A stretch of 64,000 nt of DNA, taken from NCBI GenBank assembly GCA_034664165.1, contig JAXDIE010000023.1, positions 2,777 through 66,776 of the forward strand. The letters are read 5' to 3'. A program made the position numbers and the translations under genes. Shown one piece after another: positions 1-64,000 of the stretch (positions are counted from its first letter, which is position 1; the number at the start of each line of letters is the position of its first letter). The notes beneath the pieces are model-generated. The model did no database searches. It had not been told where the DNA came from and worked only from the letters and a program-made list of their open reading frames with translations. This DNA comes from Thermoleophilaceae bacterium (GTDB lineage: Bacteria > Actinomycetota > Thermoleophilia > Solirubrobacterales > Thermoleophilaceae).

Positions 1-4
1 GCAC

Positions 5-1636
5 ATGCGCTGGTGGGGTTGGGGAACCGACGGCCACGACGCACCGCTGCCTCCCGCGGCGGACGCCCTGCTGGGCGAGGAGCTCGGCACCGCTCCCGGG
101 CGCCTGGTTCCAGCGCCGCTCGAGCGCGTAGCGCTCGAGGAGTCCCGGCTCGCCCCGCCCGCCCACGCGGAGCTGGCCGGCATCGTCGGCGACGACCACG
201 TTAGGACGGACAGGCTCTCCCGGGTGACACACGCGGGCGGGCGGAGCTACCCGGATCTGGTCCGCCTGCGCGCCGGCCAGGCGGAGTTCGCCCCCGATGC
301 CGTCGTGGAACCCGCCGACGGTGATGAGGTGGCCGGCCTGCTGGCCGCGTGCGCGCGCCTGGGCGTGGCCGTTGTGCCCTTTGGCGGCGGCACCAGCGTG
401 GTGGGTGGTGTCGAGGCTCTCCGCGGGCCGTTTGACTCGGTGGTCTCCGTCGACTTGCGCAGGCTCACCGGCGTCCTTTCGGCCGACCCCCACTCGCTGC
501 TTGCCACCATCGCCGCCGGCACCCTTGGGCCCGCTGCCGAGGCCGAGCTGGGCGCACGCGGCCTGACACTGGGGCACTTCCCGCAAAGCTTCGAGTTCTC
601 GACGGTGGGCGGTTGGGTGGCCACGCGCTCGGCCGGCCAGTCATCCACCGGCTACGGCCGCATCGACGAGCTCGTGGTAGCGATGAAGGTTGCCACGCCG
701 TCGGGCTGGGTCGAGTCGATCGCCGTGCCGGCCAGCGCCGCCGGGCCCGACCTGCGCGAGCTGCTGATCGGCTCGGAGGGCACCATGGGGATCATCACCG
801 AGGCCACCTTCAGGGTGCGGCCGGCACCACGGGAGCGCCGCTACGAGGCATGGTCCTTTCGCACATGGGAGGCCGGGGCCGATGCCCTGCGCGAGCTCGA
901 GCAGTCAGGCCATGCCCCCGACGTTGCCCGGCTCTCCGATGAGGACGAGACCCGGCTCTCCATGACGCTTTCGAGTGGCGTGGGCGCCAAGGCGCTCGCG
1001 CGCTACCTCGGCGCGCGCGGCCATGCCGATGGGTGCCTTGCGATCACGGGCTTCGAGGGCGATCCGGAGGAGATCGCCTACCGGCGCTACCGCGCCCGCT
1101 CGATCCTGCGCGGCCATGGTGCGCTGGGCTTGGGAACCGCCCCCGCCGAGAAATGGGTGCAGGGGCGATTCCACGGCCCTTACCTACGGGACGAGCTGCT
1201 GGCCCGCGGGATCATGGTCGACACCCTCGAGACGGCCACGACCTGGACCGGCGCGATGGGCCTCTACGAGGCGGTGCGATCGGCGATCCTTGGCGCGATC
1301 GGCGAGCGCGGCCATCGCGGGCGCGTGATGTGCCACATCTCGCACCTCTACCCCACTGGCTGCTCGCTCTACTTCACGTTCCTCACGCGCCAGGAACAGG
1401 GCACCGAGATGGAGCAGTGGCATGCGGTGAAGTCCGCAGCCGGCGATGCCATCGCGTCGGCCGGCGGCACCATCAGCCACCACCACGCCGTGGGGCGCGA
1501 CCATGCTCCATGGCTCGGCCGCGAGGTCGGGGAACTTGGCCTGGACCTGATCCGGGCAGCCAAGGCCACGCTGGACCCGGAGGGAGTAATGAACCCGGGC
1601 AAGCTGGTAGACGGGGCGCCGCTTCCCGGCGCCTGA
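5..1636 (+). CDS. FAD-linked oxidase, alkyl-DHAP-synthase/GlcD-like
   Basis: 543-aa ORF. N-terminal MRWWGWG is typical of AGPS-like flavoenzymes. FAD-binding segment VVPFGGGTSVVGG; C-terminal GGTISHHHAVGRDH. The start is 4 nt from the window edge, so upstream context is unseen. Confidence 0.8.
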   Translation: MRWWGWGTDGHDAPLPPAADALLGEELGTAPGRLVPAPLERVALEESRLAPPAHAELAGIVGDDHVRTDRLSRVTHAGGRSYPDLVRLRAGQAEFAPDAVVEPADGDEVAGLLAACARLGVAVVPFGGGTSVVGGVEALRGPFDSVVSVDLRRLTGVLSADPHSLLATIAAGTLGPAAEAELGARGLTLGHFPQSFEFSTVGGWVATRSAGQSSTGYGRIDELVVAMKVATPSGWVESIAVPASAAGPDLRELLIGSEGTMGIITEATFRVRPAPRERRYEAWSFRTWEAGADALRELEQSGHAPDVARLSDEDETRLSMTLSSGVGAKALARYLGARGHADGCLAITGFEGDPEEIAYRRYRARSILRGHGALGLGTAPAEKWVQGRFHGPYLRDELLARGIMVDTLETATTWTGAMGLYEAVRSAILGAIGERGHRGRVMCHISHLYPTGCSLYFTFLTRQEQGTEMEQWHAVKSAAGDAIASAGGTISHHHAVGRDHAPWLGREVGELGLDLIRAAKATLDPEGVMNPGKLVDGAPLPGA

Positions 1637-1672
1637 GAGAACCAGGACAGACACTCAAACGGAGGAGAACAA

Positions 1673-2089
1673 ATGGGACGCGAACAGGTCGACGTGACAC
1701 AGGAGTGGGCGGCGCCGGTCGAGAAGGTCTTCGACTACCTCGGCGAGCACGAGAACCTCAGCAAGGTCTTCGGCATCAAGGTCGAGCGGCTGCGGAGCGG
1801 CGATACGGACCGTAACGGCGTGGGCTCGGTTCGCAAGCTGGGCATCGGGCCGATCACCTTCGAGGAGACCGTGACGGACTACAAGGCCAACGAGCTCATC
1901 GAATACACGATCACCAAGGGCACGCCCCTGAAGGACCACCTGGGCACGATGCGCTTCAGCTCGACCCCGAGCGGCGGCAGCAGGCTCCACTACACGATCG
2001 CCATCGAAGGTCCGCCGATCATCACGACCCTGGTCCGGATGCAGCTCCAGCGCTCGCTGTCGAGCGCGCTGCCCAAGATCCCGGTCTGA
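1673..2089 (+). CDS. SRPBCC/START-like small protein
   Basis: 138-aa ORF with GGAGGAG RBS just upstream. Size and N-terminal pattern (W..PVEKVFDYL) resemble polyketide-cyclase/SRPBCC proteins. Family call by eye only. Confidence 0.55.
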   Translation: MGREQVDVTQEWAAPVEKVFDYLGEHENLSKVFGIKVERLRSGDTDRNGVGSVRKLGIGPITFEETVTDYKANELIEYTITKGTPLKDHLGTMRFSSTPSGGSRLHYTIAIEGPPIITTLVRMQLQRSLSSALPKIPV

Positions 2090-2449
2090 TCAGCGAACGT
2101 GCAGGGTGCCCTTCATCCTCGGATGGATGCTGCAGAAATAGCCGTATGTACCGCGCTTGAGGGCGCTCACGCCCGTCACGCTCGCGGACCCACCGAACGT
2201 GATGTCCTTGCTACGGAACACGGGGCGGTGCTTCTTGAGCTTGGTGGCCGTGACGTTGTGCGGCGCCAGATCGAAGTTCTGGAAGCTGAGGCCCCCGCCC
2301 CGCGAAATGGTCACGTTGGTGGTCGAATAGTTGCTGCCGGCGGAGCCGAGAGAAGCCAGAATGGTGCCGTTGGCGGCCAACGCCGGCGGGGCGAGCGCCG
2401 CCAGGGCCACAACGCCGATCATCAGGGGCGGGATCCGTCTCACAGCCAC
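2090..2449 (-). CDS. secreted type-1 (blue) copper protein, amicyanin/plastocyanin-like cupredoxin
   Basis: 119 aa with GTG start. Signal peptide MAVRRIPPLMIGVVALAALAPPALA. Copper ligand pattern: His in APHNV, then C-x2-H-x2-M in YFCSIHPRM. Confidence 0.8.
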   Translation of the reverse strand: MAVRRIPPLMIGVVALAALAPPALAANGTILASLGSAGSNYSTTNVTISRGGGLSFQNFDLAPHNVTATKLKKHRPVFRSKDITFGGSASVTGVSALKRGTYGYFCSIHPRMKGTLHVR

Positions 2450-2466
2450 CCAGGATATCCACGCTG

Positions 2467-3270
2467 ATGACCGAGCTCGACCGCGACACCGCTTTGAGGC
2501 CGCTCGGCGACGGCCGGTACGAGGGCGCGGTGGCCGAGGGGTGGAACACGCCGCGCGGGCCGCTCGGTGGATACGTCATGGCCATCCTGCTCCGGGGGCT
2601 GATCGAAGAGGTTGGCGATCCCGAGCGCCAAGTCCGCTCGCTGACGGTCAACTTCCTGCGATCGCCCGTGCCGGGGCCGGTCACGGTGAAGGCCGTGATC
2701 GAGCGCGTCGGGCGGTCGCTGACCACGACGACGGGCAGGCTCGAACAGGACGGCAAGGCCATCGCCATCGCCATCGCGACCTTCTCCAAGCCCTGGCCCG
2801 GGAGCCCCGAGTTCTTCGCCAACCCCATGCCTGCGGTGGAGCCGGCGGACCCGGACGGCGATTCCACGCAGGGGCTCCCACCGGGCAAACGGCCGCCGTT
2901 CGCCGACCGCCTCCGCATGCAGGTGCGCTTCGGCGCTCCGCTGTTCAGCGGAGCCGACAGCTCCCAGGTGGGTGGATGGCTGGGACTGCGCGACCCGCAT
3001 CCGCTGGATGCGCTGGCCGTGGCCCTGCTCACCGACGCCTGGTTTCCGGCGCCGTGGCCGCGACTGACGGAGCTCACTCCGGCTCCCACGATCGAGCTAT
3101 CGGTGTACTTCCGCTGTCCCCTCCCACTGCCCGCGGGCCCGCTTCTGGGCCGGTTCACCTCACGCGAGGCGCGCGCGGGCTTCTTCGACGAGGACGGCGA
3201 GCTGTGGGCGCCTGACGGGACGCTCGTGGCGCAGTCGCGGCAGCTCGCGCTGCTGATTCCACCGCACTAG
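2467..3270 (+). CDS. thioesterase-superfamily protein (acyl-CoA thioesterase II-like double hotdog)
   Basis: 267 aa. Pattern GWNTPRGPLGGYVMAILLRG ... VNFLRSP ... resembles TesB-like thioesterases. By eye only. Confidence 0.55.
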   Translation: MTELDRDTALRPLGDGRYEGAVAEGWNTPRGPLGGYVMAILLRGLIEEVGDPERQVRSLTVNFLRSPVPGPVTVKAVIERVGRSLTTTTGRLEQDGKAIAIAIATFSKPWPGSPEFFANPMPAVEPADPDGDSTQGLPPGKRPPFADRLRMQVRFGAPLFSGADSSQVGGWLGLRDPHPLDALAVALLTDAWFPAPWPRLTELTPAPTIELSVYFRCPLPLPAGPLLGRFTSREARAGFFDEDGELWAPDGTLVAQSRQLALLIPPH

Positions 3271-3277
3271 TCCGCGC

Positions 3278-4687
3278 CTACGGGCGGCGTGCGCGCATCA
3301 CCACGGTGGCCCCCTCCTTGGGGATCATCGTGACGTTGCGATGCACCGCCCGTTCGGGCCTGGGGTCCGGCGCCACCAGGTCGACGCGGCGCATGACCGC
3401 CTCCATCACCACCCGCTGCTCCGCCATCGCCAGCGTCGCGCCCAGACAGCGCCTGATGCCGCCGCCGAAGGGGATCCATTCGTAGGTCCCCGGCTTGTGC
3501 CCGAGGAAACGCTCCAGGCGGAACGTGTGCGGGTCGGGATAGAGGTCCTCTCGCTGGTGGAGCAGCAGGATGCTCATGGCAACCGGCGTGTCGGCCGGGA
3601 CTGCGTACCTGCCCAGGCGCCACGGCACGGTGACCCGTCGCCCGATGATGGGGATCACCGGCCTGATCCGCATGCCCTCGATGATCGCGGCCTCCACGTG
3701 CTCGGCCGAATCCTCATCGCTGCGCACGGCGTCGCGCAGCCGCTCGTACGCCGCGGGCGTGCGCAGCATCCGCTCGAACGTCCACGCAAGGGAATTCGCC
3801 GTGGTCTCGTGCCCGGCCAGGACCAGGGTCAGCAGCTCATCGCGCAGGTGGCTGTCGGTGAGCGGCTCGCCATCCTCCGTGGTCGTGCGCAGCAGCATCG
3901 AGAGGATGTCCGACCCGGACTCGTAGGCCCCCGACGCACGGCGCTTGCGGATCACGGCATAGGTCGGCTTGTCGAGCAGCGTGATCCCGGCACGCGTGCC
4001 GGCGACCGGCTCGTCCCGGCCGATGTTCAGCAGCTCGGAGACCTGTGCGACGGGCGTGGTCGAGAGCCTGACCAGCACCTTGATGGCGGCGCGGAGCGCG
4101 TACTCGGGGCTGCCCGGAGCGGGACGGCCCTCGATGCCGAAGATGCCCGACATGATCACATCGAGGGTGATGGCCTGCATCCGCGGAGCCAGCTGGAACT
4201 CGCGACCGGTCTGCCAGCGGTTGATCTCCCGCTCGGTCACATCGGAGATCATCGCCACGTAGCGCTCGACCGCATCGCCGTGGAACGGGGGCAGCAACAG
4301 CTTGCGCTGGCGCATGTGGTGGTCACCGAGCGCCGTGAGGGTGGAGTTGGGGCCCACGATCGGGCGAAGCGGCGACTCGCCGGTCAGCGACGGGGCCAGG
4401 GCCGGCTGTGCCGTGAAGAGCGATCGCACGTGATCCGGGTGGCTGGTGATTGCGGGGTTCCCCCGGATCATCCCGCGCAGCGTGAAGACGTCGCCCCCAT
4501 ACGCGCGGTCCCAGCGCCTGAGGAAGTCACCCTGGCGAAGGCTGAACTGCAGTGTCTGCATCAGCCGCGGGCGGGGAATCAGCGGCGGGGCCGGCAGCCG
4601 GACGTCCTGATCCTCCAGCGGGCCGGCGGGCGACGGCGGGACCTGGCCGATCCAGGGATTGGGCGGCGCCTGGGTGGTTGCGCTCAC
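3278..4687 (-). CDS. cytochrome P450
   Basis: 469 aa with GTG start and GAGGAGG RBS. I-helix LAGHETT, ExxR (EGMRIRP), heme-thiolate loop FGGGIRRCLGATLA. Confidence 0.92.
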   Translation of the reverse strand: MSATTQAPPNPWIGQVPPSPAGPLEDQDVRLPAPPLIPRPRLMQTLQFSLRQGDFLRRWDRAYGGDVFTLRGMIRGNPAITSHPDHVRSLFTAQPALAPSLTGESPLRPIVGPNSTLTALGDHHMRQRKLLLPPFHGDAVERYVAMISDVTEREINRWQTGREFQLAPRMQAITLDVIMSGIFGIEGRPAPGSPEYALRAAIKVLVRLSTTPVAQVSELLNIGRDEPVAGTRAGITLLDKPTYAVIRKRRASGAYESGSDILSMLLRTTTEDGEPLTDSHLRDELLTLVLAGHETTANSLAWTFERMLRTPAAYERLRDAVRSDEDSAEHVEAAIIEGMRIRPVIPIIGRRVTVPWRLGRYAVPADTPVAMSILLLHQREDLYPDPHTFRLERFLGHKPGTYEWIPFGGGIRRCLGATLAMAEQRVVMEAVMRRVDLVAPDPRPERAVHRNVTMIPKEGATVVMRARRP

Positions 4688-4745
4688 GATCGCATCCTCC
4701 TCATCAAGTCATCAAGGAATGTGACACCAACTGATGACAAGGTTA

Positions 4746-5372
4746 TCACCGCCAGTTGGGCACGCCCACCACGATCATCGCGAGTTGCTTCTCTGCCGTC
4801 CGGATGACGTCCTGTTCGGCGGCGCCGCCCTCAGCCGGCACCTCCAGCAGATCTTCGACGATCAGGACCATCGCGTTCACGAAGAGGGCGGCCAGCGCCT
4901 GAAGGTCCTCCGTGCCCCAGTCCTTGAGAAACGGAAACCGCGCCAGGTCGGTGGCCAGCTCGGTGGAGACCAGCCGGATCTCGCCGCGGATGGCGTGGCG
5001 CAGGACGGCGTTCCCGCTGAACCGCTCGCGGGCGATGAACCGGAAGTGCGCGCGGCTCTCGTGGACGCTGCGCACCAGTGTCTCCACCGATCCCCGGATG
5101 ACCTGCTCGGAGCGCAGCGTGTCTGCTCGCGCCGAGCGGAGCATCTGGCGGAGCGTGCGAAACGACTCGTCGACCAGCACCAGGCCGAGCTCGTCCATGC
5201 TCTCGAAGTGGCGGTAGAAGGCAGTCGGCACGACCCCCGCCGCGCGGGCCACCTCGCGCAGGCTCAATGCGCTGAAGCTGTTGCTCTCAAGAAGGCTGAG
5301 CGCTGCTCCCAGGAGTTCGTCCCTGGTCTGCTGCTTGCGCTCCTGCCGCGACTGTGAAGCACGTGTGTTCAC
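4746..5372 (-). CDS. TetR family transcriptional regulator
   Basis: 208 aa. N-terminal HTH SLREVARAAGVVPTAFYRHF. Divergent from the reductase/desaturase pair. Confidence 0.85.
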   Translation of the reverse strand: MNTRASQSRQERKQQTRDELLGAALSLLESNSFSALSLREVARAAGVVPTAFYRHFESMDELGLVLVDESFRTLRQMLRSARADTLRSEQVIRGSVETLVRSVHESRAHFRFIARERFSGNAVLRHAIRGEIRLVSTELATDLARFPFLKDWGTEDLQALAALFVNAMVLIVEDLLEVPAEGGAAEQDVIRTAEKQLAMIVVGVPNWR

Positions 5373-5428
5373 AGATCTAGTGTGACGGAACTCACAGACA
5401 TGAGGCTAACCAATCGGATTTCCTGGGT

Positions 5429-5442
5429 ACTGTGTGTACAGT
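5429..5442. promoter_or_regulatory. candidate TetR operator (ACTGT-N4-ACAGT palindrome)
   Basis: actgtgtgtacagt lies in the 97-bp divergent region between the TetR gene (start 5372) and the reductase (ATG 5470). Confidence 0.3.
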
Positions 5443-5469
5443 CGTACACTGAAACTTCGAGAGGACAAG

Positions 5470-6546
5470 ATGACCGCAACAACCACCAAGCGCCCGTTCG
5501 GAGTCGGCCTGCTCGACGCCCTGGCCGGGCCGCACGGCATTGACCGCTACCTCGAGATCCTGCGGCCCGTCTGGTCGCTCGGCGACGCCCGGGCACAGGT
5601 CACCGAGGTGCGCCGCCCCACTCGCGACAGCGTCACCCTGACACTGCGGCCCAACCGCGGCTGGTCCGGCTTCACCGCCGGCCAGTTCATCCGGATGGGC
5701 GTCGAGATCAACGGCGTCCGCGAGACCCGCTGCTACTCCCCGGCCTGCTCGGAGGGCGCCCACGGCGTCATCGAGATCACGGTGCGCAGGCATCCCGAAG
5801 GCAAGGTCTCGGGATTCCTCGTCGACAACGCGCGCCCTGGGATGCACGTCGAGCTCTCGGAAGCCGACGGCGACTTCATCCTTCCCGCGGAGCGCCCGGC
5901 CCACGTCCTGCTGCTCAGTGGCGGCAGCGGGATCACCCCGGTGATGGCCATGCTGCGCACGCTGTGCGAGGAGGGGCACCGTGGCTCAATCACGTTCCTG
6001 CACTACTCCCGAGGCCCGGCCGACGTTGCCTACAAGGCCGAGCTGGACGAGCTGGCTCGCCGCCACCCCAACGTCCGGGTGGTCCACGGCCATACGCGCG
6101 AGGCCGGCGGCGACCTTGCCGGCCACATCGACGCGGGCCATCTCCGCGCCGCCCGGGTCGACCCCGCTTGCACGCCCGCTTTCGCCTGCGGCCCGCCCAG
6201 CCTCATCGAGGCGGCCCGGCAGCTCTGGCCCGATGAGTTGCTTCACACGGAGAGCTTCCTCCCGCCTTCGCTGACCATCATCGGCGACGACGCCACGGGC
6301 AGCATCAGCTTCACCGGCAGCGGGCAGCGCGTCGAAAACGACGGCCGCACCCTGCTGGAGCAGGCGGAGCGCGCCGAACTGAGCCCCGACTTCGGTTGCC
6401 GGATGGGCATCTGCAAGACCTGCACGTGCCGGAAGACGGCCGGAGTCGTGCGTAACGCCCTGACCGGCCAGGTCTCTGCGGCCGAGGACGAGGACATCCA
6501 GATCTGCGTATCGGTGCCCGTCGGCGACGTGGCACTCGAGCTTTGA
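5470..6546 (+). CDS. ferredoxin-NAD(P) reductase-type oxidoreductase with C-terminal 2Fe-2S domain (desaturase electron donor)
   Basis: The track ORF starts at 5434. I prefer the ATG at 5470, preceded by GAGAGGA. FAD motif RCYS, NAD motif LLLSGGSGITP, 2Fe-2S cysteines CRMGICKTCTC. The arrangement resembles the Rv3230c partner of DesA3. Confidence 0.85.
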   Translation: MTATTTKRPFGVGLLDALAGPHGIDRYLEILRPVWSLGDARAQVTEVRRPTRDSVTLTLRPNRGWSGFTAGQFIRMGVEINGVRETRCYSPACSEGAHGVIEITVRRHPEGKVSGFLVDNARPGMHVELSEADGDFILPAERPAHVLLLSGGSGITPVMAMLRTLCEEGHRGSITFLHYSRGPADVAYKAELDELARRHPNVRVVHGHTREAGGDLAGHIDAGHLRAARVDPACTPAFACGPPSLIEAARQLWPDELLHTESFLPPSLTIIGDDATGSISFTGSGQRVENDGRTLLEQAERAELSPDFGCRMGICKTCTCRKTAGVVRNALTGQVSAAEDEDIQICVSVPVGDVALEL

Positions 6547-6575
6547 CACAACAACTTCGATCAAGGAGAGATGAA

Positions 6576-7697
6576 ATGAGCATCACCCACGCACACATGA
6601 CCCCCGAGCAGGCCGAGGCGTTCGGCAAGGAGCTCGACGCCATCCGCGAGCGCGTCCTGGCCGACGTCGGCCAGCGCGACGCCGACTACATCCGCAAGGT
6701 GATCCGGGCCCAGCGCGGCCTCGAGGTCGCGGGTCGCGGACTCATGTTCGCGGGCTTCTTCCCGCCCGCCTGGGTCGCCGGGACGGCCGCCCTGTCCGTC
6801 TCGAAGATCCTCGACAACATGGAGATCGGGCACAACGTGATGCACGGCCAGTACGACTGGATGAAGGACCCGGAGCTGACCAGCAAGGGCTTCGAGTGGG
6901 ACAGCGCCTGCCCGGGCGACCAGTGGCGCCACTCCCACAACTACATGCACCACACCCACACCAACATCCTGGGTAAGGACCGTGACATCGGCTACGGCGT
7001 GCTGCGCATGTCCGAGGACCAGCGCTGGCACCCGTACTACCTGGGCAACCCCCTATACGCCACGCTGCTGGCCACGTTCTTCCAGTACGGCGTGGCCCTG
7101 CACGACCTGGAGGTCGAGGAGATCACGGCCGGGCGCGCCACCTGGGGCGAGAAGCGCGAGATGGCTCAGAAGATCTGGCAGAAGGTCAGGCGCCAGACGC
7201 TCAAGGACTATGTGCTGTTCCCGCTGCTCACCGGCCCCTCGCTGCCGTTCACCCTGGCCGGCAACGCGGTGGCCAACCTCAACCGCAACCTGTGGTCCTT
7301 CATGATCATCTTCTGCGGCCACTTCCCGGACGGCGTGGAGGAGTTCACCGAGGAGGAGACAGCCGATGAGACCCGCGGTGAGTGGTACTACCGCCAGCTG
7401 CTGGGCTCGGCCAACCTCACCGGCGGCAAGCTCTTCCACATCATGTCGGGCAACCTGAGCCACCAGATCGAGCACCACCTGTTCCCGGACCTGCCGGCCC
7501 ACCGCTATGCGGAGATCTCGGTCGAGGTCAGGGAGATCTGCGAGCGCTACGGACTGCCCTACAACGCGGGCCCTCTGCACCAGCAGTTCGGCAGCGTGGT
7601 GAAGAAGATCTGCAGGCTTGCCCTGCCCGGCCGGGGTGGCAGCGATGCCGCGCCCGCCATGGAGAAGCCCGAGGTGGCACTGGCGGCCGCAGCCTGA
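6576..7697 (+). CDS. membrane fatty-acid (acyl-CoA) desaturase, DesA3-like
   Basis: Three His boxes: HNVMHG, HSHNYMHHTHTN, HQIEHHLFP. ATG at 6576 follows AGGAGA. The track ORF begins at 6543. Confidence 0.9.
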   Translation: MSITHAHMTPEQAEAFGKELDAIRERVLADVGQRDADYIRKVIRAQRGLEVAGRGLMFAGFFPPAWVAGTAALSVSKILDNMEIGHNVMHGQYDWMKDPELTSKGFEWDSACPGDQWRHSHNYMHHTHTNILGKDRDIGYGVLRMSEDQRWHPYYLGNPLYATLLATFFQYGVALHDLEVEEITAGRATWGEKREMAQKIWQKVRRQTLKDYVLFPLLTGPSLPFTLAGNAVANLNRNLWSFMIIFCGHFPDGVEEFTEEETADETRGEWYYRQLLGSANLTGGKLFHIMSGNLSHQIEHHLFPDLPAHRYAEISVEVREICERYGLPYNAGPLHQQFGSVVKKICRLALPGRGGSDAAPAMEKPEVALAAAA

Positions 7698-7710
7698 GAT
7701 CCTTTCGCAC

Positions 7711-7914
7711 ATGGCACGACTTGACGACGCGGAGACGCGCAAGGACGTGATCCAGGCGACGGTCGAATCGGGCGCGACCCACGTCGGCCAGATCGTCGGG
7801 ATCGTGGCCGGCGCGGTGCGGGACGTGACGCGCGAGGTCGGCGACTTCGCGACCGATCTGTTCGAGATGCGAGAGGCCGCGGAGCGCGCCAAGGCGGATG
7901 AGCCCGCCGAGTGA
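7711..7914 (+). CDS. small hypothetical protein (67 aa)
   Basis: ATG at 7711 lies 13 nt after the desaturase stop. Its stop overlaps the GTG of the next gene (GTGA). No recognisable domain. Confidence 0.35.
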   Translation: MARLDDAETRKDVIQATVESGATHVGQIVGIVAGAVRDVTREVGDFATDLFEMREAAERAKADEPAE

Positions 7915-9356
7915 GCCCTCCGCGGGTCGTGATCATCGGCGCCGGGATGTCCGGCATCTGCATGGGCGCGACGCTCGAGCGCCAGGGCATCGCGTCGTAC
8001 ACGATCCTCGAAAAGGGAAACGACGTGGGTGGCACCTGGCGCGAGAACACCTACCCCGGCCTGTCCTGCGACGTCGCCTCGCGCGCCTACTGCTATTCGT
8101 TCGCGCCGAATGCCGGCTGGACCAGCACCTTCCCGCCCGGGCCCGAGGTACACGGTTACTTCAAGGGAGTTGCGCAGAAGGCCGGGGTGTACGACCACGT
8201 CCGCTTCGGCGCCGAGGTCGTGGAGGGCCGCTGGGAGGCCGGGCACTGGGTGCTCGAGCTGAAGAACGGCGACAGGATCGAGGCCGACGTGGTGGTCTCG
8301 GCCTGCGGTGTCCTCCACCACCCCGTCCTGCCCGACATCGAGGGCCTCGAGACCTTCGCCGGCCCCAAGTTCCACTCCGCCCGCTGGGACCACTCCGTGA
8401 AGGTCGACGGCGTCCGCCTGGGTGTGGTGGGAACCGGATCGACCGGCGTGCAGATCACCAAGGCGCTCGGTGGCGTGGCGGCGAAGCTCTCGCTCTTCCA
8501 GCGCTCGCCGCAGTGGGTCTATCCCGTGGGCAACATCCGCTTCTCCCGGCTCAACCGGTTTCTGCATCGGCGCTTCCCTGCGCTGAGCCGCCTGTCCTAT
8601 CGTGGCTGGCAGTGGGCCTACGAGGAGACCTTCGTCAAGGCGACCATGAAGCCAGGGTGGCAGCGGCGAATGATGAGCGGGATGTGCCGTCTGCACGTGC
8701 GCTCGGTCAAAGACCCCGAGCTGCGACGCAAGCTCACGCCAGACACCCAGCCGATGTGCCGGCGCCTGATCATGGGCAAGGGCTTCTACAAGGCGGTGCA
8801 GCGCGATGACGTGGAGGTCATCACCGAGGGCATCGACCGGGTGGTCCCCGAAGGCGTGATCACCGCGGACGGCCGCGTTCATGACCTCGACGTCCTGGTT
8901 CTGGCCACGGGCTTTGACGCGCAGGCCTACCTGCGCCCGATCGAGCTGGTCGGCCCCTCGGGCAACCGTCTGAGCGAGGCTTGGGGCCACAAGCCCCACG
9001 CCTACCGCACGGTCGGCCTTCCCGGGTTCCCCAACTTCTTCATGCTGATGGGCCCCCACAGCCCGGTCGGCAACGTCTCGCTCGTGGCCATCGCCGAGAC
9101 CCAGGCCGACTACATCGCGGGGTGGGTGCGGATGCTCGACAGCGGCCAGACCAGCGCCGCCTCCCCTCGGGCCGACGTGACCGCCCGCTACAACGAGGAG
9201 ATGGTCGCGGCCCTGCCCCAGACCGTCTGGACCACCGGCTGCAAGAGCTGGTACCTGGATGCCGACGGGCTGCCGTCGCTCTGGCCGTGGACGCCCGCGC
9301 GGCATCGCGAGATGCTGGCCGAGCCACAGCTGGAGGAGTTCGAGCCCGTCGCTTAA
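7911..9356 (+). CDS. Baeyer-Villiger / flavin-containing monooxygenase
   Basis: 481 aa. Rossmann motifs IIGAGMSG and VVGTGSTG. BVMO fingerprint FxGxxxHxxxW[PD] present as FAGPKFHSARWD. Confidence 0.8.
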   Translation: MSPPRVVIIGAGMSGICMGATLERQGIASYTILEKGNDVGGTWRENTYPGLSCDVASRAYCYSFAPNAGWTSTFPPGPEVHGYFKGVAQKAGVYDHVRFGAEVVEGRWEAGHWVLELKNGDRIEADVVVSACGVLHHPVLPDIEGLETFAGPKFHSARWDHSVKVDGVRLGVVGTGSTGVQITKALGGVAAKLSLFQRSPQWVYPVGNIRFSRLNRFLHRRFPALSRLSYRGWQWAYEETFVKATMKPGWQRRMMSGMCRLHVRSVKDPELRRKLTPDTQPMCRRLIMGKGFYKAVQRDDVEVITEGIDRVVPEGVITADGRVHDLDVLVLATGFDAQAYLRPIELVGPSGNRLSEAWGHKPHAYRTVGLPGFPNFFMLMGPHSPVGNVSLVAIAETQADYIAGWVRMLDSGQTSAASPRADVTARYNEEMVAALPQTVWTTGCKSWYLDADGLPSLWPWTPARHREMLAEPQLEEFEPVA

Positions 9357-9970
9357 CCCTTCCAGGCTTCCCCGGCCCGGATTCGGTCGAAGCCGAGCCA
9401 GACGGTGTTCATCGCCGCCGCCACGATCTGCTCGCGGGGCACTTCCGGGTTGTCCGCCCACCAGATGGCCAGGCGGGTGAGGCCGCCGCGGATGATCTCG
9501 GACTCCATCGTCGACATGACCGGGTCGGCCGGACCGCCCTGCAGTGCCGAGACCATCGCCGCGAGCAGATCGACAGAGCTCTCGAGGACCTCGCGATGCA
9601 CGGCGGCGATCTCCGGGTCGCCCGTCGACTCGCTGAAGTACATCCGCGGCGCGTAGGGGTTTGCCTGCACGTAGCGGGCCCATGCGTCGAAGGCCCGCGG
9701 CACCCTCTGCTCCGCCGGCGCATCACCCGCCAGGCTCGTTCGCCACATCTCGAGGAGCTCGTCCCGCGTTCGCTCGAGCAACCGGCGGTGGAGGGCCACC
9801 TTGGACGGGAAGTGGTCGTAGAAAACCGGGGGCGTGACGCCGGCGCGCCTGACTATCGCCTCGATCGAGGCTCCGTGGTAGCCACGCTCGGTGAACACGT
9901 CGACTGCCGCCAGTTCGATGAGCTCTCGACGTGCTTCCGCGGTGAGGCGCTTCCGGGGCTTCGTTGACAA
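9353..9970 (-). CDS. TetR family transcriptional regulator
   Basis: 205 aa. HTH SIEAIVRRAGVTPPVFYDHF. Its 3' end overlaps the BVMO 3' end by 4 nt (convergent). Confidence 0.85.
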   Translation of the reverse strand: MSTKPRKRLTAEARRELIELAAVDVFTERGYHGASIEAIVRRAGVTPPVFYDHFPSKVALHRRLLERTRDELLEMWRTSLAGDAPAEQRVPRAFDAWARYVQANPYAPRMYFSESTGDPEIAAVHREVLESSVDLLAAMVSALQGGPADPVMSTMESEIIRGGLTRLAIWWADNPEVPREQIVAAAMNTVWLGFDRIRAGEAWKG

Positions 9971-9994
9971 ACCTAGTGATCCTTAGGTAGCTTC

Positions 9995-10008
9995 CTAGTG
10001 ACCACTAG
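9995..10008. promoter_or_regulatory. candidate TetR operator (CTAGTG-AC-CACTAG) with flanking CCTAGTGA direct repeat
   Basis: ctagtgaccactag is a 6-bp-arm palindrome in the 64-bp divergent region. cctagtga also occurs at 9972-9979. TTGACA lies at 9964-9969. Confidence 0.3.
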
Positions 10009-10034
10009 CTTACGACCCCGGGGAAGGGAATCCG

Positions 10035-10481
10035 ATGACTGCTGTCGACCGCCGCAACACGTCCGACCTCTTCGAGGTCCAGCGCCCTTTCGCCCCCGTC
10101 CAGTGGGCCGCCGTGATCGGCGCCTTGGTGGTGGGGCTCTGGAGCGTGGCCGGCCTGATCGCCAACCCCGACTTCACGATCGGGCCTGGGGCCACCAGCG
10201 TCCTGGTGCTCGGCGTCGACATGAACGGCTGGCACGCCGTGTCGGGGTTCCTCGTGGCCATCCCGGCGCTGATGGTCGCGTCGCGGCCGCGCCTCGCGGC
10301 GGCCTTCATCACGTTCGCCGCCGGGGGCCTGATCGCCGTGGCCATCTGGGCGCTACTGGACTCCGCCCCCCTCTGGGGTCTGTACGCGTTCAAGAACAAC
10401 CTGACGGATGCGCTGCTCCACTTCGCCACCGCCTCGATCTGGCTGACAGGCTCGGCGCACTATTACCTGAGGCGCCCGTAG
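10035..10481 (+). CDS. small polytopic membrane protein (DUF4383-like)
   Basis: 148 aa with four hydrophobic helices. NGWH and LLHF motifs are reminiscent of DUF4383. Family call is tentative. Confidence 0.5.
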   Translation: MTAVDRRNTSDLFEVQRPFAPVQWAAVIGALVVGLWSVAGLIANPDFTIGPGATSVLVLGVDMNGWHAVSGFLVAIPALMVASRPRLAAAFITFAAGGLIAVAIWALLDSAPLWGLYAFKNNLTDALLHFATASIWLTGSAHYYLRRP

Positions 10482-10489
10482 GCCGGAAA

Positions 10490-10601
10490 AACGGCAGCAA
10501 TAAGGGGCGGGTGAAATCAACGATCCCGTCCTAGGCCCGTACAGGGCGCACCAGGCGGGATCGTCGATTCGCGGCGCGGGTCGATCTTCATTGCTGCCGT
10601 T
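10490..10601. repeat. 112-nt palindromic element with perfect 12-bp terminal arms AACGGCAGCAAT / ATTGCTGCCGTT
   Basis: The arms read directly at 10490-10501 and 10590-10601. An inner long stem pairs gaaatcaacgatcccgtcc with aggcgggatcgtcgattc. The element lies in the leader of the acyl-CoA dehydrogenase gene. Confidence 0.6.
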
Positions 10602-10629
10602 GGCGTTCGTCGGCGAATAGGGTCTGGGC

Positions 10630-11868
10630 GTGACCCGGGTTCCCGAAGACGTGGCCGCTGTGATCGAGGAGATCGACGCCTTCATCGAGAAGGAGATCCG
10701 GCCGCTCGAGCAGGAGGGGGACAACGCCCGCTTCTTCGACGAGCGGCGGGAGTTTGCGCGAACCGACATCGAGGCCGGCGGCGTGCCGAGCGCCGAGTGG
10801 GAGGAGCTCCTGCTCGAGGCCTCGAGGCGCGCCGACGCCGCGGGGCTGCTCCGCTATGCCCTTCCGGTCGAGCTTGGCGGCCGTGGCGGCTCGAACCTGG
10901 ATATGGCGATCATCCGCGAGCACCTGAACAACAAGCCGATCGGGCTGCACAACGACCCTCAAAGCGAGATGTCGATCATCGGGAACTTCCCGACGGTGAT
11001 CCTGGCCCACGAGTTCGGGACGCCGGAGCAGCAGGCGGAATTCGTCGAGCTGGGGCTGAGGTACGAGCGCACGCTGGCCTTTGGGCTGACCGAGCCCAAC
11101 CATGGCTCCGATGCCACCTACATGGAGACGACCGCCCGCCGTGACGGAGAGGAGTGGGTGATCGACGGCGTCAAGCGCTTCAACTCGGGAATGCACGCCG
11201 CAACGCACGACCTGGTGTTCGCGCGCACCTCGGGCAATCCCGGCGAGCCGGCCGGCATCACGGCCTTCATCGTCGCCCGTGGCGCGCCGGGCCTGACCGT
11301 CGACTTCCACTGGTGGACGTTCAACATGCCGACCGACCATGCGGAGGTCACGCTGAAGGGCGTGCGGGTGGGCGACGACGCGATTCTCGGCGAGCTGGAC
11401 ATGGGCCTGGCGCTGGCCCAGCGCTTCGTGCACGAGAACCGGATCCGCCAGGCGGCCTCGAGCCTGGGTGCCGCGGTCTTCTGCATCGAGGAGGCCGTGA
11501 AATGGGCGCGCGAGCGCACGACCTGGGGCAAGCCCCTGTGGCGCAACCAGGCCATCCAGTTCCCGCTGGCCGAGCTCTGGACCGACTGCGAGTTGGTGCG
11601 CGGCCTGGTCCGCAGCACCGCCGCCGAGCTGGACCGGCGCAACCACATGGAGGTCACCCATCTCGTTGCCATGGCCAACTACCGCGCCAACCGACTTGCC
11701 TGCCAGGCGGCGGACCAGGGCATGCAGACATGCGGCGGGATGGGCTACACCCGGCACATGCCCTTCGAGCACATCTACCGCCACCATCGGCGCTACCGGA
11801 TCACCGAAGGCTCGGAGGAGATCCAGCTCCGCAAGGTCGGCCACGAGCTGTTCACGCGACCCCGCTGA
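10630..11868 (+). CDS. acyl-CoA dehydrogenase
   Basis: 412 aa with GTG start. LTEPNHGSDA (TEPxxGSD) and C-terminal RITEGSEEIQ are typical of ACADs. Confidence 0.9.
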   Translation: MTRVPEDVAAVIEEIDAFIEKEIRPLEQEGDNARFFDERREFARTDIEAGGVPSAEWEELLLEASRRADAAGLLRYALPVELGGRGGSNLDMAIIREHLNNKPIGLHNDPQSEMSIIGNFPTVILAHEFGTPEQQAEFVELGLRYERTLAFGLTEPNHGSDATYMETTARRDGEEWVIDGVKRFNSGMHAATHDLVFARTSGNPGEPAGITAFIVARGAPGLTVDFHWWTFNMPTDHAEVTLKGVRVGDDAILGELDMGLALAQRFVHENRIRQAASSLGAAVFCIEEAVKWARERTTWGKPLWRNQAIQFPLAELWTDCELVRGLVRSTAAELDRRNHMEVTHLVAMANYRANRLACQAADQGMQTCGGMGYTRHMPFEHIYRHHRRYRITEGSEEIQLRKVGHELFTRPR

Positions 11869-11969
11869 CGGCGCCGGAATCTTTAGATTCGCTTCACCTG
11901 GGGCCTCCATAGTGCGCGCATAGCTTGCGGTGCCATCTCGTCCCTTCGCTCGGTACCGCTGAGAGTGAG

Positions 11970-12004
11970 AAAACCCCCGGTGAGAGCCGGGGGTTTTCTC
12001 TTTT
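11970..12004 (+). terminator. rho-independent terminator
   Basis: aaaacccccgg-tgagag-ccgggggtttt followed by ctctttt, about 100 nt after the ACAD stop. Confidence 0.7.
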
Positions 12005-12008
12005 AAGA

Positions 12009-12165
12009 GTTGCGTCAGAGCCCGGATCGTGGTCGGGCAGGGTTGGATGCCGGATGCCACGGGCCGAACGCGAGCGGAGTCGATGCAAAGCATCGGCGAG
12101 CGAGCGGTTGGTGCGTGGCGCCGGCAGTCGGCCCTGCCCGGCCGCGAGACGGGTTTTGACGCAAC
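12009..12165 (+). ncRNA. candidate structured RNA (long rod-like hairpin; 6S-like or leader element)
   Basis: A 16-bp closing helix pairs gttgcgtcagagcccg with cgggttttgacgcaac. Next come ggtcgggcaggg/ccctgcccggcc, gccgg/ccggc, gccacg/cgtggc and the apical tcgatgc-aaa-gcatcgg. Non-Watson-Crick positions in the two outer helices are G-U on the + strand. Confidence 0.4.
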
Positions 12166-12185
12166 TCCTGCTCTAGGGTCGGTGG

Positions 12186-13196
12186 ATGCCGGACACCGAT
12201 GAAGTGCTCCCGGACCTGGATCTGCCGGGGGTCCACAGGCTCCAGGTGCCGACCCCGTTCGCGGTGGGCCCGGTCAACACCTACCTGCTCGAGGGCGACC
12301 CGCTCACGCTGATCGACAGCGGGCCAAATCTGGCCACCTGCCTGGTGGCGCTCGAGGCAGGGCTGAAGGACCACGGGTATGCCTTCGAAGACCTCGAGTT
12401 GCTCTTCGTCACCCATCAGCACGTCGACCACCTTGGCCTGACCAGGATCCTGGCCGAGCGCTGCGACGCCGAGGTGGTCTGCCTCGATCGCGCCGCCGGG
12501 GTGATCGGCTCCTGGGGCGAGCGGGCGGCCGACGACGACAAGTACGCCGGCCGGGTGATGCTGCGACACGGGATCGAGGAGCCCGTGGTGGTGGCGCTGA
12601 GATCACTTGCCGCCATCGTCCGGTCCTTGGGAGCCTCCGCGCCCGTTACGCGGACCCTCGAGGAGCACGAGCTCGTGACAATGGGCGGTCGCTCCCTCGA
12701 GGTCCTCCATCACCCCGGCCACAGCCCATCGGACACGCTGCTCTTCGACGCGAGTGACGGCACCCTGGTGGCGGGCGATCACCTGCTCAGCAAGATCTCC
12801 TCGAATGCGCTGCTCACCCGCCCCCTCGATGCCGAGGGGGAGGAGGACGGGCCCCGCGCAACCCCGCTGATCGACTATCGCCGGTCCCTGCTCGCGACCC
12901 GCGCGCTCGACGCACACCTGGTGCTCGGAGGGCACGGCCCCGAGATCACCGACCACCGCCCGTTGATCGACGCCCGGATAGCCGATCAGGACCGGCGCGC
13001 CGAGAAGCTGCTCGACCTGCTCCGGGTCCGCCCGATGTCAGCCCACGAGCTGGCGACGACGCTCTGGGAGCGCGTAGCCATCACTCAGGCCTTCCTGACG
13101 CTCTCGGAGGTGCTCGGGCACCTGGACCTCCTGATCGCCGACGGTGCAGCCCTGGAGGACGACAGCGGTGACGTGATCGTGTTCGAGGCGGCTTAG
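12186..13196 (+). CDS. MBL-fold metallo-hydrolase
   Basis: 336 aa. HxHxDH motif THQHVDHLG, with later HHPGHSPSD. Confidence 0.85.
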   Translation: MPDTDEVLPDLDLPGVHRLQVPTPFAVGPVNTYLLEGDPLTLIDSGPNLATCLVALEAGLKDHGYAFEDLELLFVTHQHVDHLGLTRILAERCDAEVVCLDRAAGVIGSWGERAADDDKYAGRVMLRHGIEEPVVVALRSLAAIVRSLGASAPVTRTLEEHELVTMGGRSLEVLHHPGHSPSDTLLFDASDGTLVAGDHLLSKISSNALLTRPLDAEGEEDGPRATPLIDYRRSLLATRALDAHLVLGGHGPEITDHRPLIDARIADQDRRAEKLLDLLRVRPMSAHELATTLWERVAITQAFLTLSEVLGHLDLLIADGAALEDDSGDVIVFEAA

Positions 13197-13561
13197 CCGC
13201 GGCGCCGGAACAAGCGGGCCATCAGCGCCCTGAGCCCGGTGGGCTCAGGCTCATCCGCCAGCACGGCGGTGGCCTTGCTCACGATCCGGTCGTGCATGGT
13301 GCCCAGGGCCGCGAGCATCTCGTCGCGGATGAACTCCAGGTCCTCGGTGGGAAGCACCGCCGGCCCGCGCTCCGGGCTGGCGATCACCGGATCCCACGGG
13401 GAGTAGGTGCTGGTCAGCCCCGTCAGCTCCTTCTCGAGCGCCCCGATCTGGCGGAGCAGCTCGCGCCGCATCGGGCCCTCGTCAACAGGGATCTCCGGGA
13501 GGTCGACGGGTGGCAGGAAGCCCCCGTCGGCAGGAGATCGGATCTCCTTGATCGGACGCAC
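13193..13561 (-). CDS. hypothetical protein (122 aa)
   Basis: It follows GAF-LuxR #1 on the same strand after a 20-nt gap. No recognisable domain. Coding-like composition. Confidence 0.4.
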   Translation of the reverse strand: MRPIKEIRSPADGGFLPPVDLPEIPVDEGPMRRELLRQIGALEKELTGLTSTYSPWDPVIASPERGPAVLPTEDLEFIRDEMLAALGTMHDRIVSKATAVLADEPEPTGLRALMARLFRRRG

Positions 13562-13581
13562 AGGAAAAGCCTACCGCTCCG

Positions 13582-14790
13582 CTACTCCGACGGCCAGGTC
13601 TGGCGGCCCAGCTTCATGAAGGTGGAAACTGCCTGCGCCCGGTTCGAGGCACGCAGCTTGCGCAGGATGTTGCTCACGTGGGTCTTCACCGTGCCCTCCG
13701 AGATCACCAGACGCCGCGCGATCTCCCCGTTTGTCATCCCGTCGGTCATCAGCTGGGCGATCTCGATCTCCCGCCGCGTGAGCACGTCGAGCACCTTCGA
13801 GTCGGGCACGACGAGTGCGACGGCCGAGCGGGTCACCGCCGCCGTCTCGCGGTCAAGGCGGGCCAGATCCACCTCGCCGTCGACCACCGCGTCCACCGCC
13901 TGGCCGATCGAAGTCGTCAGCGTGGCTATCCGCTCCCGCAGCGCCCGCTGGCGCTCCAGCAGCACAGTCCGCTCGAACGCGTAGCCCGCCCCCTCGGCGA
14001 ACATCCAGAGGACGTCGCGGTCGAACTCGTCCACGTGGCGCTTCTGCATGTAGCAGTCGGCGTGGATGAAGCCGATCACACGGCCCTCCGGCATCAGCGG
14101 CGCCGTCACGTAGGAGCGGCTCAGGGACACGTCCGCGATCGGCCGATGTGCCCGGGGGTCGTTCTGCACATCCCTCACGAGCATCGGCGCCCTGCGCCGG
14201 ACCATCTCGGTCTCGAGCATCATGCCGTCCAGCATCTGCTCGTCCTCCCGCCCGGCCCTGATCACCTCGGCAGCCCATTCCGGATCACCCTCGATCACGC
14301 AGGTCTCGGGGATCCAGCGCGAGTCCTGGACCCGCGACAGGATCACCCGCGAGAAGCCGATGCCCACGACCTCCTCCGGGATCCGCTGCATGATCTGGTC
14401 GATCGAGGAGACCTCGCGGAGCCGTGCCAGGCCCTCCTGCGCCCGGGCGAAGGCACGGGAGCGGTGGCGCAACCGTGCCTCGCCAAGCTCCCTCTGAAGG
14501 TCAACCAGCGCGCGCAGGTCACCGGCCAGCGCGGCGGCGGGCTTGGCCTCGAGAGCCTCGCCCACCCCGTCGACGATCCGGTCGAGGAAGAGCGAGGCGG
14601 CGTCGAAGGCCAGCAGGTCGCCCGGCCCCGCGTCGGGGAGCCCGTCGACTCGCGTGCGCGCGGCATCGACCACGGCGGCTATCCGCCCACGGAGCTCCTC
14701 GTCCTCGAGCGGCTGGCCGTCGACGAACCACTCGCTCGCATCGGGCGTGCGAAAAGGCGCGTTCCCCTCCTGGGCGGCGACCGAAGCCAC
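13582..14790 (-). CDS. GAF-domain LuxR-family transcriptional regulator (paralog 1)
   Basis: C-terminal LuxR HTH LTRREIEIAQLMTDGMTNGEIARRLVISEGTVKTHVSNILRKL. Central GAF-like block ETEMVRRRAPMLVRD...APLMPEGRVIGFIHAD. The track ORF (to 15501) runs into the P450 gene. I use the in-frame GTG at 14790, 14 nt after the P450 stop. Confidence 0.78.
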   Translation of the reverse strand: MASVAAQEGNAPFRTPDASEWFVDGQPLEDEELRGRIAAVVDAARTRVDGLPDAGPGDLLAFDAASLFLDRIVDGVGEALEAKPAAALAGDLRALVDLQRELGEARLRHRSRAFARAQEGLARLREVSSIDQIMQRIPEEVVGIGFSRVILSRVQDSRWIPETCVIEGDPEWAAEVIRAGREDEQMLDGMMLETEMVRRRAPMLVRDVQNDPRAHRPIADVSLSRSYVTAPLMPEGRVIGFIHADCYMQKRHVDEFDRDVLWMFAEGAGYAFERTVLLERQRALRERIATLTTSIGQAVDAVVDGEVDLARLDRETAAVTRSAVALVVPDSKVLDVLTRREIEIAQLMTDGMTNGEIARRLVISEGTVKTHVSNILRKLRASNRAQAVSTFMKLGRQTWPSE

Positions 14791-14804
14791 CCACCCAGGG
14801 TAGA

Positions 14805-16067
14805 TCAGGCGGAAGAAGGCGTCCAGCGGACCGGCATTGCGTGCACCCCGTGCATGAAGTTGTTCACCTGGCCGGTGAAGTCCCCGTCGAGCACGATGTC
14901 CGGCATCCGCGTGTAGATCTCGATGATCGCCGACTTCATCATCTGACGGCCCATCGCGGCCCCCATGCAGAAGTGGGCTCCGCCGGCCCCGAAGCCGAGA
15001 TGCTTGTTGGGGTCGCGCATGATGTCGAACTTCGCGGGCTCGTCGAAGATCTCCTCGTCGCGATTGCCCGAGCAGTACCAGAGCACCACCTTGTCGCCCA
15101 CGGCGATGTCGACGCCGCGGATCTGGGTGTCCTGTGTCGCGGTGCGCCGGAACTGCATGACCGGCGAGGCGTGGCGAAGGACCTCTTCCACCGCCCCGTC
15201 GACCCGGCCCTCCATGTCCTCCATGAGCAGCGCCAGCTGATCCGGGTTCTCGGTGAACAGCCGGATCGCGTGCGAGGTCGAGTGGCGAGTCGTGTCGTTG
15301 GCGGCCGAGCCGAGGAGGGAGAAGAACGCGGCGATCTCCCAGTCCTCCATCTTGCGGCCTTCGAATTCGGCCGAGAGGACCCAGCTCACCAGGTCGTCGC
15401 CGGGATTGACGCGTTTCTCCTCGGCCACCTCGAGCGCTACGTCCTGGATCCGCTGGCTCTCCTCGGCGAACGTCGTGATGGCGTCGCGCCCCTGGGCGCA
15501 CTCGGGGTCGTCCCAGGCGAGCATCTTCTCGGCGGCATCCATGATGATCGCGCCGCCCTCGCTGCCCGGGGGCAGGCCGAAGAAGTGCGCGAAGATCCTG
15601 CCGGGGAGCTCCTTGGCGAACATCTGGCAGAAGTCGCCCTCCCCCTTCTCGATCATCGCGTCGACCAGCTCACGGGCGTGGTCATGCACCCAGTCGTCGA
15701 TCTTCCTCACGTTCCGGGGGGTGAATGCGGTCTTGACGATGCCGCGGAGCTGGGTGTGCTCGGGCGCGTCCATCGCGAGGAACGAGGTCGATGCGACCTG
15801 CACGACCTCGGGAAAGTCCTCCATGAGAATGCCCTTGGCCGAGCAGAACGTGGCCGTGTCGCGGCTGATCATCTTCATGTCGTCGTACTTCGTGATCGCC
15901 CAGAACCCCGGGGTTTCATCGGTGGGGGGCAGCAGGGTCGACTCGTAGGGGCGCCTGTAGGAGACGGGCTCGTTCTGGCGGAACCAGGCGAACGTCTCCT
16001 CGCGCTCCTCGTAGGGCTTCTCCCAGAAGGACCGGGCCGAGATGTCCAGATCGACGGTTGCGCTCAT
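14805..16067 (-). CDS. cytochrome P450
   Basis: Heme loop FGAGGAHFCMGAAMG, ExxR (EEVLRH), I-helix GSAANDTT. Start MSATVDLD at 16067. The track ORF extends to 16328 through Arg/Gly-rich sequence. Confidence 0.9.
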   Translation of the reverse strand: MSATVDLDISARSFWEKPYEEREETFAWFRQNEPVSYRRPYESTLLPPTDETPGFWAITKYDDMKMISRDTATFCSAKGILMEDFPEVVQVASTSFLAMDAPEHTQLRGIVKTAFTPRNVRKIDDWVHDHARELVDAMIEKGEGDFCQMFAKELPGRIFAHFFGLPPGSEGGAIIMDAAEKMLAWDDPECAQGRDAITTFAEESQRIQDVALEVAEEKRVNPGDDLVSWVLSAEFEGRKMEDWEIAAFFSLLGSAANDTTRHSTSHAIRLFTENPDQLALLMEDMEGRVDGAVEEVLRHASPVMQFRRTATQDTQIRGVDIAVGDKVVLWYCSGNRDEEIFDEPAKFDIMRDPNKHLGFGAGGAHFCMGAAMGRQMMKSAIIEIYTRMPDIVLDGDFTGQVNNFMHGVHAMPVRWTPSSA

Positions 16068-16465
16068 TGAACAACCGCGTCCTTCTCCGCCACCAGCTCG
16101 TTGTACATCGGGAACAGGGGCTTGGTGAGCGGCACCAGCTTCAGGATCTTGTTGACGGGGCCCTTGGCCTTGACCTCGCCCTTGGCCAGGCCGACGGCCA
16201 GGTTGTACTTGCCGCGCCAGAACTGGTCGGCGGTGTCCGCCCGCATCATCAGGGTGATATCGGGAGTCACCTCGGTCGGGCCGGAGATCGTCTCCATCGG
16301 GTCGTGGAAGCGGACGGTGACCTCGCACTCGGGGTCCTCGTACACCACGCGCATGGTGATGCCGGCAGCCGCCATCTTCGGGCCCACGACCGGATGATCG
16401 GCCGCCTGGCGGAACATCTCGCCGATGTAGCGGTCGACTTCTTCTCCGTCACTGAAATAGCTCAC
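16064..16465 (-). CDS. SCP2 sterol/lipid-carrier-like protein
   Basis: 133 aa. C-terminal pattern DITLMMRADTADQFWRGKYNLAVGLAKGEVKAKGPVNKILKLVP is typical of SCP2 domains. 4-nt overlap with the P450 start. Confidence 0.65.
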   Translation of the reverse strand: MSYFSDGEEVDRYIGEMFRQAADHPVVGPKMAAAGITMRVVYEDPECEVTVRFHDPMETISGPTEVTPDITLMMRADTADQFWRGKYNLAVGLAKGEVKAKGPVNKILKLVPLTKPLFPMYNELVAEKDAVVQ

Positions 16466-16674
16466 TTGCTCTCCCTAGACTCGGGTGCCGACAGTCGGGT
16501 ATGAGCGTATGCGCGTTGCAAAGCCCTGCACATACCCCCTTTGGGGGCCTTTGCTCCGTCGCTGGTAGTAGACAGGGCCGCCCGCCAGGGCTTACCTTCC
16601 CCTGCGTGGCCGTCTCCGGTGACACCAGCGCCGCTCCGCCCCCCGGGCGCTCGTTTCTCATAGGAGGGGCAGCG

Positions 16675-17088
16675 GTGCTCCTGGTGGCGGTCTCGATGCC
16701 CTGGTACACGGCAGAGCGCGGTGGGGCGCCCGTCGAGCACATGACATTCAGCTGGGACTGGGTCCCGGCTCTCGTGATCCTGCTGCTGTTCAACTGCCTG
16801 CTTGCCCTTGGCATCGGCTTCAGCTTCTTCGGCGGCCCTGGCTACGGCCGCGCCCGCCCCATCAACCTGCTCGCGCTGGCCATAGCGTCTGCTGCCTTCG
16901 TGTGGTCCGGCTTCAGGCTCGGCCTTCCCCCCTCCTACAGCGTCGGTGAGGCCACCGCCAACGTGCATGCCTCCCTCGGCCCGTGGTTCGCCACCGGAGC
17001 CTCGCTGGCCATCCTCCGCGGCCAGTGGCTGGCCGCCGGCCTCCCCGCCGGCCGGGTCGAGAAGACCCGCCTGACACAACCTGGCTGA
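16675..17088 (+). CDS. small membrane protein
   Basis: The track ORF starts at 16501. I prefer the GTG at 16675, preceded by TAGGAGGGG. Several hydrophobic helices. No family recognised. Confidence 0.45.
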   Translation: MLLVAVSMPWYTAERGGAPVEHMTFSWDWVPALVILLLFNCLLALGIGFSFFGGPGYGRARPINLLALAIASAAFVWSGFRLGLPPSYSVGEATANVHASLGPWFATGASLAILRGQWLAAGLPAGRVEKTRLTQPG

Positions 17089-17091
17089 ATC

Positions 17092-17694
17092 TCAGGCGGC
17101 GGCGTCGGCGGCCGCGCGGCGGTCGAAGAGCTCGCGCAGCCCGACGGCCAGGGCTCCGAACAGGATCAGATCGATGGCGAAGGCCAGCGGCCCGCGCCAG
17201 CCGAACCCGTAGTACAGCCCCGAGTGGATCGCAACCATCAAAAGCAGTGCGAGCACCAGGGCGTGTGAGCGGTGGCCGGTCAGATGCTCCCGCGCCGTGA
17301 ACTCGAGCACGGCCAGAAGGCACACGGCCACGCCGGCGGTGGTCAGGACCACGCCGTTGGCGGGGCCGCGCAGGAGTCCGACCACGACGGCGATGGCTCC
17401 GCCTGCGATCACGACCTCGGTCAGCGGGAACGGGTCCCACGGCGCCGGGGCGCGGTTGGCGAGCAGGCGGCTCTTCTTGCGCGGCCCGCGTACCCGGTCC
17501 TGCTCGGCCGCGCCCTCGCGGTAGGCGGCCCTGGCCGCCGAGAGGAACTCGCGCCCCGCCTTGGGGGCGGCGCCGTCCCTGCCGGCAGCATCCTCCTCGG
17601 TCTGACCCTCATCGGCGAGGGGGCCGGGAGCCGCCTCCGACGTGTGGTCGCGACGGCGCTCGGTGCGGGAGCGCTTCTGGCGCCTGGTGGCCAT
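17092..17694 (-). CDS. membrane protein with basic N-terminal tail
   Basis: 200 aa from MATRRQKRS. Four predicted TM helices in the C-terminal half. The track ORF extends to 18003. Confidence 0.5.
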   Translation of the reverse strand: MATRRQKRSRTERRRDHTSEAAPGPLADEGQTEEDAAGRDGAAPKAGREFLSAARAAYREGAAEQDRVRGPRKKSRLLANRAPAPWDPFPLTEVVIAGGAIAVVVGLLRGPANGVVLTTAGVAVCLLAVLEFTAREHLTGHRSHALVLALLLMVAIHSGLYYGFGWRGPLAFAIDLILFGALAVGLRELFDRRAAADAAA

Positions 17695-17732
17695 CCATGC
17701 ATCCTGCTGCCCAACCCGGACGTGCGCATCCC

Positions 17733-17744
17733 CCATCCGGATGG
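17733..17744. promoter_or_regulatory. perfect 12-bp palindrome CCATCCGGATGG upstream of GAF-LuxR #2
   Basis: Read directly, about 50 nt upstream of the ATG at 17793 in the divergent intergenic region. Confidence 0.3.
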
Positions 17745-17792
17745 TTGCTACCCCCCGTTTTGGGCGATACTCTCCCCCGGAGGAGAGAGAAG

Positions 17793-18971
17793 ATGGCGGA
17801 CACCCGAGCACAGCCGAAGGGAACCGATCGCCAGACCGAACTGGTGGCGCTGGTGGTCGACACCGTCCGCCGGGCTGGCGAGCGGCTGGCAGAAGGGCCG
17901 GCGGTGGTGGGCGAAGGCGTCGACGCAGCCCGCGACGCCCTGGACGGAACGCTCGGCCAGCTGGCGGAGCGCCTGCGCGCACCGGGCGCCCAGCGCGGGG
18001 CAAAGCTCAGCGAGCTGACCGAGCTGGTGGTCGAATGCCATGCCCTGAAGGAGGCACTCGAACGCCAGGTCGGCGAGCGGCGCCTGGGCCTCCTCGGCGA
18101 CGTGCGCCTGGCACTGAGCAGCCTGCGTGGCATCGAATCCCTGCCGGGCCTGCTCGACAAGGCCGCTCAGGTGCTGTGCACGAACGTCGGCTTTGACAGG
18201 GTCTTCGTCTCGCGAGTGATCGACGCGACCCTTGTGGCCGAGAGCGTCTGGTTCCAGGGACACCCCGAGGATGCCAAGCAGCTGCTGGAGCTGTGGCGGG
18301 CACATCCGCCCGAGCTGACCCACGAGATCCTCGAGACGGAGCTGGTGCGCCGGCGCTCTGCCGCCGTGGTGCTCGACCCCGCAACGGACCCGCGGACCTT
18401 CAAGCCGCTGGTGAAGGCCACAGCGACCGGCTCCTACGTGGTCGCGCCAATCGCGCCGGAGGGCCGGGTGATCGGCTTCCTGCATGCGGACCACCACTAT
18501 TCGGGCAGGGTTGTCGACACCCTCGACCGCGACGTCCTGTGGACCTTCGCCGAGGGGTTTGGCTACGCCATCGAGCGCGCGGTGATGCTCGAGCGGCTGC
18601 GTGCCCAGCGCACCCGGATCCGCCAGATGGTGGTGTCGATCGAGGCGCTCACATCGGACCTGGTGGCCGCCGACGTCGAGATGACCGTGCGCGCCCACGA
18701 CTCCGCCGACATGGCGCACGCCGCGGCATCGATGTTCGTGGCGCCGGAGTCGAGGATCAAGGCGCTCCTCACTCCCCGCGAGCTCGAGGTGCTGGCGCTG
18801 ATGGCCGAGGGCGCCACCAACGCGGCGATCGCCAACCGCCTGGTCATCTCCGAGGGCACGGTCAAGTCACACGTCAAGCACATTCTCCGCAAGCTGCGCG
18901 CGGCCAACCGCGCCGAGGCGGTGTCGCGCTACATGCGCCTGACCCAGCCGCGGCCCGGCATTGCGGCTTGA
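17793..18971 (+). CDS. GAF-domain LuxR-family transcriptional regulator (paralog 2)
   Basis: ATG at 17793 follows GGAGGAGAG. GAF-like block ETELVRRRSAAVVLD...APIAPEGRVIGFLHAD. LuxR HTH LTPRELEVLALMAEGATNAAIANRLVISEGTVKSHVKHILRKL. Confidence 0.8.
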   Translation: MADTRAQPKGTDRQTELVALVVDTVRRAGERLAEGPAVVGEGVDAARDALDGTLGQLAERLRAPGAQRGAKLSELTELVVECHALKEALERQVGERRLGLLGDVRLALSSLRGIESLPGLLDKAAQVLCTNVGFDRVFVSRVIDATLVAESVWFQGHPEDAKQLLELWRAHPPELTHEILETELVRRRSAAVVLDPATDPRTFKPLVKATATGSYVVAPIAPEGRVIGFLHADHHYSGRVVDTLDRDVLWTFAEGFGYAIERAVMLERLRAQRTRIRQMVVSIEALTSDLVAADVEMTVRAHDSADMAHAAASMFVAPESRIKALLTPRELEVLALMAEGATNAAIANRLVISEGTVKSHVKHILRKLRAANRAEAVSRYMRLTQPRPGIAA

Positions 18972-18972
18972 G

Positions 18973-20634
18973 CTAGCGGCGGATCGGCGGGGCGTCCGGG
19001 CTGACCGCCGCGCCCGCATCCCAGGCGCGCGGGCGCCCGCCCGGCCAGTAGCCGAGAGTGAGCACGGACATGCTGCCGAGCCACGCCAGGGCCAGGGCGG
19101 CCCCGATCTCGGGGAAGAGCGCCAGGACGCCTGCGCCCACGCCCAGCGTGCCGAGGAATCGGTCCGAGAGCCCCGTCTGCATCGTCTCGTAGGCCAGCCA
19201 GGCAAGCCAGATGCCGAACAGGACCCGGCTCACGACCTCCTCCAGGACGTAGTTGATCCTCAGCAGGCTCGACCCGTCCCTTATCTGGAGCGCGACCGGC
19301 CAGGTCTGATGGGGCGCCGCCAGGAACTGGTGCACCACGTCGGCCAATGCGAAGTAGCCGATCAGCCCTGCCAGGGGCAGCAGAAGCGGCGCGATCACGC
19401 AGAGCGCCCGCAGGACCCCCGAGACAGGCCTGCGGCGCCGGATGGCAGCCCACAGGAACAGGCCCAGCGGGATCACCGCCATGTAGCCGATCAGCTTGGC
19501 GATGCTTCCCAGGAGAAACTCGCCCGAGCCGAAAGCCCGGAACTGATCCGGGAGCTGCGACACCCCGGGCTCGCGCACGCTGACGATCTCGGCCACATCG
19601 GGCGCGCCGGGACCCAGGGCAGACTGCGTGGTCCCAGACCCCCGTGCCAGGTCAATCGAGATGTTCTTGCCACTGGGGGTGACGACCCTCGCGGCCGTGG
19701 CGTTGGCGCTCACGTCGAACCCGTAGGCGTCCTCCTGGTCGAGATCATCGGTCGCGGGGCCTGTGGCCGATCCGAGCCTGCGGGCTTCACCGGTGCCCGG
19801 GTCGACCGCGTAGACGGTCGCCGCTGCCCTTGACCCGCCGCCGGACACCGCCAGCGCGATCACGTCGCCGTCGGGAGCTGCTTCGATGGCCCGCACGGCC
19901 TCTCCCGGCCCCAGCCCGGTGATCGCCACCGGGGAATCAGGCAGGACGGAGCCGTCGGCGACCTTGACGAAGTTCAGCTGATCGTCCCCGCTGGCGATCG
20001 CCGCTACGCCGTTGTCCTCGAGCTCGGCGGTCTCATCCGTGGCGCCCGGCGGCTTGACGGCCAGCGCGAGGCCGTGAACGTCACTTTCGACATCGATGTC
20101 GTGAGGAGCGCCGACGTTGCCGGTCGCGAGATCGACAGCCTGGATCTGGGGCCCATCCGGGCCGGACGTGAGCACCCGGGCGGTCCTGGAGTCGAACGCA
20201 GCGGCATCGAGGCCCACCACCGGACCCAGCTCCCTGCCCAGTGGCGTGTAGTCCTCCACCAACCCCTGGTCCGGGCTCGGCCGTCCGTTGAAGCCCCCGA
20301 CCCGGACGAGGGTGCCCCCCTTCTGGTCGATCCCGATCAGCGTCCGCTCCGTGCCGGGCGCCAGAGGCTGGCCCTTGTCGGGGCGCGGGGTCAGCGGTCC
20401 GGCGGCGGCACCGAAGATCAACGGGCCGAACACGCCGAAGATCGCGAAAAGCAGGCCGAGCGCGCCCACGATCCGCCCCACCCGGCGCTCGCGATCGATC
20501 TCATCGCCGGTCATCTGCAGCGCGGGGCCCTCGCCACGGTCGGGCGCCTCCGGGATCACTGGCTGGCGCTCGGCAGGCGGCTTGGGATTGCGCGGCTTCT
20601 TGCCGCCTGCCTTCTTGCGGCTCTTGCGGCTCAC
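18973..20634 (-). CDS. large membrane protein: basic N-tail, TM, about 300-aa extracytoplasmic domain, C-terminal polytopic domain
   Basis: 553 aa. Its start overlaps the MMPL stop by 4 nt. The middle region is rich in D/G/V repeats (possible beta-rich fold). The C-terminal about 170 aa has multiple TM helices. No family recognised. Confidence 0.6.
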   Translation of the reverse strand: MSRKSRKKAGGKKPRNPKPPAERQPVIPEAPDRGEGPALQMTGDEIDRERRVGRIVGALGLLFAIFGVFGPLIFGAAAGPLTPRPDKGQPLAPGTERTLIGIDQKGGTLVRVGGFNGRPSPDQGLVEDYTPLGRELGPVVGLDAAAFDSRTARVLTSGPDGPQIQAVDLATGNVGAPHDIDVESDVHGLALAVKPPGATDETAELEDNGVAAIASGDDQLNFVKVADGSVLPDSPVAITGLGPGEAVRAIEAAPDGDVIALAVSGGGSRAAATVYAVDPGTGEARRLGSATGPATDDLDQEDAYGFDVSANATAARVVTPSGKNISIDLARGSGTTQSALGPGAPDVAEIVSVREPGVSQLPDQFRAFGSGEFLLGSIAKLIGYMAVIPLGLFLWAAIRRRRPVSGVLRALCVIAPLLLPLAGLIGYFALADVVHQFLAAPHQTWPVALQIRDGSSLLRINYVLEEVVSRVLFGIWLAWLAYETMQTGLSDRFLGTLGVGAGVLALFPEIGAALALAWLGSMSVLTLGYWPGGRPRAWDAGAAVSPDAPPIRR

Positions 20635-23012
20635 CTGTCAAACCTCCGCGCCAGCAGCGGCACCACCAGCACCGCCGCCATCAGGCACAGTGCGAGCTCG
20701 AGCGCCACGAGCACGCCGAACTGACTGAGGACCTCCAGCCGGCTGACCACCAGCACCAGGAAGCCCAGGGCGACGGTCCCGGCGGATACGGCCACCGCCG
20801 TGCCCACGCGCTCGAAGGTCTCGGTGTAGGCGGCGTCCGGCGAACGCCCGGCCGCGCGGGCCTCGTGGTAGCGGGCTTCGAGCAACAGCCCGAACTCGAC
20901 TCCCACCGCAAGCACGAGCGGCTCGAGGCCGACGCTGAGCGGTGACAGACGGAGCCCGAGCACGAGAATCACGAGCGAGGATATCCCAGCTGCCAGCACG
21001 GCCGGGATCAGCGGGAGCAGAGCACGCCTGAAGTCGCGACGGACGGCCATGAGCACCGCGAGGACCGCCGCGAATGCGATGAGCAGAAGCCAGGGCCGCT
21101 CACCCTGGAGCTCGCGGACGCCATCGGCCGCCACGGCCACGAGCCCGGCGGGGGTGGCGGTGATGCCTGGTGGGGCGGTGGCCAGAACGCGTTCGATGCC
21201 GGTGAGGAGCTTGGCCTGCTCGGAGACCGGGAGAAGCGGCACCCCGTAGCTCAGCTCCCCGCGGGTGTGGTCATCGCTGAGCACGCTCGAGATGAAGTAG
21301 GCGGGGATGATCTTGAGCAGGTTGTCCACCTGATCCTGCGTGAGCGAGCCGACCTGGCCGGTCAGCAACAGCTCGGCCAGGCTCGGGCCGGGACGGACGC
21401 CTTGACGCAGGGCGGGGACCTTCTTCTGGACCTCGGCCATCCAGTCCAGCACGGCCGGGGATGTCACGTCCTTGCCCGTGACGGCAACGCGTAGCTGGCC
21501 GCTGGTGCCGAGCTCCTTCTGAAGCGCCTCGACCTGCTTGAGCTCGGGCAGGCCGGCAGGCGCCAGAGCGGCAAGATCCGACTGCACCTGCGTCTGGGCG
21601 CCCAGGATGATCCCTGCGACCGCGGCCACCGCCAACACCGCCAGCACGGCGCGGCGGCCGAACACCCTGATCAGCCCCGCGGGCAGCCGCAGCACCGGCG
21701 GCCTGACGCCGGCTCCACTGCCCGCGGCAAGCAGGACAGGGCCGAAGCCCATGACCACCGCCAGGCTCGCCAGCACCCCCACGGCGAGCATCTCGCCCAG
21801 GCGGTCGACCAGCGGGATGGGCCCCAGGGTCAGGACTGTGAAGCCGACCGCCATCGCCAGGGCCGCCACGCTCAGCACGGGCCCCACCGCTCGCGCGGCC
21901 TGCAGCGCTGCCTCATCCGGGGGCACGCCCTCCGACCGCAGGGCGCTGAAGCGCACCTGGAGCTGAACCGCGAAGTCGACCGCCAGCCCGAGGACCACCG
22001 GCAGGCCCGCGACCGTGGCAGGGGTCAGTCCCAACCCAAGCGGCGCGGCCAATCCCGCCGTGAGCAGCACCGCGCCGGCCGCCAGCAGGAGGGCGCGCAG
22101 CGCGTTGCGGCTGCGGAGAGCCAGGAGCAACGCCAGTGCCATGGCCACCAGAACGATCGGCGCCAGCCGGATCAGCTCTGCGCTGACCTCGGCGCTGACC
22201 GCCGCGGCCACGAGCGGGGCTCCGGCCACGGTCAAGGAGATGTCCTGGACGCTGGCCGAGCCCGCAAGCCGCTGGATCTGGCCCCCGAGCGCCCTCAGCC
22301 GGGCGTCGCTCAGCCCCGCGTCCGGGCGGACCAGGACCAACGCATGCTGGGCATCGGGGAAGAGGAAGTTGAAGCGCTCCTTGGGCGTTGTCGACGGACC
22401 GAACACCAGGGCACGCACGAAGTTGGTGTTCGACAGCGACGGCAGCCCCACGTACCCGAACCGAACGAGCAGCTGCTGGAACTGGTCCTTCACGGGGCCG
22501 AGCGCCTTGAGGCGTGCCTGCTCGGATGCCGCCTGGGCGTCCGCCGGCGTGGCGCCCGCGGCTTCCGCCCGGGCCTGGGCAGCGTCCGCGGCCCGGGCTG
22601 CACGGGTCGCGACCGGGCCGAGCTCGTCGCGCACCACGTTCTCGAGCTGGATCACCGTCTGGTTGATGAAGGTGCCCGGTCCGTAGACGACCTTGACTCC
22701 CGGGAGGGTTGCCACCTTGCCCTCCAGCTGAAGGAGTCCCACCAGGTTCCCGGGGGCCAGGATCTGCGTGGCCAGGTCGCCCTTCGCGGCGATCACGATC
22801 GGCTCGGCGCCGAACTGTGCTTCCTGCGCGCGAGTGGCCGACCCGATCGGCGAGCTGGGACTGGCGAGCAGCTCGGCCGGCGGGGATGGGCGCAGCTGGG
22901 ACGCCGAGAGGCCGGCGAGCACGGCCAGTACCACGGCCACCACGAGCGCGCCACGAGGGCGAGCCACGGCGCGGCCGATCAACCGGTAGGCGAACGCACC
23001 GGCGCGCTCCAC
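20631..23012 (-). CDS. MMPL/RND-superfamily transporter
   Basis: 793 aa. Two blocks of about 6 TM helices are separated by soluble loops, a typical MMPL layout. Starts 8 nt after the mceF stop. Confidence 0.85.
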   Translation of the reverse strand: MERAGAFAYRLIGRAVARPRGALVVAVVLAVLAGLSASQLRPSPPAELLASPSSPIGSATRAQEAQFGAEPIVIAAKGDLATQILAPGNLVGLLQLEGKVATLPGVKVVYGPGTFINQTVIQLENVVRDELGPVATRAARAADAAQARAEAAGATPADAQAASEQARLKALGPVKDQFQQLLVRFGYVGLPSLSNTNFVRALVFGPSTTPKERFNFLFPDAQHALVLVRPDAGLSDARLRALGGQIQRLAGSASVQDISLTVAGAPLVAAAVSAEVSAELIRLAPIVLVAMALALLLALRSRNALRALLLAAGAVLLTAGLAAPLGLGLTPATVAGLPVVLGLAVDFAVQLQVRFSALRSEGVPPDEAALQAARAVGPVLSVAALAMAVGFTVLTLGPIPLVDRLGEMLAVGVLASLAVVMGFGPVLLAAGSGAGVRPPVLRLPAGLIRVFGRRAVLAVLAVAAVAGIILGAQTQVQSDLAALAPAGLPELKQVEALQKELGTSGQLRVAVTGKDVTSPAVLDWMAEVQKKVPALRQGVRPGPSLAELLLTGQVGSLTQDQVDNLLKIIPAYFISSVLSDDHTRGELSYGVPLLPVSEQAKLLTGIERVLATAPPGITATPAGLVAVAADGVRELQGERPWLLLIAFAAVLAVLMAVRRDFRRALLPLIPAVLAAGISSLVILVLGLRLSPLSVGLEPLVLAVGVEFGLLLEARYHEARAAGRSPDAAYTETFERVGTAVAVSAGTVALGFLVLVVSRLEVLSQFGVLVALELALCLMAAVLVVPLLARRFDR

Positions 23013-23020
23013 GGCGTTAC

Positions 23021-24358
23021 TCAGGGCAGTGCCGGGACTTCTTGGAAGTTCTGCTTGGTCGACGGGTTGTCGATGCTGCCCGGCTCCGGGTAGGAGTTGT
23101 GCTCCTGCTTGGTGGTCAGCTTGGACACCAGGCCAACATCAACCAGCGCGTTGTAGGCGTCGATGATCTCCTGCTTGCTCGACAGGAAGTCAGGGCCGGG
23201 CGGGGCGGCAACTGCGTGCACGCGGCCAAGCTGGCCCAGCGCGTCCTTGTAGTCGTTGATCGAGCCGGTGTTGGCGAAGAAGGCGCCGAACTCCTGGTCG
23301 TAATCCTTGAGGTAGGCCACGGCGGGGATCGCCTGGCGGAGAAGCGCGTCAAGTGAGCCGATGGCCGGGTCGAGGTCCTGGGTGAATGGCCGCAGGGCGG
23401 CGAACATCGGGTTGGCCTCGTTGATGAAATGCGGAAGCTCGTCGAAGATCTGGTTGGCGTCGTGCGCCGCTGGCTTGAGATCCCGGATGGCCGGCGAGAG
23501 GTCGGTCGAAGCAACGCGAAGGTCATGGATGACAGGCGTTGCGTTGTCGGAGAGGTTCCCGAGCTTGCCGAGCGTGGTCCTTGCCGTGCGCAAGGTCGGC
23601 GGCAACTCCTGGAAGGTGGAGGCCAGCTGATCGTTCTCGGCCGACGCCGCCTCCGCGGCGTTCTTGGCCTGGACCGCGAGGGTCCTGACCTGCGCGGTGC
23701 GATCCGCGAACGCCTGGAAGGTGCTGGCGGTGTCGTCGATTGCGTGGGCCAGCTGGTCACGCTGGCCGCGGAAGACCTGCATCAGGCGGCCGCCGTCCGC
23801 AACGGTCGGCTCCATCGCGGCGAAGAGCTGGTTGAGGTCCTCGCCGTGGCCGTTGAAGGCCGTGCCGAGGCTCTGGAGGTCCTGGGTCACGTGACGGCGG
23901 GTGGGCGCGTGGAAGGTCGAGAGGATCTCCTCCAGCGCGGTGACCTCCTGGGCGTGGCTGGCCATGAGGGTGCCGTTGTCGGGCACGGCTCCCGCCTTGG
24001 GCGTGCCGGGGTCGAGATCGATGTAGGTCTCGCCGACCAGCGTCTTGATCCGGGGAGCCACGGTGGCGTCCTTGTAGATAGGCGCGACGCTGCCGTCCTC
24101 GAGCTCGAAGGTCACGAGCCCGGCCCCGCTGGGGGTCTGCCCGCGCCGGGTGACGCGGCCGACCTTGACGCCGCCGATGCGGACGTCGGAGTTCTCCACC
24201 AGGTTGAGCGGCTCGGGCAGGACCACGCTGACGTGGTACGGCTCGCTGAGGCGGAAGCGACCGCCCGCCTGCGTGTAGAGGAAGGCGAAGATCGCCAGGC
24301 ACACGGCCGAGAACAGAACGATCACGCCCACCTTCATCTTTGCGTTCTCGGCCCTCAC
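23021..24358 (-). CDS. mceF: MCE-family substrate-binding protein (sixth of six)
   Basis: N-terminal TM (VGVIVLFSAVCLAIFAFL), MCE domain with VRIGGVKVGRV, long helical region. The GTG at 24358 overlaps the mceE stop (GTGA). Alternative ATG at 24337. Confidence 0.85.
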   Translation of the reverse strand: MRAENAKMKVGVIVLFSAVCLAIFAFLYTQAGGRFRLSEPYHVSVVLPEPLNLVENSDVRIGGVKVGRVTRRGQTPSGAGLVTFELEDGSVAPIYKDATVAPRIKTLVGETYIDLDPGTPKAGAVPDNGTLMASHAQEVTALEEILSTFHAPTRRHVTQDLQSLGTAFNGHGEDLNQLFAAMEPTVADGGRLMQVFRGQRDQLAHAIDDTASTFQAFADRTAQVRTLAVQAKNAAEAASAENDQLASTFQELPPTLRTARTTLGKLGNLSDNATPVIHDLRVASTDLSPAIRDLKPAAHDANQIFDELPHFINEANPMFAALRPFTQDLDPAIGSLDALLRQAIPAVAYLKDYDQEFGAFFANTGSINDYKDALGQLGRVHAVAAPPGPDFLSSKQEIIDAYNALVDVGLVSKLTTKQEHNSYPEPGSIDNPSTKQNFQEVPALP

Positions 24359-25620
24359 TTGCCGTCCTCCCCCTGTGCGTAGCACGGCGTCACGTGCTTG
24401 AGGCCCGGGTCCGCGATCGACTCGAAGCCCGTGCTCCCCTGTGTGAGCGCGCCGCGCGGGATGGCGCCGTACGCATCGCTGAACTTGAGCACCGAGAGCG
24501 TGTCCTGGAAGAACTTGCTGAGCGAGGTGTCGAGGCACGGCATGGCCGTCTGCGTGATCCCGTCGAAGCGCGGGGCCTGCGGACGCAGCTGGGTGAAGGC
24601 CGACTCGAGCGAGTCGGTCGTCGGCTTCAGCTCCTGGGAGAGCGGCTGGAGCTGGTTGAAGGCGGGCTGCAGGTCGCGGAGCGCCGGCGTGGCGTCATCC
24701 GAGAACTGCTTGAGGCCGTTCAGCCCGTTGTCAAGCTCGTGAGCGGCCGGCACCAGCTGGCGCAGGGCCGGATCCATCTCGTCCTCCGCCGCGCGGAGGC
24801 TCGTGAAGGAATCCCGCAGGGCGGTCATGGTCGGCGGGAACTGACGGACCGTCTCCGACAGCGGCGAGCTGGCCGAGGAAAGGGATGTCAGGGTCGAGTT
24901 GCCTGCCGTGATCAGCGTGTTCAGCTGGGCGTCGCGCTCCGCAAGCAGGTCGGCCACGTTGCCGAAGTTGGTGATCACGCGCTTGAGCTCGGTCTGACGA
25001 TCCGCCATGACCGTTGTCACGTCCTGCGCCGCGTGGAGGAAGGGCGCGACCTCGGCGAAGGCCGCCTTGAGGTCTTGGCCGTTGCCCGCCAGCCCCGTCG
25101 CAAGCTCGTGCAGCAGCGTATTGAGGTGTGTACGCGTGTCCTCATCGAAGGTGTCGAGAACCCGGGAGATGTCGACCGGCGTCTCGGTCTGCTTCGAGGA
25201 GATGACCTGGGACGAGCCGGACGGGATGGCGCCGGCAGCGGGCGTGCCGCGATCGACCACAGTCACATACATGTCCTGCAGAGGGGTCTGGGGCCGGATG
25301 CGCAGCTGGGCATCCTTGTAGAGCGGGCCGTACCGGGGCACGAGCGAAAGGGTCGCGACGCCCTCGCCGTCGACCGTCCGAAGCGCCTGGACGAAGCCGA
25401 CCTTGACGCCGGCTATGCGAACCGGGTGCTGCCCTGCGAAGACGCCCTTGACGGAGTCGAATGCAACGTTGACGGTGTAGCGCTTCTCGAAGGGCTTCAG
25501 GAACGTCAGGTTGTTGAAGATCAGGACCAGGGTGATGATGGCCGCCATCAGAGCGAACACCAGCCACAGGAAGGGATTGCGCGCGCGCTCGACTTCCAGC
25601 TTCAGACGGGCGGTGTTCAC
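24355..25620 (-). CDS. mceE: MCE-family substrate-binding protein
   Basis: 421 aa. N-terminal TM, MCE domain VRIAGVKVGFV. 4-nt overlaps at both ends. Confidence 0.88.
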   Translation of the reverse strand: MNTARLKLEVERARNPFLWLVFALMAAIITLVLIFNNLTFLKPFEKRYTVNVAFDSVKGVFAGQHPVRIAGVKVGFVQALRTVDGEGVATLSLVPRYGPLYKDAQLRIRPQTPLQDMYVTVVDRGTPAAGAIPSGSSQVISSKQTETPVDISRVLDTFDEDTRTHLNTLLHELATGLAGNGQDLKAAFAEVAPFLHAAQDVTTVMADRQTELKRVITNFGNVADLLAERDAQLNTLITAGNSTLTSLSSASSPLSETVRQFPPTMTALRDSFTSLRAAEDEMDPALRQLVPAAHELDNGLNGLKQFSDDATPALRDLQPAFNQLQPLSQELKPTTDSLESAFTQLRPQAPRFDGITQTAMPCLDTSLSKFFQDTLSVLKFSDAYGAIPRGALTQGSTGFESIADPGLKHVTPCYAQGEDGK

Positions 25621-27011
25621 TTGTCATCAACTCCGATCGAAGCGCCTGCGGAGCTGGTTCCGGCCTGGGCCGTGGATGGGGCACCGAGCGTCTGGTTGAA
25701 CACACTGAAGAGGCGGTCGCACTTGATCTTGTCGTCCGCGGTCGGGTCCACCAGGAAGGTGTTGCAGGGCGAGCCGCCGCCGACGAGGTCCTCGCCGAGG
25801 CCGAGGGTGAAGTTGGCGGAGTGCGCGACTTCGTTGAAGTGCGCGCCCAGCGAGCCGACCGCGGAGAAGAACGGTCCGATGGCCTCGTAGTCCTTGAGGC
25901 CTGTGTCGGCGTCGTACTGCTGGAGGTGGGGCAGGATGCTCTCGTTGGTGCGGTCCACTGTGGGCTGCAGGCGGTTCATGAGCGGCGTGCCATCGTCGGC
26001 CGCAGCCGCCAGCTGGCGCACGGCCGGGTCGAGGTCGTCGAAGGTCTTGTCCGCGCGCTCGAGCATCGGGTCGAGCTCGTTGAAGGTGTTCTGTGCCTCC
26101 CTGGAGGCCTCGTCGAGCCTGCGCGCACCCGGACGGAGGTCGCGGGCCAGCGGATCGAGGTCGTCGAGCGTGCCGCGCAGCCGCGTCATGGTGACCTGGA
26201 CCGAGTCCATGGTCTCGGGGCCATCCTGCACGGCCTGCGAGAGGGCCGCGCCCTGGGATCCGACTGCCTGGAACGTGGTCGCGCCGTTGTCGAGAAGCCC
26301 TGCGAGGTCTGTCTCGTTGCGGCCGAGTGCACGCATGGCCGAGCCGGTCTTCGTCACGAGCCTGCCGAGGTCACCCTGACTCTGGCCCTGAAGGGCGTCG
26401 AGGCCCGGAGCGATCTCCTGGGAGGCGGGGCCGAGCGCGTCGAAGGTCTGATGGGCGGCGCGTCCGGCGAAGGCGGTGCCGGCCTCCTTGATGAAGCCAC
26501 GCATACCCGCGCGCCCGTACTCGTCGAGGGGCTGCAGTGCCTGGTCGACGTCGGTCGCGTAGCGCGTGCGGGTCTCGGGAATGATCTTGCCATCGGCCAG
26601 TGCGGGCGCGCTGGCAGATCCGGGCATGAGGTCCATCTCGAAGAAGAAGCCGAGCAGCGTCCGTCCGTAGACCGTGGCACGCGCGTCGTCCTTCATCTGG
26701 ATCGTCGGGTCGGTGATCCGGAAGCTCACGAGAGCGCCATCACCGTCCGGCTGGCGCTCGACCTTCTCGACGCGCCCGACCTCGACACCGCCGACGCGCA
26801 CCTGCGTGGTGCCCGGGCGCAGGTAGTCCGCGCGGCTGAATGCAGCGGTGTAGACCTTGCCGCCCTTCGGGATGAACGGGATCGATGCAGAGAACATCGC
26901 GTAGAGCACGAGGGCCAGGATCCCGAGCGAGATCGCCCCATTACGGACCCGGTTGGGCCGGTGCTGCCCGGGGACGAGCTCGAAGCGCTTGAAGAAGCCA
27001 CCGTCAGCCAT
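25617..27011 (-). CDS. mceD: MCE-family substrate-binding protein
   Basis: 464 aa. N-terminal TM, MCE domain VRVGGVEVGRV. Confidence 0.88.
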   Translation of the reverse strand: MADGGFFKRFELVPGQHRPNRVRNGAISLGILALVLYAMFSASIPFIPKGGKVYTAAFSRADYLRPGTTQVRVGGVEVGRVEKVERQPDGDGALVSFRITDPTIQMKDDARATVYGRTLLGFFFEMDLMPGSASAPALADGKIIPETRTRYATDVDQALQPLDEYGRAGMRGFIKEAGTAFAGRAAHQTFDALGPASQEIAPGLDALQGQSQGDLGRLVTKTGSAMRALGRNETDLAGLLDNGATTFQAVGSQGAALSQAVQDGPETMDSVQVTMTRLRGTLDDLDPLARDLRPGARRLDEASREAQNTFNELDPMLERADKTFDDLDPAVRQLAAAADDGTPLMNRLQPTVDRTNESILPHLQQYDADTGLKDYEAIGPFFSAVGSLGAHFNEVAHSANFTLGLGEDLVGGGSPCNTFLVDPTADDKIKCDRLFSVFNQTLGAPSTAQAGTSSAGASIGVDDK

Positions 27012-28300
27012 CAGCGGATCGGCTCCTTTCCGACCTGGCAGGGCTTGGGGTAGGCGTTCGAGAAGGTCGGGGTGACGCCCTTCTTGCCGCCGCCGATGGT
27101 CTCCTCGGAGGCGATGACCTCGAAGCGGATCATCTGCATCGAGCCGTCGGTGAAGCCGAGCATGCTCTCCCAGTTGTTGAACATGCGGTCGTAGTCGCAG
27201 CCGCGAGGCGCGAGGACGTTGAGGATCGGCAGCGTGTTCTTGAGGCCGTCCTCGATGTTCGGCAGCACGGGGTTCACCGTGTCCAGGAGGCCCAGCGTCG
27301 GGTTGACGGCGTCGCCGACCAGGTCCAGGGTCCTGTTGAGGTTGCGCAGGCTGGGCTGGGAATCGTCGAGGAGCTTCGAGGTCTCATTGAGCGCGCCGGG
27401 CGCGGCCTGGAGCATGGGCCGGGAGTTGCGTGCAAGCAGGCCGGTCTCGGTCACCAGCGGATCGGTGCGCGCCAGCTCGACACGGGCTGTCTGCAGCGTC
27501 GGCGGGGCCTCCTCGAGGGTGTCCTGGACGCCCTGCTCCTGCTCCTTGAAGGGCTTGAGCGCGTCGGCTTCCGGCGCGAAGCCCTGGCCGATGTCGTCCC
27601 GCACCGGGTCTGCCGCGTTGGCGGCTCCCTGCGAGGAGCTGATGAAGCGCGCGAGGGCGCCATCGAGCGCATTGACCGAGCCGACTACCTGGTCGGTGTC
27701 CTGCAGGAACTCCGGCGCCGCGGCCAGCGTCTTGTTGCCGTCGAAGCCGCGATCGGCAAACCCTTCGCCGAACTCCTTCAGGAAGATCTGGGTCTGGGCG
27801 CGGGTCTTCTTGTCCAGCGACGAGAGCGCGCCGTCGATTGTCACCGTGGCCTTGGTCTGACTGGCAGGGATGGTCGCGCCCTGGGGCAGCCGGGTTCCCT
27901 CCGTGCCCTTGGTGAGCTCGATGTAGCGGACGCCGATCGGGCTTCGCGGGCGGATGCGCAGCGTGGTGTCCGAGAGCAGCGGGCCCTGGTCGGCTGCCAG
28001 CTGAAGCTCGACCACTGCGTTGCCATCGTGCACCGAGGTGTCGGAGACCTGGCCGATGAGCTCCGCGCCCGACCGCACCTGGTAGGTGTCGGTGATGTTG
28101 TCGGCCTCTTCGAACTCCGCGTTTATGTAGTAGTAGGAGCGGCCCGGGATGCTGTTGGCCGCGTTGAAGCCGACGTAGAGCAGGAGCAGCGCGAAGAAGA
28201 TGCCGAAGGCGCCCGTGATGAGCAGGAACGGGCGGCTCTGCGGCTTACCGACCTCGCGGCCGGCGCCGGGAAGGCGCGATCTGAGCGAGGTTATGTTCAT
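27011..28300 (-). CDS. mceC: MCE-family substrate-binding protein
   Basis: 429 aa. N-terminal TM (FLLITGAFGIFFALLLLYV) followed by an MCE domain. Confidence 0.88.
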   Translation of the reverse strand: MNITSLRSRLPGAGREVGKPQSRPFLLITGAFGIFFALLLLYVGFNAANSIPGRSYYYINAEFEEADNITDTYQVRSGAELIGQVSDTSVHDGNAVVELQLAADQGPLLSDTTLRIRPRSPIGVRYIELTKGTEGTRLPQGATIPASQTKATVTIDGALSSLDKKTRAQTQIFLKEFGEGFADRGFDGNKTLAAAPEFLQDTDQVVGSVNALDGALARFISSSQGAANAADPVRDDIGQGFAPEADALKPFKEQEQGVQDTLEEAPPTLQTARVELARTDPLVTETGLLARNSRPMLQAAPGALNETSKLLDDSQPSLRNLNRTLDLVGDAVNPTLGLLDTVNPVLPNIEDGLKNTLPILNVLAPRGCDYDRMFNNWESMLGFTDGSMQMIRFEVIASEETIGGGKKGVTPTFSNAYPKPCQVGKEPIR

Positions 28301-29940
28301 GGCGCGAACAGGTAGTCGAGGAGCCGGAGGGCATCGTTGTGCTGGTTCGAGGAGGAGCCTGAGCTCTGGCCTCCGCCGAGGAGCTTGTCGACCGCACCCT
28401 TGAGCCGTGCCTGCGGGGCGTCGAGCAGCTCCTTGAGCTTGTCGGTGCCGAGCTTGGCCAAGCCCTTGACGTCATCCACGGTCTTGCCGAGGCGGTCCTT
28501 GACCTCGCCGAGCAGCTTGTCCTTCAGGTCGTTGACCTTCTTGACGGTGTCGTCGACCAGGCCCTTGGTCTTGTCGACGACGTCCTTGACCTTGTCGCCG
28601 ACGGCCTTGACGGCGTCGCCGTCGGCCGTGTCGAAGCTCTTGTCGGGGCCGTCATAGGCGTTGACGCTCTTCGAGGCGGTTGAGGGCTTCTTGTTGGCCG
28701 GCTTGGCGGAGGCCGTCTTCGCCCCGTGATCGAGGCTGACGTCGCCCGGCGAGAGGTAGCGCTCCAGCGCGTGGCTGAAGGTGTTCTTGCTGACGTACGC
28801 GCGGATGCCGAAGAGATGGCTCAGGCCGTCGGAGGTACCGATGGCTCCGGCCCAGTTGTTCATCACGCCCATGAGCTTGGCGAATGAGCCCGAGCCCTGG
28901 CTGCCGTTGCCGTCCATCTGGTCGATGATCGGATCGGCGATGTCGACGAAGTGGCGCAGACGGTTCAGCGTCGGGCGGAGGCGCTCGACGACCGGGGTGC
29001 CCTCGCGGCCCAGCCGCACCAGATCGGGTGAAATCGCGCTGGCGGTGCGCAGGGTGTTCTGCGCGGCGTCCGCGAAGTCGGGCAGCTGCTCCAGCGTGTC
29101 ATGAAGCGGATCCGCCGTCCTGCGGAGGTCGGCCGCGGCCGGCTTGAGCTGGTTGGAGGTTGTGGTGAGCTTGCCGAGCGTGGTCTGGAGCTGGGTGAGG
29201 GCGGTTGGCGCCTCGCGGAAGGTGTTGCCGAGCTCCTCGCGGCGGCTTGCTGTGACCCGGAGGGCGTCGGCCGCGCTGTCGACAAGGTTGCCGAGGTCTC
29301 CCCGGTTACCCGAGATCGATGCCACGACGCGGTCACCCTGATCGATGAGCATCTTCATCTTGTCCGTCTCCGAGCGGGCCTCGTTGGTCAGGTCCGCGAT
29401 CTGGTCGATGGCCGGGGGAAGCTCCTCGAGCAGGCCGTTGAAATCCGAGCCGCGCCCGGCGAGCATGATGCCCGCCTCGTTGACGAGGATCCTCAGGCGC
29501 GCGCGGACGTCGGGGGCCAGGATGTTCAAGGCATCGTCGATCTCGACCGGGGTCGAGGTGCGCGCCAGCGGGATAGACGTGCCCGAGGGCAGCGGCTTGC
29601 TGAGGTCGCCTACCTCGAGGTCCATGTACTTCTCGCCGAGGAGGTTCACCGGGCGTGCGGCGGCGGTGGCGCCCTCGCCGATGTTGCCGCTGCCCGGGTC
29701 AAGCAGCATGGTGACCAGAGCGGTGTCGTCCTTGCTCAGCTCGAGGTGGGTGATGATGCCCGCGTCAACGCCGCCGATCTTGACGTTCGAGTTCGGCACC
29801 AGGCCGGACGCGTCGGTGAGCTCGGCCTTGACCACGTAGGTGCCGTTCGGCGTCTCGAACACCGCGTGCTTGAAGATGAGCACGACGGGGATCAGCAGCA
29901 CGATGGCGATGATCGGCGCGAGTATGCCCTTCGTGTTCAC
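28297..29940 (-). CDS. mceB: MCE-family substrate-binding protein with K/D-rich 11-mer repeat tail
   Basis: 547 aa. N-terminal TM, MCE domain VKIGGVDAGII. The C-terminal region has about seven 11-residue repeats. Confidence 0.88.
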   Translation of the reverse strand: MNTKGILAPIIAIVLLIPVVLIFKHAVFETPNGTYVVKAELTDASGLVPNSNVKIGGVDAGIITHLELSKDDTALVTMLLDPGSGNIGEGATAAARPVNLLGEKYMDLEVGDLSKPLPSGTSIPLARTSTPVEIDDALNILAPDVRARLRILVNEAGIMLAGRGSDFNGLLEELPPAIDQIADLTNEARSETDKMKMLIDQGDRVVASISGNRGDLGNLVDSAADALRVTASRREELGNTFREAPTALTQLQTTLGKLTTTSNQLKPAAADLRRTADPLHDTLEQLPDFADAAQNTLRTASAISPDLVRLGREGTPVVERLRPTLNRLRHFVDIADPIIDQMDGNGSQGSGSFAKLMGVMNNWAGAIGTSDGLSHLFGIRAYVSKNTFSHALERYLSPGDVSLDHGAKTASAKPANKKPSTASKSVNAYDGPDKSFDTADGDAVKAVGDKVKDVVDKTKGLVDDTVKKVNDLKDKLLGEVKDRLGKTVDDVKGLAKLGTDKLKELLDAPQARLKGAVDKLLGGGQSSGSSSNQHNDALRLLDYLFAP

Positions 29941-31295
29941 TTGGCCGCGTCCCTTGCGTCCTCGGGGTCCTTGGACGGGTCAAGCGAGTCCGGCGTGTAG
30001 CCGCACTTCTCGATGAACTGCGGGTTGCCGGCGTCGACACCGGGTACGCGCGGGTAGGCGTAGTGGTCACCCGACAGGTCAGTGAAGGCCTTGGTCGTGA
30101 AGCCCGGCGGGTAGAGGTTGTTCATGATCGCGCCGGAGCTGCCTCGGACGCGGGCGTAGTGGGAGACGCTGTCGTAGTTCTGGGAGAAGCTGGCCCAGTT
30201 GGACAGGAAGCCGGCGAACTCGGGGGCGTAGGGGCGGAAGCAGCCGATCATCGGTGCCAGGTTCTTGAAGAGCGGGTCGATGTCCCTCGAGAACGGGGCG
30301 CCGCGACGCAGCATGGCGGTGATGTCCGGAGCCGAGTTGGTGATGGTCCGGACTGTGGACAGCGCGTTGGGCGCGGTGTGGCGGAGCTGCGAGAGCGCCG
30401 GGCGCATCTGGGCGGCCAGCGGGCGCAGCTGCTGCGCGCCGGGCTTGAGGTCGTTCATGAGGCCGTTCAGCTCATTGATGCTGCTGTCGAAGCGGCTGAG
30501 TGTGGTGCGGCTCTGGCGGAGGGTCTCCGGGAACTCCGCGATGTCGGTCCGGAGGTCGGCCGAGTTGCTGCCGAAGGCGTCAAACGTCTGGGCCGCGCCG
30601 GCAACGACGTTGCGGATCGCGTCGCTGTTGTTGGCCAGGATGCTGGCTGTGTTGGAGGTGTCGCTGACCAGGCGCTGCAGCGAGTACTCGTCCTGGGCCA
30701 GCTCGTGGAAGACGCCACCGGCTGCCTCGAAGGCCTCCGGGGATTCCTCGAGGCCGGATGCGAGCCCCTTCTCGTGGCCCACCACTGTGCCGCCGGTGTT
30801 GGCGAGCATCGTCTGGAAGCTCTCGCGCGTATCGGCGTTGAAGGTGTTGAAGAGGTCGTCGAACTCGACGGCCGAGACGGTGTTGTCGGTCGGGATGATC
30901 CCGCCGTCGGCGATCGCCGGTGCGCTGTCCGGGCCCGGATCCAGCTCGATGAAGCGGGTGCCGTTGCCGACCGTGGTTCCCCAGCGGGCCACCGCGCGGG
31001 TGCCCTGGTGGAGCGGCCAGACGCGCTCGTCGCTGATGCCGATCTCCACGACGGAGACGCCGTCGACGTAGCTGATCTTGCCGACCTTGCCGGCGTCGAT
31101 CCCGTCAACGCGTACGTCGAGGCCAGGGAAGAGCTGGACGGCCGAGGTGAAGCCGGCCTTGATCGTGTGCGCCTGGGTGCGCGTGCCGATGACCCACCAG
31201 ACGAAGAGCACGGCCGCGATCGCGATGATCACAAGCCATGGCCTGGATATCAGCCAGTTCCCCGCCCCCTTGCTGCGCCCCCCTACTGCCCCCAC
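29937..31295 (-). CDS. mceA: MCE-family substrate-binding protein (first of six)
   Basis: 452 aa. N-terminal TM (WLVIIAIAAVLFVWWVI), MCE domain VRVDGIDAGKVGKI. Confidence 0.88.
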   Translation of the reverse strand: MGAVGGRSKGAGNWLISRPWLVIIAIAAVLFVWWVIGTRTQAHTIKAGFTSAVQLFPGLDVRVDGIDAGKVGKISYVDGVSVVEIGISDERVWPLHQGTRAVARWGTTVGNGTRFIELDPGPDSAPAIADGGIIPTDNTVSAVEFDDLFNTFNADTRESFQTMLANTGGTVVGHEKGLASGLEESPEAFEAAGGVFHELAQDEYSLQRLVSDTSNTASILANNSDAIRNVVAGAAQTFDAFGSNSADLRTDIAEFPETLRQSRTTLSRFDSSINELNGLMNDLKPGAQQLRPLAAQMRPALSQLRHTAPNALSTVRTITNSAPDITAMLRRGAPFSRDIDPLFKNLAPMIGCFRPYAPEFAGFLSNWASFSQNYDSVSHYARVRGSSGAIMNNLYPPGFTTKAFTDLSGDHYAYPRVPGVDAGNPQFIEKCGYTPDSLDPSKDPEDARDAAK

Positions 31296-31304
31296 TGCCC
31301 GGCC

Positions 31305-32177
31305 TTAGCCTCCGACCGCCGTCCTGGGATTCGCGCCCCAGAACACCATGGTCAACGCTGCGCCGATGACACAGACGATGATGAGGTTGAGGATCATCGA
31401 CCTGGCTGTGGCCGTGCCCACACCGACGGGACCGCCCGACGCGTTGTAGCCGTAGTACATGGCCACGAGCACTATCAATGTGCCAAGGGTCATGCCCTTG
31501 ATCAGCGAGTAGAGGATGTCGACCGGCTGGGTGAAGCCCCAGTGGATGGTCTCCCAACCCGCCTGCGAGACCTCGCCGATCGTCACGATCAGAATGAAGA
31601 AGTTGGCCAGGTAGTGGAAGCCCATGCCGACCAGGAAGATCAGCGGGAACGCGACCCAGCAGGCCACGAGGCGGGTTGCCACGACGTAGCGCATCGGGCT
31701 CAGGCCCATCGTGTCCATGGCGTCGAGCTCGTCGTTGATCCGCATCGAGCCGATCTCGGCGACCAGTCCGCAGCCGACCTTGGCGGCGAGGATGCAGCCC
31801 CACATGAACGGGATGCACTCGCGCGCGGCGCAGTACGCAGTGAACACGCCCGAGTAGACGGTGGCGCCGTACCCGCGGAGCACGTAGTTGGCCTCGAGGC
31901 CGCACTCCATGCCCATGACGAACTCCATGAACCAGATCACCGCGGCCGAGCCGACGATGAGGATGCCGATCTGGCGGAGGATCTCCGCCGAGTAGCGCCA
32001 GACACCGCGGACCTCGACCAGCGTTCGGCCGACGAACGCGCCCATGTCGCCCGCCGTCTCGAAGGTCGAGCGGATGGGTGCCGTGAGACCCGCCGTGAGG
32101 CGGCTTCCGGATGTGGGAGGAGTCGCGCCTGCGCCCGCGAGTGCCGGCCGAGCGCGTCCTTGCGTTACCTCTGCCAT
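31305..32177 (-). CDS. yrbEB: YrbE/MlaE-family permease
   Basis: 290 aa from MAEVTQG (ATG 32177, 1 nt after the yrbEA stop). Polytopic. The track ORF extends to 32270. Confidence 0.88.
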   Translation of the reverse strand: MAEVTQGRARPALAGAGATPPTSGSRLTAGLTAPIRSTFETAGDMGAFVGRTLVEVRGVWRYSAEILRQIGILIVGSAAVIWFMEFVMGMECGLEANYVLRGYGATVYSGVFTAYCAARECIPFMWGCILAAKVGCGLVAEIGSMRINDELDAMDTMGLSPMRYVVATRLVACWVAFPLIFLVGMGFHYLANFFILIVTIGEVSQAGWETIHWGFTQPVDILYSLIKGMTLGTLIVLVAMYYGYNASGGPVGVGTATARSMILNLIIVCVIGAALTMVFWGANPRTAVGG

Positions 32178-32178
32178 G

Positions 32179-33051
32179 TCAGTGGAGGTTGCCGGTCTCG
32201 GGGAACGCCGCGAGCAGCATGGTCGTGAACATGTAGTTGAAGACCCAGATGCCGGCGAACGAGATGACAACCGCCTGGTTGACCGCTCGACCCACCCCCT
32301 CTGCGCCGCCCTTGACGTTCATCCCCTTGTAGCAACAGACGATGGCGATGATGAACCCGAAGAGGCTGGTCTTGATGACACTGCCCAGCAGGTCCGGAAG
32401 GGTGAAGTTGGAGCTGAACGTCGCGTAGTAGCCGGCCGAGGTCTCGTTCCAGGTGACGACCGCCGCGAACCATCCGCCCAGCACGCCGAAGCTGATGGCC
32501 AGGAGGTTCATGAGAGCGGTGATCAGGCCGAGCGCCAGGAAGCGCGGCGTGACGATGCTGCGCACCGGGTCCAGGCCGAGAACCGAGAGCGCGTCGATCT
32601 CCTCGCGCACCTTGCGGGCTCCGAGGTCCGCGCAGATGGCCGTGCCGCCGACTCCTGCCATGACCATGCCGTTGATCCACGGGGCGAACTCGCGCACGGA
32701 CGCCATCACGAAGAACGCGCCCTCGCGGTCGATGGTCCCGAACACGGAGAGGAGGTTCGAAGCCTGGAGCCCCGGCGCCCCGTAGCCGAACCCGACCGTG
32801 GTGAACATGATCGGGACGATGCATCGACGGATGAGGAGGAAGGTCTCGTCGACGAACTCGCCGCGCCATGTGAAAGGCGGGGTGATGGCGGCCGTGATGG
32901 CCTTGCCGGTCAGGATCATCATGCCGGCGGTCTGCTCGAGAATCCCGGCGGGGCCCTCCAGCACGCGCTTGGCTCCACCTCGGATTCGCTGGGGTGTGCG
33001 CTGCGGCGCGGGTAGAACGGTCCGACGCGGGGTCTGCGTTGTTGCCGACAC
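32179..33051 (-). CDS. yrbEA: YrbE/MlaE-family permease
   Basis: 290 aa with GTG start after GAGGAGGAG. Polytopic and paralogous to the next gene. Confidence 0.88.
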   Translation of the reverse strand: MSATTQTPRRTVLPAPQRTPQRIRGGAKRVLEGPAGILEQTAGMMILTGKAITAAITPPFTWRGEFVDETFLLIRRCIVPIMFTTVGFGYGAPGLQASNLLSVFGTIDREGAFFVMASVREFAPWINGMVMAGVGGTAICADLGARKVREEIDALSVLGLDPVRSIVTPRFLALGLITALMNLLAISFGVLGGWFAAVVTWNETSAGYYATFSSNFTLPDLLGSVIKTSLFGFIIAIVCCYKGMNVKGGAEGVGRAVNQAVVISFAGIWVFNYMFTTMLLAAFPETGNLH

Positions 33052-33094
33052 TTCTGACTCCTCCTCAAGAGCTTGCCCGGGAACTTCGACACAA

Positions 33095-33122
33095 GTATTA
33101 GCTGACTAGGACGTACGTGCAA
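33095..33122 (-). promoter_or_regulatory. candidate promoter of the mce operon
   Basis: On the minus strand: TTGCAC, 16 nt, TAATAC, in the only AT-richer stretch upstream of yrbEA. Confidence 0.3.
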
Positions 33123-33236
33123 TCACCTTCTGCATCCCCCTAGATGGAGATGCATCATCCGAAAGGGGTGTTTTGCCCCTCGGCACCGCTTCGCAAGCGG
33201 GTCTCGACGGCCCCGCCACGGGATACTTCCCCAACT

Positions 33237-33431
33237 ATGGAAGCCCTCCTGCCGGTGATCGCGTGCCCCCTCGACGGCCTCGCCGGCGCCGGCTTCACGC
33301 TCGTCGACATGGTCTTCATCATCGCAGTGATCCTGGCGGCGGTCTACTGCGTCGTGAGGAAGCACTACACGGTGCTGGTCGTGCTGGTGGTGGTCGCCCT
33401 GGTGGGCGGCGCGCTGCTCCTCGGGCGCTAG
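33237..33431 (+). CDS. small membrane protein (64 aa)
   Basis: ATG at 33237 (MEALLPVIA...). Two hydrophobic helices. The track ORF starts at 33144. Confidence 0.4.
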   Translation: MEALLPVIACPLDGLAGAGFTLVDMVFIIAVILAAVYCVVRKHYTVLVVLVVVALVGGALLLGR

Positions 33432-33439
33432 GCGTAGGC

Positions 33440-33765
33440 GTTCCGTCTACGGCAGCAATGAGGGGGCCGGTGTTGGGGCTGGGCATCTCCGCCGCACCCT
33501 CAGGACAAAAGAAAACGCGTTTCGCTGGGAGTAAAACCCGCGCCTCCGGGGAGCCGCGGGCGAGGCGAGGTTCCCCGCACAACCCACAGGACTAATTGCA
33601 TGGAGTTTTCCTGGGAGAACAATTCGTGGCTCCCCTTCGTCGCCTTCCTGGGCGCGGTTCCGTAACAACGGCAGCAATGAGGGCACAAAGCGAAGCCGGT
33701 GGGAGCCACCGTCCTGCCCAACGGAGACAGGACCCGCGTGCAGCAGCGGTACGAGCAGTAATTTC
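33440..33765. repeat. intergenic repeat element, copy A (core 33578-33765)
   Basis: The core aligns with 55447-55632 in the same orientation, with only scattered substitutions and indels. It contains AACGGCAGCAATGAGG-type motifs at 33447-33463 and 33667-33683. It lies between convergent gene ends. Confidence 0.75.
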
Positions 33766-33768
33766 GGC

Positions 33769-34056
33769 CTACGGCCGGCGCAGCGCTTCCGGACCGTACA
33801 TCTCAAGTTCAGCTTCAGTGATCTCCCGGCGGCCCTGGGCGCGGCGACGCTCGTTCTCCCGGCCCATCATCTGGAACAGATCCTCGGCATCGAGCTCCGC
33901 CCGCCTGGCCGCGTGCTCCTCCGGGCGGTAGTCCAGGAGGTCGCCGGCTCCGCTGCCGGGCGAGTGCAGCCAGGCCAGGATGATGAAGACCAGGACGCTT
34001 CCGAAAAAGAGTATGGCGAGCCAGGCCCCGACGGTTATGTCAGCTACGACCATCAA
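33769..34056 (-). CDS. small membrane protein (95 aa) with charged C-terminal tail
   Basis: One N-terminal TM pair (ITVGAWLAILFFGSVLVFIILAWL) followed by an acidic/basic tail. No family recognised. Confidence 0.45.
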   Translation of the reverse strand: MMVVADITVGAWLAILFFGSVLVFIILAWLHSPGSGAGDLLDYRPEEHAARRAELDAEDLFQMMGRENERRRAQGRREITEAELEMYGPEALRRP

Positions 34057-34068
34057 GAGCGGCGGAGG

Positions 34069-34716
34069 CTACTGCGGCGAGTCGATGTACTTCTTGGTTC
34101 GGGCCAGGACCTCGTCTATGTCGAGGGCCTGCGAGAAGGCCTCGCTGGGGCTCATCCCGCGGGCCATCTTGATGGCGCCGGAGTGGCGGCCCTCCACCTG
34201 CACGATGCCTCCGGCAGCTTCGAGCAACGGGCTCGAGATGATCTGTGGCGCGGCGCCGTTGTAGGCCCCGACCCCGGTGTCCTCGAGCGCCTCGGCGAGC
34301 TCCAGGAAGGACGCCTCGTCGGAGAGCGGGAAGTTGAACTTGGGGGTCTTGCCCGGCTTCCCGCCGAGCACCTCGATCACGGACTTGAGCTTCTCGACGT
34401 GCTGGGACTCGTTGTCGCCGATCAGCTGCGCGAGCTCGCGCGTGCTTGCGCTCAATGAGACCTGGTCGAGGGCCTGCGCGTAGAACGCGGCCTCGAGCTC
34501 CTCGAGGGTGAGCGCGAAGTTCGCGATGTCAAGGTCGACCTTGGCGCCTGGGCCGCCGGTGATCTTGAACTTGCCCGAGCCGAGCGCCGAGGCCACGAAC
34601 GGCTGCACGGCTGCCAGGCCGGACACCGCCGCCGTGGTGAGAGCGCCCCTCAGAAGGAAGGCGCCGCGGCTCATTCCCTCGACCTCGATGGCCCGGGTGT
34701 CGATGGGGCGGGTCAT
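34069..34716 (-). CDS. secreted ferritin-like domain protein
   Basis: 215 aa from MTRPID. Signal-like MSRGAFLLRGALTTAAVSGLAAV. Ferritin-like helices: NFALTLEELEAAFY, ESQHVEKL, AEALEDTGVGAYNG, VEGRHSG. The track ORF extends to 35328. Confidence 0.7.
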   Translation of the reverse strand: MTRPIDTRAIEVEGMSRGAFLLRGALTTAAVSGLAAVQPFVASALGSGKFKITGGPGAKVDLDIANFALTLEELEAAFYAQALDQVSLSASTRELAQLIGDNESQHVEKLKSVIEVLGGKPGKTPKFNFPLSDEASFLELAEALEDTGVGAYNGAAPQIISSPLLEAAGGIVQVEGRHSGAIKMARGMSPSEAFSQALDIDEVLARTKKYIDSPQ

Positions 34717-35426
34717 GACTTCTTGTTCCCGTCCTTCTTGAGAAGCGGCTGGATGGCGTCCATGACCTCTTTGCCGTCGGCCGGGGCAGCGATGGAGCCG
34801 TCGGGCACGATCGACCGGTCGATGAGCCCCGCGAGGGCGGCGGCATGGGCGCCCTCGACCGTGTGAATCGAAAGCGCCAGCCGCAGCACGTCCGGGCGCT
34901 CGATCCTCGTAGCCTGGCCGAGGTAGGCGGCCGCTCCGAGGTCCTCGAGGTCGGCAGCGGTCTGCAGGACCTGGCGGCGGCTGCGCAGGTCGAAGCTGGT
35001 CTCCGGGCGCGGTGCGGCGGTTGCGCCCACTCCGCTGAGGAAGCTCTTGATCGCGTCGACGTGCGCGTGCTCGGTCTTGCCGATGTCCTGGAAGAGCTTG
35101 AGATCGTCGCCCTTGAGCAAGCCACTGGCGATGGCTGCGTCGTAGAAGTCGGCCTCGATGTACTCGAGCGTGAGCGCATAGTTGGCGATGCCGACGTCGC
35201 CGGCACCGAAGGCGTCCTCGACGGCCGGATCGAACGTCGCGACGACGCGCCCGTACTGGGTGCCCTCGGAGTCCGAGTTGCGACTGGCGGTGTCGAAGCC
35301 CTTGGCCGACTCCTCTTCGTTGCCACACCCGGCGGCCACCGCCGAGAGCCCGCCGGCGAAGACCAGGCCGGCACCGGCCTTGAGTGCAGTCGCGCGCGAG
35401 ATGAGCTTGTCGGTGGGCTGGCTCAT
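34713..35426 (-). CDS. ferritin-like domain lipoprotein
   Basis: 237 aa. Lipobox LSAVAAGC. Ferritin-like helices: NYALTLEYIEADFY, EHAHVDAI, AADLEDLGAAAYLG, VEGAHAA. 4-nt overlap with the downstream paralog. Confidence 0.7.
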   Translation of the reverse strand: MSQPTDKLISRATALKAGAGLVFAGGLSAVAAGCGNEEESAKGFDTASRNSDSEGTQYGRVVATFDPAVEDAFGAGDVGIANYALTLEYIEADFYDAAIASGLLKGDDLKLFQDIGKTEHAHVDAIKSFLSGVGATAAPRPETSFDLRSRRQVLQTAADLEDLGAAAYLGQATRIERPDVLRLALSIHTVEGAHAAALAGLIDRSIVPDGSIAAPADGKEVMDAIQPLLKKDGNKKS

Positions 35427-35487
35427 GGGGGCGATCCTAGGCCGATCCGGAGCTTCCGGGTCGAAGTACGTTTAGATTCCCGAGCCC

Positions 35488-36393
35488 GTGGCAAGCCTCT
35501 TCCCCTTCGTCCAGCTCGAGTTCACCCATGCCCTTGGACCGGACGCGGGGAGGTACGTGATCGCTCCGGACGGAGGTGTGGAGAGCGCCGCGCCCGACGC
35601 ACTCGGCAGCGCCGATCTCCTGTTGCTCGAGCACGTGGGTGCGCGAACCGCATCCGAGGGCGGGCTCATCAGGCGCAAAACGCGGCCGGCGGCTCCCGGC
35701 GAGGAGCCGGCTCCCGTTGCACTGGCTCTGGCCACGATCATCCGCGCCACCTCGCGAACGCCGTCCGAGGCCGACGCCCAGAAGCTGCTGCGCGCGATCG
35801 ACTCCTCCGAGGAGGAGCAGGAGAAGTGGATCGCCGCCGCGATCGCCGACCTCAACCTGGCCATCCGCGCCTACCGCGTCGCGGCACTCGACCCCTACGC
35901 CATCGAGGTCACCCGCGCCGACCCGCGCCGCGTGCGGATCGGCTACGGCAATGGAGCCGACGTGTACAAGGGCGCCTGGAGCGCGGCCATAGCCATCCCC
36001 GCACCGCGCGCGCCCAAGCTCAGGCGTGGCGAGAAGCTCGCGCCCACCGAAGCGGTTGCCGGCGTCCTGTCCGGCCGAGCCTTCGCGCTCGACTCCGAGA
36101 GCCTGATCATGCGCGCCCTGCTCGATGTGGATCAAGGACGGACCAGGTCCGCGGCCGTGCAGCTGCGCGCCGGCTATGAGATGTTCTGGGCCGAGGTGAC
36201 CAACGAGTCGCCGCCGAGCTCCGTGAGCGAGCCGCTCACCAAACTCAAGGTCGGCGAACAGGCCGTGACCGACCTGGCCGAGCGCGGGCTGCGTGAGCCC
36301 TCCGACTCGCCCGAGCTCGGGGAGCGCGTGGCGGAGGTCTGCACCGAGATCCTCTCGGTGGTGTCGACCTGGCGCTACGAGCTCCTCCGTTGA
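35488..36393 (+). CDS. hypothetical protein (301 aa)
   Basis: GTG start. Coding-like composition. No motif recognised. Confidence 0.4.
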   Translation: MASLFPFVQLEFTHALGPDAGRYVIAPDGGVESAAPDALGSADLLLLEHVGARTASEGGLIRRKTRPAAPGEEPAPVALALATIIRATSRTPSEADAQKLLRAIDSSEEEQEKWIAAAIADLNLAIRAYRVAALDPYAIEVTRADPRRVRIGYGNGADVYKGAWSAAIAIPAPRAPKLRRGEKLAPTEAVAGVLSGRAFALDSESLIMRALLDVDQGRTRSAAVQLRAGYEMFWAEVTNESPPSSVSEPLTKLKVGEQAVTDLAERGLREPSDSPELGERVAEVCTEILSVVSTWRYELLR

Positions 36394-36404
36394 GCGGCTA
36401 GCGG

Positions 36405-37310
36405 TCACTCCATCCCCAGCGGGCCCTGGACGTCGCGGTTCAGGAACTGGCGGACGAACGGGTTGCTGGAGTTGAACATGGACTTGGCATCCCCGGCCTG
36501 AACGATCTGCCCCTTCCAGAGGACGGCGATGTACTCGCCGATCTGACGTGCGGACGCGATGTCGTGGGTGATCACGATGTAGGTGCCGCCGTTCTCCTCG
36601 TGCATCTGCTTGATCAGGTCGCAGAGGAGCGCGGTGCGCACCGGGTCGAGGCCGGAGTCCGGCTCGTCGAACATGACGATCTCGGGACCGAGCACCAACG
36701 CGCGGGCGAAGCCGGCGCGCTTGCGCATTCCGCCCGAGAGCTCCGACGGTGAGCGGTCGCCGGCCTCCTGCAGGCCGACGTCGGCCAGCCGGGAGTTGAC
36801 GATCTCCGCGATCTGCTCCTCGCGGTAGTCGGTGTGCTGGCGAAGCGGGAAGGCCACGTTGTCGTAGAGGGACATCGAGCCGAAGAGCGCGCCGTCCTGG
36901 AAGAGGATGCCGAACTTGCGGCGGACGTCCAGGAGACGGGACAGGGTCATCTTCGGGACCGACTCACCGTGCACGACGATGTCGCCGGAGTCGGGGAAGA
37001 GCAGGCCGATCAGGTGCTTGATGAGCACGCTCTTGCCCGTGCCCGACGGGCCGAGGATGATCGAGATCATGCCCTCGGGGATGCCGACGGTCAGGCCATT
37101 GAGCACCTCGTTGCGGCCGAACTTCTTGTAGACGTCCTCGACCCGGATCGACCAGAACTCCCCGGGGACCTTCTCCTCCAGCTCGAGCGCGCCCTCGTGG
37201 ACGACCTCGCCGGATTCGCTCTTGAACCCCACCGCCTGGTCGAGGAGCGCCGCGGCCTCGGGGCTGGGCCCCGGGACGGGAACGTCAGTGGGGAAGGGAT
37301 CGTCTGCCAT
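36405..37310 (-). CDS. mceG: Mce/Mla-type ABC transporter ATPase (Mkl/MceG)
   Basis: 301 aa. Walker A GPSGTGKS, Q-loop FQDGALF, signature LSGGMRKRAGFARAL, Walker B IVMFDEPDSGLDP, H-loop ITHD. Confidence 0.88.
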   Translation of the reverse strand: MADDPFPTDVPVPGPSPEAAALLDQAVGFKSESGEVVHEGALELEEKVPGEFWSIRVEDVYKKFGRNEVLNGLTVGIPEGMISIILGPSGTGKSVLIKHLIGLLFPDSGDIVVHGESVPKMTLSRLLDVRRKFGILFQDGALFGSMSLYDNVAFPLRQHTDYREEQIAEIVNSRLADVGLQEAGDRSPSELSGGMRKRAGFARALVLGPEIVMFDEPDSGLDPVRTALLCDLIKQMHEENGGTYIVITHDIASARQIGEYIAVLWKGQIVQAGDAKSMFNSSNPFVRQFLNRDVQGPLGME

Positions 37311-37337
37311 GTAGAGGTCCTCTCTGTCTTTCCCTGG

Positions 37338-37811
37338 TCAGGAAGGGCGCTTGGGAAGCAGTTCGCGGAAATTGCCGAAGTGCCCGAGCGGGCGGAGCAT
37401 CGGGACGATCCGCAGGATCTTCCGGACGGGCCCCTCGTACTCCAGGATGCGGTTGGCGATGGAGAGGCCGAGGAATGTGTGGCCGGTCCAGATGTCGACG
37501 TTGTCCTGTGCCGTGCCCCAGAGGAGCACCTCGGCCGAAGGATCGGCCTCGCGGCGGAACTCGATCGGGAAGCGGTCGAAGTAGATCGTGAAGGAGCGAT
37601 CCGCATCCGTGATGTGCGCGGTCCAGATGGTCTCCGCCACGGTGAGCCGGCGCGAGAGCCGCTCGTCCTGGGCGCACGCCGCAGCGAAGAACCCCTCGAG
37701 GACGTCCATGAGCTTTTCGGCCTGCGCCGTGGCTTCCGCGGTCACAGGGGTGCCCGCCCGGCCCGAGCCGGTTGCGTCGCTCACATCAACTCCAACTTCA
37801 CCCGTCGACAT
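37338..37811 (-). CDS. SCP2 sterol/lipid-carrier-like protein (paralog of 16064-16465)
   Basis: 157 aa. Shares ...W.G......L.......G.....GPV.KIL+.VP...PL with the other SCP2-like ORF. Lies 27 nt upstream of mceG on the same strand. Confidence 0.6.
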   Translation of the reverse strand: MSTGEVGVDVSDATGSGRAGTPVTAEATAQAEKLMDVLEGFFAAACAQDERLSRRLTVAETIWTAHITDADRSFTIYFDRFPIEFRREADPSAEVLLWGTAQDNVDIWTGHTFLGLSIANRILEYEGPVRKILRIVPMLRPLGHFGNFRELLPKRPS

Positions 37812-38051
37812 GCCATCCCCACTCTCCCCACATGGATTGCAACGACCCCCGTGTTTCCAGCATGCTATCCGCGGTGGGCGGCGGGAAACTGGCAGGCCCC
37901 CACAAAGCCCGGCGTCACCCTATGTGATCGAGCTACAAGGCGACAGGCCCCGGGGCGCCCATACCCCCCGCGGGGGATTCATATCTCCCAAGGGGCAAGG
38001 CTGACCCCCGTGCCGGCCCCCGATGCTCCCGCGGGCAATAGGGTGCGCGCA

Positions 38052-39125
38052 ATGCGACCACTACTCATCCTCGCCCTGGCCACCGCAGCCTTCACCGGCG
38101 CCGCCGACGTGGCCCAAGCCAAGAACATCGTCGACCGCAAGGTCAGCTTCAGCGTCACCAACAGTGACCAGACGGGCGGCCCCGGCGCCACCGACAACAA
38201 GCGCTACACGATCGCCGGTCGCATGATCGGCCCACGAAGCGAGCTGCGGAAGGCGCGGGCCGGGCGGCCGGCGGAGACGCCCGCCGCAACCATCTACCTG
38301 CACGGGCTCGGCTACACCAGCCTCTTCTACCACTTCACCCAGGTGCCCCAGTACGACTTCGTCACGAAGATGGCCAAGCAGGGCCACCTGTCGGTGATCA
38401 TCGACCGCATCGGCTACGGCAAGAGCGGGAAGCCCGACGGGATGGACGACTCATACGCCGCCCAGGCCACGGTCCTCCACCAGATCATCCAGAGCCTGAG
38501 GGACGGCGAGTACGAGATGGCGGGCAACGCCAGGCGGCCGGCGGTCTTCAAGACCATCGGCGTGGCCGCGCACTCCGCGGCGGTGTTCATCGCGCAGCTC
38601 GAGGACTACTCGTTCGACGACGCTGATGCCCTGGTTCTCATGAGCCTCGGCGACCTCTTCCCGAGCCCGCTCGCATTGACCGCCTTCGCCGCGACGTCGG
38701 GTGTCTGCTTCTCCGGGGGAGATCTCTCCGACGGCGACACCGGATCCCCGGGTTACGCCTACTTTGGCCAGACCGACGCCGACTTCCAGGCAGCCCACCT
38801 CTACAACATCGATCCTCGGGTCGCGGCCATCATCACCGCCCACCGCGTCCGCGACCCCTGCGGCGAGAGCGGGACGGCGCTGACCTCGATCCTCAGCGAC
38901 GCCACCCACGACCAGCGAATCCGGGTTCCCGTCCTTCTGCTCAACGGCAAGAACGATGCGCTGTTCCCGCCGCCCGCCGGCAACATCCAAAAGGTGCTCT
39001 TCCAGGGCGTGCGCGACCTGACCCAGGTGGAGGTGCCCGACACCGGACATGCCCTCCTGCTCGGCCGCACCGCCCCGATCGTGCGCGAGAAGATCGACAA
39101 GTGGCTGAGCGAACGCGGGCTCTGA
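38052..39125 (+). CDS. secreted alpha/beta-hydrolase
   Basis: 357 aa from MRPLLILALATAAFTGAADVAQA (signal peptide). Oxyanion-like YLHGLG. Nucleophile elbow variant GVAAHSAAV. C-terminal DTGHALL. The track ORF (from 36834) is an antisense run-on. Confidence 0.75.
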   Translation: MRPLLILALATAAFTGAADVAQAKNIVDRKVSFSVTNSDQTGGPGATDNKRYTIAGRMIGPRSELRKARAGRPAETPAATIYLHGLGYTSLFYHFTQVPQYDFVTKMAKQGHLSVIIDRIGYGKSGKPDGMDDSYAAQATVLHQIIQSLRDGEYEMAGNARRPAVFKTIGVAAHSAAVFIAQLEDYSFDDADALVLMSLGDLFPSPLALTAFAATSGVCFSGGDLSDGDTGSPGYAYFGQTDADFQAAHLYNIDPRVAAIITAHRVRDPCGESGTALTSILSDATHDQRIRVPVLLLNGKNDALFPPPAGNIQKVLFQGVRDLTQVEVPDTGHALLLGRTAPIVREKIDKWLSERGL

Positions 39126-39269
39126 ATCGGCGGCCGTTTCCCCCGTTGGGGTGATACTTGCCCCTCCAGCGGATGATGAAGGGGCCTGGATCATGAGGAA
39201 AGCTGGGACCACAGGACTAAGGTGCTCCGCAGAGACAGTCTCAACGCGGGCCAAAGAGGAGGAACGGGA

Positions 39270-39818
39270 ATGCAGGTAGCGACTCACACGTCGGGGGCAG
39301 AGAACAACGCAGGTCCCGTGCTGCGCGGCCTGGGCGCCGCTGGTGGCGTGATGATCGCCGTGGGCGTCGGAATGCTGCTCATGCCGTTCGTCGGCCCGCT
39401 GGTCGGGATTCCCTTCGACGGCGCGCAGGCCTTCGTGCTCGACCGCAACCGCTTCCTGCTCCACGTCTTCCCCGGCGCCGTAGGCCTGCTCACCGGGCTG
39501 GCTCTGCTCCACGCGCAGCGCATGCGCACGCGTAAGGGCCTGGCCTACCCCGAATGGCTCAAGCCCGCCATCGCCATAGCGGTGATCGTCGGGATCTGGA
39601 ACGGCGTGGGCCCCTGGGTCCTCCAGAGCGTCCTTCCCGCATCCTCCGGCACCTCGCTGATGTTCACCAACATCCAGGGCTTCGGCGGGATGAGCGGGAC
39701 ACAGCAGTTCCTGCTCGAGATGACCTGCCACTGGCTCCCCGGCGTGCTCGCCCTGGGGGCGGCGTGGGTCGCCTACGTGCTGGTCCGCCGTCTCCCTGGC
39801 AACGTCGCGGCCTCCTAG
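39270..39818 (+). CDS. four-TM membrane protein, unknown family
   Basis: ATG at 39270 follows AGAGGAGGA. 182 aa with four hydrophobic helices. Confidence 0.55.
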   Translation: MQVATHTSGAENNAGPVLRGLGAAGGVMIAVGVGMLLMPFVGPLVGIPFDGAQAFVLDRNRFLLHVFPGAVGLLTGLALLHAQRMRTRKGLAYPEWLKPAIAIAVIVGIWNGVGPWVLQSVLPASSGTSLMFTNIQGFGGMSGTQQFLLEMTCHWLPGVLALGAAWVAYVLVRRLPGNVAAS

Positions 39819-39832
39819 TCCGGACCAACGTC

Positions 39833-39868
39833 ACACAGGTCATAGCTACGCCTGTGTAGTATTTGTTG
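39833..39868 (+). terminator. terminator-like hairpin overlapping a -10-like TAGTAT
   Basis: acacagg-tcatagctacg-cctgtgt followed by the T-rich agtatttgttg. TAGTAT (39857-39862) ends 7 nt before the ATG at 39870. Confidence 0.4.
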
Positions 39869-39869
39869 A

Positions 39870-40826
39870 ATGTCGTTCAACGCACGGACCGAACCGGCCC
39901 TGGAGGTCGACCCTCTCGGGCTTGACGGTGTGATCACCGAGCTCGGCGGGCGACGGATCCTCGATGGCGTAACCCTTCCGGTCGAGGCCGGGAAGATCAC
40001 TGCGCTCGTCGGGCCTTCCGGGGTCGGCAAGACGCTCTGCGTCCGCCACCTCACCGGGCTGCTGGCGCCAACGGCCGGCCGCGTGATGATGGACGGCCGC
40101 GACATGACGACACTGACCCGCCAGGAGCTCCGCGAGCACCGCCGCCAGATGGGTGTCCTGTTCCAGGGCTCTTCGGCGCAGGGGGCCGGCCTGTTCGGCT
40201 CCCTCAGCGTCCTCGACAACCTCCGCTTCGTCCTGCGGAGCCAGACCGATCTTTCCGACGAGGAGATCATGGAGCGCGCGCGGATCCAGGTGGAGCAGGT
40301 CGGGCTCGCCCAGTTCGCCGACGCTTTTCCGCAAACCCTCTCCACGGGCATGGCCCGCCGCGCCGCCCTGGCGCGCGCGCTGGTCACCGAGCCCCGGATG
40401 CTCCTGCTGGACGACCTGGACAGCGGCATCGACGACATCCGCCTGAGCCTCCTCGCCGACCTGGTCAGGCAGGCCCAGGCCGATACCGGCATGACGGTGC
40501 TTGTGACAACCCATGACCCCGAGCTCGTGGACGAGCTGGCCGACACCGTGGCCGTTCTCCGCAGCGGCCGGATCCGTTCCATCGGCCCGCCCCACGAGGT
40601 GCTGGCCAAAGGCGGGCGCGGCGGCGGCACCTTCCTGGCCGGCGACCGCACGGCCGGGCTCGAGATGGCCCCGGAGGCCGTCGGCCCCGCCACCCTGACG
40701 GAGGTCAACCACCAGCCCGTCGGCGTCGAGGGCCGTCAGCTGCCGGCCGCCCTGCTGGGCTTCTTCATCATGGTCGCCATCGCGGCCACCTGGTTCTACG
40801 TGGCCGCGAACCACACGCCCGGCTGA
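39870..40826 (+). CDS. MlaF/MceG-like ABC ATPase with C-terminal TM anchor and degenerate Walker B/signature
   Basis: 318 aa. Walker A GPSGVGKT. Signature LSTGMARRAALARAL. Walker B LLLDDLDSG (Asp replaces the catalytic Glu). H-loop TTHD. C-terminal LPAALLGFFIMVAIAATWFYVAA. Confidence 0.8.
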   Translation: MSFNARTEPALEVDPLGLDGVITELGGRRILDGVTLPVEAGKITALVGPSGVGKTLCVRHLTGLLAPTAGRVMMDGRDMTTLTRQELREHRRQMGVLFQGSSAQGAGLFGSLSVLDNLRFVLRSQTDLSDEEIMERARIQVEQVGLAQFADAFPQTLSTGMARRAALARALVTEPRMLLLDDLDSGIDDIRLSLLADLVRQAQADTGMTVLVTTHDPELVDELADTVAVLRSGRIRSIGPPHEVLAKGGRGGGTFLAGDRTAGLEMAPEAVGPATLTEVNHQPVGVEGRQLPAALLGFFIMVAIAATWFYVAANHTPG

Positions 40827-40864
40827 ACGAAGGAGCCGGCAGGCTCGCGGAGAAAGGGTGCCGA

Positions 40865-41563
40865 ATGGCCTTTTCCGCGGAGTTGATCGACGTCCACAAG
40901 CGGGCCGGCGCGAGCCGGGCGCTGACAGACGTGAACATCGGCGTGCCCTCTGGCGACGTGACCGTCCTGCATGGCGGAGCGCGTTCGGGCAAGACGGCGG
41001 TGGTGCGCCTGATCTCCGGCCTGGACCGGGCCGACCACGGAGCCGTGCTCGTGGGCGGCAAGGCCATGTCGGGCGCATCCGGGCGGGCCCTCCGGCGCCT
41101 GCAGCGCAGCATGGCCGTGATGCTCCAGGGCGGCCCGTCCGACAGCTGCGGGCTCTTCGACTCCGCCTCGATCTTCGAGAACCTTGCCTTCCCGCTTCGC
41201 GAGTCCGGCCATGTGGCCGCCCGCCGCATCGACGCCCTGGCCCTCGACTATCTCGAGCGGGCGGGTCTTGCCCAGGTGGCTTCCGAGAAGCCGGCCGTCC
41301 TGTCGCCCGCGATGCGCAAGCGGGTGGCGCTGGTGCGGGCGTTGGCCATGCACGCGCCGCTCGTGGTGCTCGACGAGCCCGACGGCCACGCGGACCCGGC
41401 AGAGCTCGAGACGGTCTGCCGTCTGATCGAGCAGGAGCGCGAGGAGCGCTGCAACACCTATCTGGTCACGACGCGCAACTCGGCGCTGGCCGCACGGCTC
41501 GGGCACCACGTGGTGAGCCTCGACGACGGCTGCGTGGTCGAGACCTCAGCCGTCTACGCCTGA
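40865..41563 (+). CDS. MlaF/MceG-like ABC ATPase, degenerate signature and H-loop
   Basis: 232 aa. Walker A GGARSGKT. Signature LSPAMRKRVALVRAL. Walker B VVLDEPDG. H-loop position reads TTRN. Confidence 0.75.
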   Translation: MAFSAELIDVHKRAGASRALTDVNIGVPSGDVTVLHGGARSGKTAVVRLISGLDRADHGAVLVGGKAMSGASGRALRRLQRSMAVMLQGGPSDSCGLFDSASIFENLAFPLRESGHVAARRIDALALDYLERAGLAQVASEKPAVLSPAMRKRVALVRALAMHAPLVVLDEPDGHADPAELETVCRLIEQEREERCNTYLVTTRNSALAARLGHHVVSLDDGCVVETSAVYA

Positions 41564-41567
41564 GCGC

Positions 41568-42257
41568 TCACGTCCCGAGCGTCATCGTGTTGAGGGCGAA
41601 GCCGCCGTCGATGGCGATCTGCTGCCCGGTGACCTGGGCGGACTCGTCCGAGGCCAGATAGGCCACCAGCCCGGCCACCTCCTCGACCTCCGCCATCCGC
41701 CCCGAGGGCAGCGCCTCGAGCACCCGGTCCAGCACACCCTGCGGCATGGCCCGGACCTGCTCGGTGGCGATCATCCCCGGGAGCACTGCATTGGCGGTGA
41801 TCCCCTTGCCCGCGTTCTCGGCGGCGATCGTCTTCATCATCCCGAGGAGCCCCGCCTTTGACGCGCTGTAGGCGACCTGTCCCGGGAGGCCGCCGGTGGC
41901 GGCCCCGCTCGAGATCACGACGATCCGCCCGTGGCCGCGCTCGCGCATGCCTGCCAGGCAGGCCTGGACCACGCGGAAGGCGCCGGTGAGATTGACGTCG
42001 ATGTCGCGCTGCCACTGCTCAGGCGTCATCTGGTGGGCCGGCGCGATCGTCGTGGTGATCGCCGCGTTGGACACGACGACATCGATGTCGTCGAGCGGCG
42101 GCAGCTCGCCGGCTGCGACGTCGACCTGGAGGTCGCAGCCCTCGGCGCGATCGAGCGTGACCACATCCATGCCATCTGCACGCAGGCGATCGGCAATGGC
42201 TGCGCCGATACCGCGCGCGGCACCCGTCACCAGCGCGCGGCGCGGCGCGTCGGTCAA
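41568..42257 (-). CDS. short-chain dehydrogenase/reductase
   Basis: TGAARGIG, NAAI, YSASKAG. I prefer the TTG at 42257, which overlaps the GMC stop (TTGA). The track ORF extends to 42416. Confidence 0.8.
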   Translation of the reverse strand: MTDAPRRALVTGAARGIGAAIADRLRADGMDVVTLDRAEGCDLQVDVAAGELPPLDDIDVVVSNAAITTTIAPAHQMTPEQWQRDIDVNLTGAFRVVQACLAGMRERGHGRIVVISSGAATGGLPGQVAYSASKAGLLGMMKTIAAENAGKGITANAVLPGMIATEQVRAMPQGVLDRVLEALPSGRMAEVEEVAGLVAYLASDESAQVTGQQIAIDGGFALNTMTLGT

Positions 42258-43798
42258 GCCTGCGCGATGAGGTCGGCGGCCCGCTCCGCGATCATGATCG
42301 TGGGCGCATTGGTGTTGCCGCGGGTGACCGTGGGCATCACCGAGGCGTCGACCACGCGCAGGCCCTCGATACCGAGCACCTTGAGGTCGTTGTCCACCAC
42401 CTCGCCGATCGCGCACGTACTGGTGGGGTGGTACACGGACTGGGTGTAGGCGCGGGCGAAGGCCATCAGGTCCTCGTCGGAGTCCGAGTCCGGGGCGCGG
42501 AACGGCCCGGTGATCACGTCGGTCAGCGCGGGCTGCTCCGCCATCTCCATCGCCATCCGCAGGCCGGCGATGATGCTCTGGCGGTCATCCTCGGTGGCGT
42601 AGAAGTTGCTCACGATCCTCGGCTTGGAGGAAGGCAGCGGGGTCCGCAGGGTCACGCTGCCGCGGCTCGTGGGCTTGAGCACGCACGGGCCGAAGGCGAA
42701 GCCGTGCTCGGTGGCCACACCCAGGCCCTCGTCGTAATAGAGCACCGGCGCCATGTGGAACTGCACGTCGGGCGCGTCGAGTCCCGCACGCGTGCGCATG
42801 AAGCCCCCGGCTTCGGCCAGGTTCGAGGTCAACGGGCCGCGGCCCTCGCTCTCGAGCATCGCCACGTTCTCCGGGGACATCGCGGTCATCAGCGACTCGA
42901 CGTCGGTCTTGTAGTTGATCAGTGCCATGGGGTGGTCCTGCAGGTTCTCCCCGACTGGCAGGTCCTGGAGCACCTCGATCATCAGGGCCTCGAGTCCCGC
43001 CGCTGGGCCGATGCCCGACAGCATCAGCAGCTGGGGCGAGTTGTACGCGCCGGCAGAGACGATCACCTCGCGCTCGGCGCGGATCTCCTCGAGCTGGCCG
43101 TTTCGGGTGAGTTCGATGCCGACCGCTCGCGAGCCCTCGAACAGGATTCGCGTGACCAGGCCGCCGGTCACGACCTCGAGGTTGGGACGATCCGCAGCCG
43201 GGTGGAGGTAGGCCACCGAGGTGCCGCAGCGCATCCCGTTCCTCTGGGTTGTCTGGTAGCGGCCGACGCCCTCCTGGCGGGCGCCGTTGAAGTCCGGGTT
43301 GGCCTCATGGCCGAGGGCCTTGGCGGCCTCGACCCACGCGTCGGCCAGCGGGTTCATCGACCTGCCCTCGGACACACCGAGAGGCCCGCCGGTTCCGTGG
43401 AACTGGTCCTCGCCGCGCTCGTTGTCCTCGGCCTTCTTGAAGTACGGGAGCACGTCGTCGTAGCCCCAGCCTGCGGCGCCGCCCTCGGACCAGCCGTTGT
43501 AGTCGGCCTGGTTGCCGCGGATGTACACCATCGCGTTGAGGTTGCTCGTGCCGCCGAGGACCTTGCCCCGGGGCAGGTATGTCCGCCGGTTGTCCAGGCC
43601 CGGCTCGGGCTCGCTGGTCAAATCCCAGTCAAGGTCGCTCTTCTGCAGCGCCGCAAAGGCCGCCGGGATGTGCAACTCCTGCGCGGTGTCCGGCGGGCCG
43701 GCCTCGATGAGCGTGACGCTCACGTCGGAGTTCTCCGACAGCCGGGCGGCAAGGACGCAACCGGCCGAGCCGGCACCAACGATCACGTAGTCAGGCAT
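42254..43798 (-). CDS. GMC-family FAD oxidoreductase (choline/alcohol dehydrogenase-like)
   Basis: 514 aa from MPDYVIVGAGSAGCVLAARLSE. GMC signatures: GGTSNLNAMVY; C-terminal HPTSTCAIG...VVDASVMP. The track ORF extends to 44128. Confidence 0.9.
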   Translation of the reverse strand: MPDYVIVGAGSAGCVLAARLSENSDVSVTLIEAGPPDTAQELHIPAAFAALQKSDLDWDLTSEPEPGLDNRRTYLPRGKVLGGTSNLNAMVYIRGNQADYNGWSEGGAAGWGYDDVLPYFKKAEDNERGEDQFHGTGGPLGVSEGRSMNPLADAWVEAAKALGHEANPDFNGARQEGVGRYQTTQRNGMRCGTSVAYLHPAADRPNLEVVTGGLVTRILFEGSRAVGIELTRNGQLEEIRAEREVIVSAGAYNSPQLLMLSGIGPAAGLEALMIEVLQDLPVGENLQDHPMALINYKTDVESLMTAMSPENVAMLESEGRGPLTSNLAEAGGFMRTRAGLDAPDVQFHMAPVLYYDEGLGVATEHGFAFGPCVLKPTSRGSVTLRTPLPSSKPRIVSNFYATEDDRQSIIAGLRMAMEMAEQPALTDVITGPFRAPDSDSDEDLMAFARAYTQSVYHPTSTCAIGEVVDNDLKVLGIEGLRVVDASVMPTVTRGNTNAPTIMIAERAADLIAQA

Positions 43799-43823
43799 CG
43801 GCTCTCTCCTAGCTTCGGCGGGG

Positions 43824-45359
43824 TTAGACGGAACGTCCGCTGTCCTGCCAGTACTCGTCACGCAGGGCGCGCTTGAGCACCTTACCCACCGGGCTGCGAG
43901 GCAGCTCACGGACGATGACCGTCTTGGGGGTCTTGACCGGGCTGAGCCGCTCGCGGCAGTAGGCGATGATCTCGTCGGCGTCGACCTCCATGCCGCTCTT
44001 GGGCTCGACGACCGCGGTGACCGACTCGCCCCACTTCTCGTCCGGCAGGCCGATAACGGCACAGTCGTTGACCGACGGATGGCTCCAGATGACCTGCTCG
44101 ATCTCGCCTGGGTAGACGTTGAAGCCACCCGTGATCACCATGTCGCGCTTGCGGTCGACGATGTAGATGTAGCCGTCCTCGTCCTTCTGGCCGATGTCGT
44201 TGGTGCCGTGCCAGCCGTTGCGGTCGGCGGCGGCCGTCTCCTCGGGGTTCTTGTAGTAGCCCTTCATCACCATCGAGCCGCGCACAACGATCTCGCCGCG
44301 CTCGCCCGGGGGCATGAAGTTGCCGTCGTCATCCATGATCTCGACGCGCGCCACGAGCGATGGCTTGCCGCAGCTGGCCAGGCGGCCTTCCAGCCCGGGG
44401 GTCTCGAGGCACTCCATGTGCTCCTTGGGCCCGAAGAAGGTGCAGATCATGGGCGCCTCGGCCTGGCCGAAGGTCTGCGTCATGACGGGGCCGAAGACTT
44501 CGATGGCCTCCTTGAGCTTCTCGGTGGACATGGGGGCGGCGGCGTAGATGAAGTGCTGGAGCGAGCTGTAGTCGCGGTCGCGCACCGTCGGGTCGTCGAG
44601 CAGCGAGTAGATCGCGGTGGGCGGCAGGAACATCCGCGTGACCTTGTGCTTCTCGATGGAGTCGAGGATCTCGACCGGCTTGACATTCTTATGCACGATC
44701 GTGGTGCCGCCGGCGGCGAAGACGGGGAAGGAGATCGGCCCGGCCGCGTGGGTCATGGGCGCGGCCATGAGCTGGACGGGGGGAGCCGGCTCGGGCATGT
44801 GGGCGGCGAAGGCCAGGTTCATGAACTCAGCGACCCGGTGGGTGAGCATCACGGCCTTGGACTTGCCCGTGGTGCCGCCGCTGCCGAACATGATGGCCAC
44901 GGAGTCGGGGCTGTGGGCGGGCATGCCAACCTCGGTGCCCTCGGGCGCCATCCAGGTGTCCAGCTCGGCGATCGGGACCAGCTCGCGGACCACGTCGACG
45001 GCGTCGTCCAGCTGGCGCGCGAACTCCTCGAGCTCGGGGTGGAAGAACAGCACCTCGGTGTCGGAGAGCTCCAGCGTGTGCGCCAGGTCCTCGAGCGTGC
45101 CGCGGGTATTCATCGGGACCCACGACGCGTTGAGCCTCAGCGCACCGAGTACGCAGCAAAAAGCGATCGGGTCGTTCGGGGAGAAGACCGCGACCTTGGT
45201 CTCCTCTTCGACGCCCAGATCCTTGAGCTTGGCCGCAATCCGATGCGACATCGCCGACATCTCGGCGTAGGTGTACTCGCGGTCTTCGCCGTACATGACC
45301 ATGCAGGCCCGGTCGGGGTCGAGAAGAACGCCACGATCGAAGGTCTCTATTAGTTGCAT
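43824..45359 (-). CDS. acyl-CoA synthetase (AMP-forming, FadD-like)
   Basis: 511 aa. AMP-binding motif FGSGGTTGKSKAV. Later GWHGTNDIG and ITGGFNVYPGEIE. Confidence 0.9.
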   Translation of the reverse strand: MQLIETFDRGVLLDPDRACMVMYGEDREYTYAEMSAMSHRIAAKLKDLGVEEETKVAVFSPNDPIAFCCVLGALRLNASWVPMNTRGTLEDLAHTLELSDTEVLFFHPELEEFARQLDDAVDVVRELVPIAELDTWMAPEGTEVGMPAHSPDSVAIMFGSGGTTGKSKAVMLTHRVAEFMNLAFAAHMPEPAPPVQLMAAPMTHAAGPISFPVFAAGGTTIVHKNVKPVEILDSIEKHKVTRMFLPPTAIYSLLDDPTVRDRDYSSLQHFIYAAAPMSTEKLKEAIEVFGPVMTQTFGQAEAPMICTFFGPKEHMECLETPGLEGRLASCGKPSLVARVEIMDDDGNFMPPGERGEIVVRGSMVMKGYYKNPEETAAADRNGWHGTNDIGQKDEDGYIYIVDRKRDMVITGGFNVYPGEIEQVIWSHPSVNDCAVIGLPDEKWGESVTAVVEPKSGMEVDADEIIAYCRERLSPVKTPKTVIVRELPRSPVGKVLKRALRDEYWQDSGRSV

Positions 45360-45452
45360 GGGGCCGACCCTAGGTCGCCTGGGAAGCCGGGGTCTTGTAG
45401 TGCGCGTCCAAAGCGGTCGCGCGCGTGTTGGGTCAAATGGACAACCAGCTGG

Positions 45453-46589
45453 TCAGCGGTCGGTGCCCCGGGCGCGGAGGTAGAGGGACGCGGCCTCTAC
45501 GCGGTTTGCCGCTCCCAGCTTGCGCAGGATCCGCTTGACGTGGGACTTGGTGGTGCCCTCGGTGATGACAAGCTTGTCGGCAATCTGGTTGTTGGTGGCT
45601 CCCTGGGCCACCAGCGCCAGGACCTCGCGCTCGCGCCGGGTGAGCTGCGCCTCGATCGCCGTCTCCACATCCCCGAAGAGCGCCGCTGCCGACCGCGCCG
45701 CGCCCGCTTCGACCGGCCCGGCGACCAGTTCGACCTGGGCCGCCAGCTGAGCAGACACCACCGAGTCCGCCTGTGCGATGAGACTCTTGAGCTCCTGGCC
45801 CTGGGAGCGCAGCCTGTCCAGCAGCTGCATGCGCTCTACAGCGAACCCGAGCCCCTCGGCGAAGGCCCAGATGGCATCGCGGTCGAAGCCGTCGACGGCA
45901 TCGATCACGCCGGGATATCGCAGGCCCTTCTCCCCGTGCAGGAACCCGATCACCCGGCCCTCGGGCATGATCGGCGCCGCGACGTAGGCGTGCGAGCCGT
46001 AAGCCCTGACGAGCGGCTTGTACGTGGAGGGGTGGTTCTGTGCGTCGTGCACGACCATCGGCCGGCGGCGGCGGATCATCTCCGACTCCAGGATCTGCTC
46101 GCGGAGCGGCGCGGGGTTGGCCCGGCTCAGCTCCAGCAGCTCCGCCGCGCGCTCAGGGTCACTGGCCACGAAGAAGCCCTCGCAGATCATCATCGCGTCC
46201 TCCACCCGATAGATGGCAACGCGATCGAAATCGCAGGCCCATGCAACCTCGGCAGGGGCCCTCCTGATCATCGCCTCACTGGCGCCGATGCCACGGAGGC
46301 GCTCGAGGGCCTCGTGAATCCGCCCGAACACCAGCAGCCTACGGCCCATGCGCTCCTCCACGAGCTCCGAGCGCACCTGGCTCAGCTCGACCAGGGCATC
46401 CCAACGCTCGCGGTCCTCGCCGGTAAGGTCCTCCTGGCGCGCGGCCAGGGCCACATCCAGGGCGTCGAGCAGGGCCTCGGCACCGCCCTTCTCGGGCACG
46501 GTGGCGCCACAGCGCTCCAGTACCTCGGCGGCGCGGGCCACCAGCGAAGCAGAGGCCGGAGCCTCCGCCGCGGAAGATCTCTGGCTCAC
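45453..46589 (-). CDS. GAF-domain LuxR-family transcriptional regulator (paralog 3)
   Basis: GAF-like block ESEMIRRRRPMVVHD...APIMPEGRVIGFLHGE. LuxR HTH LTRREREVLALVAQGATNNQIADKLVITEGTTKSHVKRILRKL. The in-frame GTG at 46589 overlaps the upstream hydrolase stop (GTGA). The track ORF extends to 47945. Confidence 0.78.
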   Translation of the reverse strand: MSQRSSAAEAPASASLVARAAEVLERCGATVPEKGGAEALLDALDVALAARQEDLTGEDRERWDALVELSQVRSELVEERMGRRLLVFGRIHEALERLRGIGASEAMIRRAPAEVAWACDFDRVAIYRVEDAMMICEGFFVASDPERAAELLELSRANPAPLREQILESEMIRRRRPMVVHDAQNHPSTYKPLVRAYGSHAYVAAPIMPEGRVIGFLHGEKGLRYPGVIDAVDGFDRDAIWAFAEGLGFAVERMQLLDRLRSQGQELKSLIAQADSVVSAQLAAQVELVAGPVEAGAARSAAALFGDVETAIEAQLTRREREVLALVAQGATNNQIADKLVITEGTTKSHVKRILRKLGAANRVEAASLYLRARGTDR

Positions 46590-47647
46590 GTGCGCCAGCC
46601 TATTTGCCGAGCAGGTTCGGCCGGAGCGTCCAGCGGGGGCGCCTGGTCGGCGGGCACGTGCGCCGCCAGGTCGGCATGCGGGCCGTCCTTCTGCCACGAG
46701 TGCATGCCCAGGCGCTTCATGGACAGGTACTTGGCGCGGCCGTGCGCATTGCCAATCACCCAGACGCCGTGGACGGAGACCGGCAGGAGCGAGTTCCAGA
46801 AGTACGGCGGGGTGGGGTCGCGCGGCTGCGGGTCGTCCTCCATCGTCACGTCCTGGCAGATGTAGCCCTCGCCGTCCTCGTAGCTCATGCGCTCGAGCAC
46901 GCGGCCGTCGGCATCGCAGATCGCCGTCTCCCCCACGCAGATGGATGGCCATGGGACCCCGGGCATGAGCATCGTGGCCATCGTGAAGTCGCCGACGTGC
47001 GAAGGGTGCACCGCGGGCACGCCGAGCATCCGGGCCATGCGCGGCGGGGTCTCGCGCGCGTACTGGAGCAACGCCTGGTGGTCGCGATCCCAGAACCACT
47101 TCTTCGTGACGCGCCATTTCGGAAAGGAGGGAAAGTGCATTCCGCCCGCCAGGAGCTGGACCTTGCCCAACATCCGGTGCACCGTGCGGGTACGGCCCCA
47201 CTCGAAGCCGTTGGCGCAGCCGATGACCCCGAGCGATGTGTTCATCACCCCGTCGTCGGTGCCGGGCGAGTAGTAGTTGTTCTCCCAGAAGCTCGGCTGA
47301 TCCTTGTCGTGCAGGTGGATGGCGCCGTCGGGCTCGCAGAGCGCGTAGGTGCCGCGCGTGTCCTGGCCGCGCACGGCTATGAAGCCGCCGCCCACCAGGC
47401 AGCCGTACTCGCGCGCCATGTTTCGCAGCAGGGCCAGCGGCTCGCCGATCAGCGGCCGGGCAACCCTGCGCATGCGCCTGTCGTAGGCGTTGGGTGAGGT
47501 CATGGCCTCGGGCAGCCAGATGGCGTCGGGCTCGTGCTCCTTTGCCGCCTGGCGGATCAGGTCCTCGAGGTGGCGGAGGTTCTTGTCGACCTCCCCTATC
47601 TGCACGCGAGGCTGGATGGCGACCATCCGACGGACCGCGTCGGGCAT
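46586..47647 (-). CDS. carbon-nitrogen hydrolase (nitrilase superfamily), long form
   Basis: 353 aa. E in WLPEAMT, K in HLHDKDQPSFWE, Cys in LGVIGCANGFEW. The start overlaps the upstream ACAD stop by 1 nt. Confidence 0.75.
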   Translation of the reverse strand: MPDAVRRMVAIQPRVQIGEVDKNLRHLEDLIRQAAKEHEPDAIWLPEAMTSPNAYDRRMRRVARPLIGEPLALLRNMAREYGCLVGGGFIAVRGQDTRGTYALCEPDGAIHLHDKDQPSFWENNYYSPGTDDGVMNTSLGVIGCANGFEWGRTRTVHRMLGKVQLLAGGMHFPSFPKWRVTKKWFWDRDHQALLQYARETPPRMARMLGVPAVHPSHVGDFTMATMLMPGVPWPSICVGETAICDADGRVLERMSYEDGEGYICQDVTMEDDPQPRDPTPPYFWNSLLPVSVHGVWVIGNAHGRAKYLSMKRLGMHSWQKDGPHADLAAHVPADQAPPLDAPAEPARQIGWRT

Positions 47648-49320
47648 CAGCGGTCCGGGCGGGCGCGCTCGAGGATTGCGTCGAGGTCGGCGCCCGCCGG
47701 GAGGTCGCCGAAGGCGCCCCCGGCGCCCTCGCCCAGGCGGGCTGCGCAGAAGGCGTCCGAAACCGCCGCGGTCGAATGGCGGACGAGCAGCGAGGCCTGC
47801 AGGGTCCGGGCCAGGCGGCCGCAGAGACCGCGGGCGGCCGCTTCGCCGACGGGATCACCGGCCAGCTCGGAGCGGATGCCCGAGATCGCGGCGTCCAGCC
47901 TGGCGTTGGCGCCGGCGGCCAACTCGATCTCGGACAGCAGCGCATCCAGCGAGGCCGGTGAGCGGCGCCAGGCGCGCAGCACGTCCAGCGCCTGCACGTT
48001 GCCCGAGCCCTCCCAGACGGACATCAGCGGCGCCTCCCTATAGGCGCGCGCGAGGCGCGACTCCTCGATGTATCCAAAGCCGCCCTGGCATTCGAGCGCC
48101 TCCGCGAGGTGCTGCGGCGCGCGCTTGCAGGTCCAGTACTTCAGCACCGGGGCGGCCAGGCGCCTGAACATCTCCGCGTCGCCATCGCCCGCATGCGCCG
48201 TCTCGTTGGCGCGGGCGAGTCGCATGGCGCCGGCCGTGGCTGCCTCGGACTCCAAGGCCAGGTCCGCGAGCACCGCCTTCATCGCCGGCTGATCGATCAG
48301 CGCCGCGCCGAAGGCCTGGCGGTGGATCGCCCAGTGGATGGCCTCGGCAGTGCCCAGCCGCATGACGGCCGTGGAGCCCAGGACGCAGTCGTGGCGGGTG
48401 CCCCCGATCATGGCCATGATGGCCCGCACGCCGTGGCCGGGCTCGCCCACCAGGCGCCCGCGGGCATTGGTCAGGACCACCTCGGCGGTGGGGTTGGAGC
48501 GGTTGCCCAGCTTGGGCTTCAGGCGGTCGAGGTGGAAGCCGTTGGGGCGACCGTCCTCGTCGAGGCGCGGGACCAGGGCGAGCGACATGCCCTGGTCCGT
48601 CTGCGCCAGTGCGAAGAAGGCATCGGACTGGACCGCGGAGACGAACCACTTGCCACCGCTCACCAGGACCTCGCCTTCGTCCCCTCCCGGAGCCGGCACC
48701 GCAACGGTGCCCGAGCCCGCCACGTCGGAGCCGCCGCTGCGCTCGGTGAGCGCCATGCCGATCAGCGCGCCGTTCTTCTGAGAGGCCGGAAGCTCGCGCG
48801 GGTCATAGACGCCCGAGGACACGAGCGGCTCCCAGTCGGCGGCCAGCCCCGGTTCCAGCCGCAGCGCGGGCACGCAGGAGTAGGTCATTGCCAGCGGGCA
48901 CGTGATGCCCGCCTCGATCTGGGCGACAAGCAGAAACCGCGCGGCACGCGCCACGTGGGCGCCCGGTCGCGGGTCGGCCCACGGGGCTCCGGCCACGCCG
49001 TTCTCGACGGCCAGCCCCAGAAGCTCGTGCCACGAGGGATCGAAGGAGATCGAATCGACCCGGGCTCCCGCCCGGTCGTAGCTCACGTGCTCGGGCGTGC
49101 GCTCGTTGGCAGCAAACCCGCGCTCGATCCAGTCGAGCCGGCCGACGATCTCTCCGAACTCGCGGACGCCGTCCTCGCGGTCGGCTCCGCCCTCGCGGCG
49201 CAGGCCCTCGAGGAGTGCGAGGTCGCCATCAAGCACGTTGTCTCCCGACCGCGCCGGTGGAAGGGGTGCCGCGACTGCGGCCTGAAACGAATCGCCGGAA
49301 ATGGCGGGGGCTATGGCCAT
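47647..49320 (-). CDS. AidB-like acyl-CoA dehydrogenase
   Basis: 557 aa from MAIAPAISG. LTERSGGSDV, KWFVSA, and a C-terminal extension as in AidB-type ACADs. The track ORF extends to 49581. Confidence 0.82.
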   Translation of the reverse strand: MAIAPAISGDSFQAAVAAPLPPARSGDNVLDGDLALLEGLRREGGADREDGVREFGEIVGRLDWIERGFAANERTPEHVSYDRAGARVDSISFDPSWHELLGLAVENGVAGAPWADPRPGAHVARAARFLLVAQIEAGITCPLAMTYSCVPALRLEPGLAADWEPLVSSGVYDPRELPASQKNGALIGMALTERSGGSDVAGSGTVAVPAPGGDEGEVLVSGGKWFVSAVQSDAFFALAQTDQGMSLALVPRLDEDGRPNGFHLDRLKPKLGNRSNPTAEVVLTNARGRLVGEPGHGVRAIMAMIGGTRHDCVLGSTAVMRLGTAEAIHWAIHRQAFGAALIDQPAMKAVLADLALESEAATAGAMRLARANETAHAGDGDAEMFRRLAAPVLKYWTCKRAPQHLAEALECQGGFGYIEESRLARAYREAPLMSVWEGSGNVQALDVLRAWRRSPASLDALLSEIELAAGANARLDAAISGIRSELAGDPVGEAAARGLCGRLARTLQASLLVRHSTAAVSDAFCAARLGEGAGGAFGDLPAGADLDAILERARPDR

Positions 49321-49371
49321 CGGGCGATCCAACCACCTTCCGGGGGCCTTTTCCAGCGACTTTCTACCCGT

Positions 49372-49391
49372 GGGGGGTGCAATTGCCCCCC
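49372..49391. promoter_or_regulatory. 20-bp GC-clamped palindrome GGGGGGTGCAATTGCCCCCC in divergent promoter region
   Basis: Read directly. A perfect GCAATTGC core is flanked by G and C runs, in the 114-bp region between divergent operons. Confidence 0.35.
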
Positions 49392-49434
49392 TTTGCGGGA
49401 TGGCCTGACCCCCCGGGGCGCGTAGGTTGTCGGC

Positions 49435-50892
49435 ATGACCAATTCCAGAGAGCAGTTCGACGTGGTGGTTGTCGGAGCCCGCTGTGCCGGCTCGGCCGCG
49501 GCCATCACCTTCGCCAACGGGGGCCGCAAGGTGCTGGCCATCGACCGGTCGGCGTTCCCCTCGGACACGCTTTCGACGCACGCCAACTTCCCCTCCTCGG
49601 TGGCCGAGATGCAGCGGCTCGGGGCCCTTCCGCGCATCCGGAAGGCGGGCGCGCCCGAGTGCCGCGAGGCCTATCTGTCCGCTGACGGCATCGCGCTTGT
49701 CACGCCCTGGGACCCGGTCGACGGAATCGACTATGGACTCTGCAATCCCAGGGAGGCGTTCGACGAAGCGCTGGTGGAGACGGCTCGCGAAGCCGGTGCG
49801 GAGGTCCGCGAGAAGACATCGCTGGTCGACGTGCTCTGGCGCGCCGGGCGTGCCTCAGGTGTCCGGGTCAAGGGCCCGGAGGGCGAATACGAGGTCGACT
49901 GCAAGCTCGTGGTAGGCGCCGACGGCCGGCGCTCCATGACCGCCTACAGAGTCGGCGCCGACGTGCCCTATCGCGGCTCCAAGAACGGTCGCGGCCTGGC
50001 CTTCTGGTACTGCGACGACCCGATGGTGGGCACGGAGTGGAGGAACCGTCTGTGCCAGTTCCGGGCCGGCGTGACCCACACCCTGCTCTTCCCCTGCCCG
50101 GACGACCGGATGCTGGTCCTCTTCATGGGCCCCGCCGAGGAGATCCCCGACTTCCGCCGCGACCCGATGGGGATGTGGGATCGCATGATGGCCGCGAACC
50201 CGGTGACCGCCGAACGCTGCGCGGGCGCCAAGAACCACTCGAAGCTGCGCTCCACGGGCTCCACGTCGGCCTTCTTCCGCCGCTCCAGCGGCCCCGGCTG
50301 GGCGCTGGCCGGCGACTCCGGCCATTTCAAGGATCCGATCATCGGCCAGGGCATGCGCGACGCCATGCGCTTCGGCCGGATCCTGGCCGAGCGTGCCGGG
50401 CCCGTGATCGACGACCCCGCCCGCCTGGACGGGGAGCTGCTCGCCACGGAGCGGCAGCGCGACGAGGAGTGCATGGCGTCCTACCACTGGGGCAACCGCG
50501 AGTCACGGATCTTCGCCCCGAGCGACTTGGTCAAGACCACCCTGGAGACATGGTCTCGAAAGGGAGAGCCGGGGGTGGCCCAGATGTTCGACAGGACAAA
50601 GCCCCCGCACCACGTGCTGAACCCCATCGTCGGGGTGAAGATGGCGACCCGTGCGGCGCTCAAGCGAGGAACCGACCGCAAGGCCCTCCTGGCGGAGATC
50701 CGCGAGGAGGCCAGGATCGACCTCGACATCTGGCGCGAGGAGATTCGCAAGCCTTTCCGGCCGACGCGGGTCTGGGCAAGCGAGCGCCCCGGATTCGACT
50801 GGCCGAGCGCCGCTCCTGCGCAGCCAAAGGAGGCAGCGGTGGCGCCCGACTCGGACACGCTCGAGAGGTCGTTGGAAGCCGTCGGCCCATGA
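49435..50892 (+). CDS. FAD-dependent oxidoreductase/monooxygenase (geranylgeranyl-reductase/UbiH-like fold)
   Basis: 485 aa. N-terminal DVVVVGARCAGSAAA dinucleotide-binding motif. GDSGHFKDPIIGQGMRDA motif. Confidence 0.75.
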   Translation: MTNSREQFDVVVVGARCAGSAAAITFANGGRKVLAIDRSAFPSDTLSTHANFPSSVAEMQRLGALPRIRKAGAPECREAYLSADGIALVTPWDPVDGIDYGLCNPREAFDEALVETAREAGAEVREKTSLVDVLWRAGRASGVRVKGPEGEYEVDCKLVVGADGRRSMTAYRVGADVPYRGSKNGRGLAFWYCDDPMVGTEWRNRLCQFRAGVTHTLLFPCPDDRMLVLFMGPAEEIPDFRRDPMGMWDRMMAANPVTAERCAGAKNHSKLRSTGSTSAFFRRSSGPGWALAGDSGHFKDPIIGQGMRDAMRFGRILAERAGPVIDDPARLDGELLATERQRDEECMASYHWGNRESRIFAPSDLVKTTLETWSRKGEPGVAQMFDRTKPPHHVLNPIVGVKMATRAALKRGTDRKALLAEIREEARIDLDIWREEIRKPFRPTRVWASERPGFDWPSAAPAQPKEAAVAPDSDTLERSLEAVGP

Positions 50893-51932
50893 GCGCCCCC
50901 GGCGAGACGCGGAAGGTCGTGGCCATCCAGCTGGCCGTGAAGCTGGGTGAGATCTCCGCCAACCTGGCCCACATCGAGGACATCGTGGGCCAGGCGGTGC
51001 GCGAGCACTCGCCGGACATGGTCTTCCTGCCCGAGGTGTCGACCACGCCGAACATCAGCCACCGGGCCATGAGGTCGTGCCACGTGCCCGTGGACGGCGA
51101 GCCGCTGGCCCTCTACCGCAAGCTTGCCCGCGAGCACGGGTGCATCGTCGGCGCGGGTGCCCTGACGGTCCGCGGCAAGGACGCGCGCAACACCTATTAC
51201 ATCTGCGAGCCGGGCGGCGCGACCCATCTGCACGACAAGGATCAGCCGTCCATGTGGGAGAACAACTACTACGGGCCGGGCAAGGACGAGGGCGTGGTGG
51301 AGCTCTCCACCGGCGGAGCGCTCGGCGTTCCCAACGGCTTCGAGTGGATGCGGTCACGTACTGCGGCCCGTCTGCGGGGCCGGGTACGCCTGGTCACCGG
51401 CGGGATGTGCTTTCCCTCCTATCCCAAGTGGGCGCTGACCCGCCCCTACTTCTGGAGGCGGGAGCACACGACGATGCTCCAGCTGTGCCGTGAGTCCCCG
51501 GGCAGGCTGGCGCGGGTGGTCGGCGCCCCTGCGGTGCATTCGGCCCACGTGGGCGACATCACCATGGAGACGCCCATGGCGGCCGGGATCGACTGGCCGA
51601 CGATCATGACGGGGGAGACGATCATCACCGATCGCCATGGCGTGATCCTGGAGCGGCTGGCCTACGAGGACGGCGAGGGCTACATCGGCACCGAAGTCGA
51701 GTGGCGCGACCCCGAGCCCCTGGATCCCGTCCCGAACAGCTTCTGGATGACCTCGCTGCCCTTCAGCACCCAGGCGGTCTGGCACATCTGCAACAACCAG
51801 GGGCGCGCCTCCTACCTGGCCAGGAAGGCCCGGGACGGGCACGCCTGGCAACACGAGCCCTACCACGGGCTGGACCTGCCCGACTCGATTCCGGGAGACC
51901 CCGTGGCGGAGGGCGCAACCGCCCAGAGTTGA
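50889..51932 (+). CDS. carbon-nitrogen hydrolase paralog lacking the nucleophile Cys
   Basis: 347 aa from MSAPGETRK (ATGA overlap with the upstream stop). Alignable end to end with 46586-47647, but reads LGVPNGFEW where the paralog reads IGCANGFEW. The track ORF starts at 50037. Confidence 0.72.
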   Translation: MSAPGETRKVVAIQLAVKLGEISANLAHIEDIVGQAVREHSPDMVFLPEVSTTPNISHRAMRSCHVPVDGEPLALYRKLAREHGCIVGAGALTVRGKDARNTYYICEPGGATHLHDKDQPSMWENNYYGPGKDEGVVELSTGGALGVPNGFEWMRSRTAARLRGRVRLVTGGMCFPSYPKWALTRPYFWRREHTTMLQLCRESPGRLARVVGAPAVHSAHVGDITMETPMAAGIDWPTIMTGETIITDRHGVILERLAYEDGEGYIGTEVEWRDPEPLDPVPNSFWMTSLPFSTQAVWHICNNQGRASYLARKARDGHAWQHEPYHGLDLPDSIPGDPVAEGATAQS

Positions 51933-51962
51933 ACCAGATTCGGGAGCGCTGGTAGCCTCGGT

Positions 51963-51975
51963 TTTGCAGTGCAAA
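51963..51975. promoter_or_regulatory. palindrome TTTGCAgTGCAAA upstream of the PucR-type regulator
   Basis: Perfect 6-bp arms, 14 nt before the GTG at 51989. Confidence 0.3.
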
Positions 51976-51988
51976 CGGAGGACAGACA

Positions 51989-53260
51989 GTGAGCGCTCTC
52001 ACGCGTCAGCGTGAGCGCCGCAGCGCCGACGACGCAGTCGTCTCGCTGGCGGCCGAAATGCGTGCGGAGCAGACCGACCTCGGCCGCAGCATGGCCGAGC
52101 ACCTCCACTCGATCATCCCCATGTTCGGCGAGGCCGACGGCGAGCTGCTTGCAGAGACGCAGGCCAGCTGCGAGGCCAACGTTGCGCAGATCCTGCAGAT
52201 GCTGGAGCGGGGCGAGGCGGCCGAGCAGCTTGTGCTTCCCCCGGCGGCCTCCGCCTACGTGGACGGCATGGTCCGCCGCGGCGTCCCTCTGCCCGTGTTG
52301 CTTCGCGCCTACCGGCTGGGCCACCAGTGGATGTGGGATTGCTGGTCCGAGCAGCTGCGCGCGCGTGTCGACGACGCCGACGCCCTGGCCGATGTCCTCG
52401 AGCATTCCTCCGCCTTCCTCTTTGGCTACATCGACCTGATCGCCGACGCTCTGGTCGAGGAGTACGGGTCCGAGCGCGACCGCCTGGTGCGCAGCGCAGC
52501 CGCGCAGCGCAGCGAAGTGGTCCGCTCGATCCTCGCGCGGGAGCCCGTGGACGAGGAGGTGGCCAGCCGCCGCCTTGGCTATGAGCTCGCGCGCGAGCAC
52601 GTGGCCATGCGCGTGAGCGGGGACCCGGGCGGCGCCGCCGAGCTGCGCGGCCTGGAGCGTGCCGCCGAGGAAGCCGCCCGCTCCCTGGGGCCGGGCAGCC
52701 CGTTGATCGTCCCGTCCGGAGTGGCCACCCTCGACGTCTGGTGGGGCGGTCACAAGGGGCCCAAGGAGGCAAGGCTCGACGTGCTCGCGAACTACGTGCC
52801 GCCCGAGGGCATCCGCGTGGCGGTGGGGCGCCCGGGCCAGGGCATCGAAGGCTTCCGCCGCTCGCGCGAGGAGGCCGCCGAGGCCGCCCGCGTCGAGTCG
52901 CTCGCGGTCGACCCGCTGGGCGAGGGCGTGACAAGCTACGAGGACGTGGAGCTGTTGTCGCTGCTGACCGCCGATGAACGACGCGCACGCCGGTTCGTCG
53001 CCAGCCGCCTGGGCGCGCTCGCCGCGCCCGATGCCGCGGTGGCCCGGTTGCGTGAGACGCTTCTTGTGTTCCTTGCGGGCAACTGCAGCAACGTCCGCGC
53101 CGCACGGGCCCTGCACGTGCACCAGAACACCGTCGTGTATCGCGTGAACCGTGCGGAGGCGCTCCTCGGCCGCACCGTCTCCGACTGCGGGCCCGAGCTG
53201 GTCTGCGCGCTGAAACTGGCCGAGATCTTCGGCGAGTCCGTACTTACCGGCGCCGAGTAG
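51989..53260 (+). CDS. PucR/CdaR-family transcriptional regulator
   Basis: 423 aa. C-terminal PucR HTH LRETLLVFLAGNCSNVRAARALHVHQNTVVYRVNRAEALLG. Confidence 0.8.
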   Translation: MSALTRQRERRSADDAVVSLAAEMRAEQTDLGRSMAEHLHSIIPMFGEADGELLAETQASCEANVAQILQMLERGEAAEQLVLPPAASAYVDGMVRRGVPLPVLLRAYRLGHQWMWDCWSEQLRARVDDADALADVLEHSSAFLFGYIDLIADALVEEYGSERDRLVRSAAAQRSEVVRSILAREPVDEEVASRRLGYELAREHVAMRVSGDPGGAAELRGLERAAEEAARSLGPGSPLIVPSGVATLDVWWGGHKGPKEARLDVLANYVPPEGIRVAVGRPGQGIEGFRRSREEAAEAARVESLAVDPLGEGVTSYEDVELLSLLTADERRARRFVASRLGALAAPDAAVARLRETLLVFLAGNCSNVRAARALHVHQNTVVYRVNRAEALLGRTVSDCGPELVCALKLAEIFGESVLTGAE

Positions 53261-53273
53261 CCGCATTGGGGCA

Positions 53274-53299
53274 ACCGGCCAAGCTAGGCCGGCTTTTCT
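53274..53299 (+). terminator. rho-independent terminator
   Basis: accggcc-aagcta-ggccgg followed by cttttct, 14 nt after the PucR stop. Confidence 0.6.
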
Positions 53300-53384
53300 G
53301 TACTGCGCGCACACGGCCTGGGCCCTGCCAGGCGGTTAGCCTGAGCCTGCTCGACGCCAAGCTTTGGAGAGAGAGGTAAATGCC

Positions 53385-53804
53385 GTGAGCGAACTTCTGA
53401 ACGGTCGCTGCCTATGCGGCAACATCACGTACTCGTGCAGCGCCGACCCGGCGATGCAGGCGCTCTGTCACTGCACGGACTGCCAGCGACAGACGGGATC
53501 GATGGGTTCGGTGCTCGTCGGCGTGCCGGCGGGAACCCTCGACGTCGCGGGCGAGACCCTTTCGACCTACGAGACGATCGGAGAGGATCGTGGCACCCCA
53601 GCCGCCCGCGCGTTCTGCTCGAACTGCGGATCGCCGATCAGCACGACGGTGCCCGAAATGCCCGAGCTCGTCTTCATCAAGGCCGGAACACTCGACGACA
53701 CGTCCTGGCTCCAGCCCCAACTCGAGGTGTGGGGAAAGTCGGCTCAGCCCTGGCTGCCCGTCGAGGAAGGCCGTCCGCGCATGGAGCGCGGACCCGAGGG
53801 CTGA
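53385..53804 (+). CDS. GFA/CENP-V family zinc protein (glutathione-dependent formaldehyde-activating enzyme-like)
   Basis: Cysteine pattern CLCGN...CHCTDCQRQTG...CSNCGSPI. GTG at 53385 follows GGAGAGAGAGG. The track ORF starts at 53364. Confidence 0.75.
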   Translation: MSELLNGRCLCGNITYSCSADPAMQALCHCTDCQRQTGSMGSVLVGVPAGTLDVAGETLSTYETIGEDRGTPAARAFCSNCGSPISTTVPEMPELVFIKAGTLDDTSWLQPQLEVWGKSAQPWLPVEEGRPRMERGPEG

Positions 53805-53834
53805 CATGACCACTATTGAAAGGAGCCCGTTTCG

Positions 53835-54596
53835 ATGAGCGATGACCTGACTGGGCGCCGGGCGTTGGTAACGGGTGCCGCACGCGGCCTGGGACTGGCT
53901 GTCGCGGAGCTGTTCCTGGAGCGCGGAGCCACCGTGATGCTGTCGGACCGCGATGGGGCCGAGGCCGAGGCCGCGGCCGACCGTCTGGGTGACAAGGCGC
54001 TCCCGAACACGTGTGATGTGACCTCCAGCGAGCAGGTCCAGGCGATGATCGCCGCGGCCGTCTCCGAGATGGGCGGGCTCGACATCCTGGTGAACAACGC
54101 CGGAATCGAGATCTCGAAGCCCATGAACGAGCACAGCGATGAGGAGTTCCTCAACCTGCTCAAGATCAACGTGCACGGGGTGTTCATGTGCACCAAGTAC
54201 GCGGTGCCCGCCCTGGCCGAGAGCAAGGGCAACATCGTGAACATGGCCTCGGTGGCCGGGCTGGGTGCCGCGCCGCTGCTCTCGGCCTACTGCTCCTCCA
54301 AGGCCGCGGTCATCGGATTCACCGAGGTCTGCGCGCTCGAGCTGCGGGACGCGGGCATCCGCGTGAACGCGGTGTGCCCGTCGTTCATCGGCACGGAGAT
54401 GGTTGACCGGATGATCCCGATCTACGAGGAGATACTCCCCTTGCCCTTCGATGAAGTCGTGAAGATCAAGCAGGGCCGACTCGGAACCTCCGAAGAGGTG
54501 GCCGAGACCGTGGCCTTCCTGGCCTCGGATGACGCCTCCTGGACCACAGGCGCCCATTTCACCCTCGACAACGCCCTCACGGCGAGCCTTCTCTGA
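53835..54596 (+). CDS. short-chain dehydrogenase/reductase
   Basis: 253 aa. TGAARGLG, NNAG, YCSSKAA. Confidence 0.88.
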   Translation: MSDDLTGRRALVTGAARGLGLAVAELFLERGATVMLSDRDGAEAEAAADRLGDKALPNTCDVTSSEQVQAMIAAAVSEMGGLDILVNNAGIEISKPMNEHSDEEFLNLLKINVHGVFMCTKYAVPALAESKGNIVNMASVAGLGAAPLLSAYCSSKAAVIGFTEVCALELRDAGIRVNAVCPSFIGTEMVDRMIPIYEEILPLPFDEVVKIKQGRLGTSEEVAETVAFLASDDASWTTGAHFTLDNALTASLL

Positions 54597-55366
54597 TGGG
54601 CGTGCTCGACGGGAAGGTCGCAATCGTCACCGGCGCCGGCCAGGGACTCGGCCGTGCGGTGGCCGAGGAGTTCGGGCGCGAAGGCGCGACGGTCGTCGTC
54701 TCAGACATCAACGGAGATGCCGCCGAGTCGGTTGCCGCAGGCATTGACGGCGCAACCGCCGTGACGTGCGACGTCACTGACGAGGCGCAGGTCAAGGCGT
54801 TGGTCGCGGCGGCGGTGGATGCGCACGGCGGACTCCACATCATGGTGCCGAACGCGGGCATCGCGAACACGCCCACGCCGCTGACGGACCTGAGCCTCGA
54901 GGACTGGCGCAAGGTCACCTCCGTGAATCTCGACGGCGTGTTTCTCTGCATAAGGGAGGCCGCGCCGGCGATCATCGGGGCAGGCGGAGGGATCATCGTG
55001 AACATGTGCTCGATCACGGCGCTGAAGGGGTTGCCGCTGGCGGGAAGCTACGCCGCGGCCAAGGCCGGCGTGCTGTCCCTGACCAAGACCAGCGCCGTGG
55101 AGTTGCGCGACCATGGCGTGGCGGTTCACGCGATCTGCCCCGGCTTCATCGGCACCGAGCTTGTCACGGACACAAAGTCGGCGTTCGAGTCGGCTCTCGG
55201 GCTTCCAGAGGGCGGCTTCGACGAGGTCATCGCCGGTGCCCAGGGACGCTACGGCGAGGCATCCGAAGTGGCACGGCTCGCGGTGTTCCTCGCATCGGGC
55301 CGGGCGAGCTTCAGCAGCGGCTCGGAATTCGTGCTTGACGGCGGAGCCTCGGCCTCGCTCCTCTAG
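54596..55366 (+). CDS. short-chain dehydrogenase/reductase
   Basis: 256 aa. TGAGQGLG, PNAG, YAAAKAG. 1-nt overlap with the upstream SDR. Confidence 0.88.
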   Translation: MGVLDGKVAIVTGAGQGLGRAVAEEFGREGATVVVSDINGDAAESVAAGIDGATAVTCDVTDEAQVKALVAAAVDAHGGLHIMVPNAGIANTPTPLTDLSLEDWRKVTSVNLDGVFLCIREAAPAIIGAGGGIIVNMCSITALKGLPLAGSYAAAKAGVLSLTKTSAVELRDHGVAVHAICPGFIGTELVTDTKSAFESALGLPEGGFDEVIAGAQGRYGEASEVARLAVFLASGRASFSSGSEFVLDGGASASLL

Positions 55367-55380
55367 CCGCCCTTTTCTCG

Positions 55381-55632
55381 TTGCCGCTGTTTGCCCTGGT
55401 GCGAACAGCGGCAATGGGGAGGTCACCCGGGCGGCGGGGACCCTTTCACAACCCTCGGGGCTAATTGCACGGAGCTTTCCTGGGGAACAATTCGTGGTCC
55501 CCCTTCGTTGCCTTCCTGGGTGCGGTTCCGTGACAACGGCAGCAATCAGGTAACAGAGCGGCGCAAACGGGAGCCTGCCTCTCCCAACGGAGACAGGACC
55601 CGCGGTGCAGCAGCTGTACGAGCAGTAACTGG
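55381..55632. repeat. intergenic repeat element, copy B (core 55447-55632)
   Basis: Aligns with copy A. Carries AACGGCAGCAATCAGG at 55534-55549. A degenerate inverted pair ttgccgctgtt / aacagcggcaa lies at 55381-55414. Confidence 0.75.
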
Positions 55633-55633
55633 C

Positions 55634-56242
55634 CTAGCGCAGGTAGATGGCGCCCATCCACGTGGGCATCAGCGAGTCGATCACGGCCTCGGGCTTCATG
55701 TCGCCTCGCGCGAGCTGCATGTAGCAGCAGCGCTCGACCATCCAGACGAGGGCCGTGGCCATCTGGTCGGCATCGAACGGCCGGATGGCCCCGGTGGCCT
55801 GCTCGCGGCGGAAGTAGTCGGCACTGGCCTCGATGAAACGGCCGATCAGGGCGCGCCAGAAGGCGGCGAACTCCTCGTCGTAGCCGGAGACCTCGGTCAC
55901 CACCCTCAGCAGACCCGAGTGGCCGGCGTAGGCGGTGGCAACCCCGTCGAGCGCCTCGCGGACGATGGCCTCGGGCTGTCCCTCGCCATGCCACCAGCGG
56001 TCGGCCTCCAGGTAGAGCTCGTCCATCACGCTCTCGGCCGCCGCCATCAGGGCGTCGTTCTTGCCGCGGAAGTGGGCGTAGAAGGCGCTGCGGTTGATGC
56101 CGGCCTCGCGGGCGATCGCCTCGACGCTGATCTCCTTGAAGGGCCCGAGCTCTGCCAGCCGCATGGTGGCCTCGGCGGCCGCGCCGCGGACCTCGTCCTG
56201 TCGCTGGGAGAAGACCTGGCGTGTGGGCCGGGTGACCGACAT
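55634..56242 (-). CDS. TetR family transcriptional regulator
   Basis: 202 aa from MSVTRPT. HTH SVEAIAREAGINRSAFYAHF. Divergent from the monooxygenase operon. The track ORF extends to 56407. Confidence 0.85.
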   Translation of the reverse strand: MSVTRPTRQVFSQRQDEVRGAAAEATMRLAELGPFKEISVEAIAREAGINRSAFYAHFRGKNDALMAAAESVMDELYLEADRWWHGEGQPEAIVREALDGVATAYAGHSGLLRVVTEVSGYDEEFAAFWRALIGRFIEASADYFRREQATGAIRPFDADQMATALVWMVERCCYMQLARGDMKPEAVIDSLMPTWMGAIYLR

Positions 56243-56267
56243 GGCGCTGATTCTAAGCGCATCGCCG

Positions 56268-56298
56268 ACAGAGTGTTGGACACTGTGTCCTACAGTGC
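56268..56298. promoter_or_regulatory. candidate TetR operator cluster (AGTGT-TGG-ACACT overlapping ACTGT-N5-ACAGT)
   Basis: agtgttggacact (56272-56284) and actgtgtcctacagt (56282-56296), in the 118-bp divergent region. Confidence 0.35.
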
Positions 56299-56360
56299 GT
56301 TGCAGGGACCCCGGATGTGTGGTAGGACTGCCTTTCGCCCACCCTTTGGAGGAGTGACCC

Positions 56361-58001
56361 GTGAGCAAGACCCGCCGCCGCAGCATCACGCAGACCCACG
56401 ACCGCATCGGCCAGCTCGGCTGGGAGCCGGATTACCACAACCCCGTGCCGAAGTACCCCACGCGCTACCGCTTCCCGCACAAGGCCAAGGATCCGATGAA
56501 GCACATCATGCGGGAGTACCTGCCGATGGAGCTCGAGAAGGACGAACGCGTCTATGGAGGACACGACGCGGCGGTTCGGGCCGGCATGGGTGAGAAGGCC
56601 TCGGTGCGCTGGCAGGAGATCCTCAAGGGCTTCATCACGGTGACCAACTTCGCCGAGATCGGCGCCGGGCGCTGCATGTCGATGCTGATGGACGCGGTGC
56701 CCAACAACGAGCTGCGCAACGGCTACCACGTGCAGTTCGTCGACGAGATCCGGCACACCGGCATGCAGATGTCGCTGGCCCGCTGGTACGCCAAGCACAC
56801 GCCCGACCCGTCGGGGTGGAACATCGCGCAGAAGGCGCTCCCCTCCACCCCGCTCACCGGGCCCGCCATCAACATGCTCTCCCACTTCTTCGTGGGGGAT
56901 CCGATCCAGTGCGCGTTCACCCTCCAGGTTGTGGCCGAAACGGCGCTCACAAACGTGGCCTTCGTCGCTCTGCCCGACACGGCCGCTCGCAACGGCGATT
57001 TCGCCCTCCCGACCACCTACCTCTCGGTGCAGTCAGATGAGGCGCGCCACATCTCGAACGGCTACGCGACCTTGCTCACCGTGCTCCAGGACGACCACAA
57101 CGCGCCGCTGATCGAGCGTGACCTGCAGCAGGCGTGGTGGATCAACCACGCGTACCTGGACATCTTCTCCGGGGGCATCATCGAATACTTCTCGCGCGAC
57201 CGGTCGGACCCGGAGAGCTACCTTGACAAGTGGGACCGCTGGATCCGCGACGACTGGTACCGCTCATACGTGCTGAAGCTCGGCAAGCTCGGCCTGAACG
57301 TCCCGCCTGACATCTTCGAGGACGCCCGCGAGCGCATCGTGAAGGGCCTGGTCCACAAGAACACGATGCTCGGGTTCGCCGCGTGGCCCCTCCATTTCTG
57401 GCGCTTTGACCCGCTGGTCGAGCGTGACTTCGAGTGGTTCGAGTCCAAGTACCCGGGCTGGTACGACGAGTACGGCGCATTCTGGGAGGCATACGCCCAG
57501 TGCACCGACCCCGCCGACCACGCCCTCCTGCTGAACATGCTGAGCGTGGCGCCGCCGAACTGCTGGACCTGCCAGACCTCCTGCGTGATCGAGGAGGACA
57601 TCACCCACCGGGTGGTGTCGGACCACACGCGGTTCTACTGCTCAAAGTGGTGCCAGTGGATGGACGAGTCCAACCCGGGCCGCTACACGGGCGACCGCAA
57701 TTTCTTCGACCGCTACCACGGCTGGGAGGTCTCGGACGTCGTCCGCTCACTGGGCTTCGTGCGGCCCGACGGCAAGACGCTGATCGGCCAGCCGCACCTG
57801 AACGACGACAAGCAGTGGACCCTCGATGACATCAAGGCTTGCGGCGTGGAGATCCAGAGCCCGAACATCCGCATGGCCGAGGAGATGGGCCTGCCCAGCG
57901 GCAACTGGCACGAGCCGGCCATGTCGAACGGGATCGGCATGGGCGCACGCCTGCCCGACCTGCCGGCGCCGCTGGCGACGCCCGGCCCGGCAGGCGTCTA
58001 G
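56361..58001 (+). CDS. prmA: soluble diiron monooxygenase hydroxylase large (alpha) subunit, propane/acetone/phenol (Prm/Mim) type
   Basis: 546 aa. GTG after GGAGGAG. Diiron motifs FVDEIRH and VQSDEARH. C-terminal CWTC...YCSKWC cysteine cluster as in PrmA/MimA. Confidence 0.9.
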   Translation: MSKTRRRSITQTHDRIGQLGWEPDYHNPVPKYPTRYRFPHKAKDPMKHIMREYLPMELEKDERVYGGHDAAVRAGMGEKASVRWQEILKGFITVTNFAEIGAGRCMSMLMDAVPNNELRNGYHVQFVDEIRHTGMQMSLARWYAKHTPDPSGWNIAQKALPSTPLTGPAINMLSHFFVGDPIQCAFTLQVVAETALTNVAFVALPDTAARNGDFALPTTYLSVQSDEARHISNGYATLLTVLQDDHNAPLIERDLQQAWWINHAYLDIFSGGIIEYFSRDRSDPESYLDKWDRWIRDDWYRSYVLKLGKLGLNVPPDIFEDARERIVKGLVHKNTMLGFAAWPLHFWRFDPLVERDFEWFESKYPGWYDEYGAFWEAYAQCTDPADHALLLNMLSVAPPNCWTCQTSCVIEEDITHRVVSDHTRFYCSKWCQWMDESNPGRYTGDRNFFDRYHGWEVSDVVRSLGFVRPDGKTLIGQPHLNDDKQWTLDDIKACGVEIQSPNIRMAEEMGLPSGNWHEPAMSNGIGMGARLPDLPAPLATPGPAGV

Positions 58002-58010
58002 GAGGCACCG

Positions 58011-59051
58011 ATGCCGCAGGTGGTGTTCGAGCCGATTGGCGAAGAGATCGAGTGCGGTGAGGAGGAGTCGATCCTCGACGCCGCGTTCCGCCAGGGCTAC
58101 AACCTGGTCTACGGCTGCCGCGAAGGCCAGTGCTCGGCCTGCAAGTGCTACCTGCTGGAGGGCGAGGTGGCGCTGAAGCCCTACTCGACGTTCGCGCTCT
58201 CCGAGACCGAGGAGGCCAACGGCTACACGCTGATGTGCCGGGCGATGCCCGAGGAGGACCTCGTGGTCGAGCTGCTGCACTTCGACCCCGACAACTATCG
58301 CCTGGAAAACCCGATCCGCGAGGGGTCCGCCACTGTGATCACCAGCGAAGCGCTCACGCACGACATCCAGCGCCTGCAGCTCAAGGTCGACGCGCCGCTG
58401 GACTTCTCCTTCGAGCCGGGGCAGTACGTGGACATCACCGTGCCTGGGGGCGATGCCACCCGCTCGTTCTCGATGGCCAACCTGCCCGACGGCAACATCG
58501 AGCTGATGATCAAGCGCTATCCAGGCGGCCGTTTCTCCGGGTTGCTCGACGGCGAAATCGCGGAGGGCTCCCGGCTCGACTTCACCGGCCCGTACGGCTC
58601 CTTCCGCCTTCGCGCCACGGAGCGGCCGGTGCTGCTCGTGGCGGGCGGCTCCGGCATGGCGCCGGTTCTCAGCCTGCTACGCCGCCTCGCCGCCGATCGG
58701 AGCACGCGCCCTGTCCGCTTCTACTACGGCGCCCGCACCCAAGCCGACCTGTTCCACCTGGACCAGGTCGAGGAGCTGGGCGCCCGGCTCGATGACTTCG
58801 CGTTCGTCCCCGTGCTCTCCGAGTCGGGCCCGGAAGGCGCCGAGCTGGGCTTGGTGCACGAGGCCGCCTGCGGCTGCCTCGAACGAGGCGAGCTGAGCGA
58901 CGCCGAGGTGTACACGTGCGGCCCCCCGCCCATGATCGACGCTCTGATCGAGCAGCTGGTCGACGGGCGTGGCTTTGACGAGAGCCGGATCTTCTACGAC
59001 AAGTTCACGACCTCCGCCGAGGCTGCGGAAGGAGCAACGCATGACCGATGA
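58011..59051 (+). CDS. prmB: monooxygenase NADH-oxidoreductase (2Fe-2S ferredoxin plus FNR-like)
   Basis: 346 aa. CREGQCSACKC...C 2Fe-2S, RSFSMAN FAD motif, LLVAGGSGMAP NAD motif. Confidence 0.9.
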   Translation: MPQVVFEPIGEEIECGEEESILDAAFRQGYNLVYGCREGQCSACKCYLLEGEVALKPYSTFALSETEEANGYTLMCRAMPEEDLVVELLHFDPDNYRLENPIREGSATVITSEALTHDIQRLQLKVDAPLDFSFEPGQYVDITVPGGDATRSFSMANLPDGNIELMIKRYPGGRFSGLLDGEIAEGSRLDFTGPYGSFRLRATERPVLLVAGGSGMAPVLSLLRRLAADRSTRPVRFYYGARTQADLFHLDQVEELGARLDDFAFVPVLSESGPEGAELGLVHEAACGCLERGELSDAEVYTCGPPPMIDALIEQLVDGRGFDESRIFYDKFTTSAEAAEGATHDR

Positions 59052-60057
59052 GCGCAGCTTCCAGTGGTTCACCCCGACCAAGCGCCGGGCGAGCATCTAC
59101 GAGGACGTGACGATGGACACCCAGCCCTCGGTGCACCGTTTCCTCGAGCGCGGCTGGCAGATGTGCTTCGACGATGGCGCGCCGACCTGGTCGGATGACT
59201 CGACCGCCCTGAAGAGCACGAGCTGGTTCGATTTCCGCGACCCCGGCGAGCAGTGGGAGCGCCCGTTCTACCAGCGCGGCGCCGGCTCCGAGCGCCAGAT
59301 CGAGGGCGCCGTGAAGGGCGCCGCGGACGACGGGCTGTTCGCCGACTTCGACGCCGACTGGATCGCCTTCCTGCGCAACCACCTGCAGGTGCCGGCATTC
59401 ATCGACCACGGGATCTGGCTGCCAACCGCGATCGCGGCTCGCGCATGCCTCTCTGACTCGATCACCCATTGCGTGGCCATCGAGGCGAGCATGAAGCAGC
59501 GGTCGGCCCAGGCGCTGGTCCTCTACGCCATGGATCTCGAGCCCCACCTGGGCGAGTTCCCGATCGAGTCCTGCCGCAAGAGCTGGCTCGAGCACGAGGC
59601 CTGGCAGCCGAGCCGCGCCTACATCGAGAAGCTGGGCACGATCACTGACTGGGGCGAGCTGATCGTGGCCGCCAACGCCTGCTTCGAGCCGGCCGTGGGC
59701 ATGCTCGTGCGGCGGGAGCTCGGCATGCGGGCCGCGAGCGCCAATGGCGACACCGTCACTCCGGTCATTTTCCGCGCGGCCGCCCAGGAGTCGCAGTGGA
59801 TCAAGGAGTGGACCGGCGAGCTCATGCGCTTCGCGGCCGCCGACGAGCAGAACGGCGCCGCCAACAAGGAGCTGATCGCCGGCTGGGCTGCCGACTGGCT
59901 GCCGCAGGCCGAGGAGGCGGCGCGGGCGATCGCCCCGATCGCCGCCGAGCTGCCGAAGGCAATCGACTTCGACGCGGCCGTGACCGCCGGGATCGGCGAG
60001 GCGCGCGCTGTGTTCGAGGAAGCCGGCGTGGCTCTCCCCCAGGCGGTGGGCGCGTGA
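59041..60057 (+). CDS. prmC: monooxygenase hydroxylase small (beta) subunit
   Basis: 338 aa from MTDERSF (11-nt overlap with prmB). Position and size match the Prm/Mim beta subunit. The track ORF starts at 58969. Confidence 0.75.
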   Translation: MTDERSFQWFTPTKRRASIYEDVTMDTQPSVHRFLERGWQMCFDDGAPTWSDDSTALKSTSWFDFRDPGEQWERPFYQRGAGSERQIEGAVKGAADDGLFADFDADWIAFLRNHLQVPAFIDHGIWLPTAIAARACLSDSITHCVAIEASMKQRSAQALVLYAMDLEPHLGEFPIESCRKSWLEHEAWQPSRAYIEKLGTITDWGELIVAANACFEPAVGMLVRRELGMRAASANGDTVTPVIFRAAAQESQWIKEWTGELMRFAAADEQNGAANKELIAGWAADWLPQAEEAARAIAPIAAELPKAIDFDAAVTAGIGEARAVFEEAGVALPQAVGA

Positions 60058-60392
60058 GCGATCAGGGATTTGCGGATGCCCCTGCCGACGAGGGCACGCA
60101 CGACTACGTGGGGATTGTCATGTCGAAGAGCGTCGAGGGCGACGCCGTGGTCAGCGTGCTCCGCGGCACCGAAGGCGTCGAGGTGATCGAGCAGCCGTCC
60201 TTCTGGGAAGTCCGCGCCAAGGACAGGCTCGTCATCAGCTACGAGGATGTATCCGAGGAGCTTGGCGAGGACGTCGATGCGTATGCGATCCAGCACGAGA
60301 TGTCCACCCACTACGGCCGTATGCTCACTACCGACGATGCCCTGATGCTGGTCTCGGATCCGACCGAGATCATGGATCACCTGATGGGCTGA
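60054..60392 (+). CDS. prmD: monooxygenase coupling/effector protein (MmoB/DmpM family)
   Basis: 112 aa. The GTG at 60054 overlaps the prmC stop (GTGA). Size and position are typical. The track ORF starts at 59796. Confidence 0.7.
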   Translation: MSDQGFADAPADEGTHDYVGIVMSKSVEGDAVVSVLRGTEGVEVIEQPSFWEVRAKDRLVISYEDVSEELGEDVDAYAIQHEMSTHYGRMLTTDDALMLVSDPTEIMDHLMG

Positions 60393-60400
60393 CAGGAGAG

Positions 60401-61321
60401 TTGATGTCCACCGCTTCAGAAGTCCCCGGCCTCACGGTCAGGCGCATTCCCAACCCCGAGGAGCCCGTTCCGGCGGTCGCCTGGCCCACGGTCGGCCTGC
60501 TGGTTGCAGGCATCGGGATCTGGGTGGGCTCCTCCCTGGCCATGATCAACGGCGTCTGGCCCTGGTGGATCTCGACGTTCATCAACGCGTTCGCCTCCTA
60601 CGTCCTGTTCACGGTCGCCCACGACGCGGCCCACCACACGGTGTCGAGCCACAAGCGGCTCAACGACTGGCTGGGCCGGCTGGCGGTGCCGTTCTTCGCC
60701 CCGCATGCGGCCATGCCCACGTGGCGCTTCATCCACATGCAGCACCACCGGTTCACCAACCACGACGACGGGAACGACCCCGATCACTACACGATGCGCG
60801 GGCCCAGCTGGCAGCGGCCGTTCCGGTGGATCACCGTCGACCTCTTCTACATGGTCTTCTACCTGCCCAAGCTCGGCTCGCGGCCGCGCTCGGAGAAGAT
60901 CGAGCTCGCGATCCAGTGGATCGTCGTGGGAGGGATCAGCATCGCCGCAATCGCGACCGGCCATCTGTTCGAGCTGATCGTCCTCTACTACCTGCCCTGC
61001 AGGATCGCTGTGTTGTTCCTGGGCTGGGCCTTCGACTACCTGCCGCACAACAGCCTGCACCTCAAGCCCGAGGAGGACAAGCTCAAGACCACCCGCAACC
61101 GGATCGGCGGCGAGTGGTGGATGTCCCCGGCGTTCCTGTACCAGAACTACCACCTGGTTCATCACCTGCACCCGCTGGTGCCCTTCTACCGCTACATAGC
61201 GGTCTGGCGGCGTAACGAGGAGAAGTACCTGGAGGGCGATCCGGCGCTATCGACCGTGATGGGGCGGCCGATCACGGCCGATGAGTACCGGCAGATGCGG
61301 GAGCTGGTCGAACAGCACTAG
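60401..61321 (+). CDS. membrane diiron fatty-acid-desaturase-family protein (desaturase/hydroxylase/ketolase-like)
   Basis: 306 aa. His boxes HDAAHH, HMQHHRFTNH, HLVHHLHP. N-terminal TM pair. TTG at 60401 or ATG at 60404, directly after the GGAGAG that follows the prmD stop. Confidence 0.85.
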   Translation: MMSTASEVPGLTVRRIPNPEEPVPAVAWPTVGLLVAGIGIWVGSSLAMINGVWPWWISTFINAFASYVLFTVAHDAAHHTVSSHKRLNDWLGRLAVPFFAPHAAMPTWRFIHMQHHRFTNHDDGNDPDHYTMRGPSWQRPFRWITVDLFYMVFYLPKLGSRPRSEKIELAIQWIVVGGISIAAIATGHLFELIVLYYLPCRIAVLFLGWAFDYLPHNSLHLKPEEDKLKTTRNRIGGEWWMSPAFLYQNYHLVHHLHPLVPFYRYIAVWRRNEEKYLEGDPALSTVMGRPITADEYRQMRELVEQH

Positions 61322-63456
61322 CTGGGCACGACGCGAAGGGCGAGGATCGCAACGTCGTCCTCCACTCCGTCGGAAATGGAAGCGAGAATTGAGTCGACGC
61401 AAGCCTCGACGGGCTGGGGCCCGTGGGCAAACAGCGTTTGCAGGACATCGATGCCCGCGTCAATCGGAACCGTGCGACGCTCAACCAGGCCATCCGTGTA
61501 GAGCAGCAATGTGTCGCCCGGCAGCAAGTCCGCGACGTCCTCCTCATAGACGGCGTCGGCGAAAATGCCCACGGGCGGGGACGACTTACCGGCAAGTCGT
61601 ATCACCGAGCCATCGGAGTGGCGGATCAAAGCCGGTGGATGACCGGCACGGACGAAACTGACCTCCCGGGAGCGAGGGTCGAACCGCAACTGAAACAGGG
61701 TTGCCATCGGCGGGTCGTCGAACGCGATCATCAAGCGGTTCAGCCGCCGCAGGCTCGCCGCCGGCGAAAATGCGTCTTCCGCATAGGCGCGGAGCGCAAT
61801 TCGGAGCTGGCCCATGACCGAGGCCGCCCGGGCGCCGTGACCGGCGACGTCGCCGACCGTGATCGTCAGGCGGCCGTCCGCATCCTCCGTGACGTCGTAC
61901 CAGTCGCCTCCGACCTCTATGGCGTCTTCGGCCGGGAGATAGCGGCTCGCGAGTTCGATCCCTGCAACTTCCGGCAACTGCCGCGGCAACAAGGTCCGCT
62001 GCAATGTCAAAGCAGCTTCCCGCTCCCGGCGATAGGCGGTCGCGTTGTCGACCGCCATCGCGGCTCGTCGCGCCAGATCCATGGCCAGGTCGAGATCTGC
62101 CGTGCCGAAGCGCCTGCCGGATTCCGCTGCCACGAGGGTCATCGTGCCCAGGGAACGCCCGTGTGCAATCAGCGGCACCGTCATTGCGGACACCACACCC
62201 AGCCGGCGGATCAACTCGAGGTGCTCCTCGTCCTGCGCGGCCGATTCGACCAGGCCGGCGGGAATCTCCTCGAACAGCTCCGGCATCCCCGTACGCAGGA
62301 CGTTGGGGGCACCGAACGCGGCATCCGGGTCGACGGGGTAGCGCCGCTGGATCTCGCGAGCGAAGGCCACCTTTGATGGATCCGCGTGGGCAATCGCAAC
62401 GTTCCGCAGCGTGCCATTTTCCTCGGAGAGGTCGACCGTGCACCAGTCCGCAATGTGCGGGACGGCGAGCGACGCGAGCTTGTCGAGCGTCTGGTCGACG
62501 TCCAGGGACTCGGCGAGGACCTGGCTCGCACTGGCGAGGAAGGACAACGCCTGCCTGGCCGCCCGCTCAGCCTCAAACAGGCTGGTCCGCTCAATCGCAT
62601 GGGCTGCCTGCTGGGCGGTGGCGAAGGCAAACGCCCGCTCCGCGGGCGTGAAATTGTGGCCGTCGCCAAAACTGAGGGCCAAGGCACCGAGCGTGTCCTC
62701 GCCAACGACGATGGGAACGACGGCCAGCGAGCCAGGGGCGGATCTGCCCGCCAGGAGGGGATATCTCTCTTCGACCCGTGCCTGCGACTCACACCAGACG
62801 GGCTCGCGGCCGCGGATAGCCTCGGCCATGGGCAGATTGGCCGATGATGGAAACTGCCGAAGTGCCTCGATCGCCTGCACCGAGTACCCGACCCGGCGCG
62901 CGATCCTGATCTCGTTCGTCTCCGGGTCCAGGAGCCCGACCGCCCCGGCAGTGGCGCCCAGCGCCGGGACAGCCTCCGCGAGGAGAACCGCGATGGCACG
63001 GTCCGGAGTCAGCTCCTTCGACAGCAGACTGGTGAGCCGGTGTAGCCGTGCGGCCTGATCAAGGCTGCGGCGATGCTCGGTGATGTCCCTTGCGATCACA
63101 GACGCCGCTGTCACCTCCCCGGAGGCGTCCCGCACGGCCGAAACCGTCAGCGACACGATCACGGCCCTGCCGTCCTTGGTTACGCGTTCAGTCTCGTAGT
63201 GCTCGATTCGCTCGCCTGCGAACACCCTCCGCAGGATGTCCATCTCCTCACCCGATCGGTGCGGGGGCACAAGGATCGAGATGGGCCGGCCGATCGCCTC
63301 GTCCGGGGAATAACCGTAGATCTGTTGCGCTCCGCGATTCCAGCTGGTGATCGTCCCTTCGGAGTTCTTGGTGACGATGGCGTCATCCGAGGAATCGACT
63401 ACAGCCCGAAAGTGGCTGTCGCGGAGTGAGGAATCGGCGTGGCTACTCAAGGACAT
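61318..63456 (-). CDS. PAS-GAF-GAF-PP2C (SpoIIE/RsbU-type) serine phosphatase
   Basis: 712 aa from MSLSSHAD. PAS segment (DAIVTKNSEGTITSWNRGAQQIYGY), two GAF-like segments, and PP2C motifs GGDWYDV, GDVAGHG, LLLYTDGLVE. The track ORF extends to 63678 across the STAS gene. Confidence 0.85.
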   Translation of the reverse strand: MSLSSHADSSLRDSHFRAVVDSSDDAIVTKNSEGTITSWNRGAQQIYGYSPDEAIGRPISILVPPHRSGEEMDILRRVFAGERIEHYETERVTKDGRAVIVSLTVSAVRDASGEVTAASVIARDITEHRRSLDQAARLHRLTSLLSKELTPDRAIAVLLAEAVPALGATAGAVGLLDPETNEIRIARRVGYSVQAIEALRQFPSSANLPMAEAIRGREPVWCESQARVEERYPLLAGRSAPGSLAVVPIVVGEDTLGALALSFGDGHNFTPAERAFAFATAQQAAHAIERTSLFEAERAARQALSFLASASQVLAESLDVDQTLDKLASLAVPHIADWCTVDLSEENGTLRNVAIAHADPSKVAFAREIQRRYPVDPDAAFGAPNVLRTGMPELFEEIPAGLVESAAQDEEHLELIRRLGVVSAMTVPLIAHGRSLGTMTLVAAESGRRFGTADLDLAMDLARRAAMAVDNATAYRREREAALTLQRTLLPRQLPEVAGIELASRYLPAEDAIEVGGDWYDVTEDADGRLTITVGDVAGHGARAASVMGQLRIALRAYAEDAFSPAASLRRLNRLMIAFDDPPMATLFQLRFDPRSREVSFVRAGHPPALIRHSDGSVIRLAGKSSPPVGIFADAVYEEDVADLLPGDTLLLYTDGLVERRTVPIDAGIDVLQTLFAHGPQPVEACVDSILASISDGVEDDVAILALRVVPS

Positions 63457-63805
63457 GGAGTGCTTCCTCCACCGTGCCATACCGCGGAAGGAACCCGGTG
63501 AGGCCGGTGACATCGAACAGGCTGGCTGCGACCGACCCGTCAGCCGCGGCCAGCACAACGGGCACGCCGTCGCCGTCGAGCCCCTCCTTCGCGCCGAGCA
63601 CGATATGCAGCGCGCTCGAGTCCATGAACACCACCTCATCCATGACGAGGACGACCGCCGGCCCCTCCAGCGCGGCATTCAACGCCTCCGAAAAGGCTTG
63701 CGCGACACTGAGGTCGAACTCGCCCGACAGGGCGACCACGGTCGCAGTCGAGCCGGTGGGAGCGTCTTGACGCTCCACCTCGAAATTAACCTCGCCTGTG
63801 CTCAT
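63443..63805 (-). CDS. STAS-domain anti-sigma-factor antagonist (RsbV/SpoIIAA-like)
   Basis: 120 aa. Size, the DSSAL motif (MDSSALHIVLGAKE) and position between a kinase and a phosphatase gene all fit. Confidence 0.8.
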   Translation of the reverse strand: MSTGEVNFEVERQDAPTGSTATVVALSGEFDLSVAQAFSEALNAALEGPAVVLVMDEVVFMDSSALHIVLGAKEGLDGDGVPVVLAAADGSVAASLFDVTGLTGFLPRYGTVEEALHVLE

Positions 63806-64000
63806 GCCATCTCGAATCGCATCGTGACGATTGTCCCCCCGTTTGGGCGGCTGCGGACGGAGAACTCCCGCGTGAGAGTCTCGATCAGAGGAAGACCCAA
63901 TCCGAGCCCCGGGCTCGTGGCGCCCGGCCTCACCCCCGCGCCATCATCGATCACCTCGACCTTGAACTGGCGGCCTGGGCCTGAGGCACGGACGACAACC
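63802..64000 (-). CDS. anti-sigma-factor serine kinase (RsbW/SpoIIAB-like HATPase_c), C-terminal fragment, 5' end outside window
   Basis: Not in the ORF track because it has no start in the window. The minus-strand frame reads ...FKVEVIDDGAGV...GLGLGLPLIETLTREFSV...GGTIVTMRFEMA*. Its stop overlaps the STAS ATG (ATGA). Confidence 0.7.
   Translation of the reverse strand, partial: VVVRASGPGRQFKVEVIDDGAGVRPGATSPGLGLGLPLIETLTREFSVRSRPNGGTIVTMRFEMA

Follow-up and report, generated by a model that had tools for sequence, protein, structure and literature searches.

The five co-directional genes at 56361-61321 of the window, by which we mean the whole 64,000-nt stretch of Thermoleophilaceae DNA analysed here, probably form a young, species-level mosaic, in which a promoterless cassette encoding a group 5 soluble diiron monooxygenase (SDIMO) was inserted between the operator/promoter of an EthR-type TetR regulator and a resident gene of the FA_desaturase family. 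The desaturase is most likely the pre-existing resident of the site and the SDIMO the newcomer, and the adjacency of the two is no evidence of a conserved two-oxygenase system.

Open reading frames and Pfam profiles identify the five genes, all on the forward strand, as the SDIMO alpha subunit (546 aa, 56361..58001; PF02332, 171 bits), an NADH oxidoreductase of the MmoC/BenC type (58011..59051; an N-terminal [2Fe-2S] domain, Fer2, with FAD_binding_6 and NAD_binding_1), the beta subunit (338 aa, 59041..60057; PF02332), a coupling/effector protein (112 aa, 60054..60392; MmoB_DmpM, 67 bits) and an FA_desaturase-family membrane protein with His boxes (305 aa, 60404..61321; PF00487). Reading the junctions from the sequence gives an 11-nt overlap between reductase and beta (ATG 59041 against TGA 59049-51) and a 4-nt overlap between beta and coupling protein (GTGA at 60054-57). 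The gene order and overlaps given in a preliminary description of this DNA were thus borne out, as was its placing of an integral-membrane His-box gene at the end of the operon (PF00487 above cut-off, three His boxes). The start it had chosen for that gene, giving 306 aa after an 8-nt gap, did not hold up as well: ATG 60404, which has a GGAG 5 nt upstream and leaves an 11-nt gap after the coupling-protein stop, is likelier than TTG 60401 because the orthologues open with MST(T/A)SEVPG at this ATG and independent gene calls also give 305 aa. Upstream lie two forward-strand SDR genes, SDR1 (53835..54596; adh_short_C2, 206 bits; 83% amino acid identity to relative L081) and SDR2 (54596..55366; recognized by Pfam; 93% identity to relatives L081 and L160), and the reverse-strand gene of the EthR-type TetR regulator (55634..56242), which is divergent from the SDIMO alpha gene and has homologues carrying PF00440 and PF21313. 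The 3' side is closed by a convergent PAS-GAF-GAF-PP2C(SpoIIE) gene (61318..63678, reverse strand; Pfam) whose stop overlaps that of the desaturase gene by 4 nt. This gene is not syntenic, as L081, L082 and L166 have another gene downstream of the desaturase, and the contig continues only 1.4 kb past the window.

From its sequence, the four-gene cassette can be assigned to group 5 (Thm/Prm-like) of the SDIMOs, the subgroup being provisional. Group 5 has the gene order alpha, reductase, beta, coupling protein, and the alpha identity cut-off for an SDIMO group is 40% (PMC11825192). The cassette has this order, its alpha is at least 40% identical to a reference, and the ligands of the carboxylate-bridged diiron site (E, EXXH, E, EXXH) are complete as E99, E129xxH132, E193 and E227xxH230. 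The closest characterised alpha is ThmA of R. ruber YYL (54.6% identity). Alpha also matches MmoX (E=2e-86), and the spacing of its ligands is 30/64/34, compared with 30/65/34 in MmoX. In a tree with few references, which keeps the subgroup placement provisional, alpha is sister to ThmA (support 80/68); there it clusters with one metagenome contig and family f3 and not with the copy from the same genus, and a same-genus clade was rejected by the AU test (p=0.0013). The Prm/Mim-type monooxygenase that had been claimed stands as a group 5 enzyme, placed by the tree and by its identity to ThmA. The matches of the reductase to the NCBIfam BenC and MmoC models were both under cut-off.

The nearest relatives of this SDIMO (78%; loci L161, L124 and L173) are neighboured by GAF-LuxR, SCP2-like, ADH and ALDH genes and have no EthR-like TetR. 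The neighbourhoods of relatives (ALDH alongside either a GMC oxidase or a Zn-ADH, SCP2-like proteins, GAF-LuxR) may point to follow-up reactions from alcohol to acid. That GroEL, amidohydrolase and ADH genes are missing from the window, pointed out earlier as a peculiarity of the operon, was confirmed by profile results: no Cpn60 and no Zn-ADH on the window's contig, and no Amidohydro_2 match above cut-off in the whole genome. This absence is not specific to the locus, since all 30 of the orthologous SDIMO loci in the order and the thm cluster also do without a nearby GroEL; the Thermoleophilia SDIMO clade shows it throughout. The proposed genome-wide search for a mimG-like groEL found a divergent GroEL paralogue, located on contig C19 inside a second SDIMO locus. 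Membership of the MimABCD/PrmABCD subgroup with its MimG-type chaperonin was rejected on the absence of linked GroEL, amidohydrolase and ADH genes, both here and in the 30 orthologous loci, and on the score of the coupling protein against the MimD model (78.5 bits, cut-off 150).

The hmmscan classification that had been suggested for the His-box protein puts it in the FA_desaturase family (PF00487), and we predict a diiron membrane protein of the CrtR/GntB-like branch. The superfamily assignment follows from a Pfam score above the gathering score (111.6 bits, cut-off 29.7), three His boxes (H73DAAHH, H111MQHH, H250LVHH) and four transmembrane helices (about residues 28-50, 54-72, 165-186 and 188-210); the eight His residues (H73, H77, H111, H114, H115, H250, H253, H254) are invariant across 14 orthologues. 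The best matches among curated models were CrtR (106.3 bits) and GntB (52 bits), and identity with the CrtR beta-carotene hydroxylase (NF045688) was rejected at an equivalog cut-off of 475. A fold search returned AlkB and SCD1 among its top matches, weakly, and no solved structure was matched by the protein sequence, profile search included. The protein is one of the stand-alone membrane diiron hydroxylase/desaturase-like proteins that make up a conserved Thermoleophilia family, confined mainly to Solirubrobacterales and Thermoleophilaceae; it is 92% identical to that of L081, with a dN/dS of 0.10.

Part of the evidence for an insertion comes from the comparison with the closest relatives, L081 and L160 (~83-87% DNA identity), which have the layout SDR-SDR-TetR(divergent)-desaturase with a TetR/desaturase spacer of only 67-88 nt. 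In blastn searches positions 55608-56255/56295 of the window align to both, the alignment restarts at 60403, and nothing aligns between. The ~4.1-kb segment without counterpart in these relatives (56296..60402, forward strand; its left edge is uncertain, about 56296-56340) consists of a ~65-nt leader, the four SDIMO genes and no others, and the 10 nt that follow the coupling-protein stop. In L082, L001 and L166, which serve as outgroups (same genus for L001 and L166), the SDR-SDR-desaturase run is conserved and SDR2 lies directly upstream of the desaturase, at 21-38 nt. The older context of the desaturase is PucR-GFA-(abhydrolase)-SDR-SDR-desaturase, and the abhydrolase gene of L081 and L082 is missing in the window lineage. 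L081 and L160 are sisters, with 89.5% mutual identity compared with ~83% to the window.

The window TetR is 89-91% identical in amino acid sequence to the TetRs of L081 and L160, which diverge from the desaturase itself, whereas the window TetR diverges from the SDIMO alpha. A near-perfect 21-bp palindrome at 56274..56294, TGTTGGACAC-T-GTGTCCTACA, recognized as a sequence motif, is a candidate TetR operator; its half-site GTGTCCTACAG is common to the window, L081 and L160, and all three lineages keep an operator-like palindrome ahead of the junction. No terminator-like sites were found in 55300-61600, which together with the 11-nt spacing and its SD suggests that the five genes are co-transcribed. 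If they form one transcript, it would follow that the SDIMO has captured the regulation of the desaturase.

We propose that the cluster arose in two steps. An EthR-type TetR gene would have come to sit divergently before the desaturase in a lineage that includes the window, and then, in the window species alone, a regulator-less SDIMO cassette of ~4.1 kb, most likely laterally acquired or a relocated copy, would have entered between the TetR operator/promoter and the desaturase ATG. The TetR-controlled promoter would now read all five genes as one transcript, and the two oxygenases would have no ancestral functional link. Several observations weigh against this proposal. Parsimony alone leaves the direction of the indel undecided, divergent TetR-SDIMO modules exist in family f2, and the cassette is not set apart by mobile-element scars, by direct repeats or by a shift in composition (GC 0.671, flanks 0.684 and 0.653). 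The tight 11-nt join, the good SD and the low dN/dS would also be expected if the new arrangement is used.

The alternative that survives best, although we regard it as unlikely, is that TetR and SDIMO entered between SDR2 and the desaturase as a unit in a common ancestor and that L081 and L160 later deleted the four SDIMO genes cleanly. Because these two are sisters and form one clade, two insertions and an insertion followed by a deletion come out equal in number of events; divergent TetR-alpha modules are found in family f2 and at L129, and the window lineage has other indels nearby, such as the absent abhydrolase gene. However, the window TetR is no orthologue of the TetRs linked to SDIMOs in other families: within the window's genome, those of family f2 and of L129 are most similar to a sequence on contig C39 (50%), and match the window TetR at 32-35%. 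The closest SDIMO relatives are without such a TetR, the TetR's own relatives at 50-56% identity were never found beside an SDIMO or a desaturase, and the 67-88-nt spacers of L081 and L160 are free of SDIMO remnants.

The preliminary description had read the adjacency as sequential oxidation of one hydrophobic substrate or as sharing of the SDIMO reductase. This reading finds no support in the nearest relatives, which have TetR and desaturase without SDIMO, and a true partnership of the two enzymes, whether new or older, appears improbable to us. The synteny survey that had been called for found the adjacency in this species only, an outcome the description itself had named as counting against its reading. 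No SDIMO genes occurred within 10 kb of the desaturase orthologue in 80 genome loci, no desaturase or GroEL-like gene lay within ~8 kb of the orthologous SDIMO in 30 loci, and of 23 MmoB-type loci taken from across the phylum just one, the window's own, had a PF00487 gene within 70 kb. SDIMO and desaturase co-occur in 5 of the 401 genomes of the order, adjacent only in the window. A conserved operon of SDIMO and membrane desaturase, with no recurrence in independent lineages, was accordingly rejected.

As for electron supply, the reductase (called prmB earlier) is indeed the only electron-transfer gene of the operon but not of the window, where an FNR/[2Fe-2S] reductase at 5434-6546 is paired with another desaturase (the pair spans 5434-7697) and offers an alternative. 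A partnership would agree with the 11-nt spacing with SD, the lack of a terminator and an intact desaturase under purifying selection. The His-box family draws electrons from FNR/[2Fe-2S] reductases: same-order homologues (43-46%) occur naturally as fusions of FA_desaturase, FAD_binding_6, NAD_binding_1 and Fer2, and such a reductase gene directly precedes each of two other desaturase genes of the genome (the pair above and one on C48). A precedent is documented in M. tuberculosis, the Rv3230c-DesA3 pair (bioRxiv 10.1101/2022.04.26.489556). The 305-aa stand-alone protein was without an adjacent dedicated reductase in every locus examined. Against a partnership, the desaturase orthologues work with neither SDIMO nor reductase nearby, and the natural partners and fusions carry the ferredoxin domain C-terminally (PaaE/PDR type), whereas the SDIMO reductase carries it N-terminally (MmoC/BenC type), and its identity to them is just 25-30%. 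Moreover, no known chemistry connects a short-chain or ether-type group 5 SDIMO with a CrtR-like membrane hydroxylase. The SDIMO reductase may be shared with the His-box enzyme; pairing of this reductase with that enzyme is a conjecture. More doubtful still is a working hybrid operon under one EthR-type repressor, in which the SDIMO reductase feeds both oxygenases or the membrane enzyme goes on to oxidise or desaturate what the SDIMO produces; if true, it would be a natural snapshot of a new two-oxygenase pathway built by promoter capture.

Two independent assemblies carry the same junction at >99.8% identity, L171 (JGI 3300044720; 99.84% across the join) and L172 (Logan SRR24887414; 99.94%); the coupling protein is identical in both, and beta is independently called as 338 aa in L172. 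A join made by metagenome assembly or binning, conceivable for a MAG of 178 contigs with 87% completeness and 3.7% contamination, is effectively refuted by these contigs from other samples, which run through the beta-coupling-desaturase and coupling-desaturase-PP2C joins with 99.8-99.9% identity, and both cassette flanks are collinear with the same relatives.

Among known systems, the tetrahydrofuran monooxygenase ThmADBC (Pseudonocardia; R. ruber YYL, pYYL1.1) and the propane-2-monooxygenase PrmABCD/MimABCD have the same four-gene order as this cassette, and like the window SDIMO the thm cluster has no adjacent GroEL. The window alpha differs in lying within a separate Thermoleophilia-wide clade with an internal identity of 65-78%; it shares only ~44% identity with a Prm-type alpha from a Rhodococcus locus that also has amidohydrolase, ADH and GroEL genes, and the coupling protein scores under the MimD equivalog cut-off. 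The membrane protein shares PF00487, the His boxes HX3H, HX2HH and HX2HH and four transmembrane helices with cyanobacterial CrtR and with the guanitoxin L-arginine hydroxylase GntB, but is far under both equivalog cut-offs (475 and 380). As in the EthR/EthA divergent units, the genes of an EthR_C-type TetR and of an oxygenase are divergently transcribed, and the short spacer between them holds a palindrome, the difference being that the target of the putative TetR control is a membrane desaturase-like gene, now together with an SDIMO. Finally, in Rv3230c-DesA3 (Rv3229c) an FAD/NAD/[2Fe-2S] reductase is encoded immediately upstream of the membrane His-box enzyme, and the same logic is seen at 5434-7697, on C48 and in the homologue fusions; at the five-gene cluster, by contrast, the only reductase close by is the SDIMO's own, with Fer2 in the opposite, N-terminal order, and it would have arrived with the cassette.

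The five co-directional genes of the preliminary description were recovered by an ORF list and a Pfam scan: the alpha subunit of a soluble diiron monooxygenase, or SDIMO (56361-58001, Pfam Phenol_Hydrox), a Fer2-FAD-NAD reductase (58011-59051), the beta subunit (59041-60057), an MmoB/DmpM coupling protein (60054-60392) and an FA_desaturase-family fifth gene (60404-61321). Direct reading of the sequence gave the same overlaps of 11 nt and 4 nt inside the cluster. The fifth gene stood, with its start codon shifted by 3 nt; ATG 60404 (305 aa) is the most likely start because orthologues and independent gene calls begin there, which leaves an 11-nt gap after the coupling gene and places a GGAG 5 nt upstream of the ATG. 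An EthR-type TetR gene (55634-56242) lies upstream, divergent from the cluster, and a convergent PAS-GAF-GAF-PP2C gene lies downstream. The stop of the latter overlaps the desaturase stop (TAG 61319-21) by 4 nt (61318-61321), so there is no space for terminators between the two converging transcription units. Scanning 55300-61600 for consensus promoters and terminators gave neither, which carries no information on an actinobacterial promoter. An assembly chimera can be dismissed: the same joins recur, at 99.84% and 99.94% identity, in two contigs assembled independently from other samples.

The proposal that these genes form a two-oxygenase SDIMO/desaturase system did not survive comparison across genomes. 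We examined by tblastn the 10-kb flanks of desaturase orthologues (54-75% identity) in 80 genome loci, and none of the four SDIMO genes was present in any of them. Of 401 genomes from the order, about 34 carry an alpha orthologue (at least 65% identity); 30 of these loci were surveyed with about 8-11 kb downstream of each, and all 30 have the order alpha-reductase-beta-coupling and neither the desaturase nor a GroEL-like gene. Alpha and desaturase occur together in 5 of the 401 genomes, outside the window on separate contigs or 850 kb apart. Among 401 genomes sampled across the phylum, 19 contain a total of 23 MmoB-type loci, and a PF00487 gene lies within 70 kb of one of the 23, the window's own. 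The adjacency is thus not recurrent and is unique to this genome, an outcome that the preliminary description had itself named as refuting. What pairs the two is an accident of gene order in one species, not a conserved module, and as a proposed new SDIMO/desaturase system the five-gene cluster does not stand. A neighbour revealing desaturase function was also sought in the 80 loci, where the sole recurrent one is a PucR-type regulator (13/80).

The layout in relatives locates the junction. In the closest relative, L081 (desaturase 92% identical in amino acids), the order is abhydrolase-SDR1-SDR2-TetR(-)-desaturase, without an SDIMO, and L160 has the same layout (identities of 91% for TetR, 93% for SDR2 and 93% for the desaturase N-terminus). 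By blastn, the window aligns to both through SDR1-SDR2 and TetR up to about 56255-56295, has no alignment from there to 60403, and aligns again exactly from 60403, the base that precedes the desaturase ATG. The TetR/desaturase spacer measures 67-88 nt in these relatives versus about 4.1 kb in the window; the longer stretch contains exactly the four SDIMO genes and a leader of ~65 nt. In the more distant L082 and L001/L166, the last two from a same-genus MAG, the desaturase directly follows SDR2, and both TetR and SDIMO are absent. Immediately to the left of the junction is a palindrome, TGTTGGACAC-T-GTGTCCTACA (56274-56294), with a half-site common to all three lineages (window, L081 and L160); judged by its sequence it is a plausible TetR operator, where the regulator may bind. 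The alpha/beta-hydrolase gene before SDR1 (L081 278-1111, L082 2475-3308) is missing at window 53804-53835, which means a further indel in the PucR-GFA-SDR-SDR block of the window lineage.

We hold with moderate confidence that the SDIMO was inserted after TetR already stood in front of the desaturase. In the alternative history, a TetR+SDIMO module arrived together and the SDIMO was later deleted in the sister lineage. Because L081 and L160 are sisters (89.5% identical to each other and about 83% to the window), event counting cannot choose between the two histories. In the alpha tree the window sequence pairs with a metagenome contig, family f3 joins these two next, and the same-genus copy stands apart, a placement that favours insertion, and an AU test rejects a same-genus alpha clade (p=0.0013) for a group that was named only after the tree was seen. 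Also in favour of insertion, the nearest SDIMO relatives (78%) have no EthR-type TetR and are accompanied by GAF-LuxR, SCP2-like, ADH and ALDH genes. The TetRs linked to SDIMOs in family f2 and L129 match one on another contig of the window's genome, C39, best (50%) and the window TetR at only 32-35%, while TetRs 50-56% identical to the window's adjoin unrelated genes; on these two grounds we rejected the idea that the window TetR travels with SDIMOs, and we regard the deletion history as unlikely. The cassette edges show neither direct repeats nor a composition shift, and the leader has no homology to donor-like loci. A search of the window for a former SDIMO home gave no clear trace, the homologues of SDIMO-linked genes at 13.6-19 kb lying by Mce/MMPL genes. 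Three GAF-LuxR paralogues in the window are 44-48% identical to the regulator accompanying the SDIMO in L173, and the 135-aa protein adjoining that regulator has a 62% homologue near Mce/MMPL genes, away from the window SDIMO (together at 13582-14556 (-), 16064-16465 (-), 17934-18971 (+) and 45477-46409 (-)). In L155/L156, an EthR-type TetR 52% identical to that of the window is divergent from a cluster of two Ribonuc_red_sm-like (R2-like diiron) genes, rubredoxin, ETF and GMC oxidoreductase, another TetR-gated diiron oxidase unit.

Promoter capture is the most likely mechanism of the adjacency: lacking a regulator of its own, a group-5 SDIMO cassette would have been placed between a promoter under control of the EthR-type TetR and the gene which that promoter originally served, the desaturase; capture of this kind implies that all five genes are probably on one transcript. 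The locus would then be a clean, datable case in which a catabolic cassette with no regulator landed between a promoter under repressor control and its resident gene, with the 'before' and 'after' states both preserved in metagenomes.

Profile models place the fifth protein, as the preliminary description had asked, in the FA_desaturase family. Its best scores, CrtR at 106 bits (cut-off 475) and GntB at 52 bits (cut-off 380), mark it as a CrtR/GntB-like membrane hydroxylase/desaturase; both fall far below the equivalog cut-offs. The family consists of stand-alone proteins of about 300 aa (1226 matches, mostly Solirubrobacterales and Thermoleophilaceae). Across 14 orthologues the three His boxes do not vary, four hydrophobic helices are present as expected, and dN/dS against L081 is 0.10 at dS 0.55, which indicates purifying selection. 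Sequence and profile searches of the PDB gave no match. For an AlphaFold model of mean pLDDT 68, poor in the C-terminal third, Foldseek returned AlkB, SCD1 and a desaturase-like chain of chloroplast FtsHi complexes, all of them only weak matches; these are consistent with the superfamily and add no function.

Natural fusions identify the electron-donor class of this family. Homologues from the same order at 43-46% identity (L162-L165 in genomes G155, G316, G114 and G383; 672-868 aa) have the architecture FA_desaturase-FAD_binding_6-NAD_binding_1-Fer2, which probably explains the frequent 'PaaE' label of JGI annotations on stand-alone members. An FNR/[2Fe-2S] reductase gene immediately precedes each of two other desaturase genes in the genome: a 370-aa FNR-type FAD-NAD-Fer2 reductase (5434-6546) overlaps by 4 nt a 384-aa FA_desaturase (6543-7697), and a second pair lies at about 3364-5439 of contig C48. 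Both pairs match the documented Rv3230c-DesA3 arrangement of reductase and desaturase genes (bioRxiv 10.1101/2022.04.26.489556). The fusions and the two pairs show that the family uses FNR/[2Fe-2S] donors, which keeps alive the idea that the fifth-gene enzyme shares the SDIMO reductase. The ferredoxin domain, however, is C-terminal in the natural partners and N-terminal in the SDIMO reductase; the latter is only 25-30% identical to the partner reductases, fifth-gene orthologues function without any nearby reductase, and we consider functional coupling improbable.

Membership of SDIMO group 5 is defined by a gene order of alpha-reductase-beta-coupling and an identity of at least 40%, and subgroup A holds mostly Actinomycetota MAGs and Thm enzymes (PMC11825192). 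In the window alpha the diiron ligands are all present and spaced much as in MmoX, and its closest solved structure is sMMO MmoX (E=2e-86). Identity is 54.6% with ThmA of Rhodococcus ruber YYL and about 44% with a Rhodococcus alpha of Prm type whose locus contains amidohydrolase, ADH and GroEL. By gene order and alpha identity the SDIMO fits group 5, in support of the earlier Prm/Mim-like classification. The Thermoleophilia own a patchily distributed clade of such enzymes (in about 8% of the order's sampled genomes), which as a whole adjoins ThmA in the tree with modest support. Among the clade's loci L124-L153 and L173, those of family f2 have GMC oxidoreductase and aldehyde dehydrogenase genes downstream and a divergent TetR; those of f3 have an SCP2-like gene downstream and a divergent PucR; and f5 and L173 have GAF-LuxR, SCP2-like, Zn-ADH and ALDH genes upstream. 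These neighbours suggest that the substrate is hydrophobic and that an alcohol-to-acid pathway follows. None of the L124-L153 and L173 loci has a chaperonin linked to its SDIMO; this clade, with such neighbours and without a chaperonin, is relevant to mining or expressing SDIMOs.

A search of the rest of the genome for a mimG-like groEL found a divergent paralogue (369 bits versus the 582-bit GroEL equivalog cut-off) on contig C19, within a second SDIMO locus whose organisation differs (also L093 7794-17994). This locus encodes a cytosine/purine-type permease, beta, coupling protein, alpha with a YHS domain, a thioredoxin-like [2Fe-2S] ferredoxin (NuoE-like), a cyclase/arylformamidase-like protein, a NuoF-like flavoprotein, the GroEL paralogue and an M20 peptidase. 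As it has no FNR-type reductase, the NuoE/NuoF-like pair may provide the electron input, which would be unusual for an SDIMO.

At the window SDIMO, GroEL, Amidohydro_2 and Zn-ADH genes are missing, as described earlier, and none is on the contig. Prm/Mim loci typically carry this accessory set, whereas the thm cluster, like the window SDIMO, does not; since neither the thm cluster nor any of the 30 Thermoleophilia loci has the set, its lack at the window SDIMO is nothing unusual.
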